Below, in pieces: positions 1 to 64,000 of a DNA stretch of 64,000 nt. The notes under the pieces were generated by a model. The model ran no database searches, was not told where the DNA came from, and saw only the letters and a program-made list of their open reading frames with translations. Position 1 is the first letter of the stretch. The number at the start of each line of letters is the position of its first letter. The position numbers were made by a program, and so were the translations under genes. The DNA lies in the NCBI GenBank assembly GCA_029953675.1, contig JAMWBK010000006.1, positions 1,550,001-1,614,000 on the forward strand. Direction: 5' to 3'. The stretch comes from Rhodosorus marinus CCMP1338. Taxonomy: Eukaryota; Plantae; Rhodophyta.

Positions 1-1084
1 TCTAAATTATGCCGTCGGAACAATGGCCTTACTGTTCTCGGCTACTGACCACTTGAAGGAAGCTGTCAACTTGATAGAAAAGTTTCCAGAGGTTGATCTA
101 CCTGCACATATTTTTAACACTCTGATAGCGAAAGCGTCACGCTCAAATGATCTTGAAGGGCTTATGGAAACGACATTACAGCTTATGAGGTCCCGCTGCG
201 TATGTTGGCAGCCGAAGATCTCGCGCTGGAGCACCACGCGCTAATCTTCCGTTTTGGAATCCTTTTGCTTAGGTGAAATCCGACGTCGCCAGCTACAACA
301 CGTTGCTAAATTCTTTTCACCTTCGGAGGGAATACGAAAAGGTTGAACAGCTCTGGGACCAGATGATACAGCACGGTCCTGAGCCAACCCCAGCGAGCTA
401 CAATATCATGATAAACTACTACCTGGAAAGGTACGGATGGAGCCAAAGCTCGGGCGTTTTCGAGCAGAGTATGTATAGCTGGCCGGACTCAGCTACTCCT
501 GTTGTTGCAACTTTACCACACAGGGGCTTGCTTGTAGAAAGTAGGGAGGTGTTTACAGAGATGCAGGACAGAGGAGTCACCCCAGATCGATATACTTTTA
601 CAGCAATGATCAAAGCGTTTGGTCGGGATAACGAGCCCGAGAGAGCTGTTGAACTACTTCGCGCGATGTCAGGGAGCAGGCTGGGGGCTGACCCAGTGAC
701 GTACCAGGCAACAATTCACGCCTGCTTGAGCTGCGGAAGAGCTTCCGCAGCTCACGTTATCATGCGCGAGATGCTCGAGAATGGTGAGCGTCGAGGGTAC
801 CAAAAGCCATCATATCAGAGATGCTGACAGTCAACCAAAAACCTTCCTCCAATCCAGATATTCCTATACGATCGATGATGTGGACGTGGCTGCTTGAAGT
901 ATACATTGCAAAGTCTGACGAGTTGCGCGCGGTGGAGGTCGCGAAGAAAATGGGCGAGCTTTGCATACTTCCCAAAAGGAGCAACGTCTTGCACATGAAG
1001 AGGGAGATTAACCACCTCGGAGGACTCCAGTCCCTCTCCAGAACACTCGATCGATGGGAAAAAGATACAAGACCAGGCGACTGA
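1..1084 (+). CDS. Pentatricopeptide repeat (PPR) protein, 5'-truncated by the window edge, multi-exon
   Basis: PPR-type repeats such as VKSDVASYNTLLNSF, GPEPTPASYNIMINYY, GVTPDRYTFTAMIKAFG and ADPVTYQATIHAC. Manually inferred GT-AG introns at 200-272, 431-523 and 784-830 join ORFs 23..244, 273..827 and 821..1084 in frame. The frame is open back to position 2. Confidence 0.85.
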
Positions 1085-2045
1085 ATTGACTGAACAGAGT
1101 TTCCGCACGTAGCTCCGCTCAGTTTCTCTAGGACCCGTCGAGGCGATCGGAGCCTAGTACCGCTACTAACATCCACTCACACCCAAACTGTTCCAACGGC
1201 AAACGGGGCAAAATACCGTCCTCTTTTTTTACAGAAATGCAACAGACCCAAAACGCACCGGAGCCGCTCCATTCAAAACTACCAATCAAAACAAACGCTT
1301 CTACGTTTCTATTGGTTACTTCATGAAATGATGGACACGTGTAATCCCCTTGTGGACTAAATTCACACCCGTCCCCACTCTAATTATAAGAACTACTTCT
1401 CAAAACTATACCGACGCTAAACCAAATACAAATCCTTCATATGTATCAAACGACATTGATTAAAAGCCTAGAAACAGACCCGCCAAAAAGTCATCATATT
1501 TTACTCCAAAGTTTTACTAAACTTAGAAAATATAGAATCAACCACGCTCCAGACTTGAACCCCGTCGTGAGGGTGCCCGGCAGGGGCTCGTGATAGAGGT
1601 ACTTTTACAAGGAATATAATTCATTAAAAACCCTACCTGGCCCAGTTTTTTTTCCCATAATATTGTCACCAACGATTGCTTGAGTGTCTTCGGTCAATCG
1701 ATCGTTTTCTGAGGTGAGGAAGGAAGTATTGCTTTCTATTGATGGAGAGAGAGTGATGGAATTTTGCTTTTTTTGAAGGATTTTGTGAGGGAGCAAAGGA
1801 ATGCAGTTTTGTGAGGATGGGAAGTGGAGGGAGAGCCCTGGTGGGGAGGACGATAGAGAAGTTGTGAGAGTGAGGTGGGGGCTATTGAAGTCTTTTGGAG
1901 GCTCTTGGTGAGGTTATTAAGTCATTGATTCTGGCTTGGGTTTTGGGCGTTTTGGATTGAGGTGAACAGGTCGTTTTTATATATATATATATTTTTTGAA
2001 CAGAGAGGGATTGGTAGTGTTTGATCGTGTGTAGTTTCGGGAGAC

Positions 2046-2935
2046 ATGGGGGTTGGATTTGTTTCTGGAGGATTGAGAGTTGGAGGTGGCCGGCGAGTGG
2101 CGAAGACCTCGAGCAGGAGACGGACGAGTCATGTAAGTTGGGTGGGCCCCCGGGAGGTCTTGCTTTGCGAGCAGTCAGCAAAAATCACCAAGGTTCTGGT
2201 CGAACTCATAGATTTGCGTTTGTGATTGTGTAATTTTAGGTCGTTGCTGTTGCTGCGGCGGAAAAATCCTCAGCTGTTGAGGAAGTCTTGGCCAAGGGAT
2301 TCCACTCTGGGGTAAGCGATGAGGCCATTGACATGATGTCCTTTGTCCGGTGCCACAAGTCAATTCTCGGTCGTGGCGGACTGAGCGTTACTCAGGCTCA
2401 ACTATTCACCAAGGTTGACACGGCCAACTCGTGGATCTCGGTGAGAGCTCTCTCAATTCCCTTGCCCGTTGCCCAGATTGAATACCTGTCGGTGGCGGAA
2501 GAGGGACTTATCCTTTTCAGCGAATCTGTAATCTCGTAGGTGACTGAATATGAAACCAATGCCAGCCAGCTGCCCGGGATGGCCACTTCGAAGATCATGG
2601 AGGAGAAGATCGATGATATTTGCTCTGCAACGACAAAGCATCTGAACTCAAAGTTCTCTGATGTTTCGCCCCATGATGCGGCGATCTTCGAGTTTGATAT
2701 GAAGAACAACATCTTGAGGATCATTTCGTACGGTATTGCGGCGCATAGCCAAGGAGGATTCCTCCACGAAAGGAACGTGCAATTGACGAAGAGTATGTTC
2801 GAGGCAGTTGGGCTTCCGGAGAAGTTTTTCGGGGAAGGAGTGAAGCAAGCGAGAAAGGAGGTCATGAAGCTCGCTGAGAAGTCCGACAAGAAAGCCGTGG
2901 AGACCGCTTTCGACTACTTCTCAGCTCTTATCTAG
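2046..2935 (+). CDS. Hypothetical multi-exon protein with a putative plastid transit peptide
   Basis: ATG near 2046 gives MGVGFVSGGLRVGGGRRVAKTSSRRRTSH (FV motif, Ser/Arg-rich). Donor-like GTAAGT near 2132 and GTAAGC near 2312; acceptor TAG at 2537-2539 leads into terminal exon 2540..2935, which reads as a helical protein. No family recognised; internal exon structure is uncertain. Confidence 0.55.
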
Positions 2936-3674
2936 AGAGAACAACGCGCAGAATGAGCTTGCGAGGGAAGTTGTGTTGTTCCCAGGAGTTTTTTTGGGCC
3001 AGAGCACCCGTTGGAGACCCCTTCAAGTAAAAGCTGGTTTGCATTGTGTTCTCTGGAGGAAAGCAGAAGTTTTTCCGCAACGTTTCCAAACAAAAAGAAA
3101 GAAAACAGTCAAGCTTTGGCCGTAGTTCGGCATGCGGCGTACGCCGCGACGGGACCTCAATAGTTGCTTAAAGTTGGTGAGGTTCTAGTACGGCTTAGGA
3201 ACTAGACCCTATATAAGGAGAATAAAGGATAGCGTTCGTTTCCGAAGTGGTTAGCGTGCCGATCATAAAAAGTAGCGTGTACAAATGCTCATCAACACCC
3301 CATCACCAAGCACCAAGCGAAGCCTTGGTTAACTGTTCCGAGTACTAGGGAGAAACTCGCCGTGAAGACGATGTAGATCCAGACGAAGCTGCCTTCCGGG
3401 CGTCCTATATTCTGGCGGTCGTTCTCCAAGAAACTCACAGCGGAGAGCGCCTCTTTAAGAGCAGAGGAAACCCTTCGCTCGTGAGTAAAGGGACTAAAGG
3501 CCCGCCGAAAGCCTGCTAGATACTGAGATTTTTTCAACCTACCAATGTCACATAGGCCAGTGCCAGGTGGAACCTAGTGAGCAGCTTCTCTGGTGTGCAG
3601 AACCGAAGAGCAGAGACGGCGATATAGACTTTGCACAAGAGTTAATTCCATTTTCACATTCTTGTCTGAGTCGA

Positions 3675-6400
3675 TCATAAATCAGTGCTGTACTTCAGGA
3701 GCTCGAAATCCTGAGCTAGTTCTGTAGCCGTTGCGTTTCGCAGCTCCGTCGTGAAGAAGTTGGGAAGAAGCTTATCAACGCTGTTGATCGGGAACTTCAG
3801 TTCTTCCTGATCAGGGAATCTGTCCTCTGGACGGCCAATCATATCCAGCAACTTCCGCGAGTCCTCTTCACGGTTCTCAAGCTTCCCTATGAAGTTGTAT
3901 GGAAAGCTTCCCAAGCCGCACAGAACCTGTTGAGAAGCCCAATGATCGTTCTCAATCACTGTTGTTCCAAACAAAAAAGGAATGGGAGCTTTAGAACCAA
4001 GTTGAACCATCTTCACATCTTCTTGCCACAAAGGCACGTGAAATTAAAGCCGCAGCACGAGTGGGCCCTTCCCTACCATCCTTCTGTTCAAGCGCCATTC
4101 TCACAAAGTCTTCAAAGGCAGGACGCTCCAGCTTGCTCGGATCCTTCCTCGAAGTCTCGGACCAACCATACAGCTGCCTTATGAATACTTTGTAGTCTTC
4201 CGAAGTTACGTCCTTCTTTGCAAACTTGTTGATGTACGTGGACAGCAGGCGATGCATCGGGTGCCGCACAAAAGTGAAGGTAACAAACTTTTGGTCTCTC
4301 AACATGGAATCGATCTGCACGGCACTGAACTCGTCCAGAAACCTTCACAGCAACAAGCAGACAACCGCAGGTCACCTAGTCAGCGGGTGCACGTAAGGGA
4401 TAGTCCATTCTGGGCCACAACACCCACCTCAGCCCGGACTTAGTTCTGTCATGAAGGATGCTGAGATCGCGGTAGTCCTCAAAGCCCTCAAACTTTCTGA
4501 TCAAATACTTCCAGTTGGTGCTAGCCGCTGCTGGTACGGGACAGTAAATCAAATTTGCATTCGCCGATACTACTATTCGCTTCGCAAAAGGTTGTTGCAA
4601 AATTTGTGCGCCAGTTAGGACTTGCTCTGGGTACAGCCCGTCATCCTTACTGACAACGTCCAATTTGATCTGCGGTTTGAGAAACACAACATGAGGTGAA
4701 ACGGCATGGTCAAGACCAGCGAGGTCAGTCCTTGCTCTTCTGATTCATTCAGGGTTAAGGTGTGACAAGAACTTTACCCCGCCAGGATCCTCTGACGAGG
4801 GCTCCTCTGCATTTGTCTCGGGTTGTGCAACTTCATGCACAGACGCTTCAATTTCAGGGGTTCCTTGCTTTCCATCGAGATCTGTGGACTCATCTGTGCC
4901 CAGGCCCGTGTTGACATCCTGTTCCTCACCGCCAACAGTCGCGCTCAGCCCTTCGACAGATCCAAGTTGTTCAGATGTTCCCTGCTCCGAAGCAGTTAGG
5001 TGGTCCGATGTGACGTCTTGAAGAGTTGCTGCTACATCTTCAACCTCTTTCGTCTCACCCTCAGTTGCGTCTCCAGCGGGTGCATTTGACAGCTCGGCAG
5101 TGCCCGCTTTCAACGCGTCGGTACCAAGCTTCGGATCCTCTTCGTCCGTTTTTTGTGTCCCGTCTCGCTCGGAATTGGGCTGTCCGTCTGGTTCCAAGCC
5201 AGGTTCAGCATTATGTACCTCTGTACCTAAGTTCACCTCGACTTCCTTCCTTTCCGTGGTTTCAACTTCAGCAGAGGCCTGTTCACTGTTCGATACCGGG
5301 TCTGCTTCCGCGTTTGATGTGTCCGTGCTAAGTATCCCTTTGCCGTCAGTTTTGTTCTCGGATTGCCCTCGGGTAGAAGCCTGATGTCCTTCTACGCCTG
5401 ATATCACATCCGTCCCGGGATCCAACTCTCCAGCACCCTGCTCCTGTTTCTCTCCGGACTGTGGTTCGCTTTCCACGGAACCTGAAGCTGGTATATCACC
5501 CGAAAGCCCGTCTGTCCTGTCGTTTAGGGGATCCGCAACCTGTTCTGCACCTGGATCTGTTTCGCCTGTGTCGTCCGAGTCGGAACCTGGCTTCTTGTCT
5601 TCCAACTTTCCATCGTCAGATTTCGGCGTGTCATCAGTCCGGCTTTCCACATCTTTACTCTCACTTTCAGTTTGATCTAGTTCGGTCGCTTCCCTATCTT
5701 CAGAAGCAGAGTTTTCGTCCTTCAATCCTGAGCCAGTTGTCGATATTTTCTCACTTTGGAGATGATCTGCCGCCAAACCCAGGCGTGGATCCTCCGTCAA
5801 ATGCGATCTCTTTCCAGCTTCCGTGGAATCTGTATCTATAGTATCCTCTGCCTCTGTCTCTTGCTGTATATCGTTCTTCGCTGCCCCCTCGGAGGTCCCC
5901 GCATGAAGACTATCCCATTCATGTTTCCGCGGAGGACTGCGATGACCTGGCAGAAGCGGAGTTCCTGACTTTTCTGCTGGGTCAGAGTTGTCCTCCTTTC
6001 GCCTGAAATCAAAGCCTTGATGCTGTTTCGAGGAGTCCGATGTGCCAGATGGTGATCGGTGACAGGACGAACAGGAGGAAAACAGGTAGACCGAAATCGA
6101 AAAACCAAGGGCGGTAACCATCATCAAAAATACCTGTCGCGTTTTCTTCGCGTTGCCTTTCTTCTTCTTTTCAGATACTCCAGCCGGCATCGGCAACCGT
6201 CCATCGGGGCCATTCCTTCGACCCCCTCCCCAACTCAATCCTTGCCTGGGATACGCCGCAGGCTTCCCAGTTTGAGATGCAAATCCCCGGGCCTTAACCC
6301 CCGTATCCCGGTACTCCTCACCTCCCACCCCCCGCGCCACTCGAACTCCAGGATACTCAAGAGGTTCACGGAACCTTACGCTTGATGGAGGACCAGACAT
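3675..6400 (-). CDS. Carbohydrate sulfotransferase, Sulfotransfer_2 (CHST8-14/HNK-1ST-like) family; type II membrane protein with a long acidic stem
   Basis: Exon 1 (4745..6400 ORF) has a basic tail, a TM segment VFLMMVTALGFSISVYLFSS and a ~450-aa D/E/S/T/G-rich stem. Later exons carry LIYCPVPAAASTNWK (5'-PSB-like) and FTFVRHPMHRLLSTY (3'-PB motif), and end in LKYSTDL*. GT-AG introns near 4670-4777 and 4350-4427. Confidence 0.85.
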
Positions 6401-7799
6401 CGTCCATTAGAAACGAATAAAAAAAAAATTGCAAGTGACCCCTCCCACCCCCCACCAAAAAATAAGACCAAGCAGATGAAGAACAAAAAATTAAAAGCAG
6501 CCAAGCGATGCTCTCCTTATCTTCAAGGCCCAAAGATAACCCGGAAGTAACCCAACCTCCCCCCCCCCCCACACACCCCAACCCCTATCCAACCCGCATC
6601 ATCATCCTCATCGTCACCCCACCGGAAGCGGATCAAAACCCTAGTCAATGTAAAGATATCTTCAAAACACCCATTTTCCCATTTTCCGGACACGTACATT
6701 TTTTGCGACACTTTTTTGTGTTTTAAAATAAATTAGCGGCTTTCAATTTTTCGTCATATATTGAACTGTTTCTAATTTTTCTTATTTCATGATATTCCTT
6801 AGAGTGGCAGAATATTAAACCCGAGACGATTTTCTCGGGGTCCTTGGGAACGGACCGGAAAAGTGGAGTACACAAAGTCCCTCCGCCTGTGGCTAGGGCG
6901 ATTGCAGGTGAGAATGATGCCCCGGATTTCGCAGCGGGGTGGTGGGACCTGGTGGTAGCTGATTTGGCTGCTCTTTGGAGTGAACTTGTCGATCTTTCTG
7001 TGCGGTGTTCCGAGACGGACAATGTACCTTCCTACGTCCGATCGGCGTCTTGGTGTTGCAGTTTGCTCAGTGCGGCGATTGAAAGAGTGAAAGCACGCTG
7101 AAGTGATGATGTATTCTAGGTCTCGCGAGTCGACGTTGTCGTATCCGTTTGTGCCACTCATTAGCCAGTGCTTTGGTTTAGTCGATAGTGCAGGTTCTCG
7201 CTGACTTCGTGGCCTTTTTCGTAGCCGCCAGTTCGTCTTCAAAGCCTCTTAAAGGTGATGCCGTTGAATCTCTGGCGTTATAACGCTGCTTTTTGTTGAA
7301 CGTGCGTCATCAGCGTCTGTTTTCGTCGTGGAGATGTGTTTATATTCTCGTTTCTGTACATTTATTACCAAAACAGTAGTTTTTCGCTATCATATATATC
7401 CGTACGTGTAATGGCTAATTATTACTTTATTTTGAAAAGCATGTAAACGTTTATTGGTGTTTTTTGGAACGGACTTTTATGGCTCATCTTCTATGTACAT
7501 TTATCGGTCTTTTTATTTTATTATTTATCATCCGGGCGTGGTTGATCTGCGTACGTATAACATTAATTTATTATCATAATTTGCGAGTCGTTTCGGACGA
7601 ATAACTAAATATGGAAGTGAATAATTAAAAAAATCCCGAAGTTGCTGATTTCGAAATCGTTACAAAGCAAATTATTTTTAGCGGTCGCTTTTTTTAAAGG
7701 AAATGAAAGCGGGATTGTTACCTGTGTTGATTTTTCATATTTGTTTTGAGCATTGGCCGCCGTAGGGCCGTTTTCGAAGGATTAGTTGCAGATTGGCGA

Positions 7800-8130
7800 T
7801 GGAGTCTCGAGATCAGAGGGAAGCACCATGAAGCTCTATAGATGCCAGGTACCTTAATTGTGCACCTACCGTGCCCTGCCGGGCTCTGCTCTTCTTTCTA
7901 AGAGTTTACAGCTCCTCATCATCTTTGGCATCGATCGCGTTCCGGTCTGGGGGAAGTCCCAAGGGGTCAACGTTCGTTAAAGGTTGCCTTCATAGAATTT
8001 GAAACCTGAAAGCAGCCAGAAGAAACATTAAAACCGTGACTGAAGCTTGGGGTGCGGACCAGCCCCTACTTCGTGCTGAGCTTGTCTGGTATATAGTCTT
8101 CCAGTTCCAGCATCGACTGAGAAGCTGGCA
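7800..8130 (-). mobile_element. Possible decayed Ty1/copia RT fragment
   Basis: Stop-interrupted minus-strand translation LELEDYIPDKL.. and GLPPDRNAIDAKDDEEL*TLRKKSRARQGTVGAQLRYLAS loosely resembles the copia RT C-terminus (Y-x-x-x-VGSLMYLA). Weak resemblance, recognised by eye only. Confidence 0.25.
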
Positions 8131-8498
8131 TGATGGTGTAGCGGTCGCCTATCGACAAACGGCGGAGGCAATGCTTGTTTTCAGGTCACCATAAATCATG
8201 AACTGGGTCAAACCTAACCCGACATGGCATATGACGATGGCAAGTGCCGCGGTAAACAACTTGGTCACAAAGTACGCAGCTACGTGCCCTGGTATAAAAG
8301 CGTCGCGATGTGTATAGCAGCGATTCTCTTCCCGAATCTGACTATTTGTAGCCTGGATGATTCGAATCCGGAGATAATAGTAAAAGTTGTTGTTTATATA
8401 GTTTCAGTAGGCTCACGAATAATGCCTATGAAAAATTCTAGTTAAATACCCAGAATGCGTGGGCCTTTGCACTCTCAAACGAGGCTATCGACTGTCCT

Positions 8499-8705
8499 TC
8501 AGTCGCTGTCTACTCTGCAGAACTTCTCGCAGTGCCTGGCCTTCGAAATCGGACGCTTGAACCTTGACGAACCGCGGTCGGTCCTGGAGCCCGGATTCCG
8601 CAACTCAAATTGCGTTGCGTCATATACGACTCCGTTGTCCACGAAGTAGTTCTTCTGCTGTGCTCGCCTCTTTGCGAGAATCATCTCAATCTCTTCACTC
8701 GACAT
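8499..8705 (-). CDS. Small ORF with partial cytochrome b5-like motif (possibly first exon or pseudogene)
   Basis: YFVDNGVVYDATQFELRNPGS resembles the b5 motif I-I-D-G-x-V-Y-D-V-T-x-F-x-x-x-H-P-G-G, but has N in place of the heme-ligand His. A CT-rich tract upstream on the + strand (8700-8900) looks like the leaders of other minus-strand genes here. Confidence 0.35.
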   Translation of the reverse strand: MSSEEIEMILAKRRAQQKNYFVDNGVVYDATQFELRNPGSRTDRGSSRFKRPISKARHCEKFCRVDSD

Positions 8706-11340
8706 AGCTGTTGCAACCCTTTCTCAAAAATTCCGCTCACGCCAGTTTCAACTAGACCAAAAAACGAAAGTAAACCTCACACCCCTCTCCGTTCCCCCAC
8801 CCAGCAAGTCATTAGCTCGACTCCTCTGCAGTACACAGCCTTATACCCTCGTTTGCCACAGGCCGCACCTAGACGGTGCATTCAATGCTGAACATAACAT
8901 ATATAGAGTTTACGACTCATGGGCTCTCAGTCTCCAACAAAGCGCCTGAGACAGAATCCTCAGCCTCAACAGGAGCGGAGAGAAAAGACATTTGGAAACA
9001 GACCCTGAGACTGGAACAGGAAAACTCTCCTATTTATCTTCGAAAAACAGAATACCCGTTTCCACACCTCGCGCTCTAATCAAACTTTGATAGGAAATTC
9101 TACTTTTTTGGCCGCTTTTTTTCCCCTGACGGCAGTAAGAAACAGATTAGCAAAAAACGATTTGGGGCTGGATCTGGCTTTGTTTTTTTTGGAGGGGTCC
9201 CGCCCGCCCGAAAAGCCCGAATGACTGATAGAGTGTATGTGCGAACGAGCTGATCACGGACAGATTAAGACGTATTAAACCAAATCTAATATCATATCTC
9301 GTAAATATCTCTTTATTTGGAACTTTTGGAGGATACAGTTGTGTAAAATTTTCTTATCTAGATTCCCACACTGCTAGAGATATTTTAGGTGGTTGCCGTT
9401 TTGGCTACTTTCTGATTTTGCTGCTGAGCTTTCAGAGGAGATGGATGTATATGTATTTCTAAAATTTTATCATCAGGATCTGCTATTTCCAAGTGAAGAA
9501 AATACAGGTTTTCTTCGTGTTTCAGATATATATTTTTTAGGTGGTTGCCTTTTTTGGTTTTTCTTTTGCTTGGTTTCTTCTTACAGCTATAGCGCATCTG
9601 CAGGTGCTAAGTACATATATGTATTTCTATAATATTATCATTAATAATATTGTTTGGGGGAGGAAAAAGAGACAGAATGCCAAAAGTCCCTTTTTATTGG
9701 ATAAGTGCCATGATGGATTCTCCAATGGCAACCTACTAATCGGGATCATTTATTTTTCCGCGGATTCCTGTATCCCAGTAATTTTATTCAATTTATTGGT
9801 GTTTGCGAAAAACAGGTTTCGATTTGGGAGACAAGGGGGTGGGGGGGAGGATGGATTCTGACACAATCCCGCGGTTTACAATCTTTTTTATGTCTTACGG
9901 GTACGCACTTTTCGGAATGGTCAGTCCGACTTTAGGGTCTCACGTAAGAATCTTTGAAACTTTTAAAGTCGGCGGAGTATATTGGCAAATGACGACGTGA
10001 GGTTCGCTTCTTCTTCTTGAACAAGAAAACTATTGCTATTTGAAGATCTGCATGCCCCACCCCCCAAAATGAGAAGCAAGAAGAATGTTTAAGAAATGTA
10101 CGTAAAACTGTAACTAACCAAAAAACTTGTTCTATTTTGGGAGGAGACGCACTAAGCATGGCAGCAGCGAGGAGTGGGAAACTTAGTATTTTGGACCTAT
10201 TTCCTAAATGTAGAGATGGTGGCTTTTTAGCGCGTTCACTCGCCTCTCTCATTGAAAGTTTATATGATTTGGGGATAAAACCTAGCTGTTCTTTGAGCAT
10301 TGCGGTTTTTCCTCTTTTAGGTTCTATGTAATCGTTTTTTGGTATTTTTAGGCGTGTACGACCTGCTAGATGCTCTTTTTCTGTCAATGTTCCTCGCGCC
10401 TTCGCTCAGCTTATTGAAGGCTGAGCTCCGGAGGCATTGGGCTGATGGATAAAAGCGAGCTGGCGTGGCCTATCTCCCAAACGGAAAAGGTTCCCTTGCA
10501 GTTCTGAGTGCGGACAAAGTCAGGCTCGAGCGAGACCGGACAACCAGCGACTGCGAGAATAACGGGCGCTGGAAACATTTTTTTTTGTGGAAAATTGGGC
10601 TCTTGAGCGTCTGGTTACGACGGATATTGGAAGCTGAGTTCCAAAACTCCGGCCTCTTCGATGGAGATCCACTTGCGAGGTGACCTGGGGAATCGATTTC
10701 TGATACGTTCGTGCGCAAACGAGATTGAGCTTATGTCCGGCGTGTTCTTGGAGGGAGTTGTTTCATACGATTTTACACCAACAAATAGCTCACACGAGCT
10801 TATCAGCATCATTTATCGTCCAACCCGACCTGGGCTACTCTGCCATCCCCCGCTCTGGTGTGACCTCAGCTGGAAGAAGGCTATTTCAGATCAGGAGAGT
10901 ATGTACACGACTGATGCGGGAAGCCTGCGATACGAGTACCAAAACTCCGTTCTGCCCCTGTTTTTGCTCTCGAAAAGACCCATGCAGTCCAAGAAGCTAC
11001 TACTCAAAACGGGGCAGATTAGATCGTCTGAAAGACTGCTCGTGCGCCCAACCAAGAATGCAAGCAACTCCCGGGGAGAACAGCCCATCGCTCACTTCAT
11101 GCGGAGTGGTTACACATCCTTCTTCAGAGAGCTCCTTTTTTTTCCATGCATTCAAACACCAGCCACCCTTTTTCAACCTCACGAACACCCAGGAGAGATC
11201 TTGTACACAGGGAAGGTCCCAAGTACCCGGCGCTCCGCCTTTCCACTTGTCGTTCTCCAGCGAAACGCCCTCACCACAGATCGAGGCCCTGGCCATCGGG
11301 CTCCCACCAAAAAGGAACTGAATCCCGTGACGCTAAAGGA

Positions 11341-11776
11341 GGGAGCGGGGGCGGGGGGGGTGGTAGGAAGCAACGAGTCCAAAGGTTCTCAGCCGAAATC
11401 GATCTGCGTGGAAACGGAAATCAATACACATGCGATTCACCCCTTCAGACTTACAGCCCCTCCCTGACAGGATCTACCCGACACGTATAGGATGGAGTGA
11501 CGGAATTTATCGGCTCCTGATTGACACTGCCTTGAATCAACCCAAAAACTTTTGTGTCCCTGGCTTGCTTACGAATGTGTATATTCCCACACGCTCTAGA
11601 GTTGTGTAAAGTAGGGAGCCGGGGCGCGGGGGGGGATGGGGAGGATAGGAAGCAACGAGTCCAGAAAGGTTCTCAACCGAAATCGATCTGCGTTGAAACG
11701 GAAATCAATACACATGTGATTGACCCGCCTAAGACTTACAGCCCCTCCCTGACAAGATCTACTCGGGACCTATAGC
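11341..11776 (+). repeat. Imperfect direct duplication of a ~150-bp segment (11341-11490 vs about 11614-11776)
   Basis: Both copies read GGGAGC..GGGGG..TAGGAAGCAACGAGTCC..AAGGTTCTCA.CCGAAATCGATCTGCGT.GAAACGGAAATCAATACACATG..AGACTTACAGCCCCTCCCTGACA.GATCTAC. Confidence 0.9.
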
Positions 11777-11860
11777 CCCCCTCCCTGACAAAATCTACCC
11801 GGGACGTATAGCCCCTCCCTGACAAGATCTATCCAGGACGTACAGCCCCGCCCTGACAGG
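11737..11860 (+). repeat. 34-36-bp minisatellite, about 3.6 copies
   Basis: Units at 11737-11770, 11771-11806, 11807-11840 and a partial unit at 11841-11860; consensus TA(C/T)AGCCCCTCCCTGACAAGATCTA(C/T)CC(G/A)GGAC(C/G). Confidence 0.92.
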
Positions 11861-12698
11861 AATTCGACATACCCGAGTTTCCGTAAGGAGACCCTGACAC
11901 ACCAGCCTCCAGTCCCATGCCCAAAACTCGTCGATCCTGACGTACAAGGGAATAGCGGACATTATTTTAAAAGTGTATAAGTTAGTTTAGTTCTATATCG
12001 TATACACTATGTACTGCAGGAAGTAGTGACAAATATCGCCTGTAGCAGATTGTATTTTGTGTATATCCCTGAACAGTGTCAGTGTCGCTTTCAACAGCTA
12101 TTTGTTTATTTGATTCAAAAATAGGGGAGAGCGCTGACATAATTTATTATGGTCATAAACTGGAACCTGTTTTGTATTGTTCGTTTTACTACGACAATGG
12201 TTGGGGTAGTACCTTGTACTAAATGAGGATGACTAGAGTTCGATGGGGATGGAGCCCCGTCTTGGTGTGTGGTACTCTACCAACGACGGCGCCAAGAGCG
12301 TTTTGTGTACGCTGGTTGAACTTGAAGCCGTCCCAGAGTACGATCTGGCAGGATTTTATCACCCGTTCCCGTGGCTGTGGGTTGCAACGTGCAGCACACT
12401 CGGGCTGTCGAACCCTTTGCCGCGAGCTTCGTCAATAAGGATCGGCACCTTTCGAATATGGATTTTCACGAGAACACTGAACTTGATTTGTTTTAATGCA
12501 GAAGATTAAGACGTCATGTAAAGCTTGTGTGAAAGTGACACCCTGTGACAGATTCCGTATATTCACCAGGCCATCTAGCCGTCACGCTCGCTGAAGAGGC
12601 TACTGACTGGAGGATTGCTTCTCGGAGGGGTGCGAAGTTGAGGAGTTGAGGGACGACTTGATTGGAGAAAAAGATGCACGAGTAGGAATTGTTCAGTA

Positions 12699-14273
12699 AT
12701 GGCGTTCGTTGCGATTCCGGCCCTTAACCTTAGGGCCGTCCGAAGGCTGTGCACGGGTCGTGGCGGATCGTTCGCAGAGAACTGGAAGGCAGAGGTCGAG
12801 TCTGTGAAGTTAAATGCTCAATACCCTAAGAATCGATCAGCGAAATCTCGGAACCGCGATGAGGACTCCCAGGACCCTCAGGGAGCTTCCGAAAGACCTC
12901 CGGAGCATAAGAAGAAAAGTCCTCCGGTGAAGGATACCACAAAGCAAGCCAAGAAGGTTCTTTTCCTCAAAAAAAGGGAGCAGAAATTGGAGCAGTTCGT
13001 AGATGCGCAGAGGAGACAGTACGTCAAGGACGCCAGTGTTCAAAATGATACTCAAGATGACCTCTCGAAGTCGGTAAGCAGCGCTTGCGCACCCCCCAAA
13101 CTCGCGGTCGGCGATCCTTTTCCGGGAATCCTCATAGTTCTTTGCTTCTGTTCCAGGAACGACTTCACAAGTACATGAGCCGATGCGGGCTAGCCTCCCG
13201 ACGCAGTGCGGAGAGGATAATTCTAGAAGGCCGAGTAACCGTCAACGGAGAGACAGTCTCCGATGTTGGTAGAAAGATAAACCCCTTTGAGGACGAGGTA
13301 ATGGTGGACAACAAGGTTGCTCGCCTCATGGACCTCACGTCCTGGGTGATGCTTCACAAACCTACGAGAGTATTGAGTACAGTCACAGACGACAGAGGAC
13401 GAGAAACCGTCAGCGAATTCGTTCAAGGCTTAGGAAAGCGGCTTGTTCCAGTCGGGCGGCTTGATAGGGATACAACTGGTGAGCTATTCGTCGGAAGGAA
13501 AAGCCTTTCTGTGACTCCCAATGGGGGATACGTTGTTCTCATTCATCGCGCTTTCTTGGTCTATTTGTTCAGGTCTTCTTATCCTTACAAACGACTACTC
13601 GTGGGTGCATAAGCTTTCGCATCCGAGTTTCATGCATAAGAAAAGCTACTTCGTTACTTGTAGAGGCCACATTTCAGAGGATACAGCGCAGGAGCTTCGA
13701 GATGGGATACTGTTGCCCGGCGAAGAGGAGAAGCCAAAAACAGCTCCTGCGGTAGTGCCTTGCTTTAAAACACCTGGAAATCAGTTGAATATCGCGAAAC
13801 ACGAGGGAAAACTCTAACCAGTTTTGTCTTGTTCTCAACTGTGCTCTCTTCTCAGCACAGAATGTGAAAATTCTAGAGCATACAAAGGAGAGAGGTGAAC
13901 CGGTTTCAAAGGTGTTAATTACTATTAGGGAAGGTCGAAACCGTCAAATTCGAAGGATGTTTTATGGAGTAAGAATCGCACATGCTGTGCTGGGCAAATA
14001 ATGCCGCGTGCTAGGCGTTACCTTCTGCTTCTCTTTGCCGATCTACTGGTAAACGCGCAACAGTTTTCCTAACGATACCATCTGATCTGTCTCTTCTGGA
14101 ACTAGATATTTCACGAGGTCATAACTCTGCACAGGGAATCGTTTGCCGGGCTGAGGTTGGGGTCGCTCAAGCTTGGTGAGTCAAGGCTCCTCCTCCCACC
14201 CGAGATTATTAAGTTGAAGACTTCGGGCGGGGGAAAGTGGGAGAAGACCCCCGAAGATGAACTAGAAGAATAA
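12699..14273 (+). CDS. RsuA/RluB-family rRNA pseudouridine synthase with S4 domain, putatively plastid-targeted, multi-exon
   Basis: MAFVAIP transit-like start; S4 domain ERLHKYMSRCGLASRRSAERIILEGRVTVNG; catalytic motif PVGRLDRDTTG|LLILTND; ITIREGRNRQIRRMF; terminal exon LHRESFAGLRLGSLKLGE..DELEE* ending at TAA 14271-14273. Confidence 0.92.
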
Positions 14274-14400
14274 ACAGAAGGATCTCTAGACTGGGGGAAA
14301 CTATGCGTTTCCAGGAATTCAAGAAGCTTTCACACGCTGCTGAGCAATTATTCTACTCTGGATGTATCCAGGGAAACCCCTAGAATCCCCAGAAACGTTC

Positions 14401-15303
14401 TCATTTTTCCTTTTTCTTGTTGACGCGTGTGGACCTCTTCCTACTCGGCTTCTGCTTCTTCTGCAGCTCTGGTGTCTGGTGCTCTTCCAGCACGGGTAGA
14501 GTTTGTCCGTAAAGAAACACCTCACCGGTTTCGGGGTCGGTCTCAAAAACGTATGGTAGAGGCTTCACACCGCTAGCAACTGCGTCATAGAAGGCTCTCT
14601 TGTAGTCAGGGTCCAGATTTGATGGAGCAAACGCGTTCACGTCGGTTCTGTTGACGAAGAGGAGGACGACGCTCTTCTTGTTCTTCTTCTGACATATCTC
14701 CCGAAGCTCCTCCATGTGCTTCTTACCTCTCGTGCTTTTGCAATCGGGGAACGTTGCAACCGGTTGATTCTCCGTGAAGTCTTCCCTCAGCGTAACACTC
14801 TTTACCTCCAGGTAAGTCTCGACGCCGTCCGCGGAGGTCAGAACGAAATCAACCCTAGAGTTTTGAGTGCCATACTTGACTTCGGACTGCACTGAAACAT
14901 AGTCGTCAAGCTCAGGAATTGCCCTCTGCCGCAGTGCAGCGGCGATGACACGATTGGGAAGCATGGTGTTACAGTTGACCCAGTTGTCCTTGACCTTGAC
15001 GCACTCTAATGTCCATGGGAGCTTTCTTTTCGTATCCGTAGACTTTGTGAGGACCACACTTGGCTTCGTTTCAAGCCCGAAGCCTTTCATAGCCCCCGGG
15101 TTCGGGCAGTGAGCAGTAATCTCCTCTCCATCCTCAAGTTCGCAATGCGCGATGAAGCGCTTCTCCCTTAGATTCAGATTCGCACCGATCAGCCTCGAAT
15201 TGTACTCCCAAACTTTGACCTTGGACGTTACTGATTCCGCAGCAGCCCGCGACCGTTTGGAATATCTCATTCCGTTGGCCACGGTAGCGAACGCAACGTT
15301 CAT
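14401..15303 (-). CDS. sfsA: Sugar fermentation stimulation protein SfsA homolog (OB-fold plus PD-(D/E)XK nuclease fold), intronless
   Basis: Family motifs KRFIAHCEL, AHCPNPGAMKG, WVNCNTMLPNRV, SEVKYG..SRVDFVL, YLEVKSVTL, FPDCKSTRGKKHMEEL and the A..SGV C-terminal motif. 300-aa single ORF. Confidence 0.92.
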   Translation of the reverse strand: MNVAFATVANGMRYSKRSRAAAESVTSKVKVWEYNSRLIGANLNLREKRFIAHCELEDGEEITAHCPNPGAMKGFGLETKPSVVLTKSTDTKRKLPWTLECVKVKDNWVNCNTMLPNRVIAAALRQRAIPELDDYVSVQSEVKYGTQNSRVDFVLTSADGVETYLEVKSVTLREDFTENQPVATFPDCKSTRGKKHMEELREICQKKNKKSVVLLFVNRTDVNAFAPSNLDPDYKRAFYDAVASGVKPLPYVFETDPETGEVFLYGQTLPVLEEHQTPELQKKQKPSRKRSTRVNKKKEK

Positions 15304-17714
15304 AGATTTACAAAAAGCGAAGCGCTACCTTCATTGATCGGTCGACCAGAGACAAAGGAGTAACTAACAAACTGCTTTATCCGATCCACCTTCTCCAAGC
15401 GTTGTATGATAGTCCACATGAAATCCAACGCATCCTTTCCAGCAAGTGCAAAAGTATGCTTAAGTTTCCAAGAAATCCTTTAAACGGGGGGGGGTTTGTG
15501 AACAGTGGGCCGGTCACAAAGATCGTCTGACCATCGGGTTGAACGTTACTCGGCACGTTTGCCTTCTCCACGCGAGGTGTAGTGATCTCCATCGCTTCAA
15601 ACAAAAGCTCTCAGGCGAACCAGGGGTCGTGTTCAGACTTCCTACTCGTTTCTTTCGTCGACGGATCATGAGAAGCCGGAGGTAGGATTCTTCGGAGGTC
15701 ATTTGAAACCGTGCTCGGTAGGTTGGTGAGCCCATTGGGTTGAACTTTCCCATTCGCTGAGAGACTAATCGAAACACTCATCATCAATAGCTTGGAAATT
15801 TGGTTGGCACAGTCAAGCACTTCTTGATATTCGCTTAAATAGATTGATACTTCAGCAGAAGTGAGGCCTGAGACGGACTCTGTGGTCGTTGCAGGCCTTC
15901 TGGGTCATGCCCGTCCGTCAATTCCGAAAGGTAGCTATTGATATCATCCTATTGTTCGTATGCGATTCATAAAATCGATGTGAATTCTTCGAGGCTCAAC
16001 AGTAGCAGAACTTTAATCTGTACAAGTGTATACGGTCGGAGGGTAGAAGGGACAACAGCAACTCCTTCACCGAAATTTGTCATTATCCGTTAACGACCTC
16101 GAGAGCAATACACTTCAAATTCTGCGAGGGATTCCTGCTTAGTTCACAAGTAGCCTGTGGCTGTTCGGTCAAACCCTACGACCTCGTCATCACGAAGCTC
16201 GAAAGCCATCCTCTTCGGCCCCAATCAATACTGACGCGCTCATGTCCCAAAGCGTCCCATTTATGTCCCGAGGGCGGTGACGTCTCTCTTACTATATTAT
16301 GGCTCAGTGTCTTTTAAAATATCTCATCTAACATGTATCTAATAAAATTAAAAACAACAATAAGGCACATATTGATTCAAAAATCATGCATGGGAATGTC
16401 CAGAAAATGAATTTTGGGGCATAAATCTCTCCTCGATGTTTAAAAAAAGGAAGAAAACGGGTCCCTCAAATCAATATAAAACAAAATAGAATTGTTTTCA
16501 CTCGTGGGAGAAACCTAAGATACGAACTCCACTGGAGGCTCACCACCAATACCACCAACGAGCAAACTGTGCCCGCCGTCCACATTCCAAATAAAACGAA
16601 AAACAAATCAAAAACCGGAGCAACACTCCGCCCTCTTAACACTGCAATGGAGGGCAGATCTACACACAACCCCAATACCCCTATAGAACGCCCCAAAAGT
16701 GAACAGTACTATGATTAGTATTAAAAAATAAGAGGGTAAACTGAAACGGCGAGAAATTGAATCGGTGTCAGAACGTACTCCCCCCCCCCCCTTCGTAGGC
16801 TTGCCAGAAAGGTAGATTCTGTGGTCCCTATAATGAATATATTTTATTTAAAGCAAATCTCTTAGATGCGATCGGTTTTCCACAAATTTCCACCACCGTC
16901 CACTCGGAATGAGTAGGGAAATAGTACCTTTTTAAAAAAAAATACAGTAAACGAGGAGGTTGGGATCGTGCGTTTTGCAACAGTGCACCCCCTCGAGGAA
17001 TACCCACCAAGAATTACCCTAGGTTCTCGGCATATGTTAGTACCCCCTCATATTATTTTCCAAACGTTAAAATAAGGAAATTAAATTGGTATATTCAGAA
17101 AAATAGAACGGTGAAATTGGACCCCTATGAACTTTTCTGATCAGTCCGAGTGTATTCACACCCCTGCCGGATATTTCATGTTAAGAACTTTCTTCGAATT
17201 CCACAATATTCCTTTCCCCTCCAAAACAATGAATAATCATCCTCCGATTTCTGCATGTGAGCCCTTGATTCGTCGAAAAGTTTGTCCAATACCGAATTAA
17301 ATAGTCGTAAAAAGATTCAGCGGAAATTTCTCGAATTTCAGACGCGCGTCATTCATTTATTGTGTTTTTATTTACAATGAATTTATATAAATTTATTGGA
17401 TATACTCTCTGTGTTGATACATGATTCGTAATGTTCATTCTTAGTCTAACATAATTGGATAATTGGTACCGTAAATGATAATACACAGCCATATTCCTTT
17501 TATTTTTTTTTATCGCTGTTGTTGACCTGGTGCAAGGAGGTACTTCATACCGATGCGCTGAAGCCTTGACTAGACTGGGAGAATGGAGAGGGACGGGGGA
17601 GGAAAGGAGCACGGTATAGGATCTTGTGAAGGAGGTGTAGTGATGTTAGTGAGGAGCGTATAAGAGAAAAGGTATGATCAACAAGTTTTCATCTTAGAAA
17701 AAAATTCGCAAATA

Positions 17715-17933
17715 ATGGCAGGAGTTTGTTCAAGGAGGACGCGGTCAAGGAACTGCGCGGTGGCGACGGTGGTGCCGAGGGACACCGCGGGAAGGGTTAT
17801 TATGCAGATACTGAACAGCGCGCCTAGTTTGAAGCTGATTGGGTTCGTTATCACCCCGCTGGTGCTGGGATCGATAATGCTGATGAATGGGTTTCGACAG
17901 TTTCGCATCAGTCCCAGCGGCGTGCAGAATTAA
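17715..17933 (+). CDS. Small predicted membrane protein (72 aa), paralog A
   Basis: Hydrophobic segment LKLIGFVITPLVLGSIMLM followed by NGFRQF. It aligns by eye with ORF 20517..20777, including the stop position. Confidence 0.45.
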   Translation: MAGVCSRRTRSRNCAVATVVPRDTAGRVIMQILNSAPSLKLIGFVITPLVLGSIMLMNGFRQFRISPSGVQN

Positions 17934-20333
17934 CTCCTGGCTTCTGGGCAATTTTCGAAGCTTTTTAAATGTTGTAATTGTATTGTAATGCTTAGAGTGA
18001 ATGTACTTCTATTGAGATGCGTATGTATAAGATGCCCTAGCATAAGGAAGTTGGTTAAATGGCAAGTTCCCGCTCGTGATCGATTAGCTGATCCATCTTC
18101 GAACCGCTTTTCTATGCTAGAACACGATCTAGTGTTCGTCAAGTAAACAAGAACTATGAAAGGTACTACTAGTGCCCTGGTAACTGCTGTTCCGGAAATG
18201 AGACCTCCATGGGGTACAGTGCAGAGCGGTTGCTTTCTTCCAAGAGCAAGCCTCCGAGAAGTTGAGAGACTGTCGCGGCACCCGTGCATATCGAGCTTGT
18301 ATCTGCCGACTCCAGTTTAATGTTCCCTTGACAACACAGAGCATACTTGCCGAGTAGCGGAAGCAAGATGTAAGCGTGTCCGTGAAGACGTAGTTCTGAT
18401 GTCCTCTTCGCGTCCAGCCCGTTCAAACGATGGTATTGCCTGTTTTATTCTTGATACTCTGCACCGGACGGGTCGTGGCTTACCGCGCCCAAAGCTGTGA
18501 ACTTGATATTCTCCTTTACGGTTTTCAGAACATGTTCGCCTCTCTGCCCGTATATGATTTGATGCTACGGCGGGAGCGTAGGCGGTGACCAACGCGGTAC
18601 GCGGAGAATCCGCGCAGCCTACCCGTGCTGTTGGACACAACGGCGTGGAGAGGATTCAAAGGTTGATGGAACGTCAAGCATGCTCATGTTCTTCCAATCT
18701 ACGACGATTCCCCGAAGATCATTCTAGAGCCCCCAAAAAATCGGGTTCAGGGTCAGCGCTTCAACAGCTTATGGTGACGAGCTGTGGACGCCCACCCTTG
18801 GCAAAGGCGCTCGGACATCAACAGTGGATCGTCCCAACTGCGTTTTCCTGCGGTTTTTAGCTCAACAACCCCAAAGGGCAAACTCTAAATACAAAGTTCA
18901 AAAGGATAGGTTAGAGCCATTCAAGGCAAACCCTCAGGGGTCCCCAAGGGACAAAGTTCTACCAAGCCGAGATATCTTTTCCTCAAACGGCGCAAGCCCT
19001 CGTTCGCTCCACCTCCAATTACTCGGGGAAGGAGCCAGCTCAGGACAAGCGCCGAAAAAGTCTCCCCAGATGTTCTCTTTACTCAAAAAGCGTTCTCAAA
19101 AATGCTCATGGTAGATTGACCTTCCGTTCAATCAGAATGTGTATTCTTTAGTGATAGCCACGAAAGATTGTTTCCCACAGCACGGTCGAAAAAAGCCCGT
19201 TTGCTTAATGACGGCAAAAAAAAGAAAAAAAGTGTGCCCTGGTCTGGCGCCCTTCCCAGGCACATGCTCATGTTTCTCCTGTCCCTTGTCCCGCACCCGT
19301 TGCGCCCTCCGCTCCCTCACTCACTCCCTCCCAGCTGCCTCTAAGAAAAAAAACACCTCGCAAGACAAAGCCAAAACAAAGACCCAGCCCACAAACCCTC
19401 CCAAACCGGAAATATCTGGAGGAATCCCAGAAGGCCACTTTGACAATTTTCCACACGCCCTTACCTTTTTCTTTAGCGTTTCAAATCTGGGAATGATGGT
19501 ACACACCAATCATTAAAACAAAAAAAAAGAAGGAGACGTTAAAAAAAAAAAAAAAAAGGAAGGAGACGCCTCGTCCAACAAACAATCAAAAAAGAACCAA
19601 AACAACAAAAATTTGCGACGAAAATTTGCGGGCACGTATCTGAGCCTGATGGAAAACCCTCAATTGCCTCCTCCCCCCTTAGCATTTTCCTCAACTACTC
19701 TGTTTTAAGTCAACTAGTTACATTTCCGCTTTTTTGGGAAGAGGATTAGGGGGGGTGTAAGTAGAAAAGATTAACCTGTACGATCAAAACATATGCTTCC
19801 ATTGGCTTATAGGAACAAATCAGTTGGAAATAGTCCAATTAACAAAGAGGTTGCAGATTCTTTTTTCCATTTCTACATTTGTTACGTTTTTGCAATACTG
19901 GACTGCTAAAATCTAATCCAGCCTTAAACATCTACAATTTCGGCCATAATGAAGACTGGAACAGAAAACATGAACCTCTCACCCCCCCTACTCTCAATCG
20001 AGTTTGTCCAAATCGGAATTCTCCAAATTCCGTGCTTTCCAAACGACAAATTTTTTCTGTTCAGCCCAACGTAATGGTATTAGGGGTATGTAAACCCCCC
20101 CCAAAACAAATACGTATATTAATCTATAAAAATAGATAATAACAGGATTACGCATTGACTTACGTTTAGTTGGGCCGGGGTGTAATTGTAATTGATATTT
20201 TTGCAGCCACTTATTCAAGCGAGTTCGTCATCGTTGAGCGACGTGAAAGGCTTTTCCCCTTGCTGTTTTAGCGTTTTCTCGGAAATGGGGTTTCACGACA
20301 AGGGGTCCTGATAGATGCCTCGTAGGTGTGGAG

Positions 20334-20340
20334 TATATAA
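20334..20340 (+). promoter_or_regulatory. Candidate TATA box upstream of ORF 20517
   Basis: TATATAA about 180 nt before the ATG, followed by a GA-rich leader like those of the supported + strand genes in this window. Confidence 0.3.
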
Positions 20341-20516
20341 AGGGGTGTTGTACATGGCTGTCTAGGATTTCTGGGTTTGAGCAGGGATAGAGAGCTGTTG
20401 GAAGAGAAGATGAGAGGGTTGGGAGGGTGTTGCACGAGTAAAGCAGAAGTGCAGTTGGATTCTGTAAATATATATTTTTGTGTGTTTTGATGGAGGGTTT
20501 TAGATGGTGAGGAGAG

Positions 20517-20777
20517 ATGACTTCACTAGCGGTTCGAGGATTTGTTTGTGAGAGAAATGGCACGAGGAGGCCGCACCCTCTCAGGGTTAATATCGCTACT
20601 GCGGTGATGCCCGGGCATGGAAGGGTCGCCGGAATAGTCAGTCTGATTGTGGCGGCGCTGACGCGAAGCAACGCGTTGTGGATTGGGTGTGTGATGCTCC
20701 CGGTCGTGGTCGGTGGAGGGCTGATATACAACGGCCTTCGAAGATTTGGCAATGAACCACTGCCGACTTTGGCATGA
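20517..20777 (+). CDS. Small predicted membrane protein (86 aa), paralog B
   Basis: Hydrophobic segments VAGIVSLIVAALT and ALWIGCVMLPVVVGGGLIY followed by NGLRRF. Shares IG.V..P.V.G.....NG.R.F with ORF 17715..17933. Confidence 0.5.
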   Translation: MTSLAVRGFVCERNGTRRPHPLRVNIATAVMPGHGRVAGIVSLIVAALTRSNALWIGCVMLPVVVGGGLIYNGLRRFGNEPLPTLA

Positions 20778-21143
20778 ATAAAGCGCGGTTCTTGAGCTTC
20801 TGGATTGCTAGCCAGAAGGTCCAGTTTTTTTGAACCAGAATTCGGAGGGAGCCCGAGGAACGACAACTTGAAGCGTGGATTTTCGTGTATATTTTTTTCT
20901 TGCTGGTGGTGAATAGTTAGTAGTTTTTCATGAACATAAAGGGAATTTGAATGAAAGCTTCAAGACAAGAGTGCATGCGGTTTCCGCATACGGCTTGGTC
21001 GTTGAAATTTTGCAAACCAAGGTGCAGGACTGATGTCATTCGTCCCTGGTAGACTTTAATTCTTTGGCAAACGCTGAAAGAGCCCGTAGTACGAGCGAAA
21101 CTGTATCGAACTTCGCGCAGTAGCAGACAGAACGCAGGATGAT

Positions 21144-21454
21144 TCACGCAACATCGTAGCCGAAACCCATTAGGGAAAGGGTTCATGACTCCACTGTAGA
21201 CTCCTTGTTTCCTCTTCATCAACTCCACAACGGGCTATCCAGTGAAAGCGCCAACAGTAACAGAAAAATGTGCCAGTTGTGATATCTGAAGCTACCAGAT
21301 ATCACACAACATCGTAGCCGAAACCCATTAGTGAAGGGGTTCATGGCTCCACTGTATGCTCCTTGTTTCCTCTTCATCAACTCCACAACGGGTTATCCAG
21401 TGAAAGCGCCCAGAGTAACAGAAAAAAGTGCCAGTTGTGATATCTGAAGCTACC
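21144..21454. repeat. 158-bp tandem duplication (2 copies, roughly 90% identical by eye)
   Basis: TCAC(G/A)CAACATCGTAGCCGAAACCCATTAG... begins at 21144 and 21302; ...GATATCTGAAGCTACC ends at 21296 and 21454. Confidence 0.95.
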
Positions 21455-21606
21455 CACTGCTGAACAAATATTTTAGGAGAAACAACGCCAGATTCCTATG
21501 TACACGTCTATCACTAAAATAGTTCTAAATTACAAAATAGTACCTCCCTCAATTAGCTAAAAACAGGACTTCCGTAGAGTATTTTTCACAAATACAACAA
21601 ATATTA

Positions 21607-22500
21607 TTAAATAATATATAGATGGTTGATTGTGGATGGACGAGTCTTTCCAAATGGACTGGTTTCCACCCTTTTTTTCCAGGTCTCGAGCTCTGGGATG
21701 GATGTACTCTGCATTACTGGATGAAGGTCGCTGTGGATCCAGGCGATGTTATCCGTGACCTCGAATGTCCCCCTGTACAATGAACCTTGAAAAGGATGTG
21801 CCGATTTTTCAGCTGGAATGGGGCGAGAGGGCACTTCAGTACCTGCTGGGGCTAAAGGCGCGGGTTCGTTGGAGCACTACGCAGTGCTCCCAGTGTGGTG
21901 GGAGGGGTCCGACTGGGAGGGTCGATGAGATATCGTTAACTCCTTTGCGTTGCTTAGCTTGTCTTGTGCTGGGAGACTGACCAGGGGACGAAGCGGGGCT
22001 GAGATTTCTCCGGCTTTTTGAACGCAGGCGACTGAGCGCGCAAGGTCTTCCCACACTTCGATCACGGTATATAGAAAGCAACGACCATATTTTAACGGTA
22101 AGGTAGGAGTTCCGAGTCGCTCTCACGACGATGCCGTGGAAGTCAACCTTTCCCAACCTCATTGACCACTCATGGCGTCAAGGAAATTAAGAGCGGAACA
22201 CACTAGAAACAAAAAATACGCGTGACGGATGTTCTTCGTCGTTTCCTCGTATGAGGACCGTGGAGCTTGCAGCGCAGACACATCCCCGGATCATCTTATC
22301 ACAGATTTCCTGCCGCGGCGAACCAAATTCGGCCAGTAAGAAAGGTCGCTGAGCTGCAAGCGGGCCATTTCCTAAAGCAGTTGCTGTCCTTGTTCCAAGG
22401 CCCTCCCCCGTGGCAACGCCGGAAAAGCAAATCTCCACCTTTCTCAGATCGTCGTTCCGACGGAAACCCCCTGAAAACGCCTCATCGTGGCTCGTTCAGG
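21607..22500 (-). pseudogene. Possible decayed coding sequence of unknown origin
   Basis: One minus-strand frame links ORFs 21877..22065 and 21607..21834 across a single TAG. It extends upstream to about 22500 with only about six TGA/TAG stops counted by eye in about 295 codons. No family recognised. Confidence 0.3.
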
Positions 22501-22657
22501 TAGCCTCCTCACCCCGTACGGCTTCGAATAGTTTAAGAATGCCTTGATAGAACTCTTCTATGAACAACCCTTGCATTTTCGATAAACTCTAGGGAGGATT
22601 CGGCTTTCGTTTTATTGAAGCCAAATCCTCTCTCCTACAGCAAACATCAACAATCCG

Positions 22658-24346
22658 TCATGGCGTCCAGTAGTACTTCAATTCTATTTTGCCACGATTT
22701 GTCTTTGCTTTCCTTCTCCCATTCCCTTGTTTCTCTAGTATATACTCTCTCTCCAAGCTATTGTACTGAGGGTCTGGGGTGATTCCCCCAATCAACTCAC
22801 CAATAAAATCGTTTTGACTCGTGGCGTCATAGTCGTAGACCTTCACCTGCAGGGACAGGGGTAGACCGGCTTCTGCTTGCGAAAGTGGAAATCTGAATTC
22901 CTCCGACCAAATTGGTTTTCTGGACTTTTGGATAAATTTCGTACATCGATAGTGCTTCCCGTTAAGCAAAAGGACCACAAAAGGATCGGCCTTGCCATTG
23001 AAACCCGGGTCCATCTTTGGCAAGTCGGTTGCGGACTTCACGAAAACACAGAAGACCCTTCCTTGCGGGTAGAGGTTGTACAAAGCGGATGCCATATGCG
23101 TCAACGACATGCTCCCAGAACTGCCATTGGCCTGCACTTGCGAAAATGACGCGCTCCCGGGGGTTGCTCCCGGAGGGGCACCCGGCGGTGTACCATATAT
23201 AGGAGGGCTCGCCCGGTATTGCGAGGGGCTTGGCAAGACTCGGATTGGGAACTTCACGGAAAGCAGGTTCGATCTCGCGCCTATCAGGCCTCCTGGTAGA
23301 TGGAAGATGAGGTTAACGAAGTGTTTCACCTCCATTTTCTCCTTGTCTCCGTGCTTCAAGAATGTAGAGGGAGGCTCCATGACACTTGGTAGCCTGATCC
23401 CAAAGCTTCTATCAACAGTCGTTTTGTTCATAACCCCAAGTTCGTAAAGAATGAGGTCTGAAGACCCCCCTACTCTTGTAGGTTTTGTACGGTCCACGCT
23501 GAATGTTCTCCGGTCCAAGTTTTGCACGGTGTACTCTATCTCCTCCGTTATCCTCATATCAGCAAGATTTAGTTGCTTATTTAACTGGTTGTTAATAGTC
23601 GTCTCCACAACCACAGTGTCCCCTGCGAAGTATCCAACAGCAGAAGGTCTCGCCTTTACGTGTATCTTTCCAGCCGTGTCTGACACTTCCTTCCACCCAA
23701 GCTCTGTTCCTATAGAGCCGGCGCCCAAGGTGCTCATTTCGGAAATGGTCAACGGGCCCCGAAGGATCTCGATTGGACGCATCCTGCTCTTGAACATGTA
23801 CTGGTAATTCTCAAACTTCACCTTCACCCTGATCGTGTAGGTGACTTCAAACCTCTGTCTCTTTCCCCCGCTGTCAACGAAAGCACGATCAACGGGCTCC
23901 ATGGTGTTGGGGAGATTTGGAGGTATGGGAAGGGTTATCGGGAGGTCTATTCTATGCATTCCCGTGGAGTCCACCTGTCCGTTCCCGTACGGAGCACCAG
24001 CGACGGGGAAGAGCGTATACCTAAACGAATGCTGGAACCATTTCAGACGCTCGGTGACCGTCTTCGGCGAAGCACCAAGTCCGAAAGGGTCTCCAGACGT
24101 CTCACCGCCTACAATCTTGGAAATGTGCCTCAGCATCTTGGATTTCAACTTCACTTTGACTAAAGCTCCCAGCGGTGGTAATTCCGGACTCCTCAATACT
24201 ACTTTTCCATGTACTACCATTCCCGACATAATACCGGGTATCCTTTCACGCAGTTGCATACCATCCTCGAGATTATCCAGCCCGCTTATCAGCAGCTGCA
24301 AATCTGCCATTGGATAGTACCGACTGGAATTCTTGCTCCCAGTCAT
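22658..24346 (-). CDS. Arrestin-fold protein with PPxY motif and C-terminal C2 domain (562 aa, single exon)
   Basis: N-terminal arrestin-like strands (..PITLPIPPNLPNTME..EVTYTIRVKVKF; GYFAGDTVVVETTINNQLNKQL; PPSTF..MEVKHFVNLIF..VKFPIRVL), then SPPIY. C2 domain VFVKSATDLPKMDPGFNGKADPFV..LQVKVYDYDATSQNDFIG. Confidence 0.85.
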   Translation of the reverse strand: MTGSKNSSRYYPMADLQLLISGLDNLEDGMQLRERIPGIMSGMVVHGKVVLRSPELPPLGALVKVKLKSKMLRHISKIVGGETSGDPFGLGASPKTVTERLKWFQHSFRYTLFPVAGAPYGNGQVDSTGMHRIDLPITLPIPPNLPNTMEPVDRAFVDSGGKRQRFEVTYTIRVKVKFENYQYMFKSRMRPIEILRGPLTISEMSTLGAGSIGTELGWKEVSDTAGKIHVKARPSAVGYFAGDTVVVETTINNQLNKQLNLADMRITEEIEYTVQNLDRRTFSVDRTKPTRVGGSSDLILYELGVMNKTTVDRSFGIRLPSVMEPPSTFLKHGDKEKMEVKHFVNLIFHLPGGLIGARSNLLSVKFPIRVLPSPSQYRASPPIYGTPPGAPPGATPGSASFSQVQANGSSGSMSLTHMASALYNLYPQGRVFCVFVKSATDLPKMDPGFNGKADPFVVLLLNGKHYRCTKFIQKSRKPIWSEEFRFPLSQAEAGLPLSLQVKVYDYDATSQNDFIGELIGGITPDPQYNSLEREYILEKQGNGRRKAKTNRGKIELKYYWTP

Positions 24347-26841
24347 TGCAAAAAAAGGGCAAAAATTGCACCAAAAAACCTGCTCCTACTCACCAAACCC
24401 CTCAGACTCTTCCTGCGCAAAGCGCTGCTACTCACTCAACATACAACGTTTGAAAACCCACAAACTCCTGATCTGTTGAGCCAAACTCCATCGCACAAGT
24501 TTTCTTTTCCTCTCAACTACTCCATCAACGACATGAAAAACACCAGCAAAAAGCTCGATCTTGCTCAGGTCCAAATTCCACTCAAGCTCACCCTCCCCTC
24601 CCCTCCGCCCAACCCCATCCCCATCCCCATCCCCATCCAATCTCACAATCGCACTTAACTCCCAGTTCTCCAATACAACCAGCTCCCCCCCCCCTGAAAC
24701 ACCTCCAGAGGAGATAGCTTTAATCTGAAAGAAAGCCCAGGAAGTATCCACCAACCTTTTGCTGGAAGGGTGAGCCGTGGAAAATGGGGAGGTAGGTAGC
24801 AGGGCCACTATTACGACCCCAAAATAAACCAACAAAAAGAAAAAGAGAAGCATTTCACATCAGCTCACCAGATTCGCAACAAATTTCCAGTCCCCCCAAC
24901 CCCCTCTCCCTTGCCCCTGCCAAACAACCTGGGTTCCTGAAAAACTTAAACTGAGAAAATAACACCTATGTTTTACACCCACAATTCCCTATCCTAATAC
25001 ACATATCATGAATAGAACAAATAAAATATCTGAATGAGATTTTATGTTGTCTTATATCTAAGAACCTAGACATTATCTATAGGAAACTGGACAGTCCCCC
25101 CTCACCCAGTTCTGGGTCTCAACCGCGGTCTGATGTGAATATTGATAATTTTTCGATGACAATAGCAACCTGTTGAAGAAGAGTAAAAAGCCCAAAATAT
25201 CAATCTACCAAAAAAACAACAAGGATTGCCTGTTCAAATATAATAATGTTGTTATTGCCTAGCGCATAGATTTGATTATGGACGAGCAGCTATTTATACA
25301 TAGATTTTTCTGCAGAGTTTAGCTTTTGATCTTTTTTGTCAAGGTTCTCGTTTTTCCGTTGAAATACGATGTCTGATAGTTTGACGAAGATTGATTGAAT
25401 TTCTAAGACAAAATTGGATTTTCTGGATGGGATGGCAGAGCATTTGGCCATATGAACTGTATGCTTGCGTGGTGAATTGTGTAGATTTGGGAGGTGGGGG
25501 TTGGGGGGAAGAAATCCACTTGTTTGTGAACCACGTTTTCCGGGGTTTTTGGTATGCACCAGTTTTATTCTTTTTCTTTGCGTATAAATCTGAAGAGGGA
25601 TTTAGAGGGGGGGAGAGGTAGCTGGACTTTCCTAGGATATCGTAAATTGCCAGTGGGTTGGCAAGTTCCTAAATTTTGATGAAGTCCATCGTATTTTATC
25701 ACTCCGTTTCATAATATTTCGTGCTTAATCGTAATTGTTTTACATCTTTTCGGTGAGCCGAGTTTTTCTGCTGCATGTTCATGGACATGCCACCTGAGAT
25801 TCTCTTGTACTCATCCCGTTTGGTGGTTATCTACGCAGGATAGAAACGAATCGACCTCCCCCTCCCGCCGAACAACCTCCCACCTCCGGTAAGAGCTTGA
25901 ACTAAAAAGAGACGAATCGGGCTTCGGATTCCTGCGGCGCTCGCGTCGTAATCTGCCATCGGGGAATCAAATGTCGAATCGATGTTCTCCGTATCTCAGT
26001 ATCTCAAGTCATAAACCGGTGGAGTTTTCGTACAGCTAGGCTTTTTGGAGAACCCCTTTATTACGGTTGAGCTGAAGGAACTTTTAAAAATGTACGTATG
26101 ACTTGGGTAAGTTGGTTGTTGCCATCGTCTTTTCTCGCTTCGGTTGGGTTTTCTCCTGTGCGCAGATTTTTGACGTAGATAGACTCTTCACGTGCTTGGA
26201 ATGGGGTATGTTGATTGGAAACCAGGGTTCACGTTTGTTGCACATGCGGACAACCGTTGCAACACAAGACGAAGGCTGTTGCGGGTCAGTCTGAGTCATT
26301 CTGGCCACATACCCTGTACGACAGACGCCTGAGAAGCACTGAACTTGCGGTCTGTTATGGACGCATCTATTCCAGAGCACGTAAGTACCGACAGCGATAC
26401 CTGCGAAATTCTCAAAGAGTTTCAGTGTACAACTACCAACAGAAACTTACAAGCCAGAAAATTTGTGTTTGCCTCACTTCAGCACCAACCTGATGGGGGC
26501 TTTCACCTTTCCAGTAGACCGCAGTCCACAAAAGTTGGAACTGTTCAGACAACAGAGTTGAAAACTGGACCGTAGTCCTCTCACGTTTGCGGAACTTTAG
26601 AACCCTGCAATCGTACAAGAGCTCTCCTCCATGCTCGCGAATCCCAGATGACCGGATGATATAGTGCAGATGGTCATATAGAACATGACCAAGGCGCGAG
26701 GGCGCTCACTCGCCTCCCTAACACTAAGCGCGAGGCCGCTTAGTGTTCTTCTACAGGAAAACCGAGCTTCGATTGGGAACTCCAGCACAGTGCTCACAAT
26801 GACACTGTGCATTGACAAGAGCACAGGAAAAGAAGCACTAG

Positions 26842-26877
26842 GCTTGACTCTTGTAGGAGCCCCTACAAGAGTCAAGC
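26842..26877. repeat. Perfect 16-bp hairpin with a 4-nt loop
   Basis: GCTTGACTCTTGTAGG-AGCC-CCTACAAGAGTCAAGC. Confidence 0.9.
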
Positions 26878-27082
26878 GATGGACTCACATGGGTGGTGAG
26901 CTCATGGCGAGTCTTTCGTAATTGAGGACTAGAACAGTGACCAACGGCAACTGGTAATGACTCACAAAGCACTCAGACAAACGTTCGGATGATCAAGTCG
27001 CAGTTGCAAGATTTCAGTGATCACCAACTACCCCTTCATGAATCAGCTCATGAACGGAAACAAAGGAACCAAAACAAGCCTA

Positions 27083-27345
27083 ACATTTTTAAACAATTAA
27101 GCGATCCTCCTTCTCTGCGACAATATTCACTTCGGCATCATCCATATACCCCTTAGCAAGTGGGACCCGGGTCCCGATTAAGCACCTCTCCCATCAGTGA
27201 TTAAGCACCTCCCAGTGGGACCCCGGTCCCGAGTAAGCACCTCTCCCGTCAACGATTAAGCACCTCCCACTTGCTAAGGGGTATATGGATGATGCCGAAG
27301 TGAATATTGTCGCGGAGGAGGATCGCTTAATTGTTTTTAAAATGT
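27083..27345. mobile_element. Foldback/MITE-like element: ~80-bp inverted arms around two 55-bp direct repeats
   Basis: Arms at 27083-27165 and 27265-27345, with a perfect 49-bp core (27117-27165 vs 27265-27313). Internal direct repeats at 27160-27214 and 27215-27269. The structure is directly visible; the transposon interpretation is inference. Confidence 0.75.
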
Positions 27346-28478
27346 CAAGATCCTCCCCGAAAGTTCATTTGGATTCGCTCGGACAAACAAGCTGTGGCCG
27401 GGTACAAGAAAATTCCTCTCTTGTCACCTTTAGGCGTGTCGATTGGGGATGCCAAGTTTGTCCTTGGAGACCAGCATAAATCGCCCCAAAACCCACAGCC
27501 TCCCCACTTGACCTAGAATATTATCTGCCCTGCTCCTCGACAAGCGCTGATAGTGATTTCAGGGATTCTACACGCTTCCCATCCTAGCCTAGCTGCAATT
27601 TCCCTTTGATCTGAGAACTATCCCTTTGCTATTGCAAGAGCTACCCACGAACCTCCACGAACAACTCAACCAACCCGCTAGATAATCTCCAAGCAGCCTT
27701 TGTTCAATCGAAAGCCTCCGCGTCCTCTCGCTGACACCCGAAAAACAGTACAAAAAAAATCTCGAAAAGATATTTTGAAATCAAACACCAAAATCGAAAA
27801 ATAATATCTTCCTGGGCCAATAAAATTCGAGGATTTCTACTAAACGCCTTCATCAACCGCGTCACGAAAAGCCGCCACCCGCACCTAGTACACGAGAACA
27901 AAGCCTTCCAAAAACTATTTTTAGAAATAAAAAAGAGGTTTCCTGATCGGTTTACATAATTACTAAGGGGTAGGCTAGGGAGTGACGTATTTTACCTTGT
28001 TTCCCGGGATGCGGAGGGAGACGGACTTTTGAATTTCTTTCCAAGGCCTTGGGCGTAAATTTGTTCAAGCTGTATTATTTTGTATTAAGATATAAATAAT
28101 TGTCTTTCAGGAATTGTGGCCGTTGGTTTTGATGGGTAGATTTTTTTGCATGTTTAGATTCCGCCTCCAAGTTCGTGTCTTGTAAGATATTTGTTTTGCC
28201 TCTCGTCGGTCACACATATACAGGAGAGGTGTGCGCAGGTGGTTCGGTTTGTGAGGAAGGTTGCAGGTTGGCAGGGTAAGCTTGAGAGCCTTGAAAGTAC
28301 GAACGAGGTAAGTGGGAGGAGGGAGAGAGTGAACCAGTTCAAAATTTGCGTACGAGGGAGTACGGGCTGTTCGCACATTTGCTTCGGGGTTTGTGGAAAT
28401 ACCCCTGGCTGTTGAGGGTTGTTTTTCGGGAGTTCTGGAGGAGAGGGTTGGCAAGGAGGTTGGGAGGTGAATACAAGG

Positions 28479-29408
28479 ATGTATAGAGCGGAAAACGGCG
28501 CGGGCTATTGTAAGATGCTTCTTCAATTGAGGGGTTTCCTCTTTCGTCTTGTGTTTCGTTGTATCTGACGTTGTGGGTGTTTGGTACATCTTTTTTTTTT
28601 TTTTTTTTTAGATTCGCCGGCTCCTGTAGCTGCCTACACTCAAGAGTACTCTCCGCAGGTGGGAGATGCGTCGTCTGTTAGAGTGCGGAAGCCATATCAT
28701 AGTAGTCGAAGACGCCAGGCGTGGACAGAGGAAGAACACAGGCTGTTTTTGGAGGCGATCGACTTCCATAAGCGGGATTGGAAGAAGATTCAGGAACATA
28801 TTGCTACCAAAGATGTGCTGCAGATCAGGTCACATGCCCAGAAGCATTTCAGTAAGGTAGAGAGGAACAAAACGGGTGAATACGTACCTCCGGCAAGGCC
28901 GAAGAAGAAAGCTTCTCACCCGTACCCAAGGAGACAGAGTACGGAACAGGGCGGCGCTTCCAGAGCTGGCGTGAGTGGGTCCCCGGCCGTTTCGCCAATA
29001 ATGTCACCGGAGATGGAGGCCCAGTCAACACCTCTAGCCAATCAAATGTTGTGGAGCCCCTCACGACAGCAAAGCCTTATGCACTATAGAAGTCAGATGG
29101 AGTCGTTGCGAATGCAGGGCTACTATGAGTCGCCAACTCCTACGGGGCCGCCACACTTTGTGGCATCACCTCCGCAATGGCAGAGCCCTTGCCCTGGTCA
29201 TTACTCCTATGGGCCTCAACCGCGGTATATTGTCCACAATCCAATGCCTGACACAGCGCGGAACAGAGCGATTCGGTTTCAGAAGCTGAAGTTTAAGAGG
29301 AGACGTGTGGAGGAGCTTCTGAAACTGGAAGGTGAATCTGATACGAGGTCGGTGGATATTCTTACCGGAAGCACAGTGTCGAAGGAGTCGTCGGACGTCT
29401 TCGATTGA
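28479..29408 (+). CDS. Single-MYB SHAQK-type transcription factor, REVEILLE/CCA1-like (LCL/RVE8-like motif)
   Basis: RQAWTEEEHRLFLEAI..RDWKKIQEHIATKDVLQIRSHAQKHFSK followed by VPPARPKKKASHPYPRR. Inferred first exon 28479-28509 (MYRAENGAGY) and intron 28510-28610 join in frame. Confidence 0.92.
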
Positions 29409-29749
29409 ATTGTTTGGGACCGCGCGGAGCGTAAGCGATTGATTTCCGTATTATTGAAGTTGCCAAAAGCACACGGAGGCGACATCGACCTTTTAAGCGG
29501 TAAAAAGGTCGACAACGTGTTTTTTTTTAATTTGTTTGATAGGAACTTGTTATTGCATGTTTGATTCGAGGCTCCGAGTGCTTCGGAATAAGTGCTTATT
29601 CGTCACGCCGAGGTTTCTCCGAGTCACGCCTATTTTTTTAACTTTTTTTTGTTGATCTTAAATGTCCCTTAATACATAAACGATAAAACCATGACCTCTG
29701 GGATGGCAGTTGTAGTCAATCTGGTTACCCTTCGTTCCTCATACGCGTG

Positions 29750-30250
29750 CTGAGATGAAGCGGAGAATTTTCGATGCCTCATGAATTCTGTTATAAGTCT
29801 GTCTCGCGTGCCACACTGGTGACGGACCCCAGCGTAGCAAGCTTGAGAATCCCGAATGACTCGATCACAAGCAGGACTGGACGATGTGTCATGCGTAGCG
29901 CATTGAGTCGTTCGGGTTTCTTGATGGCATGAGCTCCTTGTCTCAAAAACTGCCTCCGTGATCGCCAGACTGCACTTTCTCTGACGTGGCTCTCCGCTTC
30001 ATGTTACGGCGAGTTGACGCCGCATAGTTGTTTGAAGGGCGTAACACCCGTCTTCGGTAGCACAGTGCTCTCAGAGTAGTTCGTCGCTGACAAACGCACA
30101 TGTCTTGGTGACGGACCGATTCTCCAGTGTAGCTTTGTTCGTACGCACCGTCATCATGACTCTTTCACCACCCGCATCTGTCCCCTAGACGCTGGTTGCA
30201 AACGGGCCACACCAGTGGGACATGACTTACCGCACATGGCACTGGTTATA
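29750..30250 (-). mobile_element. Possible decayed LTR-retrotransposon integrase C-terminal fragment
   Basis: Stop-interrupted translation ATNYSESTVLPKTGVTPFKQLCGVNSP resembles the integrase motif AYN..HSTTG.TPFELLYG..P. Confidence 0.3.
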
Positions 30251-31599
30251 CCTCCAAAGTACCGGGCCTAGGGCTGGGCAACCTGTCTACTTTTTTTTCT
30301 CAGACGCAGCGGTCCTTTGCCTGCTCCTCCCTCACCCTTTCACCCGATGCACGAGCTTGATCGCCTCTTCTTCTGTCCGGCACCTGCTCTATTCTTAGTT
30401 CTCTGTTTTTTTTTGAACCTCATCTGCGGGAGGGTGAGTTGCTCAGTTTTCGCAAGCACGGAATCAACTGCATGACAAAGAAAAACATCCGTCCATTTCT
30501 GACGGTCCACTTTGTGACTGGGACGCTGTGAAATGTTGAACTGCAACATAACTTCGATCGCTTCCTGGTCATAGCCTGTAGAACTCCGAGGCCTTTTCAT
30601 GGGTACGCGGCCTCAGATGTCTGATCAACAGCACGTGAACCCCTCGCATCGGGATCAGTTCAAGAGCCTTTCTAGAGGATCCGATGACTGCACTAGACCA
30701 GCACAAGAGCGTTCAATCTTCCACCCCTACGAGAATTAACTGCCTGGGCGTTAGACGAAGGAGCCCCCCGGGACCTCCCACCAACATACCCACGAGTGCA
30801 TCTCGTCTATAGTTCCCGGTGGACTCTCCGAGCTGGATGTGTTGCCCCGTTTCCAGAATTCACCATTTTCCCATTCTAACTCCCCGAGACCTGAGCTCCA
30901 TCAAAAATTCATTTTGGCAATGAACGAAAGATTCCGCCCCTACTGCGACAAATACCGCACGCGCGTGCGTGTTTGCATACGAGGTCGCAACCCACTCCAC
31001 GCAGATTCAAACCAAGCGATAGCGCAGATGACGATAAACCCAATCCGTGCGAATTCTCATTCTGCGCAACAGGGGATGACAAAAAAAAAAAAAAGGGAAG
31101 AAAAATATCTGTGTTCACCACAAAGGAAATTCACGTTGACATTCTTGCTCAATGTGACCATCAATCGAACTCCCTATCTCCGCACTCCAGCAAACAAGTT
31201 GGGCCGCTTTTCACCACAAACAGGAGAAAAACGGCAAAAACATACTGTGAAAATTATCAACATGATGAATTCCTTCAAAATTCAATACAGAAAAATTCGC
31301 GAAAGCAAATATCATAAGAAACATTTGCTTTGAGCACCAGTTGCTAATCATCTCACGGAAAATCATATTTTACGAAAGTAAATTATTTAGTACTGATGTC
31401 TCCGGTTTCTTAAAATCTTAACCAGTTTTCGAATGTGAGGGAGCTTTTTACATCTGAACCCATGTGGTAGTCTATCGGTAGTCTTTGTGGCGCTGTTCGA
31501 CGAGGCTAACACTATAATTGATCAGGGTGATGCTGGAGAGTGCCCATCCTTCCTTAACCTCTTTCACACGGAACGCGATTCTTTTTTCAAGTCTGAATG

Positions 31600-32150
31600 C
31601 CACTTTTTGGCAGTTCTCTGGGTAAGAACCAAGGGGGGGGAGGGGGGGAAACAGGTTTGAGTCTGTGTTTTCCGAGAGTCGGGAGGCTCTTACAGATATT
31701 GGGACCCTTTCCCTCAGTTTCTTTCCTCTCAGGGGCTCTGTCTGAAAAAAAGATTTGTGAAAGTGAGGTTGGTCGCAAAGCCTGGCGTGAATCCATGATG
31801 GGCTGCCCATCCGGATGTACTTGTGGCTTCCGCGAGTACATTTCCCAGCGTAATCTTGGACAATAGCATTTGCCGAGATTGCCTACTAGTCCAACGAACT
31901 ATTAGTCTGTAGGAGGAACATGGAAGGCCAATGTATAGAGACAAACGTGGAGAGCTACAGCATGCAAGACGTGAGAAGCATCTTGGTTGCTGTTACTGGG
32001 ATCAAGGACGACGCCAACTGTGCTTGGTCCCGGTTGACATAATCAACGAACGGCAAGGTTAGCCCCTCACAGAAAGAGCAGACACACACAGTCACCCAAA
32101 CGACCTTCATACGTGGAAATCGAGTTAAAACATGTGCGCACACTGTTAGC
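31600..32150 (-). mobile_element. Possible decayed Ty3/gypsy-like integrase core fragment
   Basis: Frameshifted pieces VDYVNR..LIPVTATK..FVSIHWPS and YSRKPQVHPDGQP loosely match VDY.TK..TA..VA..SRFG.P and HPQTDGQ. Weak. Confidence 0.25.
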
Positions 32151-34421
32151 AATTGGATTCGTTCTTACCTCCTGATTGACCTGTCCAAAATTCCAACCGC
32201 ATGTTTACCCTAAAAGATGCTGATTCATTCTATTCTTCACTTTCCCTTTCCAAGAATAGCGTACCCGCGAACATAGAACGAATTCAGGTCGCAAATGGGA
32301 CGTTTGAAAAAATCGATCAATAGTAGTTTGCACAGCCGTACAACCGCTGGTCTGCAGTGAGTATCAACCTCAAAGAGGTCTTAGAAACGGAAGCTTGGTG
32401 GTCAATCAGTGGTCAATCATGCTGAATTCTAGACAAGATATCACTAAAAGTACATACCGGGGGTTGTGACCAAATCCCGTTTACGACCTGGGCGCAACTA
32501 TTGGTAATGAAGAACTCTGAAGCGTCATTATCCAACACTTAGCGCGACATCTGTGATGCTGATGACGCACCTGGTTGGGGACTTTTGTGTCCCATAAAGC
32601 AAGTTCAGGCTTCGTCGTTTGTCCCCTCGAGCGGGTCAGCCCGACGGCGTAGCTAAGTCTTGTTTAGAGAAGACGATGAGAGCAATGCACTCAAACTAGG
32701 TAATTCTCAAAAAGTTGAAAGGTGCTTTCCTGAGTTGGTAAAGTGTTTAGGATTTTTGGGCTAGTAAAGTAGAGTTTACTCTTTAAATTAGTATAGTCAT
32801 TCCTTGATGCAAAGGCGTGGTGAGCGCTTAGTACACTTTCGGGGACTCTCCTCCACTCAAACCATCGTTCATGGGTGGAAAATCGTTACGCGTATCTAAG
32901 CTTTTTCCTCAGTAAACGGAGGCGGGGAAGCGCGGTGGGGGGGCAGATGGAAGCGAAACAACTTAGTATTTTAATCCCCAACAGCCTTCTCTCGCAAAAT
33001 GAGAAATACAGCTCGCTATTGAAGGATCGAGAGGGGGGGGGGTTGGGGGAGAGGGGGCGTTTGTAAACAAGCAATTAATGATGGCGTAAAAAAATGTATT
33101 GCAAAGGAAGAAGATTCGAAAGGGCGGCTTTGCAACAGAAAAACTCGAAGAAAAAACTCAAACAAAGCAAGCAGGCACGTAAAGAACCCTGTAATTTATC
33201 GGCAAAAACAAGAAAGACCACTATGGATGTGCAAAAAACCCTTTCAACTTTTTCATAAATTCTAAAGGACAGCCTGTCGATTATACTAGAAATTTAATTG
33301 GGTGGACACTCCGTATCGACGTGTAGGTCATGCAAAAGGATACGTGAGATAATTTCATTGGGTAAGGAAGTCTCGGGTTTACTAGGGAAAAATATTTCGC
33401 GAATCGAGCTGGGCCTCTTATTCTCTGAGCGGATTTCAAGAAGGTAAAATACAAATTTCCAATGTTAAGAATGAATGGAGGAACGGCAGGAATTTTCAGA
33501 TAAGTAAGAGATTCCGGAGGCACAAAAAAACAACCAAAACACCAACAAATTCTTGTCATGAACGCGATTGTCAAAAAAAGTCTGTCGTTTTTATTGAAAA
33601 ATAATGACTCCTCGTTCGTTTTTTAAAGCAGTTCATTTCTCCGGCAACTTGCGTCAGAAGATAGTATTCTTTTTACATAAAACATTTTCGAGCTATGTCT
33701 GAATATATGACAGACCCCATGACGACCCCCCCCCCCTCCGGCCTGGATGATTGGTGTTGCCTGTTCCGGGAAAACCATTTTTGAATTTCTTAAGTTTTAG
33801 CTTGGGCAGGAGGAGAGAAGGATGGAGGATGGCCACTGTTCATCTTCTAGTGGAAAAAGAGAGATTCCTGCCTTTTCGGATCCTGACTCCAAATTGTAGT
33901 GCCCCAACGAGTGTTTTTTTTCCAGATTCAAGAACGATGCTCTCATTCTCGTGGTTGGAACACATTGAGCGTATATACTGTTTTGTCATTAGTTTTATTT
34001 TGAATCCGTTTTCTCCGGGCGGTCATTGCCTCATCGGTTTTTTGTGTTTTTTTGTGTTTTTGGGGGGTCAGGAGTTTTACGTCCTTGGAATGTAAGACAG
34101 GAAACGCTCACACGACAGAACATTTTTTGTGATTTTTTTGAGGGGTAGAGAATTAATTTGGTATATAAGACTATGGGATGACTACAATAGGCTGCGGGTG
34201 AGGAGCTTTGGATGTGTGGGTGTAGTGTGTCGCACGCAGTGAGGAAAGCTGTGCGTGGTAACATTTTGAAGGGAGCACGAGAGAGGCTCTTCCTGAGACA
34301 AGTTCTGGGAGAAGTGGTCGTTTTTTGGTCAAAGCGCGGAGGAGTGTGTGTTGGTTGTTGGCCAGCGCTGACCGTACTTGGAGCTTGGTTTTGGAAAAAG
34401 GGTAACTTTATTTGAGCAGCA

Positions 34422-37400
34422 ATGACGAAGGACGTAAGTGAGAAAGATAGGCGACAGTCGGAACCTTTTTGGTACGCCAAGGTTGCCGTGAGCAAGTGGT
34501 ATTGGGTGTTGGCCTTCTGCATAACAATTCCGGTGATTTGTGCCGGTAAGTTGTTTTTAGGTCAATGAGTTTTCTTTTTTTTTGTAGGGAACCGCTCACA
34601 GATCGTCTAGATGGCTGACACGGCGTCTCCCACTTTCTTCATTGATGACTTTGTGTTTTGCAGTTATCGTCGTGGTGACGGGATCGTTTGAGTTCGCGGA
34701 CCAGTCAGAATATGACTATTTGATCAGAGGGAATCCTATCGTTCAGGATGGCCTTGCACTCATCGACGCTCAAGAGAAGCTTTTCGTCGGAGATGTGAGC
34801 AACCTGCCGAGACAGAATGAGAAGTTTGCATGGACAACGATTGTTTACTTTCGCAACAAGAACGGGAACGCCTTGACTGCCGACTCGTTCAACCTGCAGC
34901 AGGAGCTGGAAAAGAATCAGATCATTACGTACGACGGGATCGAGACGTTTTGCTACCAATCCAACTATGAGTGCACGGAAACGGTACGGGCGGGAGTTCT
35001 CTATACTTTAATGGCCAGCTTGGGCTTGTATTTCTGACAGAATTCTCGATTACCGCCACAATGTTCTCAATGCTTAGATGCCGATATGTTCGCTACCCCT
35101 GACAGTTCTCTTGCAGCCTAGCTCCACCATGCCTAGTTTCTTTGGACAGGCTTCGGCTGATGGAAGCGTTTGTGCCTACAACGACAAGCAGAGTGTCTCT
35201 GCTGAGACAGTCAGTGAAACAGTTCCAAGTTGGTTTGAAGCAGATGGAAGCCTCTCTGGAGATTTCACGGACTTTGTCGGTAATGACGCAACAGCTTCCA
35301 ACCAGGTGACAGCCTTTGTGAAAACTACTCTGCGCATGGGAGCTCCACTTGAAGGCTATTCCAGCGTTGAGGACAGGGAGGATGAGCAGGACGACGAGTT
35401 CAACGAATGGTCCAAGGGATTCCAAGAGTTTGTTGAGGGCTTGGGGGGAGACACGTTCGAGATTCGTGTGTTCAGCACAAGCCTGTACAGCGCCACCCTC
35501 GCTGACCTCGCTTTCAGCGACTTTGTGTGGGTTTTGGGCTCGATTGCGTTTGTGCTGTTGTACATGTGTTACCACACGACCTCGATATATCTGGGTTTTA
35601 TGGGAATGTTACAGATCATCCTTGCCTTCCCGTTGACGTTCTGCATTTACAGGTAAGCTTTGGGCCTCGACTTTCTAGCGTGGGAAGGGAAACCCCGGAG
35701 AGTGGCTAAGCCTGTTGCTTCTTTACACTAGGCTCATCTTCCGAGTATCATTCTTCACGAACTTGCATTTGCTGGCAATCTTCTTAATCCTGGGAATCGG
35801 AGCTGATGACGTGTTCGTTTTCACCGATGCCTTCGTGCAAGCTGGAGGAGTGCTCGGAGAGAGCGTGGAGTTGACGAGGAGAATGTCCTGGTCATATCGA
35901 AGGGCTGCGAAAGCGATGCTTATTACGTAAGCTTGAAATTATTTTAGGGTAGACTGCCTTTTGCGGAAAGAGCAATGTTCTCAACCTTGAGTTCTCATTT
36001 TTCTCGTCCAGATCTTTCACTACCGCCATGGCGTTCTTTGTAACTGCAGCAAACAGTCTGATTCCTATCAGCGCCTTTGGCATATGGGCAGCGTCCTTGA
36101 TAATTTTCCAGTACGTGCTTTGCATTCTGATGTTCCCAGCGAATCTAGTGGTGTGGCAGAAGCAGTTCCGTTACCGCTATTGGAGAAAGTGCTTGAAGAA
36201 AGTGGACCCCTTCACTGGAGAGGTGGAGGGCACTGAGGCGGCACTAGGTTGGTTCTTCTACTGCGACGCGTTTTTGTATAGCTGGTATACTTTGGCATCC
36301 ATATTCCTAACTGATTACTGTGTTACGCCCAAATATCCCACAGAGCATCAGGCCACCCATATGGAGATGGAATCACGAGATGAAACTGCGGATATGCATG
36401 AAGCGACTAAGTTCTGCTTCTTTATACCGATCTCACAAGGACCAGATAAGTACGCGGAAGCCGAAGGCGGTGATGAGGACTTCAAGGGTTCCCGACCTCT
36501 GGAGAAGTTCTACCACAGCAATTGGTCTCCTCTTCTTATGCGCCTTCGCTACGGCACGATCATTGTCGGCGCGATCTTATTTGGACTCGCTGTATGGGGT
36601 GCCACGCTCCTCGAACCTCTGTCCACGGAAGAGGCCTGGATTCCTGAGTACGCAATTGCCAAAATGCCTATCTTTGGCCCACTTGAAGAAGGAGAAATTC
36701 ATCACCTCACTGACGAGTAACTTTTTTTAAAATTGTGCGGTCTAGTTGGCATCCAGCCCAACAGCCACTGGTGTGGGAGCGTGAGTATTTTGGGCTTCCT
36801 CTGTCCGTCACTATTGTTCACGGCCTCGACGGAGTTGATCAGTCGAATGTTGGTCAGTGGACCCCGGACGACATTGGCACCGCAATAGCCGATCCAAACT
36901 TTGATCTCGGGCCAGGTGCAAACCGAGAATTCCTCGTGCAGCAATGCGACGAGATAGGGGCAAACACGGAGCTGGTCCTATCGGTAGGACTGCAGTCCCA
37001 ACAAAGCGACAGCGAGTAACAGCCACATGCCCTGGAAAGCCCGCTAACGCTATTCGCTTACGTTTAACAGGGGGAGGACTCTGTGGAATGCTGGATTTGG
37101 GCATTCCAGGAATACCTGGAAGACCAGGGCATTCCAAGCGACACCGACTTCAACCAGCAGGAAATATACGACCAAGTCCAGAATTTCTTGACCGCATCCG
37201 ATCCAGAATATCCGGATGTTTTCCCAAATTCACTGTATGCCAGAGATGTCGGGTTCAACCAAAACGAAGGTGAACAACGGATTGTTTTCTCCACTTTCCA
37301 CTTTGTTTCCACTGCGAAGGATGCGTTGGGATATGAGCAGATGTATGCCATCTACGAACAGTGGGAGGCAGTCATGATAGATCAGAACGCGAGTAAGTGT

Positions 37401-38324
37401 CCTACCGGAATTGCTTTTACGTCTGCGAAGACACTTCCTGACCTGCTCGTTGAACTTCCCTTTGACACCTCGCAGAGGCCCCCGAAGGAGTGAATAACGG
37501 ATATCCAACATCGATATCATGGCTATTCATGGTGACGCAGAAGGACCTTGTGGATCAGGCAGTTCGCGGTCTGGGGATCACCCTCGCAGTCGCGTTTGCG
37601 GCGATCACCTTGTCCACGTTCAACATTCTCATTGGGTTTTATTGCATTTTCATCGTTGGAGCGGTTGTGACCTGCATGATTGCGTTCATGTACCTCTACG
37701 GATGGGCATGGGGAATATCCGAGTCTGTAGCGGTTGTGTTGATAGTGGGATTTTCTGTAGACTACGTTGTCCATATTGCTAACGCGTATGTGGAGAGCGC
37801 CAACACGAAGAGGTATAGGAGGACCAGAGATGTAAGTTCAATTGCGAACATGCCATGCTCAATTACCGAGAGCACAATGTACTGACCCGCTGGCTTCCAT
37901 TGTGCTCAATATGAAGGCCTTAACCGAGATGGGAATTTCAGTGTGTGCTGGCGCGATAACCACCTTTGGTTCTGGTGTATTTCTGATTGGTGGTGTAATT
38001 ATATTCTTCGACAAGTTCGGGATAGTGATGATGACGACTATTGTCTTGTCTTTGTTCTGGTCTACCATCGGATTCGCGACCATTACGATGACCGTTGGGC
38101 CGAACGGGAACTTCGGCTCGTACTGGCCGTACGTGGAGAAGCTCCTAAACAAGTGCAAGAATACACAGTGTTGTGCAGGCCGCAAGTGCAAGTGCTGCAA
38201 GGGCAATGACGACCTGAACGAGGACGAAATCACGGAAAAGGAGAACGAAAACGACGAGGAGGACAAGATCAATGCGGGCTACACGCAATCCCAAGTCATG
38301 AGGAGTGAGGTCAGCATGATCTAA
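34422..38324 (+). CDS. Patched/Dispatched-family sterol-sensing-domain (RND-type) membrane protein, multi-exon
   Basis: TM1 from exon 34422-34546 spliced to about 34674 (WYWVLAFCITIPVICAVIVVVTG). SSD: LAFSDFVWVLGSIAFVLLYMCYHT, FLILGIGADDVFVFTDAF, RAAKAMLITSFTTAMAF. Second half: IVGFSVDYVVHIANAY and EMGISVCAGAITT. Two large luminal loops. Confidence 0.92.
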
Positions 38325-39150
38325 CTGTTTCTTTTCACTTTACTATATGTACTTCTGAAAATAAATGTTATAGATGTATAAGAAACGGCAAGAAATCCAG
38401 TAGTACTCAGCAAGCATGCACTGTCAACAAGGAGTGAGCTGGACTAGTATCCATAAATCATCGTCAGTCGGAGAGGAGCTCAGCTTCGGCCTCGGCTGGC
38501 GAGGCTCCCCCGGAATGCGCTTGATCATAAAAAGCAGTAGCACATCTCATGGCACGAGGGCTCCAGGAAGACCTCGCGCTTAACAGGTATTTTATTCCCT
38601 GTTAGTGACCAGCCCGCTACTGTCGGTGGAGCATGCCTGTGGAGGCAAAGAGTCTGCCCAAACTGAAAGACAAAAAAAGACGAGAAGCATCTATGTCTGT
38701 CTGTCTTCGCCTTGGTAAGTCTATAAAACCCAAGCATGAGAATTTCGGTGAGGTAAAAAAGACAAAATGTCATCATTACGAGGATCAGTAGTTATGTCCG
38801 GCAACAGTGCCAAAATCCATGAGCAAAACCTCCATAAGAGTGGACAGCCTGCTGAAGCCACGGGCACTTCACCTGCACACAGTCCTCTCTGTCGACTTCC
38901 ACAAACTTTAGTAGCCTTAGTACTTGTTTGTAGCCATGACGAGGGTTAGTACACGGTACGAAGTAATGGTCGTGATCGTGAGCCGTGTGAGTGAACTTAG
39001 CTGAGGAAGAAGACGAATGGAATTGGTTCTCTGGCTGTTCAGCTGGTCGGATATGATTTCATACATTTTCGTAATGTTTTAGGAAGACGGAACAGTTTTC
39101 CTTTTTGGGTGTACGGCGTTTGAATGTTTGGGTTGTCCCTTTGAGGAGAG

Positions 39151-41230
39151 ATGAAGAATGAGGAGTTTTCCAAGTTAGTGAGCAGGAACGCCGGTGACCG
39201 GCAGCGGAGGTCTGCATCGGTCGGGGGTGAAGAGGAGCCGCTTGCTGGACAGATTGATACGAAGACAATTGTTCGGCGTGAGATTGAAAGGGATGAAGGG
39301 GAAAGGCGGAAGCATAAAGCTTCGAAGCGGAAGCATGAACATGGGAAGGACAAGGGCGACGGTAAGAAGGCAAAGCAGCAAGGGGGAGATTTAGATGATG
39401 AGCAAGGCGAAGATGTGAATGGAGACAAGTACAGAGATCGCGCTGCGGAGAGGAGAAGGGATAACGGAACTGCGACGGATGCAACCGACTTTTCAGCGCT
39501 CTCGCTTCGCCCAGAAGAGACTCAATTTCTCGGAGGCGATGCGGAGCACGCACACCTGGTCAAAGGGCTGGACTTTGCTCTGCTCAAGAAGATGCGGGGA
39601 AAAATTTCTACAGCGAAGCGGTCACCGGAATTTCCAAAACCAAAGCAGGAGGAGGTCCAAACGTATGCCGCATTTCTCACTTCCTCGTCTTTTTTACTAC
39701 CTACTACCCAAAACTCTAACGCCCACCCCTACGACCCACTATGTGAAAGCACAACCTACAGGACTACAGCAAAGGTTCGAACTGGGCTCGCGAAACGGCT
39801 CATGTCCGCACTGAAAGTCTTTGAAGCGCAGTCGCCATCAAATCTCAAAGCTAGTACTACAAGCACCACCGTGGACAGATTTCAACCGGGTCGGAACAGC
39901 TATATGTTCGACATCAAAACAGACATGCTCCAATTCGCCTACCAGATTCCTACTGGAATTCAACGAAGTCGAGCAGACTGCCCCGTCCCTCCGAGAAGAC
40001 TTAAAGTTACAATCGATGGCGAAACGGACCAAAAACTTCACAAGGTAAACGAGCAAACCAAGCCTTTCAAAATTCCCTTCATGAAGCGATTAGATTCGAT
40101 TCAGTCGATGGAAGGCTTGGACGTGGGCCGGAGCTGTTGACAAAGCAAGATGAAGCCGAATACTTCGGGTGGTTGCACTACATACACCAGTCGATGGAAC
40201 GCGCAATGAACGGATGGGTAGCAAATTGCGTCGAAGTCAATCGCACCTTGACTTGTGGGCTCTACGGACCCACTGAAGTCGCAGCCACTGAATCACCGAG
40301 GCGTCTAGTTTCCAAGCGCCGACGCTGAGCTAGACTCTAGATTTGCAGACGATGTTCCCAGAGAGACCCGATCACTATTCTGAACGGATTCTTGTGGAAA
40401 CTTGTTTTTCAATTTCGGACAGATTATGACACACGTAAGAGCAGGAACTGGAAGGAAGGTGGCAAGCAAGAAGAGACATCGCCCCTCCGCTGGATCTGAC
40501 CAGGTTACGATGGCGGGTCGACTTGTCGCGAGGGACTCGGAGCATGACAAGGGGTGTCCGAAATCAGAAAAAGGATCAGCAAAATCAGACATTGAAAGGA
40601 AGACTATAGTTGAACCCGTGCTGGAAGACACAGAGTTGGAGGCCAATGTCGGGGACTCGGTAGAGGTTGACCTTCGACCGGGTGACGAGCTCTTTCAAGA
40701 TTCGAAGACGGGGGTCCCGAAAACAAAATCGGCGGAGGAGCACGTGGTGGAGACTAGGACGGGGGGCTACTTTGGTGAAATCGTTCGAAAAGGGGTCCAG
40801 AATATCTCGTACGCTGCTTTCCCTCTCGTAGTTTGGGACGACGGAAAAATGCTGAGGACGTGAATTTTGTTTTTGTTTTCGCCGCAGGACAAATTTCACT
40901 GCTAAGGACTTGATAGAAGATCTCTTCGAGAAGAATAAGGAAGACACCCCAGTGGTCAGTGTAGAAGCGCCCGTTAAACTCGAAAGTGAAGACGATGAGA
41001 TAGCGGACGTCCAGCCCGGACTCGTTGCGATGGGACCGGACGTTCCTCGTGAGCATCAGAAAGGTGGCAGAAGTCCCGATTCGAACAAGCAGCCAATCGA
41101 GAACCGTAGCGCGAAGCCAGACAGAGAGATGGACAAATCGCGAGGTGGTGGCGGAGGAAAGTCTGTACTTTTTCGACGGAGCGGTGATCGAGTTCGGCGA
41201 TACGATCAGCACCGGGATGTAAGAAAATAG
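39151..41230 (+). CDS. IK: Protein RED/IK-like spliceosomal factor (RED N-terminal domain), multi-exon
   Basis: MKNEEFSKL start, KYRDRAAERR and TQFLGGDAEHAHLVKGLDFALLKKMR are hallmark RED_N motifs. Downstream exons 40402..40863 and 40910..41230 are less certain. Confidence 0.8.
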
Positions 41231-41917
41231 CCAGCGACAATCGAATTGGGCGAGGTCCTCCTCAGATGATACTGCTCCCCGATTTCCGCACTGCACATAG
41301 CCTTGCATATACGTACAAATATAAATATACATCTAAACACTTAAAAGACTTGGCAACTCCTGCTCGAGTGCTGAGTGCCCTGGCACACGTAACATAGATT
41401 GGGCTGTACACGAGCGCGGGCGGATGACTTCGCAATACCCCGTAGCTTTCCAACAGAGCTCGATACATTTTTACTACAATGATTTCTTGACGTAGGTGGC
41501 TTGTTCCCGCTCAATCAATCAGCCCATCCTTCCCAGCTCCATGCCGGCAACGCTCCGCGGACAGGTGTCGAGCCACATGTTCCGTCAGCGACAACTCCTT
41601 TTTTGAACCTAGCCACCTAGCGAACACCAGATTTACACTTCGTGGGGTCCGTACTAAAAAACCAAAAAACAGAGCTACCAAGATCCCCAGATCGGAGCAA
41701 TCACCATCTCTAGCTGGATTGTGACGTTTCATACCAAAAGTATATTCCAAACGCTGCAGCCCCACTCGAATCCTGATAGTTGTACACAGTGATTTGCGCA
41801 GCCCTTACTCAAGCCACAAAGATTCCGGGAGAAGACAAGGCACTTCGCGCTGAGTTGACAAAGGAAGTAGTCTACTAGATACTTGAAGCAGCAGCTAGCA
41901 ACGCATTTTTCGAAGTT

Positions 41918-43698
<1,781 letters not shown>

Positions 43699-44483
43699 TT
43701 TTCCTCAGCTGGGGGTAAAAACCAACACTATATGAAATCTGAAGTTCTCTTTCCTAACCCACTCCCCCTCGTCAAATCCTTTGCTACAGGCATAAATAAA
43801 CCCCAGTTGAAACCCAGATCGCTAAGCTCACAACAAAATTTCACTGAAGAGAAAGAAATCACAAAAAAGCAAAAAAAAAGTGTCAACTTCCCCAGACCAG
43901 CAGACACCACCAGCGCCAAGATTCTTAAAAACCTCTCATTACGGCTCTTACTTAACAGCCACCATACCTCTCAAGAAAACAAAAACCCAAAACCCAACAA
44001 CGGCCGCCCCAAAGATCTCGCTCCCCAAAACTACACAATTCGCAAAACCTTCCCGGGTCCCCCCCAAGGCCCTCGCCCCCGCCGTGCGCTCCGATCTTCC
44101 TCAAATCCTTCAAAACCAACTCCGTTCCTCACAAACAACAACAAAACATTCTCAACATTCCTATCCACAGATCCTCTCCCTCCCTCCCTCTCTCTCTCAC
44201 ACTAAAACCCTATCTATCCATCTACTTATACACTATCCCTCCCCTGCACACTCATAACTTATTCATCACAAAAGAAAACTAAAACCTACTCAATCCAATC
44301 CATACCCCCTTCAAATCTCACCTAACATTAAAAAAACATCCTCTCCCTTCCCCCTTCCTCCTCCATTATACCCCCTCCCCACCCAACCCCCCCCCCCCCT
44401 CCCACACAACCCTCCCTCCCTCATCCTCTCCCACTCCTCTCCCACCCCCTCCACAGAATGAACCAAAACAAACAAAGAGACAG

Positions 44484-44520
44484 TGTGTGTGTGAGAGAGA
44501 GAGAGAAAGAGAGAGAATTC
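44484..44520. repeat. (GT)n(GA)n microsatellite within a C/T- and poly-C-rich promoter-like region
   Basis: GTGTGTGTGTGAGAGAGAGAGAGAAAGAGAGAG. Confidence 0.8.
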
Positions 44521-46611
44521 TTGACGACCATTTCAGGAAACAAACGAGAAGAGCTAAGAAGCAAATATATCCAGTGGGGCCGGTCAGAAACTAGGGATAC
44601 CAAATAATTCCTCCACTTTTTTTAATTAAGTTCGAGGTGTACAAAGTATATACTGTATTATTAACTAGAAAATTCAATACTTATAATGATTGAACGTCTT
44701 AATTTTTTCTCCATAAATCAATTTTGTTGTACCGTATATATCGCTGTGTTGAGCGATGCAGGGGACCCCGGGGGGGGGGTGGGGGAGGGGTTGTTAAGTT
44801 GATTGTATGATCCTTTTTTTTTCCGCAGAGGAGATCTTGGCGAACTGTTTTTTTTGTGGTAGAGTTTTGTTAAATAAATTTTTTTTCATGGTTTTATCGC
44901 TTGGAAGAGTATATTTTTGATAAGTGCGGAGGTGGACTCGGCAATAATTGATTGAATATTCTTTTATTAATGGATTTTTTTTGCTGTTGCTGGTTGGGCG
45001 GATGGGAGACGGAAATAATCGCTGGATATCCCTCTTTTATAAAGAGTAGAATATGAAGAGTTTGGAGGAAAGAGATTTTTGATAACCTCTTTTTATGGAA
45101 GTGACCCACAAAATATACCTATTTTCTTCTTAATTAAGATTGTTTTGAAACCCGGAGTGCGATTTTCCGGGGGTTATGTATCTCAGTATCGTTGGATTTC
45201 TGGTATTTCGAACCCCTGGGTGCGGGCGCTGTGGACGATACGGAAGATCGATGAGATTGGGTCGGGGTGGAGGTCAAGTGTTTTTAGCTGATAGCCTGTG
45301 GATCTTTGTGAGCTTCGTATGAGTAGGGTTTGAGATGAGAGAAAACGGACAATTTGCATATTCTATGGGCGTAGCTGGCGTAGACTTCGAAGAGCGCGAT
45401 TCCAACAGGAATAGGGGAGTGCGAATCAGATCGGATCGGATCGGATCAGATCTGGCAGAGCTTATGCAGGGAAAAGGGTGCCGTGATGCACCTCCGGATT
45501 CTGGAAAACGGCCCCCTCGGTTCACTCAACTAGCATCCCTCGAAACCCCCGTGCAGATCTCCTGCTCATGAACTGCCGAGTCTTCTTCACCGTCGACGCC
45601 GGTACTTTCCCGTTTATATCTGCTAAGGATGTGTTACCCAAGGGCATAATACACATCAGCACGTCTCTCAGTCTTTGTGACCTGTCCGGGCTCCACCGTA
45701 CTTCAAAAATAAGGAAGCCCGGGGACGGTTCGTACACAACTGAATGTTCGACTCCACCACTTGCACTTCACGAACCACGGACCAGCGTAGTGTGAGAGGA
45801 GGCGCGTGGTGTGGTAGGTGGTGGGAGCAAGGCGCAATAGGAATTGACGATCGCAGGAACGCAATATTTTCATTTGCTCCTTCCACTCAAAGCAGTCGTC
45901 CTTCTCATCCAGTTTCCTATTGCGCTGTTGTCAGATTCTCTCGGGAGTGGGACAATCCACGGTTTCAGCCGGGAGGACCAATCACAAGAAAAAATGGGAC
46001 GATTTCCAGCGCTGTCTTCGAACAGCACGCAATCAAAGCAGTCTCGTTCCAAACCGCCTCTACACGCACTCCTTGCTCGACACTATATGTATCTGGCATA
46101 CGTGCATCTGGAGCGTGTCTGGTATCAACAGCCGCCACAATGAGCGCCTCTCTTCAGCAGGAATCACTCCCTACAATCCTCAAGGCCAAGCTCTCATCAA
46201 ACTTTGAAATGTCACATTATTCCCCCCTTTTGTTTCATCCTAAATCGACGGTGTCCCATTTTTCGGGTGTTGTCCCATGTCCCATAAGGAAATGTCCCAT
46301 ATAACTGTTTTTTTTGATGGTCAGAAAGGGTTTTTTCTGGCCTCACGGGAAAAGCCGGAGAAAGGCCGTTTGGAGATGGAGGAAGTGAAGGGTAAGGATG
46401 GTTACGATGAGAAGACAAAGGGAAGGAGTATCATTCTGTGCCGACTAGGTATGGAATGGAGGAGATGAAGTAAGGCGATCTGAGGCATGTGAAGTTCGAT
46501 CAAGAAGGTGGTTTGTTTTTTTTGGTGAATAGTTGCTTTTTTGAGAAGAGGGGCTTTCTTGGTGAAGAAGGGGATAGGGTTTGTGTTCTTTGAGGGGATA
46601 GGGGGACAAAC

Positions 46612-48087
46612 ATGGACGAAGGGAAGAATCCGTTAGTTTTCAGAGTGATGCGTTTAAGCGGGCAAGTGCCATCTAGAAGACCGCCGACGTCGCTGATCTG
46701 GGGACGGGCTGGTGGTGTGGAAGCGGGACTAGAGGAGAAATGGGAAGGAGAGGGTGTTAGATGCGGGGTTGGGACTTTTTCGACCCTGCCGTCTACGTTT
46801 GGGAATGTGTATGTTGGGGAACAGCTGCGGACTTGTGTAAATTTGTACAATAGAGGGGAGTTGGACGTTGTGTTGTCCAGGCTCAAGGTCGATCTGGAGC
46901 TTCCTGATGCGCAAGTTATCAACCTGTTCGAGTTGCCCCAGGAGAATGTGAATAATTACGTACTGGCCTCGGAAAACTGGCTTGAGAACGTGATCTCGGT
47001 GCGACTTGCTCACGCCGGTTTGCATGGCATAGTCTGCTACGCTGTTTTTTCGGACTATAGAGGAGAAAGCAAACCAGTGAAGCAGGTGTTTCGATTTACA
47101 TCCTTCTTTCCGGTAAAGGTAGGGCAAACCGTTGATCCCAGGCTCAGTTGTTTTCCTGGAGCTGGCTTTCCTGATCCAGCACATTTCAACAACCCTTTCG
47201 TTCAGGTGGCGCTGGGAAGATTGCCTCTCCCTGAGGAACCGCATTTAAGCCGCAATAAGTTCCTTCTGGATTTTAGATTGACGAGTTTAATGCCTTATTC
47301 GATGCACTTTCACTCAGCCGAGCTCTCTGCGGCGCCTGGGGTTGAAGCTGTGGATTTGAATCGAAACGAGAATGACAGCGCCGGTGACGAAACACCGGAT
47401 GTGTTCAGGTGAGCGGATTCTTCCGTCCTTCACTATCTCCAGTGAGTTTGATCTTTGGTCTGATGGTCAGTTCTTGTTCGGCTACGCCAGTGTAACTGAC
47501 GCCGGAACTTGTTCTGAAGACGTTGTGAGCTTCATGTTCCTGATTGACGTTAAGGACCCTTCTGTGGTTCGAACGGACAAAGGAAAGCTCAACTTGGGAA
47601 AGTTAGGCGTTTCCTGGACAGCCCAAGGTGGAGGAAAGGGACAACTCTCCAACATCGCAGCCGCTGTGGACGCCCCGAAGGCCAGGGATGAAGTTGAAGT
47701 ACGCATCTCAGCTGTTCCAACGAAAATCGAAGCTCACGTGCCCTTCGTCGCGATGTTTGAAGTCCGCAACAACACGCAGAATTCGATTCAACTCTATTTG
47801 CAGGTATCATGGAGATTTCTATGCTGAAACTCGTGCGAGAAAGATGACTGACATACTACTCCTTTCCGTTTTACGTGAAGGTCCGACGGGACAAAGTTGG
47901 TGACGTCGTGCCAGTCGGAGCCTCCGGAAGAGCATTAGGTCCGGTAGCCGGGCAATCGGCAACTACTATGTATTTCAGTCTACTAGCTTTATCTCCCGGG
48001 ACTCACCGTCTTTCGGGTGTTCGAGTTGTGGACATTGACTCTGGGAATACCTACTCTGCGGACGCTCCGCAAGTGGTTGCGGTGTGA
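46612..48087 (+). CDS. TRAPPC13: Trafficking protein particle complex subunit 13 homolog, multi-exon
   Basis: LVFRVMRL, TLPSTFGNVYVGEQLRTCVNLYN, QVFRF, LNLGKLGVSW..GGKGQL and LLALSPGTHRLSGVRVVD match the TRAPPC13 motif order. Confidence 0.85.
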
Positions 48088-48685
48088 TCAGCTAGCAGCC
48101 TTAATAAGCAGTTCTTCCATGTACAAAAAGTCTTCGTCGATTCACTCATCCAGCTTTTACCTACATGGTAATGGAGCATGGGCTCTGTTGTTCGGAGAAG
48201 TTGTAGATTTCCGTTTGCTAACCTTTAAAAGTTTGTAACTGTTGCCAGAGATATGAGTAAGATTAACAACGCCGGAACAAAACAAATAGCACATCGCGAG
48301 GTCCGCGACTAGTTAAGTTGCGAAGCGGGCACCAATTTCTGCACCTATCGCTCCGGGCTCCCTCGCTTCCTAACAGAGATCCAGTCTCACGCGCGGGACT
48401 ACCCAAACACTGGGTAGCACAGGCGGAGTCGACATTTGGCTCGACAATAACCCATCTCAACTCAAGCAGGTGACTCCAAAGACACTCTGCGCATGAGACG
48501 AAGACAGCGAAGTTCTCGGTAAAGGCTTCCCCCTGCCTTCCTGCCCTGTCCGAGCTCACAAGCGGATGCTGAAGTTTCCCGCGACAAAAATGAGGTCATA
48601 CTCGGCTCGAGTCGGTCGAGAGCAAACAAGGTATGGAAATCCGTTCTATCACAAGAGAAGAAGGCCCTTCCAGCTTGCCACCGTT

Positions 48686-50744
48686 CTAAGCCACGTCAGT
48701 CTCCGCAATCGTCAGTCCCGTAGTAGCCGCGCTGATATCCTCATTTAGGTTATCGTCGCCTACTCCCTCAGTGATCATAGTGCTATCACCAGCGACGGCG
48801 ATTTCCTCCATCTTGCTCGTGCCGCCTAGGTCTTTCGGAAAGTCAGTTGGTGGAGCAACTGCATTTCCAGCGATGATGTCCTTGAAAGAGGGTCTGTTCA
48901 GGTCCATTGCCAAGGGGGCGTCAGCAGACTTCATTTCCCCTTCAGGAAAATCGCCGTCAACAACTACCTGCGACTTGCGCGCAATAGGTGGTTTCTTCGC
49001 TCCAGATTTTTCAGCAGTATCCTAAATCCAACGAATGAAATACCAACAATTAGACCACAAACCGAACTGAGTAGTGTTCACCGGCGACTTTGTCGGGGGG
49101 ACTCTCACCTTTTTCTCTTCACTTTCTGCCGGAGGAAGTGCTGTTCTGTAGTATTCCTGTTTCTCTTTGACCGCCTGAAAAGTGCTTGGGACCTCGCCCC
49201 TGGTAGACGGGGCCTTAATCCCTAGCTTCCCGAACGCCGTGTAGGCCTCCATTGAATGCTTGGGAATCTTCTTATCTGCGTCCGAAGCAGACCTTGAACC
49301 CTTCCCGCGCTTGCCCTTCTTACCCTTGCTCAGTGCTGCGTAACCATCGTCCGCCTCAACCAGTCCAGCGCTCTTACCGATCGCTTCCGCCCCGCTGTTA
49401 TCACTGATTTCTCTGGCCACAGGCTTTTCCGGAGTCTCAGTCTCCGCAGAGGTTTCCGCAGTCTCCTTCTCGTCTTCAATAATCAATGACGGGTCTAAGG
49501 CCTGCAGATACAGCAAGAGAGACCGACACATCGCCTTTTGTCCCTCATACGGATCTGTAGGCTCCAGCTCAGCGAGCTCCGCCTCGTACTTCAACCGTTC
49601 CCCTTCCTTCCTAGCTTTGAAAGCTTCAAGCTTCTGCTGCTTCTTGTATCTTTCGAACTCGAAGTACTTCTCCTCAGTCTCCTTGTATTCCTTGAACCGC
49701 CTATCATGGTCAGCAATAATACGATCAATCTCGTCCTTTGCGTCCTTCTTCTTTTGCTTCTCCGTTTCATAATCTACGTGTTGGATCTAGTCGAGAAGAT
49801 TCACGGGCTACCGCTATCAGCAAAAGTAAGATAGTGCGAAGCTCGCTATCGTGCGTTCCAGAACAATTAAAAATGTCTAAGCTTCTTACCGGCGTCCTGA
49901 GCTCGTCGAAAACGGACTTTTGAGCTTCCTTGATCTGCTCGATAGCTTTCTTCTGTGCATCATACTTGGCTTGGATGGCGTTGATTTCGGCGTCTAGAGC
50001 TTTTCGCTGCTTCTCAAGTTCTTCTCTCTCTTTCTTCCTATCCTCCTTGGAAGCTTTGAACTCTTCCCTTTGCTGCTCGATCTTGCCCATTATCTCCAAA
50101 CCACTGTGCTTCAGATAATTAATCTCCCCTGTAATTGACTTCTCTTCCTTCGTCGTCAGAGATTCGGTTATGTGAATGTATTCAAGCTCCTTAATTCGCT
50201 TCTCCACATCTGCTACGGTCGTGCAATATTTCAGAGCACGCGGTAAATCCTTCAAACTATTCTTACTAGTTCCATCGTAGTCCTGTTGCTTCAGAGCTCG
50301 GATCTGGTCAACAATCGCCTTCTTGGCCTCGATCTTTTCACGCATGAGATGATAATACTCATCCTTTGCCTTACTCAGACCCTCGACCTCCAGCCTGGCA
50401 TCTCTCTTCGCCATCTTGATCTTGTCACTACCATCCCTGAGCTTTGACAGGTTTTCACTCGCTTGATTTCGTATCTCCTTTTGTACATTTATAAGCTCAT
50501 CCCGTTCCTCCCTCGAGGGCCTTGGAATCCTCTTTACCGGCTTAGGCGGTTCTTTGACCGTCTCCACTACCTTGTCCTCAACCTTGTCCTCAACCTTGTC
50601 CTCAACCTTGTCCTCAACCTTGTCCTCAACCTTCTCCTCGACTTTTTCCTCCACTTCCGCTCCCTCCTCTTTGCTCACTTCCTCAACCATTTCCAGTCCG
50701 TTCTCTGTAAGCTGCACGCTCACCTCTTCGGCTTCCTCCGCCAT
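48686..50744 (-). CDS. BFR1 / proton pump-interactor (PPI1)-like coiled-coil protein, multi-exon
   Basis: Long coiled coil with TTVADVEKRIKELEYIHITESLTTKEEKSITGEI, DPYEGQKAMCRSLLLYL and KHSMEAYTAFGKLGIKAPST..AVKEKQEYY, as in the BFR1/PPI family. Start MAEEAEEV at 50744. Confidence 0.7.
50571..50654 (-). repeat. Coding 12-bp tandem repeat (KVED x5 perfect plus 2 degenerate units)
   Basis: CTTGTCCTCAAC repeated five times at 50571-50630, then CTTCTCCTCGAC and TTTTTCCTCCAC. Confidence 0.95.
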
Positions 50745-52610
50745 GTCCAAGACTCTCTCTCCGAACACGAGCTTCCCAAAGCAACTGTTTTTAGATCTTG
50801 ATCAAGACTGCTCCAACTCACGACATACACAGCGCATCAAAACTTAGGAGGAAAAACTTGCAAGCGCTGCAAAAAAAACAAAAACAAAAAAGATCTTCCT
50901 CTCCTCCAAAGACTCCTCCTTCACACACCCACATGCAACCCCCAACCCACAGCACAGCTAGACCATTACCTGTCCCGTCTCACTCTTACGCACCCTGACA
51001 GCCCTTATCTTTGCAACCCGTCTCTCACGCCCAAACAAGAAATATCCAAATCCGCTATGCTTGTCACCCCCTACCCCGCAAAACCCCCTGCACCCCCCTT
51101 TTGCAGTAGGTTACCCCCTTGCTCTTCTTGAGTTCCAGTACCCAGCGCTCCCAAAAACATCATAATCTTATTCATAAGAGGATATTTTGGACTGTCGTAT
51201 TCTCGATTTACCAGGGGTATGGATTAACTTTAAGTTATGTCTACGCAATCGGTTCCCACCCCCCTCTTATTTTTTTGTTTTCCTATTCGACGTAAAACTC
51301 CGAAAAGAGAAATTAATCAGAACGCCTGCACTGTACTAAAAAATTGTTAATCTTGGCAATCCGGGGGGGGTTTGACACGCAGTCTTAACCGGGTTTCGGG
51401 TGGAGGATAGAAAATTGGTAGAATTTTCAAGTCGATGAGAGGCGATGACATGTAGCTTTTAGGATACGAAGTATCTTGTTTTGGAAAATTAGACCTTTTT
51501 ATGAGAATATCCTTTCTTGAGCGTCAAAGTAGCCCTGGTGGCAGAAACGCCAAAAAGAAACCGCCTGACTGAGAAAGAAACTAAGAAGTGATCACCTTCG
51601 CCGCCCCACCCCCACCCCCCTGGTCTTTCCACTCTCAAAATGCTCTTCCCGACTAGAACCCCCTTAGATCAGTATTCTATATATATATATACTTTTCTAG
51701 AAACCGTTGCGTGTGCCTCGCTTTGCACCATTCCCTATCAAATGCATTCGTATTGAGGGGGTGGTTCAGTGGATGGTTTCAATTTACTCATCCTGCAAGG
51801 CGTCGGACAAAAACGGGCTAAGAAGGAGAAAGACGTATCCACGCAGCAGCCTGTTTTTGAGCACCAAAAATATAACTGAAAGACCCAAAATTTGGCGTAC
51901 TGACGGTGTCTGCTGCTAGTGCATATCGTATTTACGTTTTAGAGCTTTCGTCTCCTACGACGATCCCTTAATATTCTGGAAAATAAAAAAACACTTTCCA
52001 TTTCCATATCCGAAATTGGGAGAGAAATCGGTTTGGATAATGGATATTGTTTTTTTTGAAGTATTCTTTGCCGACACGACCAGATGTGCTGAAAAAGGGC
52101 TCTACCTTCTAACAAGGGCTAGAAGGGTTCAACCTGAATCCAATCCCAACTCTAGCAAGGACCCAGTGCGAACAAAAACAAAAAACTAAAACTACTAAAA
52201 GGAACAAAAATTCTTGTTTTCCGATTCTTTCAGTATTTGCGTACCCCGCCCGTATTTTTCTATCCGATTATTGGCATCCATTGTAACCCCTCGCTGCGCT
52301 CGTCAGAAACTCTGTGGCACGTTTTTGTTTTGGGACGTTGTAGCGACTATTAGGGAACGGGCTTGATTCGCGTTTACTGAGATTTTTTGGGAAGGCCCCC
52401 ACTCTACGGATTGGGAAATTTCATTGTCCGTGATAGTCACCCCTCTGTCCTTAAGATCAACTCTTTTGTTGGGACTCCTGCAGTAGCCTCGCACTCACTC
52501 TTCTTTAGCAGGCATCTGATTCAAAATGGTCTCGAGTATGTTCTGGAGGGCTTTTTAAACTTGAAATTATGCTCAGATTGAAAAGCTTGCCTGATTAGAG
52601 TGGGATCAAA

Positions 52611-53468
52611 ATGTCAACCCTCGCCCTAGAGCAAATGCGGAGCGATCTACTGCCGCGAATCGTCGTTGTATTGCCCTTATTGCTGTTACTGCTGTTGCCG
52701 AGATATCTTCTCCGAGGTTGGAGAACAAGACCTTCACGAGCTTTCAAGCTCGTGCATGAGATAGCATATGTTTTTGCGCCTACTGCCCACGATGTGACTC
52801 TAGTAGTACAAGACGAGCAGGCTTTGAAGATGCTAGTCCAGCGAACAAAAAATCTTCGTGAGTTTGACTTTTTCCGAGCTAGATTAAGAGGAGACCACTC
52901 CTTATATACTTAGGGGTCCTATGGATGTCTTAGCTTAAGCAGATTAGTTTTTGCGTATATTGGTATTGCCAAAGGTATATGCCCATGGCATCCCACCATC
53001 CCGTGGCACGTCTTTGCGTCTTACGCTTGAACTGGCAAAATCAATGGGGACACCAAACCTCCACGTGAAATGCCGCATGGTCGTTTGCCAAAGGTATATG
53101 CCCATGGCATCCCACTATCCAGTGGCACGTCTTTGCGTCTTACCCTTGAACTGGCCAAATCAATGGGGACACAAACCCTCGAAGTGAAGTGCCGCATGTA
53201 CTCTAGGTTTGGCGGTCCCTCCACATCCGCGGAGGTTGAATCTCCCGTGGGAATCCAACTTCGACGGTACTGGGCTGCGTCATCGGCAAACGACAGAACA
53301 CGACATGAAGGCCTTATGTGCCTGATGTTTTGCAAGATGGAGTTCAACCAAGTGTGGAATCTCCAGCATCGATTTGGGTTCGAATGTATATTCTGCTGTA
53401 CCTCAAAAAGGCGAATATGGCCGGTGGATCAGACCGATTTTGTTCCCCATTTTACTGATGCAGAATGA
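52611..53468 (+). pseudogene. Hypothetical coding-like region broken by a frameshifting internal duplication
   Basis: ORFs 52611..52913 (hydrophobic IVVVLPLLLLLLL), 52951..53187 and 53070..53468. The latter two share LPKVYAHGIP.S.GTSLRLTLELAKSMGT because of a 119-bp duplication. No family recognised. Confidence 0.35.
52966..53198. repeat. 119-bp tandem duplication (2 copies)
   Basis: TTGCCAAAGGTATATGCCCATGGCATCCCAC... begins at 52966 and 53085; ..GCCGCATG ends at 53079 and 53198. Confidence 0.95.
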
Positions 53469-53694
53469 TATAGCTTTCCATTTTCACCTCGGCATCGTTT
53501 GAATAAGACATAGATGAATGCACGTAACCCTGCCGTCTGTACAAGCTCACACACAGCTTCCAGCAGGATTCACAAGATGAACCCCAAAACCCTCTACAAT
53601 ATACCTCGCTTAGTAAAAATGACAAAAAACACACAAAAAAAAGAGGTAGCCCTCATAATTGACATTGGTTGGGGTCCTCAAAATCTCATCTCTA

Positions 53695-56600
53695 CTAACT
53701 GAGCACACCATTATTCGGTTGCCGACGCGGAACAGAATTCTGTCTGGGCCAACCGGGCTCCAGTCTCGCGATGATATGCTTTCCATAGGAGTATTTTTTG
53801 ATTGCGGATACCTGTTCACGTAGAATTTCCACCACTTTCTGCCTTTGGGCTGGCTCAGCAATATCCAGGATACGTTGAACAACATAATTCCCGTATTGAT
53901 CACGGACCAAAAGGCTCAAAGGGCTCGCCATCGGGGGTCCATCCCCATTGATGAATAAGTCAATAAGTTCCTTCCGCTGCTCAGGTGACCCGTGCTGCAA
54001 GCATCTTTCGACGACATTGGAGGCAAACTTGTGATTTGACAGCCCGAAAATGTCGTTTCGGGCTATATCAACAATCACCATCCTTTCCTCCTCCGTGCCG
54101 TGCTCAACAACATGCTGAATAACGTAGTTTCCATACTGATCGTTAATCAACTGTCGGACACTTATCATAATCTTTCGCATTATCGGTTCTTTTTGCTCGT
54201 TGGATCCATACTCTAGAATCCTTTGCACGACCCTGCAACCATATGAGTGCTCCGCCAATACGACCTATGGAAGCACCGCAGAAAGAAACGCGGGAATAAG
54301 TACCACTAGCACATCACAAGCGTTTCAAACCCGATCGCAAAAACAAATCCGCGGCAGCAATCGAGCCTGGTACGCAATGAGACATTTTGAGGGACTAGCC
54401 TTGGACATACCGCCTGTTCAACCACCTCTTCGACAATAAACTGCACATTCTCCGGCTCTACAAGCTCAACACACTTTTGGATCACATGATTACCGTTTTG
54501 ATCATGGATACATTTCAGGACATGTCCATCCAGCTCGCGGATGAGTTCCGCCCGCGCTGCACTTGCTACGACCTCCAGCGCCTTCTGCACAACTCTACAC
54601 CCGTACATATGCAAAGACAAAGTCAACATTCTCGTCCTCAGTTCCGCTGCAATGCTATCCACTGCGGAAGGTCTGCCATATTCCAACAATTTCTGCACAA
54701 CGTAGTTGCCAAAGACGTCCATCATCAGCCTCTGGAGTTCCTCCAACGCCTCACTGAGAACGGTTTGGACCTCCTCCCCCGACGATGTCTCCAGTTTCTG
54801 CTGTATAAAGCGACTACCATGCTGATCAGTCGCAAACTCAACTACATGGCCCTTAAGCTCCGCCAGCTGCCATTCCCTCGCAACCGGAAGAGACATGTGA
54901 GGAAGTACACCAGCACCGGCATCTGCCCCAGTTGGTCGGACCGAAAAGGAAGTCGCACGAAACTGTTCCAAGAGTGGCGAACGACTGTGCCCAGAATCCG
55001 CGACACCGATTGTCCCCGCCTGACCTTGCTTCTTGTCCCCATAGCCCGCAACATCATCGTAACGTCGATATCTCCCCCGATTCGCTCGTCGATTCATCTT
55101 TCCAGGCGACGACGGCCCCTGATCTCCATACTTCTTCCTGTTCAGATCGTACGCTGATCCCGTTGGAGGGGACCCCCTTCTGTCCGCGGTACCAATGACC
55201 CCAACCTCGCGGTTATTTGCTTCCCAAGCGTTTGCCGGCTTGCCTATCCCAGCCCCTCCTTGATAAGCCGCTCCAAGATTGGCATTGCCACCTCGGTTTG
55301 CAGCCACATTCATAGCTGCCATTTGTGCAACCTGGGCAGCATACAACTGCTGTGCATTGACGAAAGCCGCCATCTGCATCTGTAGATTCATATCTTTCAA
55401 CTTCTCGCTAGAAGCACCCTCGCCAAGTGCACTCGCATTCGGGAAGAACATTTGTCCAGGGTTGTTTGGATTCATCATCGGAAACTGCACGCCAGCGCCG
55501 GGTCCAAGCCCTGGATTGTTACCCCCATTTGACTGAAAGCTTCCGGAGGGAACACCGGGTGGAACTCCTGCCATGCCCCCAAAAGCAAAGTTGTTACCAA
55601 GAAGCGCCCCACTCGTTGGATACTCTACATCCACAGGTAACGCTGCTGAGTGCGCTGCCTGCATCAGTCCGCGCTCATCAGCTTCTGCTAGCCCATGCGG
55701 ACCACCCTGCTGATATTGCTGGCCGATGTGCTGTTGTAAAGCCTGAGCCGCGAACTGCTGGGCTTCTCTCTGCTTGGAGAGGTTCTGCTGATGCTGCTCC
55801 AGTCGCGGCGACTGCGGGTGCGCTTGCACCTGGTGCTGCACAGATGTACCCGAGGGGCTTCCCATTTGCTGTTGTGAGATGATTGCCGCCTGAAGGGAAG
55901 GATTACCAGTGGCGTGTTGCTGCTGTCCTTGTGGCTGAAGCAGAGGTGAACCTTGCTGCGATCCAGGTCCATGTCCAACAGGCTGCTGCGACAACATTGC
56001 GCTCTGCAGCGGGGTTGTGGTTCTGCTGCCGGAAAGTAGAGGTGAACCAGGAGCAGAAATCAGCTGGACTGGCTGTCGGTTCCTAGCTGACGATAGTGGA
56101 GTAGGGGCCAAAATCGACGCCGAGCTCTTCGGCATCGGACCCCATATTCCTGATTTAGAATCACCATCATCGTTTGGTACTTCAAAAGATGGCAGATGCG
56201 AGGTTGATTTAGCCCCCTGGGGGCGGAACTGTGCCAAGCTTGGTGGAGACGGAGGCATATCTTCCAGCACTTCTAGACTCGCCTTCGACCACGGGGAAAT
56301 AGTAGATCCAGCCCCAACATCCCTTAGTTCAGATATTGGAGGTGGGCCCCTGTCGCCTACTGCGCCAGGCGCGACCCCGCTGGGCTTCGCCTGCACAACT
56401 GGCGCCTGACCGATAATAGAGTCTTCTGTCGCCCTCTTCGTTACCATAAGGTAACTGGGTTGGTTGAGGTTTCTCTGCGCGTCTGTGGCAGCGCGCTGCT
56501 GAGCATTATTGGCTTTCCCATAGAAGCTGTCGAAAAAATTGTCTCCCTCTGCAGTACGCGCGACGTCATCATTCTCGAATGCATCCTCAAGCAAAGACTC

Positions 56601-56849
56601 TACTTCCTTGTGGTTTGGATCATTCGGGGCTGCGTCCCCAAGAAAATCATGCAGTGGTGGGGGCGCTGAGGAAGATCGAGTAAGCAGTCCCGCTTCGTCA
56701 AGATTTCCTCCTTTTCTGAGGAGAAAATTCGCTGCGACACTGTTAGGTATACCGGAAGCTAGATTGGAGCCCTCAGTTGTACTTTCAATCACACCCATAG
56801 CCTCCATCTCCCTGCTAATATCATCAACAGACCTGTCACCTGCCATCAT
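53695..56849 (-). CDS. PUM: Pumilio/PUF RNA-binding protein with eight Puf repeats
   Basis: RSSSAPP motif and a Q-rich low-complexity N-terminus. Repeats DQHGSRFIQ, DVFGNYVVQ, HMYGCRVVQ, DQNGNHVIQ, HSYGCRVVQ, DQYGNYVIQ, HKFASNVVE and DQYGNYVVQ, ending in YSYGKHI. One intron at about 54265-54410. Confidence 0.96.
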
Positions 56850-58981
56850 GGCTCCCCCTCTAGCCCCTGAGGCTCCACAGCTTCCTCTTCCCACTCAACA
56901 GCCCCTACACGAGAGCCACTTCGACTTCAAAGCCAAATAGCATTTGTCCCATAGCCCCTCATGCCTCCCTGAAGCCTCCACGATCCATTCCCTCCTCGAA
57001 CCCAACCTTTTCAAACATCCTTCGTCAACAAGCGATGCTTTTGTAACTCCGCCATGCTTTGGGATGATACGGTGCAATAGCCACCTTCCCTGGCATCCTA
57101 GGAACCACCAAAACGACGAAACGAAAAAAAAAAAGTTGCCAAAACTACGTACGAAGAGGTACCTCTACATCCCACCCTCTTCCCCTCCCCCCCGACCCCA
57201 AAAACCAGTTCCCTCTCTTCTCTCTTCCGGAAAAAACCCGGGCAATTTTTCCTTTTCGGTTTTGTTCTCGTAAAAAGAGTCACACATCTTGACACCTGAC
57301 CTTTCCTTTTCACCTCCCCTTCAAAAAATAACAAAAAAGCCTTTCCCAAAATCGAAATACATCCACAAAAATCCCGAAAACTTTATAAAACAATCAAAAA
57401 CACCAATCGACTTTACTGTTAAATGGACAAATCCAGCCAAACCCCCCCCCCCCCTCCGGGTCTCTTCAAATTGAAAATGTCGCACTATTCTCTCTGGCTT
57501 GGAAATATTTTAGTCGTTTTTAAAAAAAATAGGAAGTCTTCAAAAAGCACTAGAAGGTCCCCCCCCCTCCCCTCTAGCAAATTTAAGTAGATTAAAATTT
57601 TTTTTAGTACTTGTGATACAGGAATGACGAAATCGCAATCCACTACCCCCACCCGCACATCGGGAAGACAAACGCTATTTTTTTATTTGGCCTAAATTAG
57701 CCCTTTCCCTCTCATATATATATATATATAAAGAACGAGAGGGGGGGGGGGTTCAGGCTCGTTGCCTGAAGCGTTTTCTCGTGCCGAGCTCACGGAATCA
57801 TTGAAATCCGAAAAACTTATGAACAGTTCTTGATCAATCATCTCAAAGCTTTGCGAATGCATTGTACCCCCCTTAATACCTTCTGACCATAAACCAACAG
57901 GGTTTTAGCTTGTCGCATGATGACTGATTCAATCAAGAAAATTGTTTCTACTTTTTGGGGGGGGGTCCATGTTGCATTCGGAGCAGTCTACGATTGAAAA
58001 CGAGGAGAATTAGAAGGGGTCTTAGTGTAGGGTATGAAGATATTTATCCACATAAATAGTAAATAAAAGGTGATTAAGTGAAAAAGCGCGAGCGGAGGAG
58101 GGGTTGAATGGTTTTGGTGAGGGGTTCTTATCATCGGGATGCGATCGATCGCCTCAAGCAAGACGTATATGAATCTGTAGAATCGATCGGATCGAGAATA
58201 TGAATGCAGGTGTTAGGTCACCGAAATGTTCATCGATGTACGAGAAGTTGCCTGACTATTCACTTGGATGAGTGTGAAGCGCAGCAGATGATTCCGTAGT
58301 CGAAGGTCGCATTGCGATCAGGCTATGGGAAAGTGATCATAGGACAGTACCAGCACCCAGACTCGGATTGTACCCCCCTCCAGATCCGGGCTCCAGTTCA
58401 AATACCCCGGAAGAAATAGCATGTCCGTATTCCATTGTGGGAAAACAAATTTACAGCTCAAGGGGAAGCAAGCCTGTCCCTCTCACGGGAATGGAACACG
58501 CCGGAGGTGCTCGGCTGCGAAACCCGGAGAACTCGATCACGTAGGGAACACTGCTTGCATCGTTTTGCACTACCAGAAGAGTTGATTGCTCCCTACACGA
58601 GTCTGCCTCCGCCCAAAAGGCTGTAGTTCAACCTGCCAGCACAAAACGTCAACTCTGAACTCGCCAAAAAAATACCTTTGGAAGGATCCCAGCGAGGATG
58701 AGGTGGTCTATTCGCTAAGCTGAGTAGAAGCACTTCTGCGCAAGAGCTCAGGGGAACGAGCTCACCGCCTCTCCACGGGAAACATAGCAACACGGTGCTT
58801 GGCAAGTCCCAAAACGTATTCAACAGAAGGCCTCATATGGCCCGGTTTAAAGTTCAATCATTATTGAACGTCCCATTATCAGCAAAGATCATTTCTCCAC
58901 TCTCTATGTACGATGAAAATTTTTCCATGCTCTTTTTTTGAAACTAATTCCGCTCACTCGGACACCTAACCCTAAGCAGAC

Positions 58982-61900
58982 TCAGATGATGTGGCAGTAC
59001 CCTGTGATTGGGTTTTGGATAGGGACGGGTTTGTCGTCTGCGATGGATGCGCTATACTCCGGACGATTCTGCAGCCTCATAAGAACAATCAACAGCATGT
59101 TCCCAATACCATTGGCATATTTCCATGCTGAGGTCCATGTCGGCTGTAGGTAGCCTGGCAAAATGGCGCTGATGCTGAGCTATGTGTTAGTCCATATTTA
59201 CACTCTCTGACCTTCTTTGCACTGTTAATGTCTAGTCTATAGTTGCGACAGACAAGCGGGTTGTATCCACGGCTCACTTCACCTCGCTTGTGCAGTAGTT
59301 GTGGTCCTCATAGAGTAGTTATTTTGCTCGCGGACAGGCCGTTGCATGTCTCTCTGAAGAATTCGGTCAATTTCCGACCCAGCTCCTAAGCCAAATGTAC
59401 GAATGTGAGCGCTTGTACCTTGGGCCAGTTCCCGGGCGGGCCGTATTTGAAAGGAGCAATCAAGGATTAGCTAAGTACCTGACTAGGTCCATCGATAGTG
59501 ATAATCTCGGTTCTCACATCGCTTGTAGTCATTTCTCCCATCTGCGCCATCAGTTCCAGATCTTGCACGGTCTTGCATAGCTCGGGTAGAACGTCGTATT
59601 TCATTATGTCCCTGCCGAAAGATCCGGATTCAAATATCGAATGCAGCAGATTGACGAATATTTCCGGGGATCGGAGCAGTCCATCTGAAAAGAGGCCGAA
59701 CGAAGATGCCACCGTCCATCATCAGTTTCAGCATTCATGCACACGGTTGACCGGGGATAAGGCTTACGCTTTGGGAGGAACCGCTGTTCCCCAGGCAACA
59801 AACTGCTGAATTCGCTGCTGTACACGAACTTTCGGCCATGGGAAACCAAGAGTTTTCTCCACGCCTTTCGGCTGTTAGATCTGGAGCCGGACGATTTGAA
59901 AAGAACGTAGTCCACTTCGCAAAGTCCGCAATAGACGACCGACAATATATAGTCGACCATGTGCTCGTGCAGAAAGGCACTGCATCCGAAGAGGTTCACA
60001 AGCCTCCCTGCAGTTCTAAAGATGGCTGTATGGTCAACTGGTTCACAGGTTCGGGCTGAGCTATCGTGATAATCCAACAGGATTTGCAAGATATCCAAGC
60101 TCATCATGACTTTCGCCGTTGCGACCATTTCCTGTGGATTGACCTATCGCAGGTTAGTGCCGTAAAAGTTTGGTACTTGGGATCAAATGATTCACTCACG
60201 TTTTGATGTATGCTCATATTCTCAGATGTCCAAAACCGTAGCAGCAGCTCTCGACAGTTCGAATACCCATTCGATCGCCTCTTGCAAAGCCGGAGGACTA
60301 TATCATTCAGGGTTTCGGCGCGGAAAGTGCTGGAAACCTAGATCGCAAAAGGAAAGGTGTTCAGCTGATACCCATTGGTATACAACACCATTAAGAAACA
60401 GATACTAAAAGCTAACGATTTCTTACCTGATCTGATTCTGACGAGAAAATGCCACTGGCAATAGCCCCTACAACGTCGTCCGAGTTCGTCGTCCTCAGCA
60501 ACCTGGTTATTAATGCCAGAAGCAGCTCTCTACGTGCATTGTCTTGGCACATTACAGGAATCAGAAGTGAAATACATTCGCACAGAGTATCCCCTAGTTC
60601 ACTGAGTTGGTAACGCATTCCACGCACACGAGGATCAGCGGTTGTCAGATAGGGGAAAGGTGGGGAAAGTGCAACCTACAAAGTCCCAGCTATAAGGCCC
60701 AGCAGCTCAAAGCACAAATCCAGAGCTTCTGCACGAGCTGGTTCAAGTGGAGACAAGAACTTATATCGTGCCAAAAGATCGCAAAAGATCTTCGCTGCTT
60801 TTGTAGTTGAAGTGGCAATTCGCCGATCATCGCTGATGCCTGAAAAAGCGCTAGAGCCCGAAGCTAGGACATTTTCGGGTAGTCTGCCACGAACCATTGA
60901 AACCACCAAGGCTGTGGAACAACGCAGATATTCCATGTCCATCGTAGCCTACCAAGCAAGCATTTTTTTGGAAGAATCAGAAGTCTGAGTGTCCGCGGGT
61001 ACCCTTCTTCATCACCTACCACATGACTCTGCATAAAGTCACTCCTGAACTTGAAGAGCGTGTGCTCCAAGAGTTGATTCATGGACTGCTTCTCTGGAAA
61101 ACGGTTCAGCTTAGAAGCGAGCTCATCGGACAAGAGATGGCTCCGAACGCTTGCGTTCGCTTGTACCGCGGAAACGAAGTCCACAGCCGCCAGAGACGGT
61201 TCCTCCACTTCTAGTCGCGAGAGACGCCGTTGGGTCAGTCCTTCGAAGCAGAAACTCTAAATGAGGTTGCAGCTGCACAGCCTACCCACCAGACTGCGGA
61301 ATAGCACGGCAGATAAAGTGAGGCCCAAAGCCCGTAAGAAAAAAGGGTCCTGACAACCTCGACCGTCAAGGCCTCTCAAAAAAGGAGTCATGTGTGAGCA
61401 ACACAAATCTTGCCCGTGCTCGAAGCGGAGAATCTTCGACAGTGATTGGTCTACGATCCCAAAACAATTGCGAGCGAAAAGCAGAGGGAAGAAACGAAAT
61501 CTGAGATAGCAAATCACAGTATTACCAGCAAAGACCGCGGTGCTTACATCCCGAGATCAATGGAGAGCGCGAAAACATTTCAGTTGCATCTTGAATGAAT
61601 CTACAGTTGTAGAAATAGGTTAGAAGACTACCGAGGGCCTTTGCGCACTTGAGGTTCGTCCGATGATTTGGGTTTTGAGACTCCTGCAAAATGCGACGTT
61701 CAGGAAGGATCCCTGTCAGAACCACCAACATTATTCATATGGGACCACGTAGAGCATCCGTCACCTGGTGCCCATGACTCCTTGTCGAGTATCTGCTCTC
61801 CAGTTTCTTTATCATCAAGGATAGATTGTCAAGGCTGTTGCTTCTCAACGAGGTGGCAAGCTTGTTTCTCCATATGAGAGCATCAGGATCCACGTCGAAA

Positions 61901-64000
61901 AGGAAGTCCTCATCCAAACGATTCCTCAACGTCGAAGTATCTCCGTTCTCACAACTCTGGGTAGTTGCGACGGCGGTAAGAGACGCACAGAATTCCATCA
62001 CAGCTATCGGTGCTACTAGATTCAAAACCTCACTGAGCCTAATCATTCCGTTAAGCTTCACCTCAAGCAATGGGAACACGCTTCGAGCAGTGTTCGTATA
62101 CTGAGAACTGCTCCAACTTAACGACTCAACAAATACTCTCATGTGTTGCATCAGGCTGCATAAAGATTTGTCGTTTCGCCGGAGCCTATTCTTCAACTCC
62201 TCGATAATCAAGGGATCTTGCGGCCCACCTGTTGGCGGGGATAGGACGCAAAACTCAGTTGCCGAAGACGATTGTGGGAAAGCGGGAAGGAAGATGCAAA
62301 TTCTGCACATCTACCTCGGTGACCAAAGCCGTTGACTTGACTGTTCGTTTCTATCATGCGATTTGCGAGTAAAGATATGACATCCGCCAGTGCTTCACAT
62401 ATTGGTCGCATGTACTCGCCTTTAGAATTAAGCCTTAGAGCGCGAGAGCTCAGCCCTTGCGCGTAGGTCAGAATACGCTCGTCAACCTGATCATCACCGC
62501 CCAGCACCATTTTTCGAAGTCGCTGAATCCACATAGGCAACGAATCGTAGCATTCTCCCATAGACAATTGTAAGTCGAGGCAATGCTCTCGTATTCCGGC
62601 CGGCGAAGAGAAGTATTCCGAGTTGCGTTCTTCGGTAGTTGGTAAAAACACTCTCCGATTCAGTGAACAAGTAGGAACATATGGGAGTCCTTGTCGCTTC
62701 ATCCTACCAAGACCATCAATAAAAGCTGAGCATTGGTCTTTGTACAATGCCCTTCCTTGTGGTGAAAGGTTCTGTACAATTCTGCCAGCCAACAAGACGA
62801 CCCCAGCACAGAGACGCGAATTGCACTTGTGGCTGTTGACAAGCAGTATGGACTGACAAAAAAATAACAATTCATTTGTTCAGTAGAGGTCTTTAAGCGG
62901 GCTGCAACTGGCAATTCCGAAGACGGCGCCCACGCCATTAACGGAGGACTATATTCACCTCTGGAACTCTCCGCTTGCGACTATGGACATGGTGGCAGCG
63001 TAAAACTTCAAGCGAAGCCTGTGCTACTGATGGACTCCATCCCCACCAAACACCGAGTTTTTCGATATTCGGGATTATTGTTTTATCCCAATCGATGTTG
63101 AGGAACCTCCAATTGTCACGAAGCAGTTGGCCCACAAGCACCCACCCATCATGATCCTCAGGAAGGCGCACTGTACCTGCGCATTAAATATCTTAAGCAG
63201 AACGAAGTCGATCCCACAATAGAAATTCTCTTGATATATGGCTAGGGCTACTCGTCTCACCCGAAACTTCCACAACGCGAGAGAGCGGATCTCTGGTTGT
63301 CAGTGAATAAGATCCGATAGGACCCCAGCTCATAATGACGGTCCATACAAATTTCGAAAACCAGTTTTCCTCTGATGTGGGCTTGCTCCAGCTTCTCTTC
63401 GAGGTCTTCAGCTTTTTGATCACTCTCCCAAGTACCGTCCAGAATCGTTCGCCGAGATCCTCACAAACCTCCCGGACGCGAACTAATAGGGCGAATCCTG
63501 AAAGGTCTCTACCGGAATCGTTTGAGGAACTGCTCGGATAAATGTGCTGTCGCGGGTGGTTGTAGCAAAGTATCAACAGCTCGGCCAAGAGGGACTCGAT
63601 GTAAGAAAAAAGGCTCGCATCGCGGTTGCGGTGCAAAATCAAAAGTGTTCTATGCTGAGAAGAGTATCGGTGCTGTAATTCTGCAACGGTGTATCCATGC
63701 TCTACGAGTGTCCCCGCAACCAACAACCAGCTTCCATTTTCAAAGTCGATTTCGCCTGTTACATATACAACTCCGATCAATTCGTTAGCATCAACCAACA
63801 CAGTCATGTCAACATGGACTAGAGACTGTACCACTTTCTGGAGAGTCCTGCTCCTCAGCGCCAATCTCTCTATTAGAGTTCAAATGTAGTACTATCTCAT
63901 AAGCCCGGCGCCTAGATATCTGATGCTGCCTCCGCCATTCATCATCTCTACAATAACCGAGCCCTTCGTCATCCACGGACTGGTCTACAGCGGCTTTCAT
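58982..64000 (-). CDS. Large multi-exon helical protein, probably MMS22L/Mms22-like; 5' end at the window edge, 3' end uncertain
   Basis: Chain of minus-strand ORFs (63809..64000, 63193..63864, 62938..63171, 62208..62870, 61735..62310, 60864..61208, 60676..60942, 60412..60627, 59604..60128, 59467..59712) separated by short GT-AG introns. Segments LLVRVREVCEDLGERFWTVLGRVIKKL..FVWTVI and VVYCGLCEVDYVLFKS recall MMS22L. The gene is well supported; the family call is tentative. Confidence 0.55.

Follow-up and report, generated by a model that had tools for sequence, protein, structure and literature searches.

A 263-bp non-coding inverted repeat in nuclear intergenic DNA of Rhodosorus marinus CCMP1338: possibly a local templated inverted duplication with a later-duplicated spacer

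Introduction

The nuclear intergenic DNA of the red alga Rhodosorus marinus CCMP1338 contains, at positions 27083-27345 of the stretch analyzed here, a non-coding inverted repeat with a spacer, 263 bp in length. The spacer is itself built of tandem units, palindromes and short repeated motifs, and a structure of this kind raises the question of what it is, of how it came about and of whether it is mobile, viral or functional. An earlier note on this DNA had proposed three readings: a non-autonomous foldback element or miniature inverted-repeat transposable element (MITE), a hairpin-RNA locus, or what is left of a viral or rolling-circle element, either its replication origin or its terminal hairpin. 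We report here a computational analysis of the element, of its flanking sequences and of its surroundings. The term window is used for the whole stretch of DNA that was analyzed, which is 64 kb long.

Results

Structure of the element

The two arms, the 49-bp stretch over which they match perfectly, the two 55-bp units between them, the palindrome with its one-mismatch copy and the four short motifs that the earlier note had described are all present, in the positions given there; the features of the element and of its surroundings are collected in Table 1. When the left arm is globally aligned with the reverse complement of the right arm, the differences amount to 2 substitutions, one 1-nt indel and one 3-nt indel, the arms being about 95% alike. 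The perfect match covers their inner 49 nt (27117-27165 / 27265-27313). The repeat finder reports the arms as two segments, one of 58 nt that is 97% complementary (27108-27165 / 27265-27322) and one of 26 nt that is 92% complementary (27086-27111 / 27316-27341), and the global alignment merges both into a single 83/81-nt pair. At the two outer edges, 27083 and 27345, complementarity ends abruptly. The arms represent 63% of the length of the element and are A+T-rich (41-42% G+C), whereas the core enclosed by them has a G+C content of 60%. No other inverted repeat in the window reaches 30 nt with more than 80% complementarity.

No internal tandem repeat was found in the arms, and the only tandem repeats of the element, of 55 bp and of about 23 bp, sit between them. 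The two 55-bp units are 91% identical (5/55 differences) according to the repeat finder, and Tandem Repeats Finder agrees. Each unit contains two TAAGCACCT motifs; written as (T/G)TAAGCACCTC, the motif occurs four times, with starts at 27178, 27201, 27233 and 27256. Copies 1 and 2 (27178-27188 and 27201-27211) are carried by the sub-repeat pair of unit 1. The symmetry center of the whole element (27215) is also the center of the 11-nt palindrome.

Table 1. Coordinates of the inverted repeat, of its parts and of other features of the 64-kb window.
Feature	Position	Strand	Remarks
Left arm	27083-27165		83 nt, 41% G+C; pairs with 27265-27345
Right arm	27265-27345		81 nt, 42% G+C; pairs with 27083-27165
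Tandem unit 1 of spacer	27159-27213	+	55 bp; overlaps the inner end of the left arm by its first 7 nt
Tandem unit 2 of spacer	27214-27268	+	55 bp; overlaps the inner end of the right arm by its last 4 nt
Perfect 14-nt palindrome GGGACCCGGGTCCC	27162-27175		In unit 1; self-match on the opposite strand
One-mismatch copy of the 14-nt palindrome, GGGACCCCGGTCCC	27217-27230		In unit 2
11-nt palindrome TCCCAGTGGGA	27210-27220		At the junction of tandem units 1 and 2
Sub-repeat pair in unit 1, GATTAAGCACCTCTCCCATCAGTG then GATTAAGCACCTCCCAGTG	27176-27221	+	About 23 bp duplicated in tandem, as read from the sequence
Sub-repeat pair in unit 2	27231-27270	+	Carries motif copies 3 and 4 (27233-27243, 27256-27266)
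Neighboring perfect palindrome	26720-26747		11-bp stem, 6-nt loop; outside the element
Neighboring perfect palindrome	26842-26877		16-bp stem, 4-nt loop
Five perfect short palindromes of the window	727-754, 21278-21306, 26720-26747, 26842-26877, 29485-29512		Stems 10-16 bp, loops 2-8 nt
Other two-copy tandem duplications, intergenic	21144-21454, 52966-53198, about 11347-11850		Of 158 bp, 119 bp and about 284 bp, respectively
Arrestin_C + C2 domain gene, 562 aa	22658-24346	-	Start codon at 24346; transcribed away from the element
REVEILLE-like single-Myb gene	mRNA about 28255-29773	+	Start codon 28479, intron 28510-28611, stop 29408
AAAATATCT sites	9378-9386, 16316-16324, 25023-25031, 27768-27776 (-), 31102-31110		

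The four motifs and the two 14-nt palindromes are in register with the repeats of 55 bp and of about 23 bp. The earlier note had taken the motifs for iteron-like sites; as independent sites they do not hold, since they follow from nested repeats, a duplication of about 23 bp being contained in that of 55 bp. Motifs and palindromes are copies by descent, and not four independently maintained sites. Because the motifs derive in this way from nested duplication, their excess over chance has no functional weight. No ORF longer than 64 aa crosses the element, and the longest ones touching it (55-64 aa) have neither a family match nor a homologue, which bears out the view that no ORF explains the structure.

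The tandem units differ from each other at 5/55 positions and the arms at 2/79, a difference that is not significant (P = 0.12). If taken at face value, the higher divergence of the units could fit constraint or selection on the termini, or homogenization of the stem, the difference itself being not significant.

Flanking sequences and copy number

A second copy or fragment of the element was searched for in the 64-kb window by seeded repeat finding, with 30-mers allowing 3 mismatches, with blastn-short and with nhmmer --max, and none was found. The flanks were compared at three boundary registers, and at none of them is the element bordered by a perfect direct repeat between 2 and 10 bp long; the closest agreements are 2/3 (TAA/TCA, or CTA/CAA in the neighboring register), 5/8 and 5/10. 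The pair TAA/TCA had been suggested to be perhaps a decayed 3-bp target-site duplication; it agrees at two of the three positions. A single trial would produce such agreement by chance with a frequency of about 16%, and the comparison was made at three registers. This match has no evidential value.

These results bear on the reading of the element as a single copy of a non-autonomous cut-and-paste transposon, that is, a MITE with unusually long termini and with tandem sub-repeats inside, inserted upstream of the Myb gene. Sharp-ended terminal inverted repeats, small size, lack of coding capacity, A+T-rich arms around a 60% G+C core and an intergenic position 910 bp upstream of an mRNA start are all in keeping with a MITE, as are the 3-bp flanks in so far as they agree at two positions. 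The genome moreover contains 6757 unclassified short repeats, which make up 4% of it and have an average length of about 186 bp (PMC10250338). On the other hand, with arms that are still about 95% alike, a target-site duplication of 8-10 bp should remain recognizable, and there is no perfect one of 2-10 bp. The hAT elements make 8-bp duplications, and such a duplication is absent here. The arms, at 63% of the element, are far longer than usual MITE termini, the window holds no other copy or fragment, and there is no transposase among its 50 longest ORFs. Annotated DNA transposons represent just 0.03% of the genome in the RepeatMasker table, where they are of hAT type only, with 35 fragments (PMC10250338). 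A MITE origin is the main alternative to a local duplication, and we consider it rather unlikely. Of the non-autonomous foldback element or MITE that had been proposed, the inverted termini and the small size stand, and the target-site duplication of 2-10 bp and the second copy within 64 kb are missing. The earlier note had itself held that a single copy with no target-site duplication or empty site and with no small RNAs would speak against an active element; no such duplication and no second copy in 64 kb were found, which argues against activity.

Genomic context

By exact protein look-up the window falls on contig JAMWBK010000006.1 of the nuclear assembly described in PMC10250338, in the same orientation as the contig. 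The element lies in a spacer of 4.1 kb in which no gene is called. The genes on the two sides, an arrestin_C/C2 gene and a REVEILLE-like Myb gene, are ordinary ones and are transcribed away from each other. The right end of the element is located 910 bp upstream of the mapped 5′ end of the Myb mRNA and thus outside that mRNA, which was mapped by means of the JGI transcripts L008 and L009 of a related strain and of a 274-aa MMETSP orthologue (P0001, 90% identical). The public record under-annotates the Myb gene, giving it a 135-aa product (29001-29408), while the transcripts and the orthologue support two exons. L008 and L009 are Rhodosorus transcript contigs of JGI sample 3300016967 that include no intergenic DNA and show 80-86% nucleotide identity to this genome; it follows that public "R. 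marinus" strains are quite divergent from CCMP1338.

The 9-mer AAAATATCT, the plant "evening element" bound by REVEILLE/CCA1-type Mybs, is found five times in the window, compared with 0.58 occurrences expected, and none of 100 shuffles reaches five. One copy precedes the start of the REVEILLE-like mRNA by about 480 bp. Spacers also contain, close to where genes start, low-complexity tracts rich in C (24595-24638, 6559-6590 and 44371-44442), with a repeated CCCCAT at 24607-24638. A 12-bp coding repeat of about 7 copies (50545-50664, minus strand) corresponds to a repeated EDKV run in a coiled-coil-like ORF (49767-50768).

Pfam gave no match for the 10 neighboring ORFs between 24.4 and 28.6 kb. 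For the 50 longest ORFs in the window, the domains are those of ordinary nuclear genes, including PPR, PUF, SfsA, RED, arrestin_C plus C2, Myb and a phycobilisome protein. Neither in these nor in the neighboring ORFs did the Pfam search reveal a transposase, reverse transcriptase, integrase, Rep, helicase or capsid domain.

The surroundings are also relevant to whether the structure is an artefact of long-read assembly, produced for instance by a chimeric fold-back read. The assembly is based on long reads (PMC10250338), and the collections searched contain no independent assembly of the locus, the neighbor genes being present only in the NCBI assembly. Nevertheless, the structure is small, it is located in the interior of a 2.47-Mb contig and the flanking genes are intact. 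Fold-back chimeras give exact palindromes of read scale, whereas here the arms differ by substitutions and indels and the units differ at 5 positions. An artefact appears to us highly improbable.

Predicted folding and database searches

As single-stranded DNA, the element is predicted to fold at -99.4 kcal/mol, compared with -27.8 ± 4.1 kcal/mol for shuffled sequences (z = -17.4; 0 of 200 shuffles are as good). As RNA, the predicted energy is -156.5 kcal/mol (z = -16.6), a value that no shuffle equals, and the predicted stem is near-perfect, about 80 bp long, with a loop of about 100 nt. Each of the tandem units can close on a 5-6-bp stem, which results in a loosely T- or Y-like shape; the predicted minimum-energy folds of DNA and RNA do not show a clean T shape. 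In single-stranded form, or as RNA if transcribed, the element would form a duplex of about 80 bp, and this structural activity is the sole one that can be predicted.

Several collections were then searched for related sequences. Exact 22-24-mers of the core and of the arms are absent from IMG/VR viral contigs, JGI metagenomes and prokaryote genomes, and blastn of the whole element against plasmid and phage collections gave no match. A loose motif-pair pattern had five matches in IMG/VR, which proved to be 15-bp coding repeat arrays unrelated to the element. The six-frame translation of 27060-27480 (with X at stops) had no match at E ≤ 1 among 5.8 billion proteins. Hence the arms do not derive from a known coding sequence by inverted copying, no Rep-like remnant is hidden in this region, and among the ORFs called on public contigs or transcripts there is none that spans a homologue. 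Two ORFs run into the arms, and neither is on record according to an exact protein look-up. Rfam 15 gave no match at gathering score in the whole window and none at E ≤ 1 in 24300-28700. A search of the literature on red-algal MITEs or on RNAi in Rhodosorus returned nothing specific.

It had been proposed that the locus could encode a hairpin RNA, and the fold qualifies for this. A transcript of the element would give the near-perfect duplex predicted above, which may be diced to small RNAs, and a gene of this sort would be compatible with either a transposon or a local origin of the sequence. Its site in an otherwise gene-free 4.1-kb spacer suits the proposal as well. The remaining evidence points in the other direction: the mapped Myb mRNA starts 910 bp downstream of the element, neither the ORFs called on public transcripts or contigs nor any Rfam family match the region, and the arms have no similarity to any gene of the window that might serve as a target. 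A hairpin-RNA gene is accordingly an unlikely candidate.

In the third proposal of the earlier note, taken here to refer to a small DNA virus or a rolling-circle element, the structure would be what remains of a replication origin or a terminal hairpin. A long stem that encloses palindromes and repeated motifs and the loosely T- or Y-like shape of the units speak in favor of this proposal. The searches leave it unsupported. Neighboring ORFs and the 50 longest ones of the window encode no Rep, capsid, transposase or reverse-transcriptase domain, nor a helicase or an integrase. Neither the six-frame protein search nor the DNA searches in viral, phage, plasmid, metagenome and prokaryote collections produced a match, and there is no second terminus in 64 kb. 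The repeated motifs, moreover, lie inside the loop as products of tandem duplication, not as independent sites beside a short stem, and a clean T shape is missing from the minimum-energy folds. An origin of this type is disfavored to the point that we regard it as exceedingly improbable.

R. marinus has the highest fraction of nuclear mitochondrial DNA (NUMT) among 14 red algae, and the constant regions of its mitochondrial minicircles contain tandem repeats and have a raised G+C content (PMC10250338). The element, with its tandem-repeat core of 60% G+C, might correspondingly be a NUMT, namely a repeat-bearing piece of a minicircle constant region rearranged to inverted form. An inverted repeat in minicircles is, however, reported only for Rufusia pilicola, according to the supplement of the same study (PMC10250338). 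The six-frame search shows no protein-level trace of organelle genes, and, since NUMTs make up little of the genome, the prior is low. We judge this explanation very unlikely.

Duplications and palindromes elsewhere in the window

Three other two-copy tandem duplications were detected in intergenic DNA of the window, with 84-94% identity between copies, like the 55-bp pair of the element. They suggest a recurrent habit of slippage or duplication. A minisatellite with a period of 34-36 bp (11733-11858) lies inside the longest of the three.

Perfect short palindromes (stem of at least 10 bp, loop of at most 12 nt) number five in the window, against about 0.35 in shuffled sequences; one of them is located in the 3′ UTR of the Myb gene. 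Two, at 26720-26747 and 26842-26877, fall within 365 bp to the left of the element, a clustering that has a probability of about 0.0015 when evaluated post hoc. The first of these is possibly part of the same palindrome-prone stretch as the element. As a deleted relic of the element it was discarded, a likeness to the arm as good as that of this palindrome being found in 7.6% of random 11-mers; for both nearby palindromes, likeness to the arm is at chance level. The excess of palindromes, together with the tandem duplications, indicates that the intergenic DNA of this region is visibly prone to slippage and to palindrome formation.

Discussion

Which process could have generated a long, near-perfect inverted repeat that is flanked by no target-site duplication and has no companion in 64 kb? 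We tentatively favor a local templated inverted duplication, the spacer of which was duplicated later. A stretch of about 80 bp would have been copied as its reverse complement beside itself by template switching during replication or repair, so that a short G+C-rich spacer came to be enclosed by a structure able to form a hairpin. This spacer would subsequently have been enlarged by two nested slippage duplications, of about 23 bp first and of 55 bp next. Such duplications would have turned one palindrome and one TAAGCACCT motif into what appears to be a "palindrome/iteron core". It is the order of these events that we infer; the anatomy, the fold energy, the absence of a target-site duplication and that of another copy in 64 kb are results of the analysis.

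That short template switches can give rise to new hairpins with spacers is well established, and Loytynoja and colleagues have reportedly worked on hairpins of this origin. Several features by which a template switch is recognized are found here: an inverted copy stands next to its source, the spacer is short, a target-site duplication is missing and the 64-kb window has just one copy. A local duplication accounts at the same time for the apparent single copy, for the missing target-site duplication, for the lack of a partner gene among the 50 longest ORFs of the window, and for the duplications and palindromes present in the same DNA. Several considerations weigh against it. In an assembly with some 31 Mb outside the window, even a family numbering up to a few hundred copies would mostly leave a stretch of 64 kb with no second member. 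MITEs typically show the sharp A+T-rich termini, the 263-bp size and the proximity to a gene that are seen here. The greater divergence of the units relative to the arms, although not significant, would fit selection on termini. Lastly, the 4% of the genome that consists of unclassified short repeats (about 186 bp) could include MITEs (PMC10250338).

We also infer that the element has no selected function. Taken jointly, the versions in which it would be a functional locus seem to us distinctly improbable: a hairpin-RNA or proto-miRNA gene of an early-branching red alga, a symmetric cis-regulatory module acting on the divergent arrestin/C2 and REVEILLE-like clock-type Myb genes, or a nuclear copy related to the maintenance region of the mitochondrial minicircles. 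The cis-regulatory version, which shares in this joint estimate, is a possibility in that palindromes and repeated motifs flanked by mirror-image arms would form a candidate module.

The element is a real and probably ordinary structural feature, a spacer-containing inverted duplication or possibly a solitary MITE, and nothing found shows it to be mobile, viral or functional. Should it be a local templated duplication, it would provide a clean example of how replication errors make long hairpins in a compact algal genome; hairpins of this kind are raw material for hairpin-RNA genes and potential fragile sites. Should it belong to a genome-wide family, that family would be the first MITE-like one described in a genome whose annotation contains hardly any DNA transposons. 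A match to a minicircle constant region would bear on how the mitochondrial minicircles of the Stylonematophyceae seed the nucleus, and the element would matter more if small RNAs map to it.

The element can be compared with several known systems, among them Rep-dependent single-stranded DNA origins and terminal hairpins of the parvovirus type. The latter are the ends of linear genomes with NS/Rep and capsid genes, a second terminus being present a few kb away. The stem, the internal palindromes and the repeated short motifs are shared with these systems. In contrast to them, the element has no Rep or capsid gene among the neighboring ORFs or the 50 longest ones of the window, and no second terminus in 64 kb. 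Rep-dependent origins lie next to a gene for an HUH Rep endonuclease and have a short stem, with a conserved nicking motif in its loop and iterons at its side; unlike in these origins, the element's motifs are placed in the loop through tandem duplication, and the stem is about 80 bp long compared with about 10 bp. Hairpin-RNA loci and young MIRNA genes that arise from inverted duplication have in common with it the long, near-perfect RNA stem and the loop of about 100 nt, as predicted by folding. Unlike in such loci, the arms match no protein-coding sequence and resemble no gene of the window that might be a target.

Foldback elements of the FB type resemble the element in that it is nearly all foldback. 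Their arms are, however, arrays of short tandem repeats in variable number, whereas the arms described here consist of unique sequence, the tandem repeats being confined to the spacer. With MITEs, whether of the Tourist and Stowaway types or the long-terminus ones derived from Mutator, the element shares a length of 263 bp, inverted termini, A+T-rich ends, the lack of an ORF and the proximity to a gene; it departs from them in having no target-site duplication and no other copy in 64 kb, in the 63% of its length taken by the arms and in belonging to a host nearly without annotated DNA transposons. With respect to template-switch inverted duplications, the arms of about 80 nt are at the long end for such events, and the spacer has been duplicated twice since. 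The inverted copy beside its source, the short spacer, the absence of a target-site duplication, the single copy in 64 kb, the intergenic location and the palindromes and duplications in its vicinity are what the element has in common with them.
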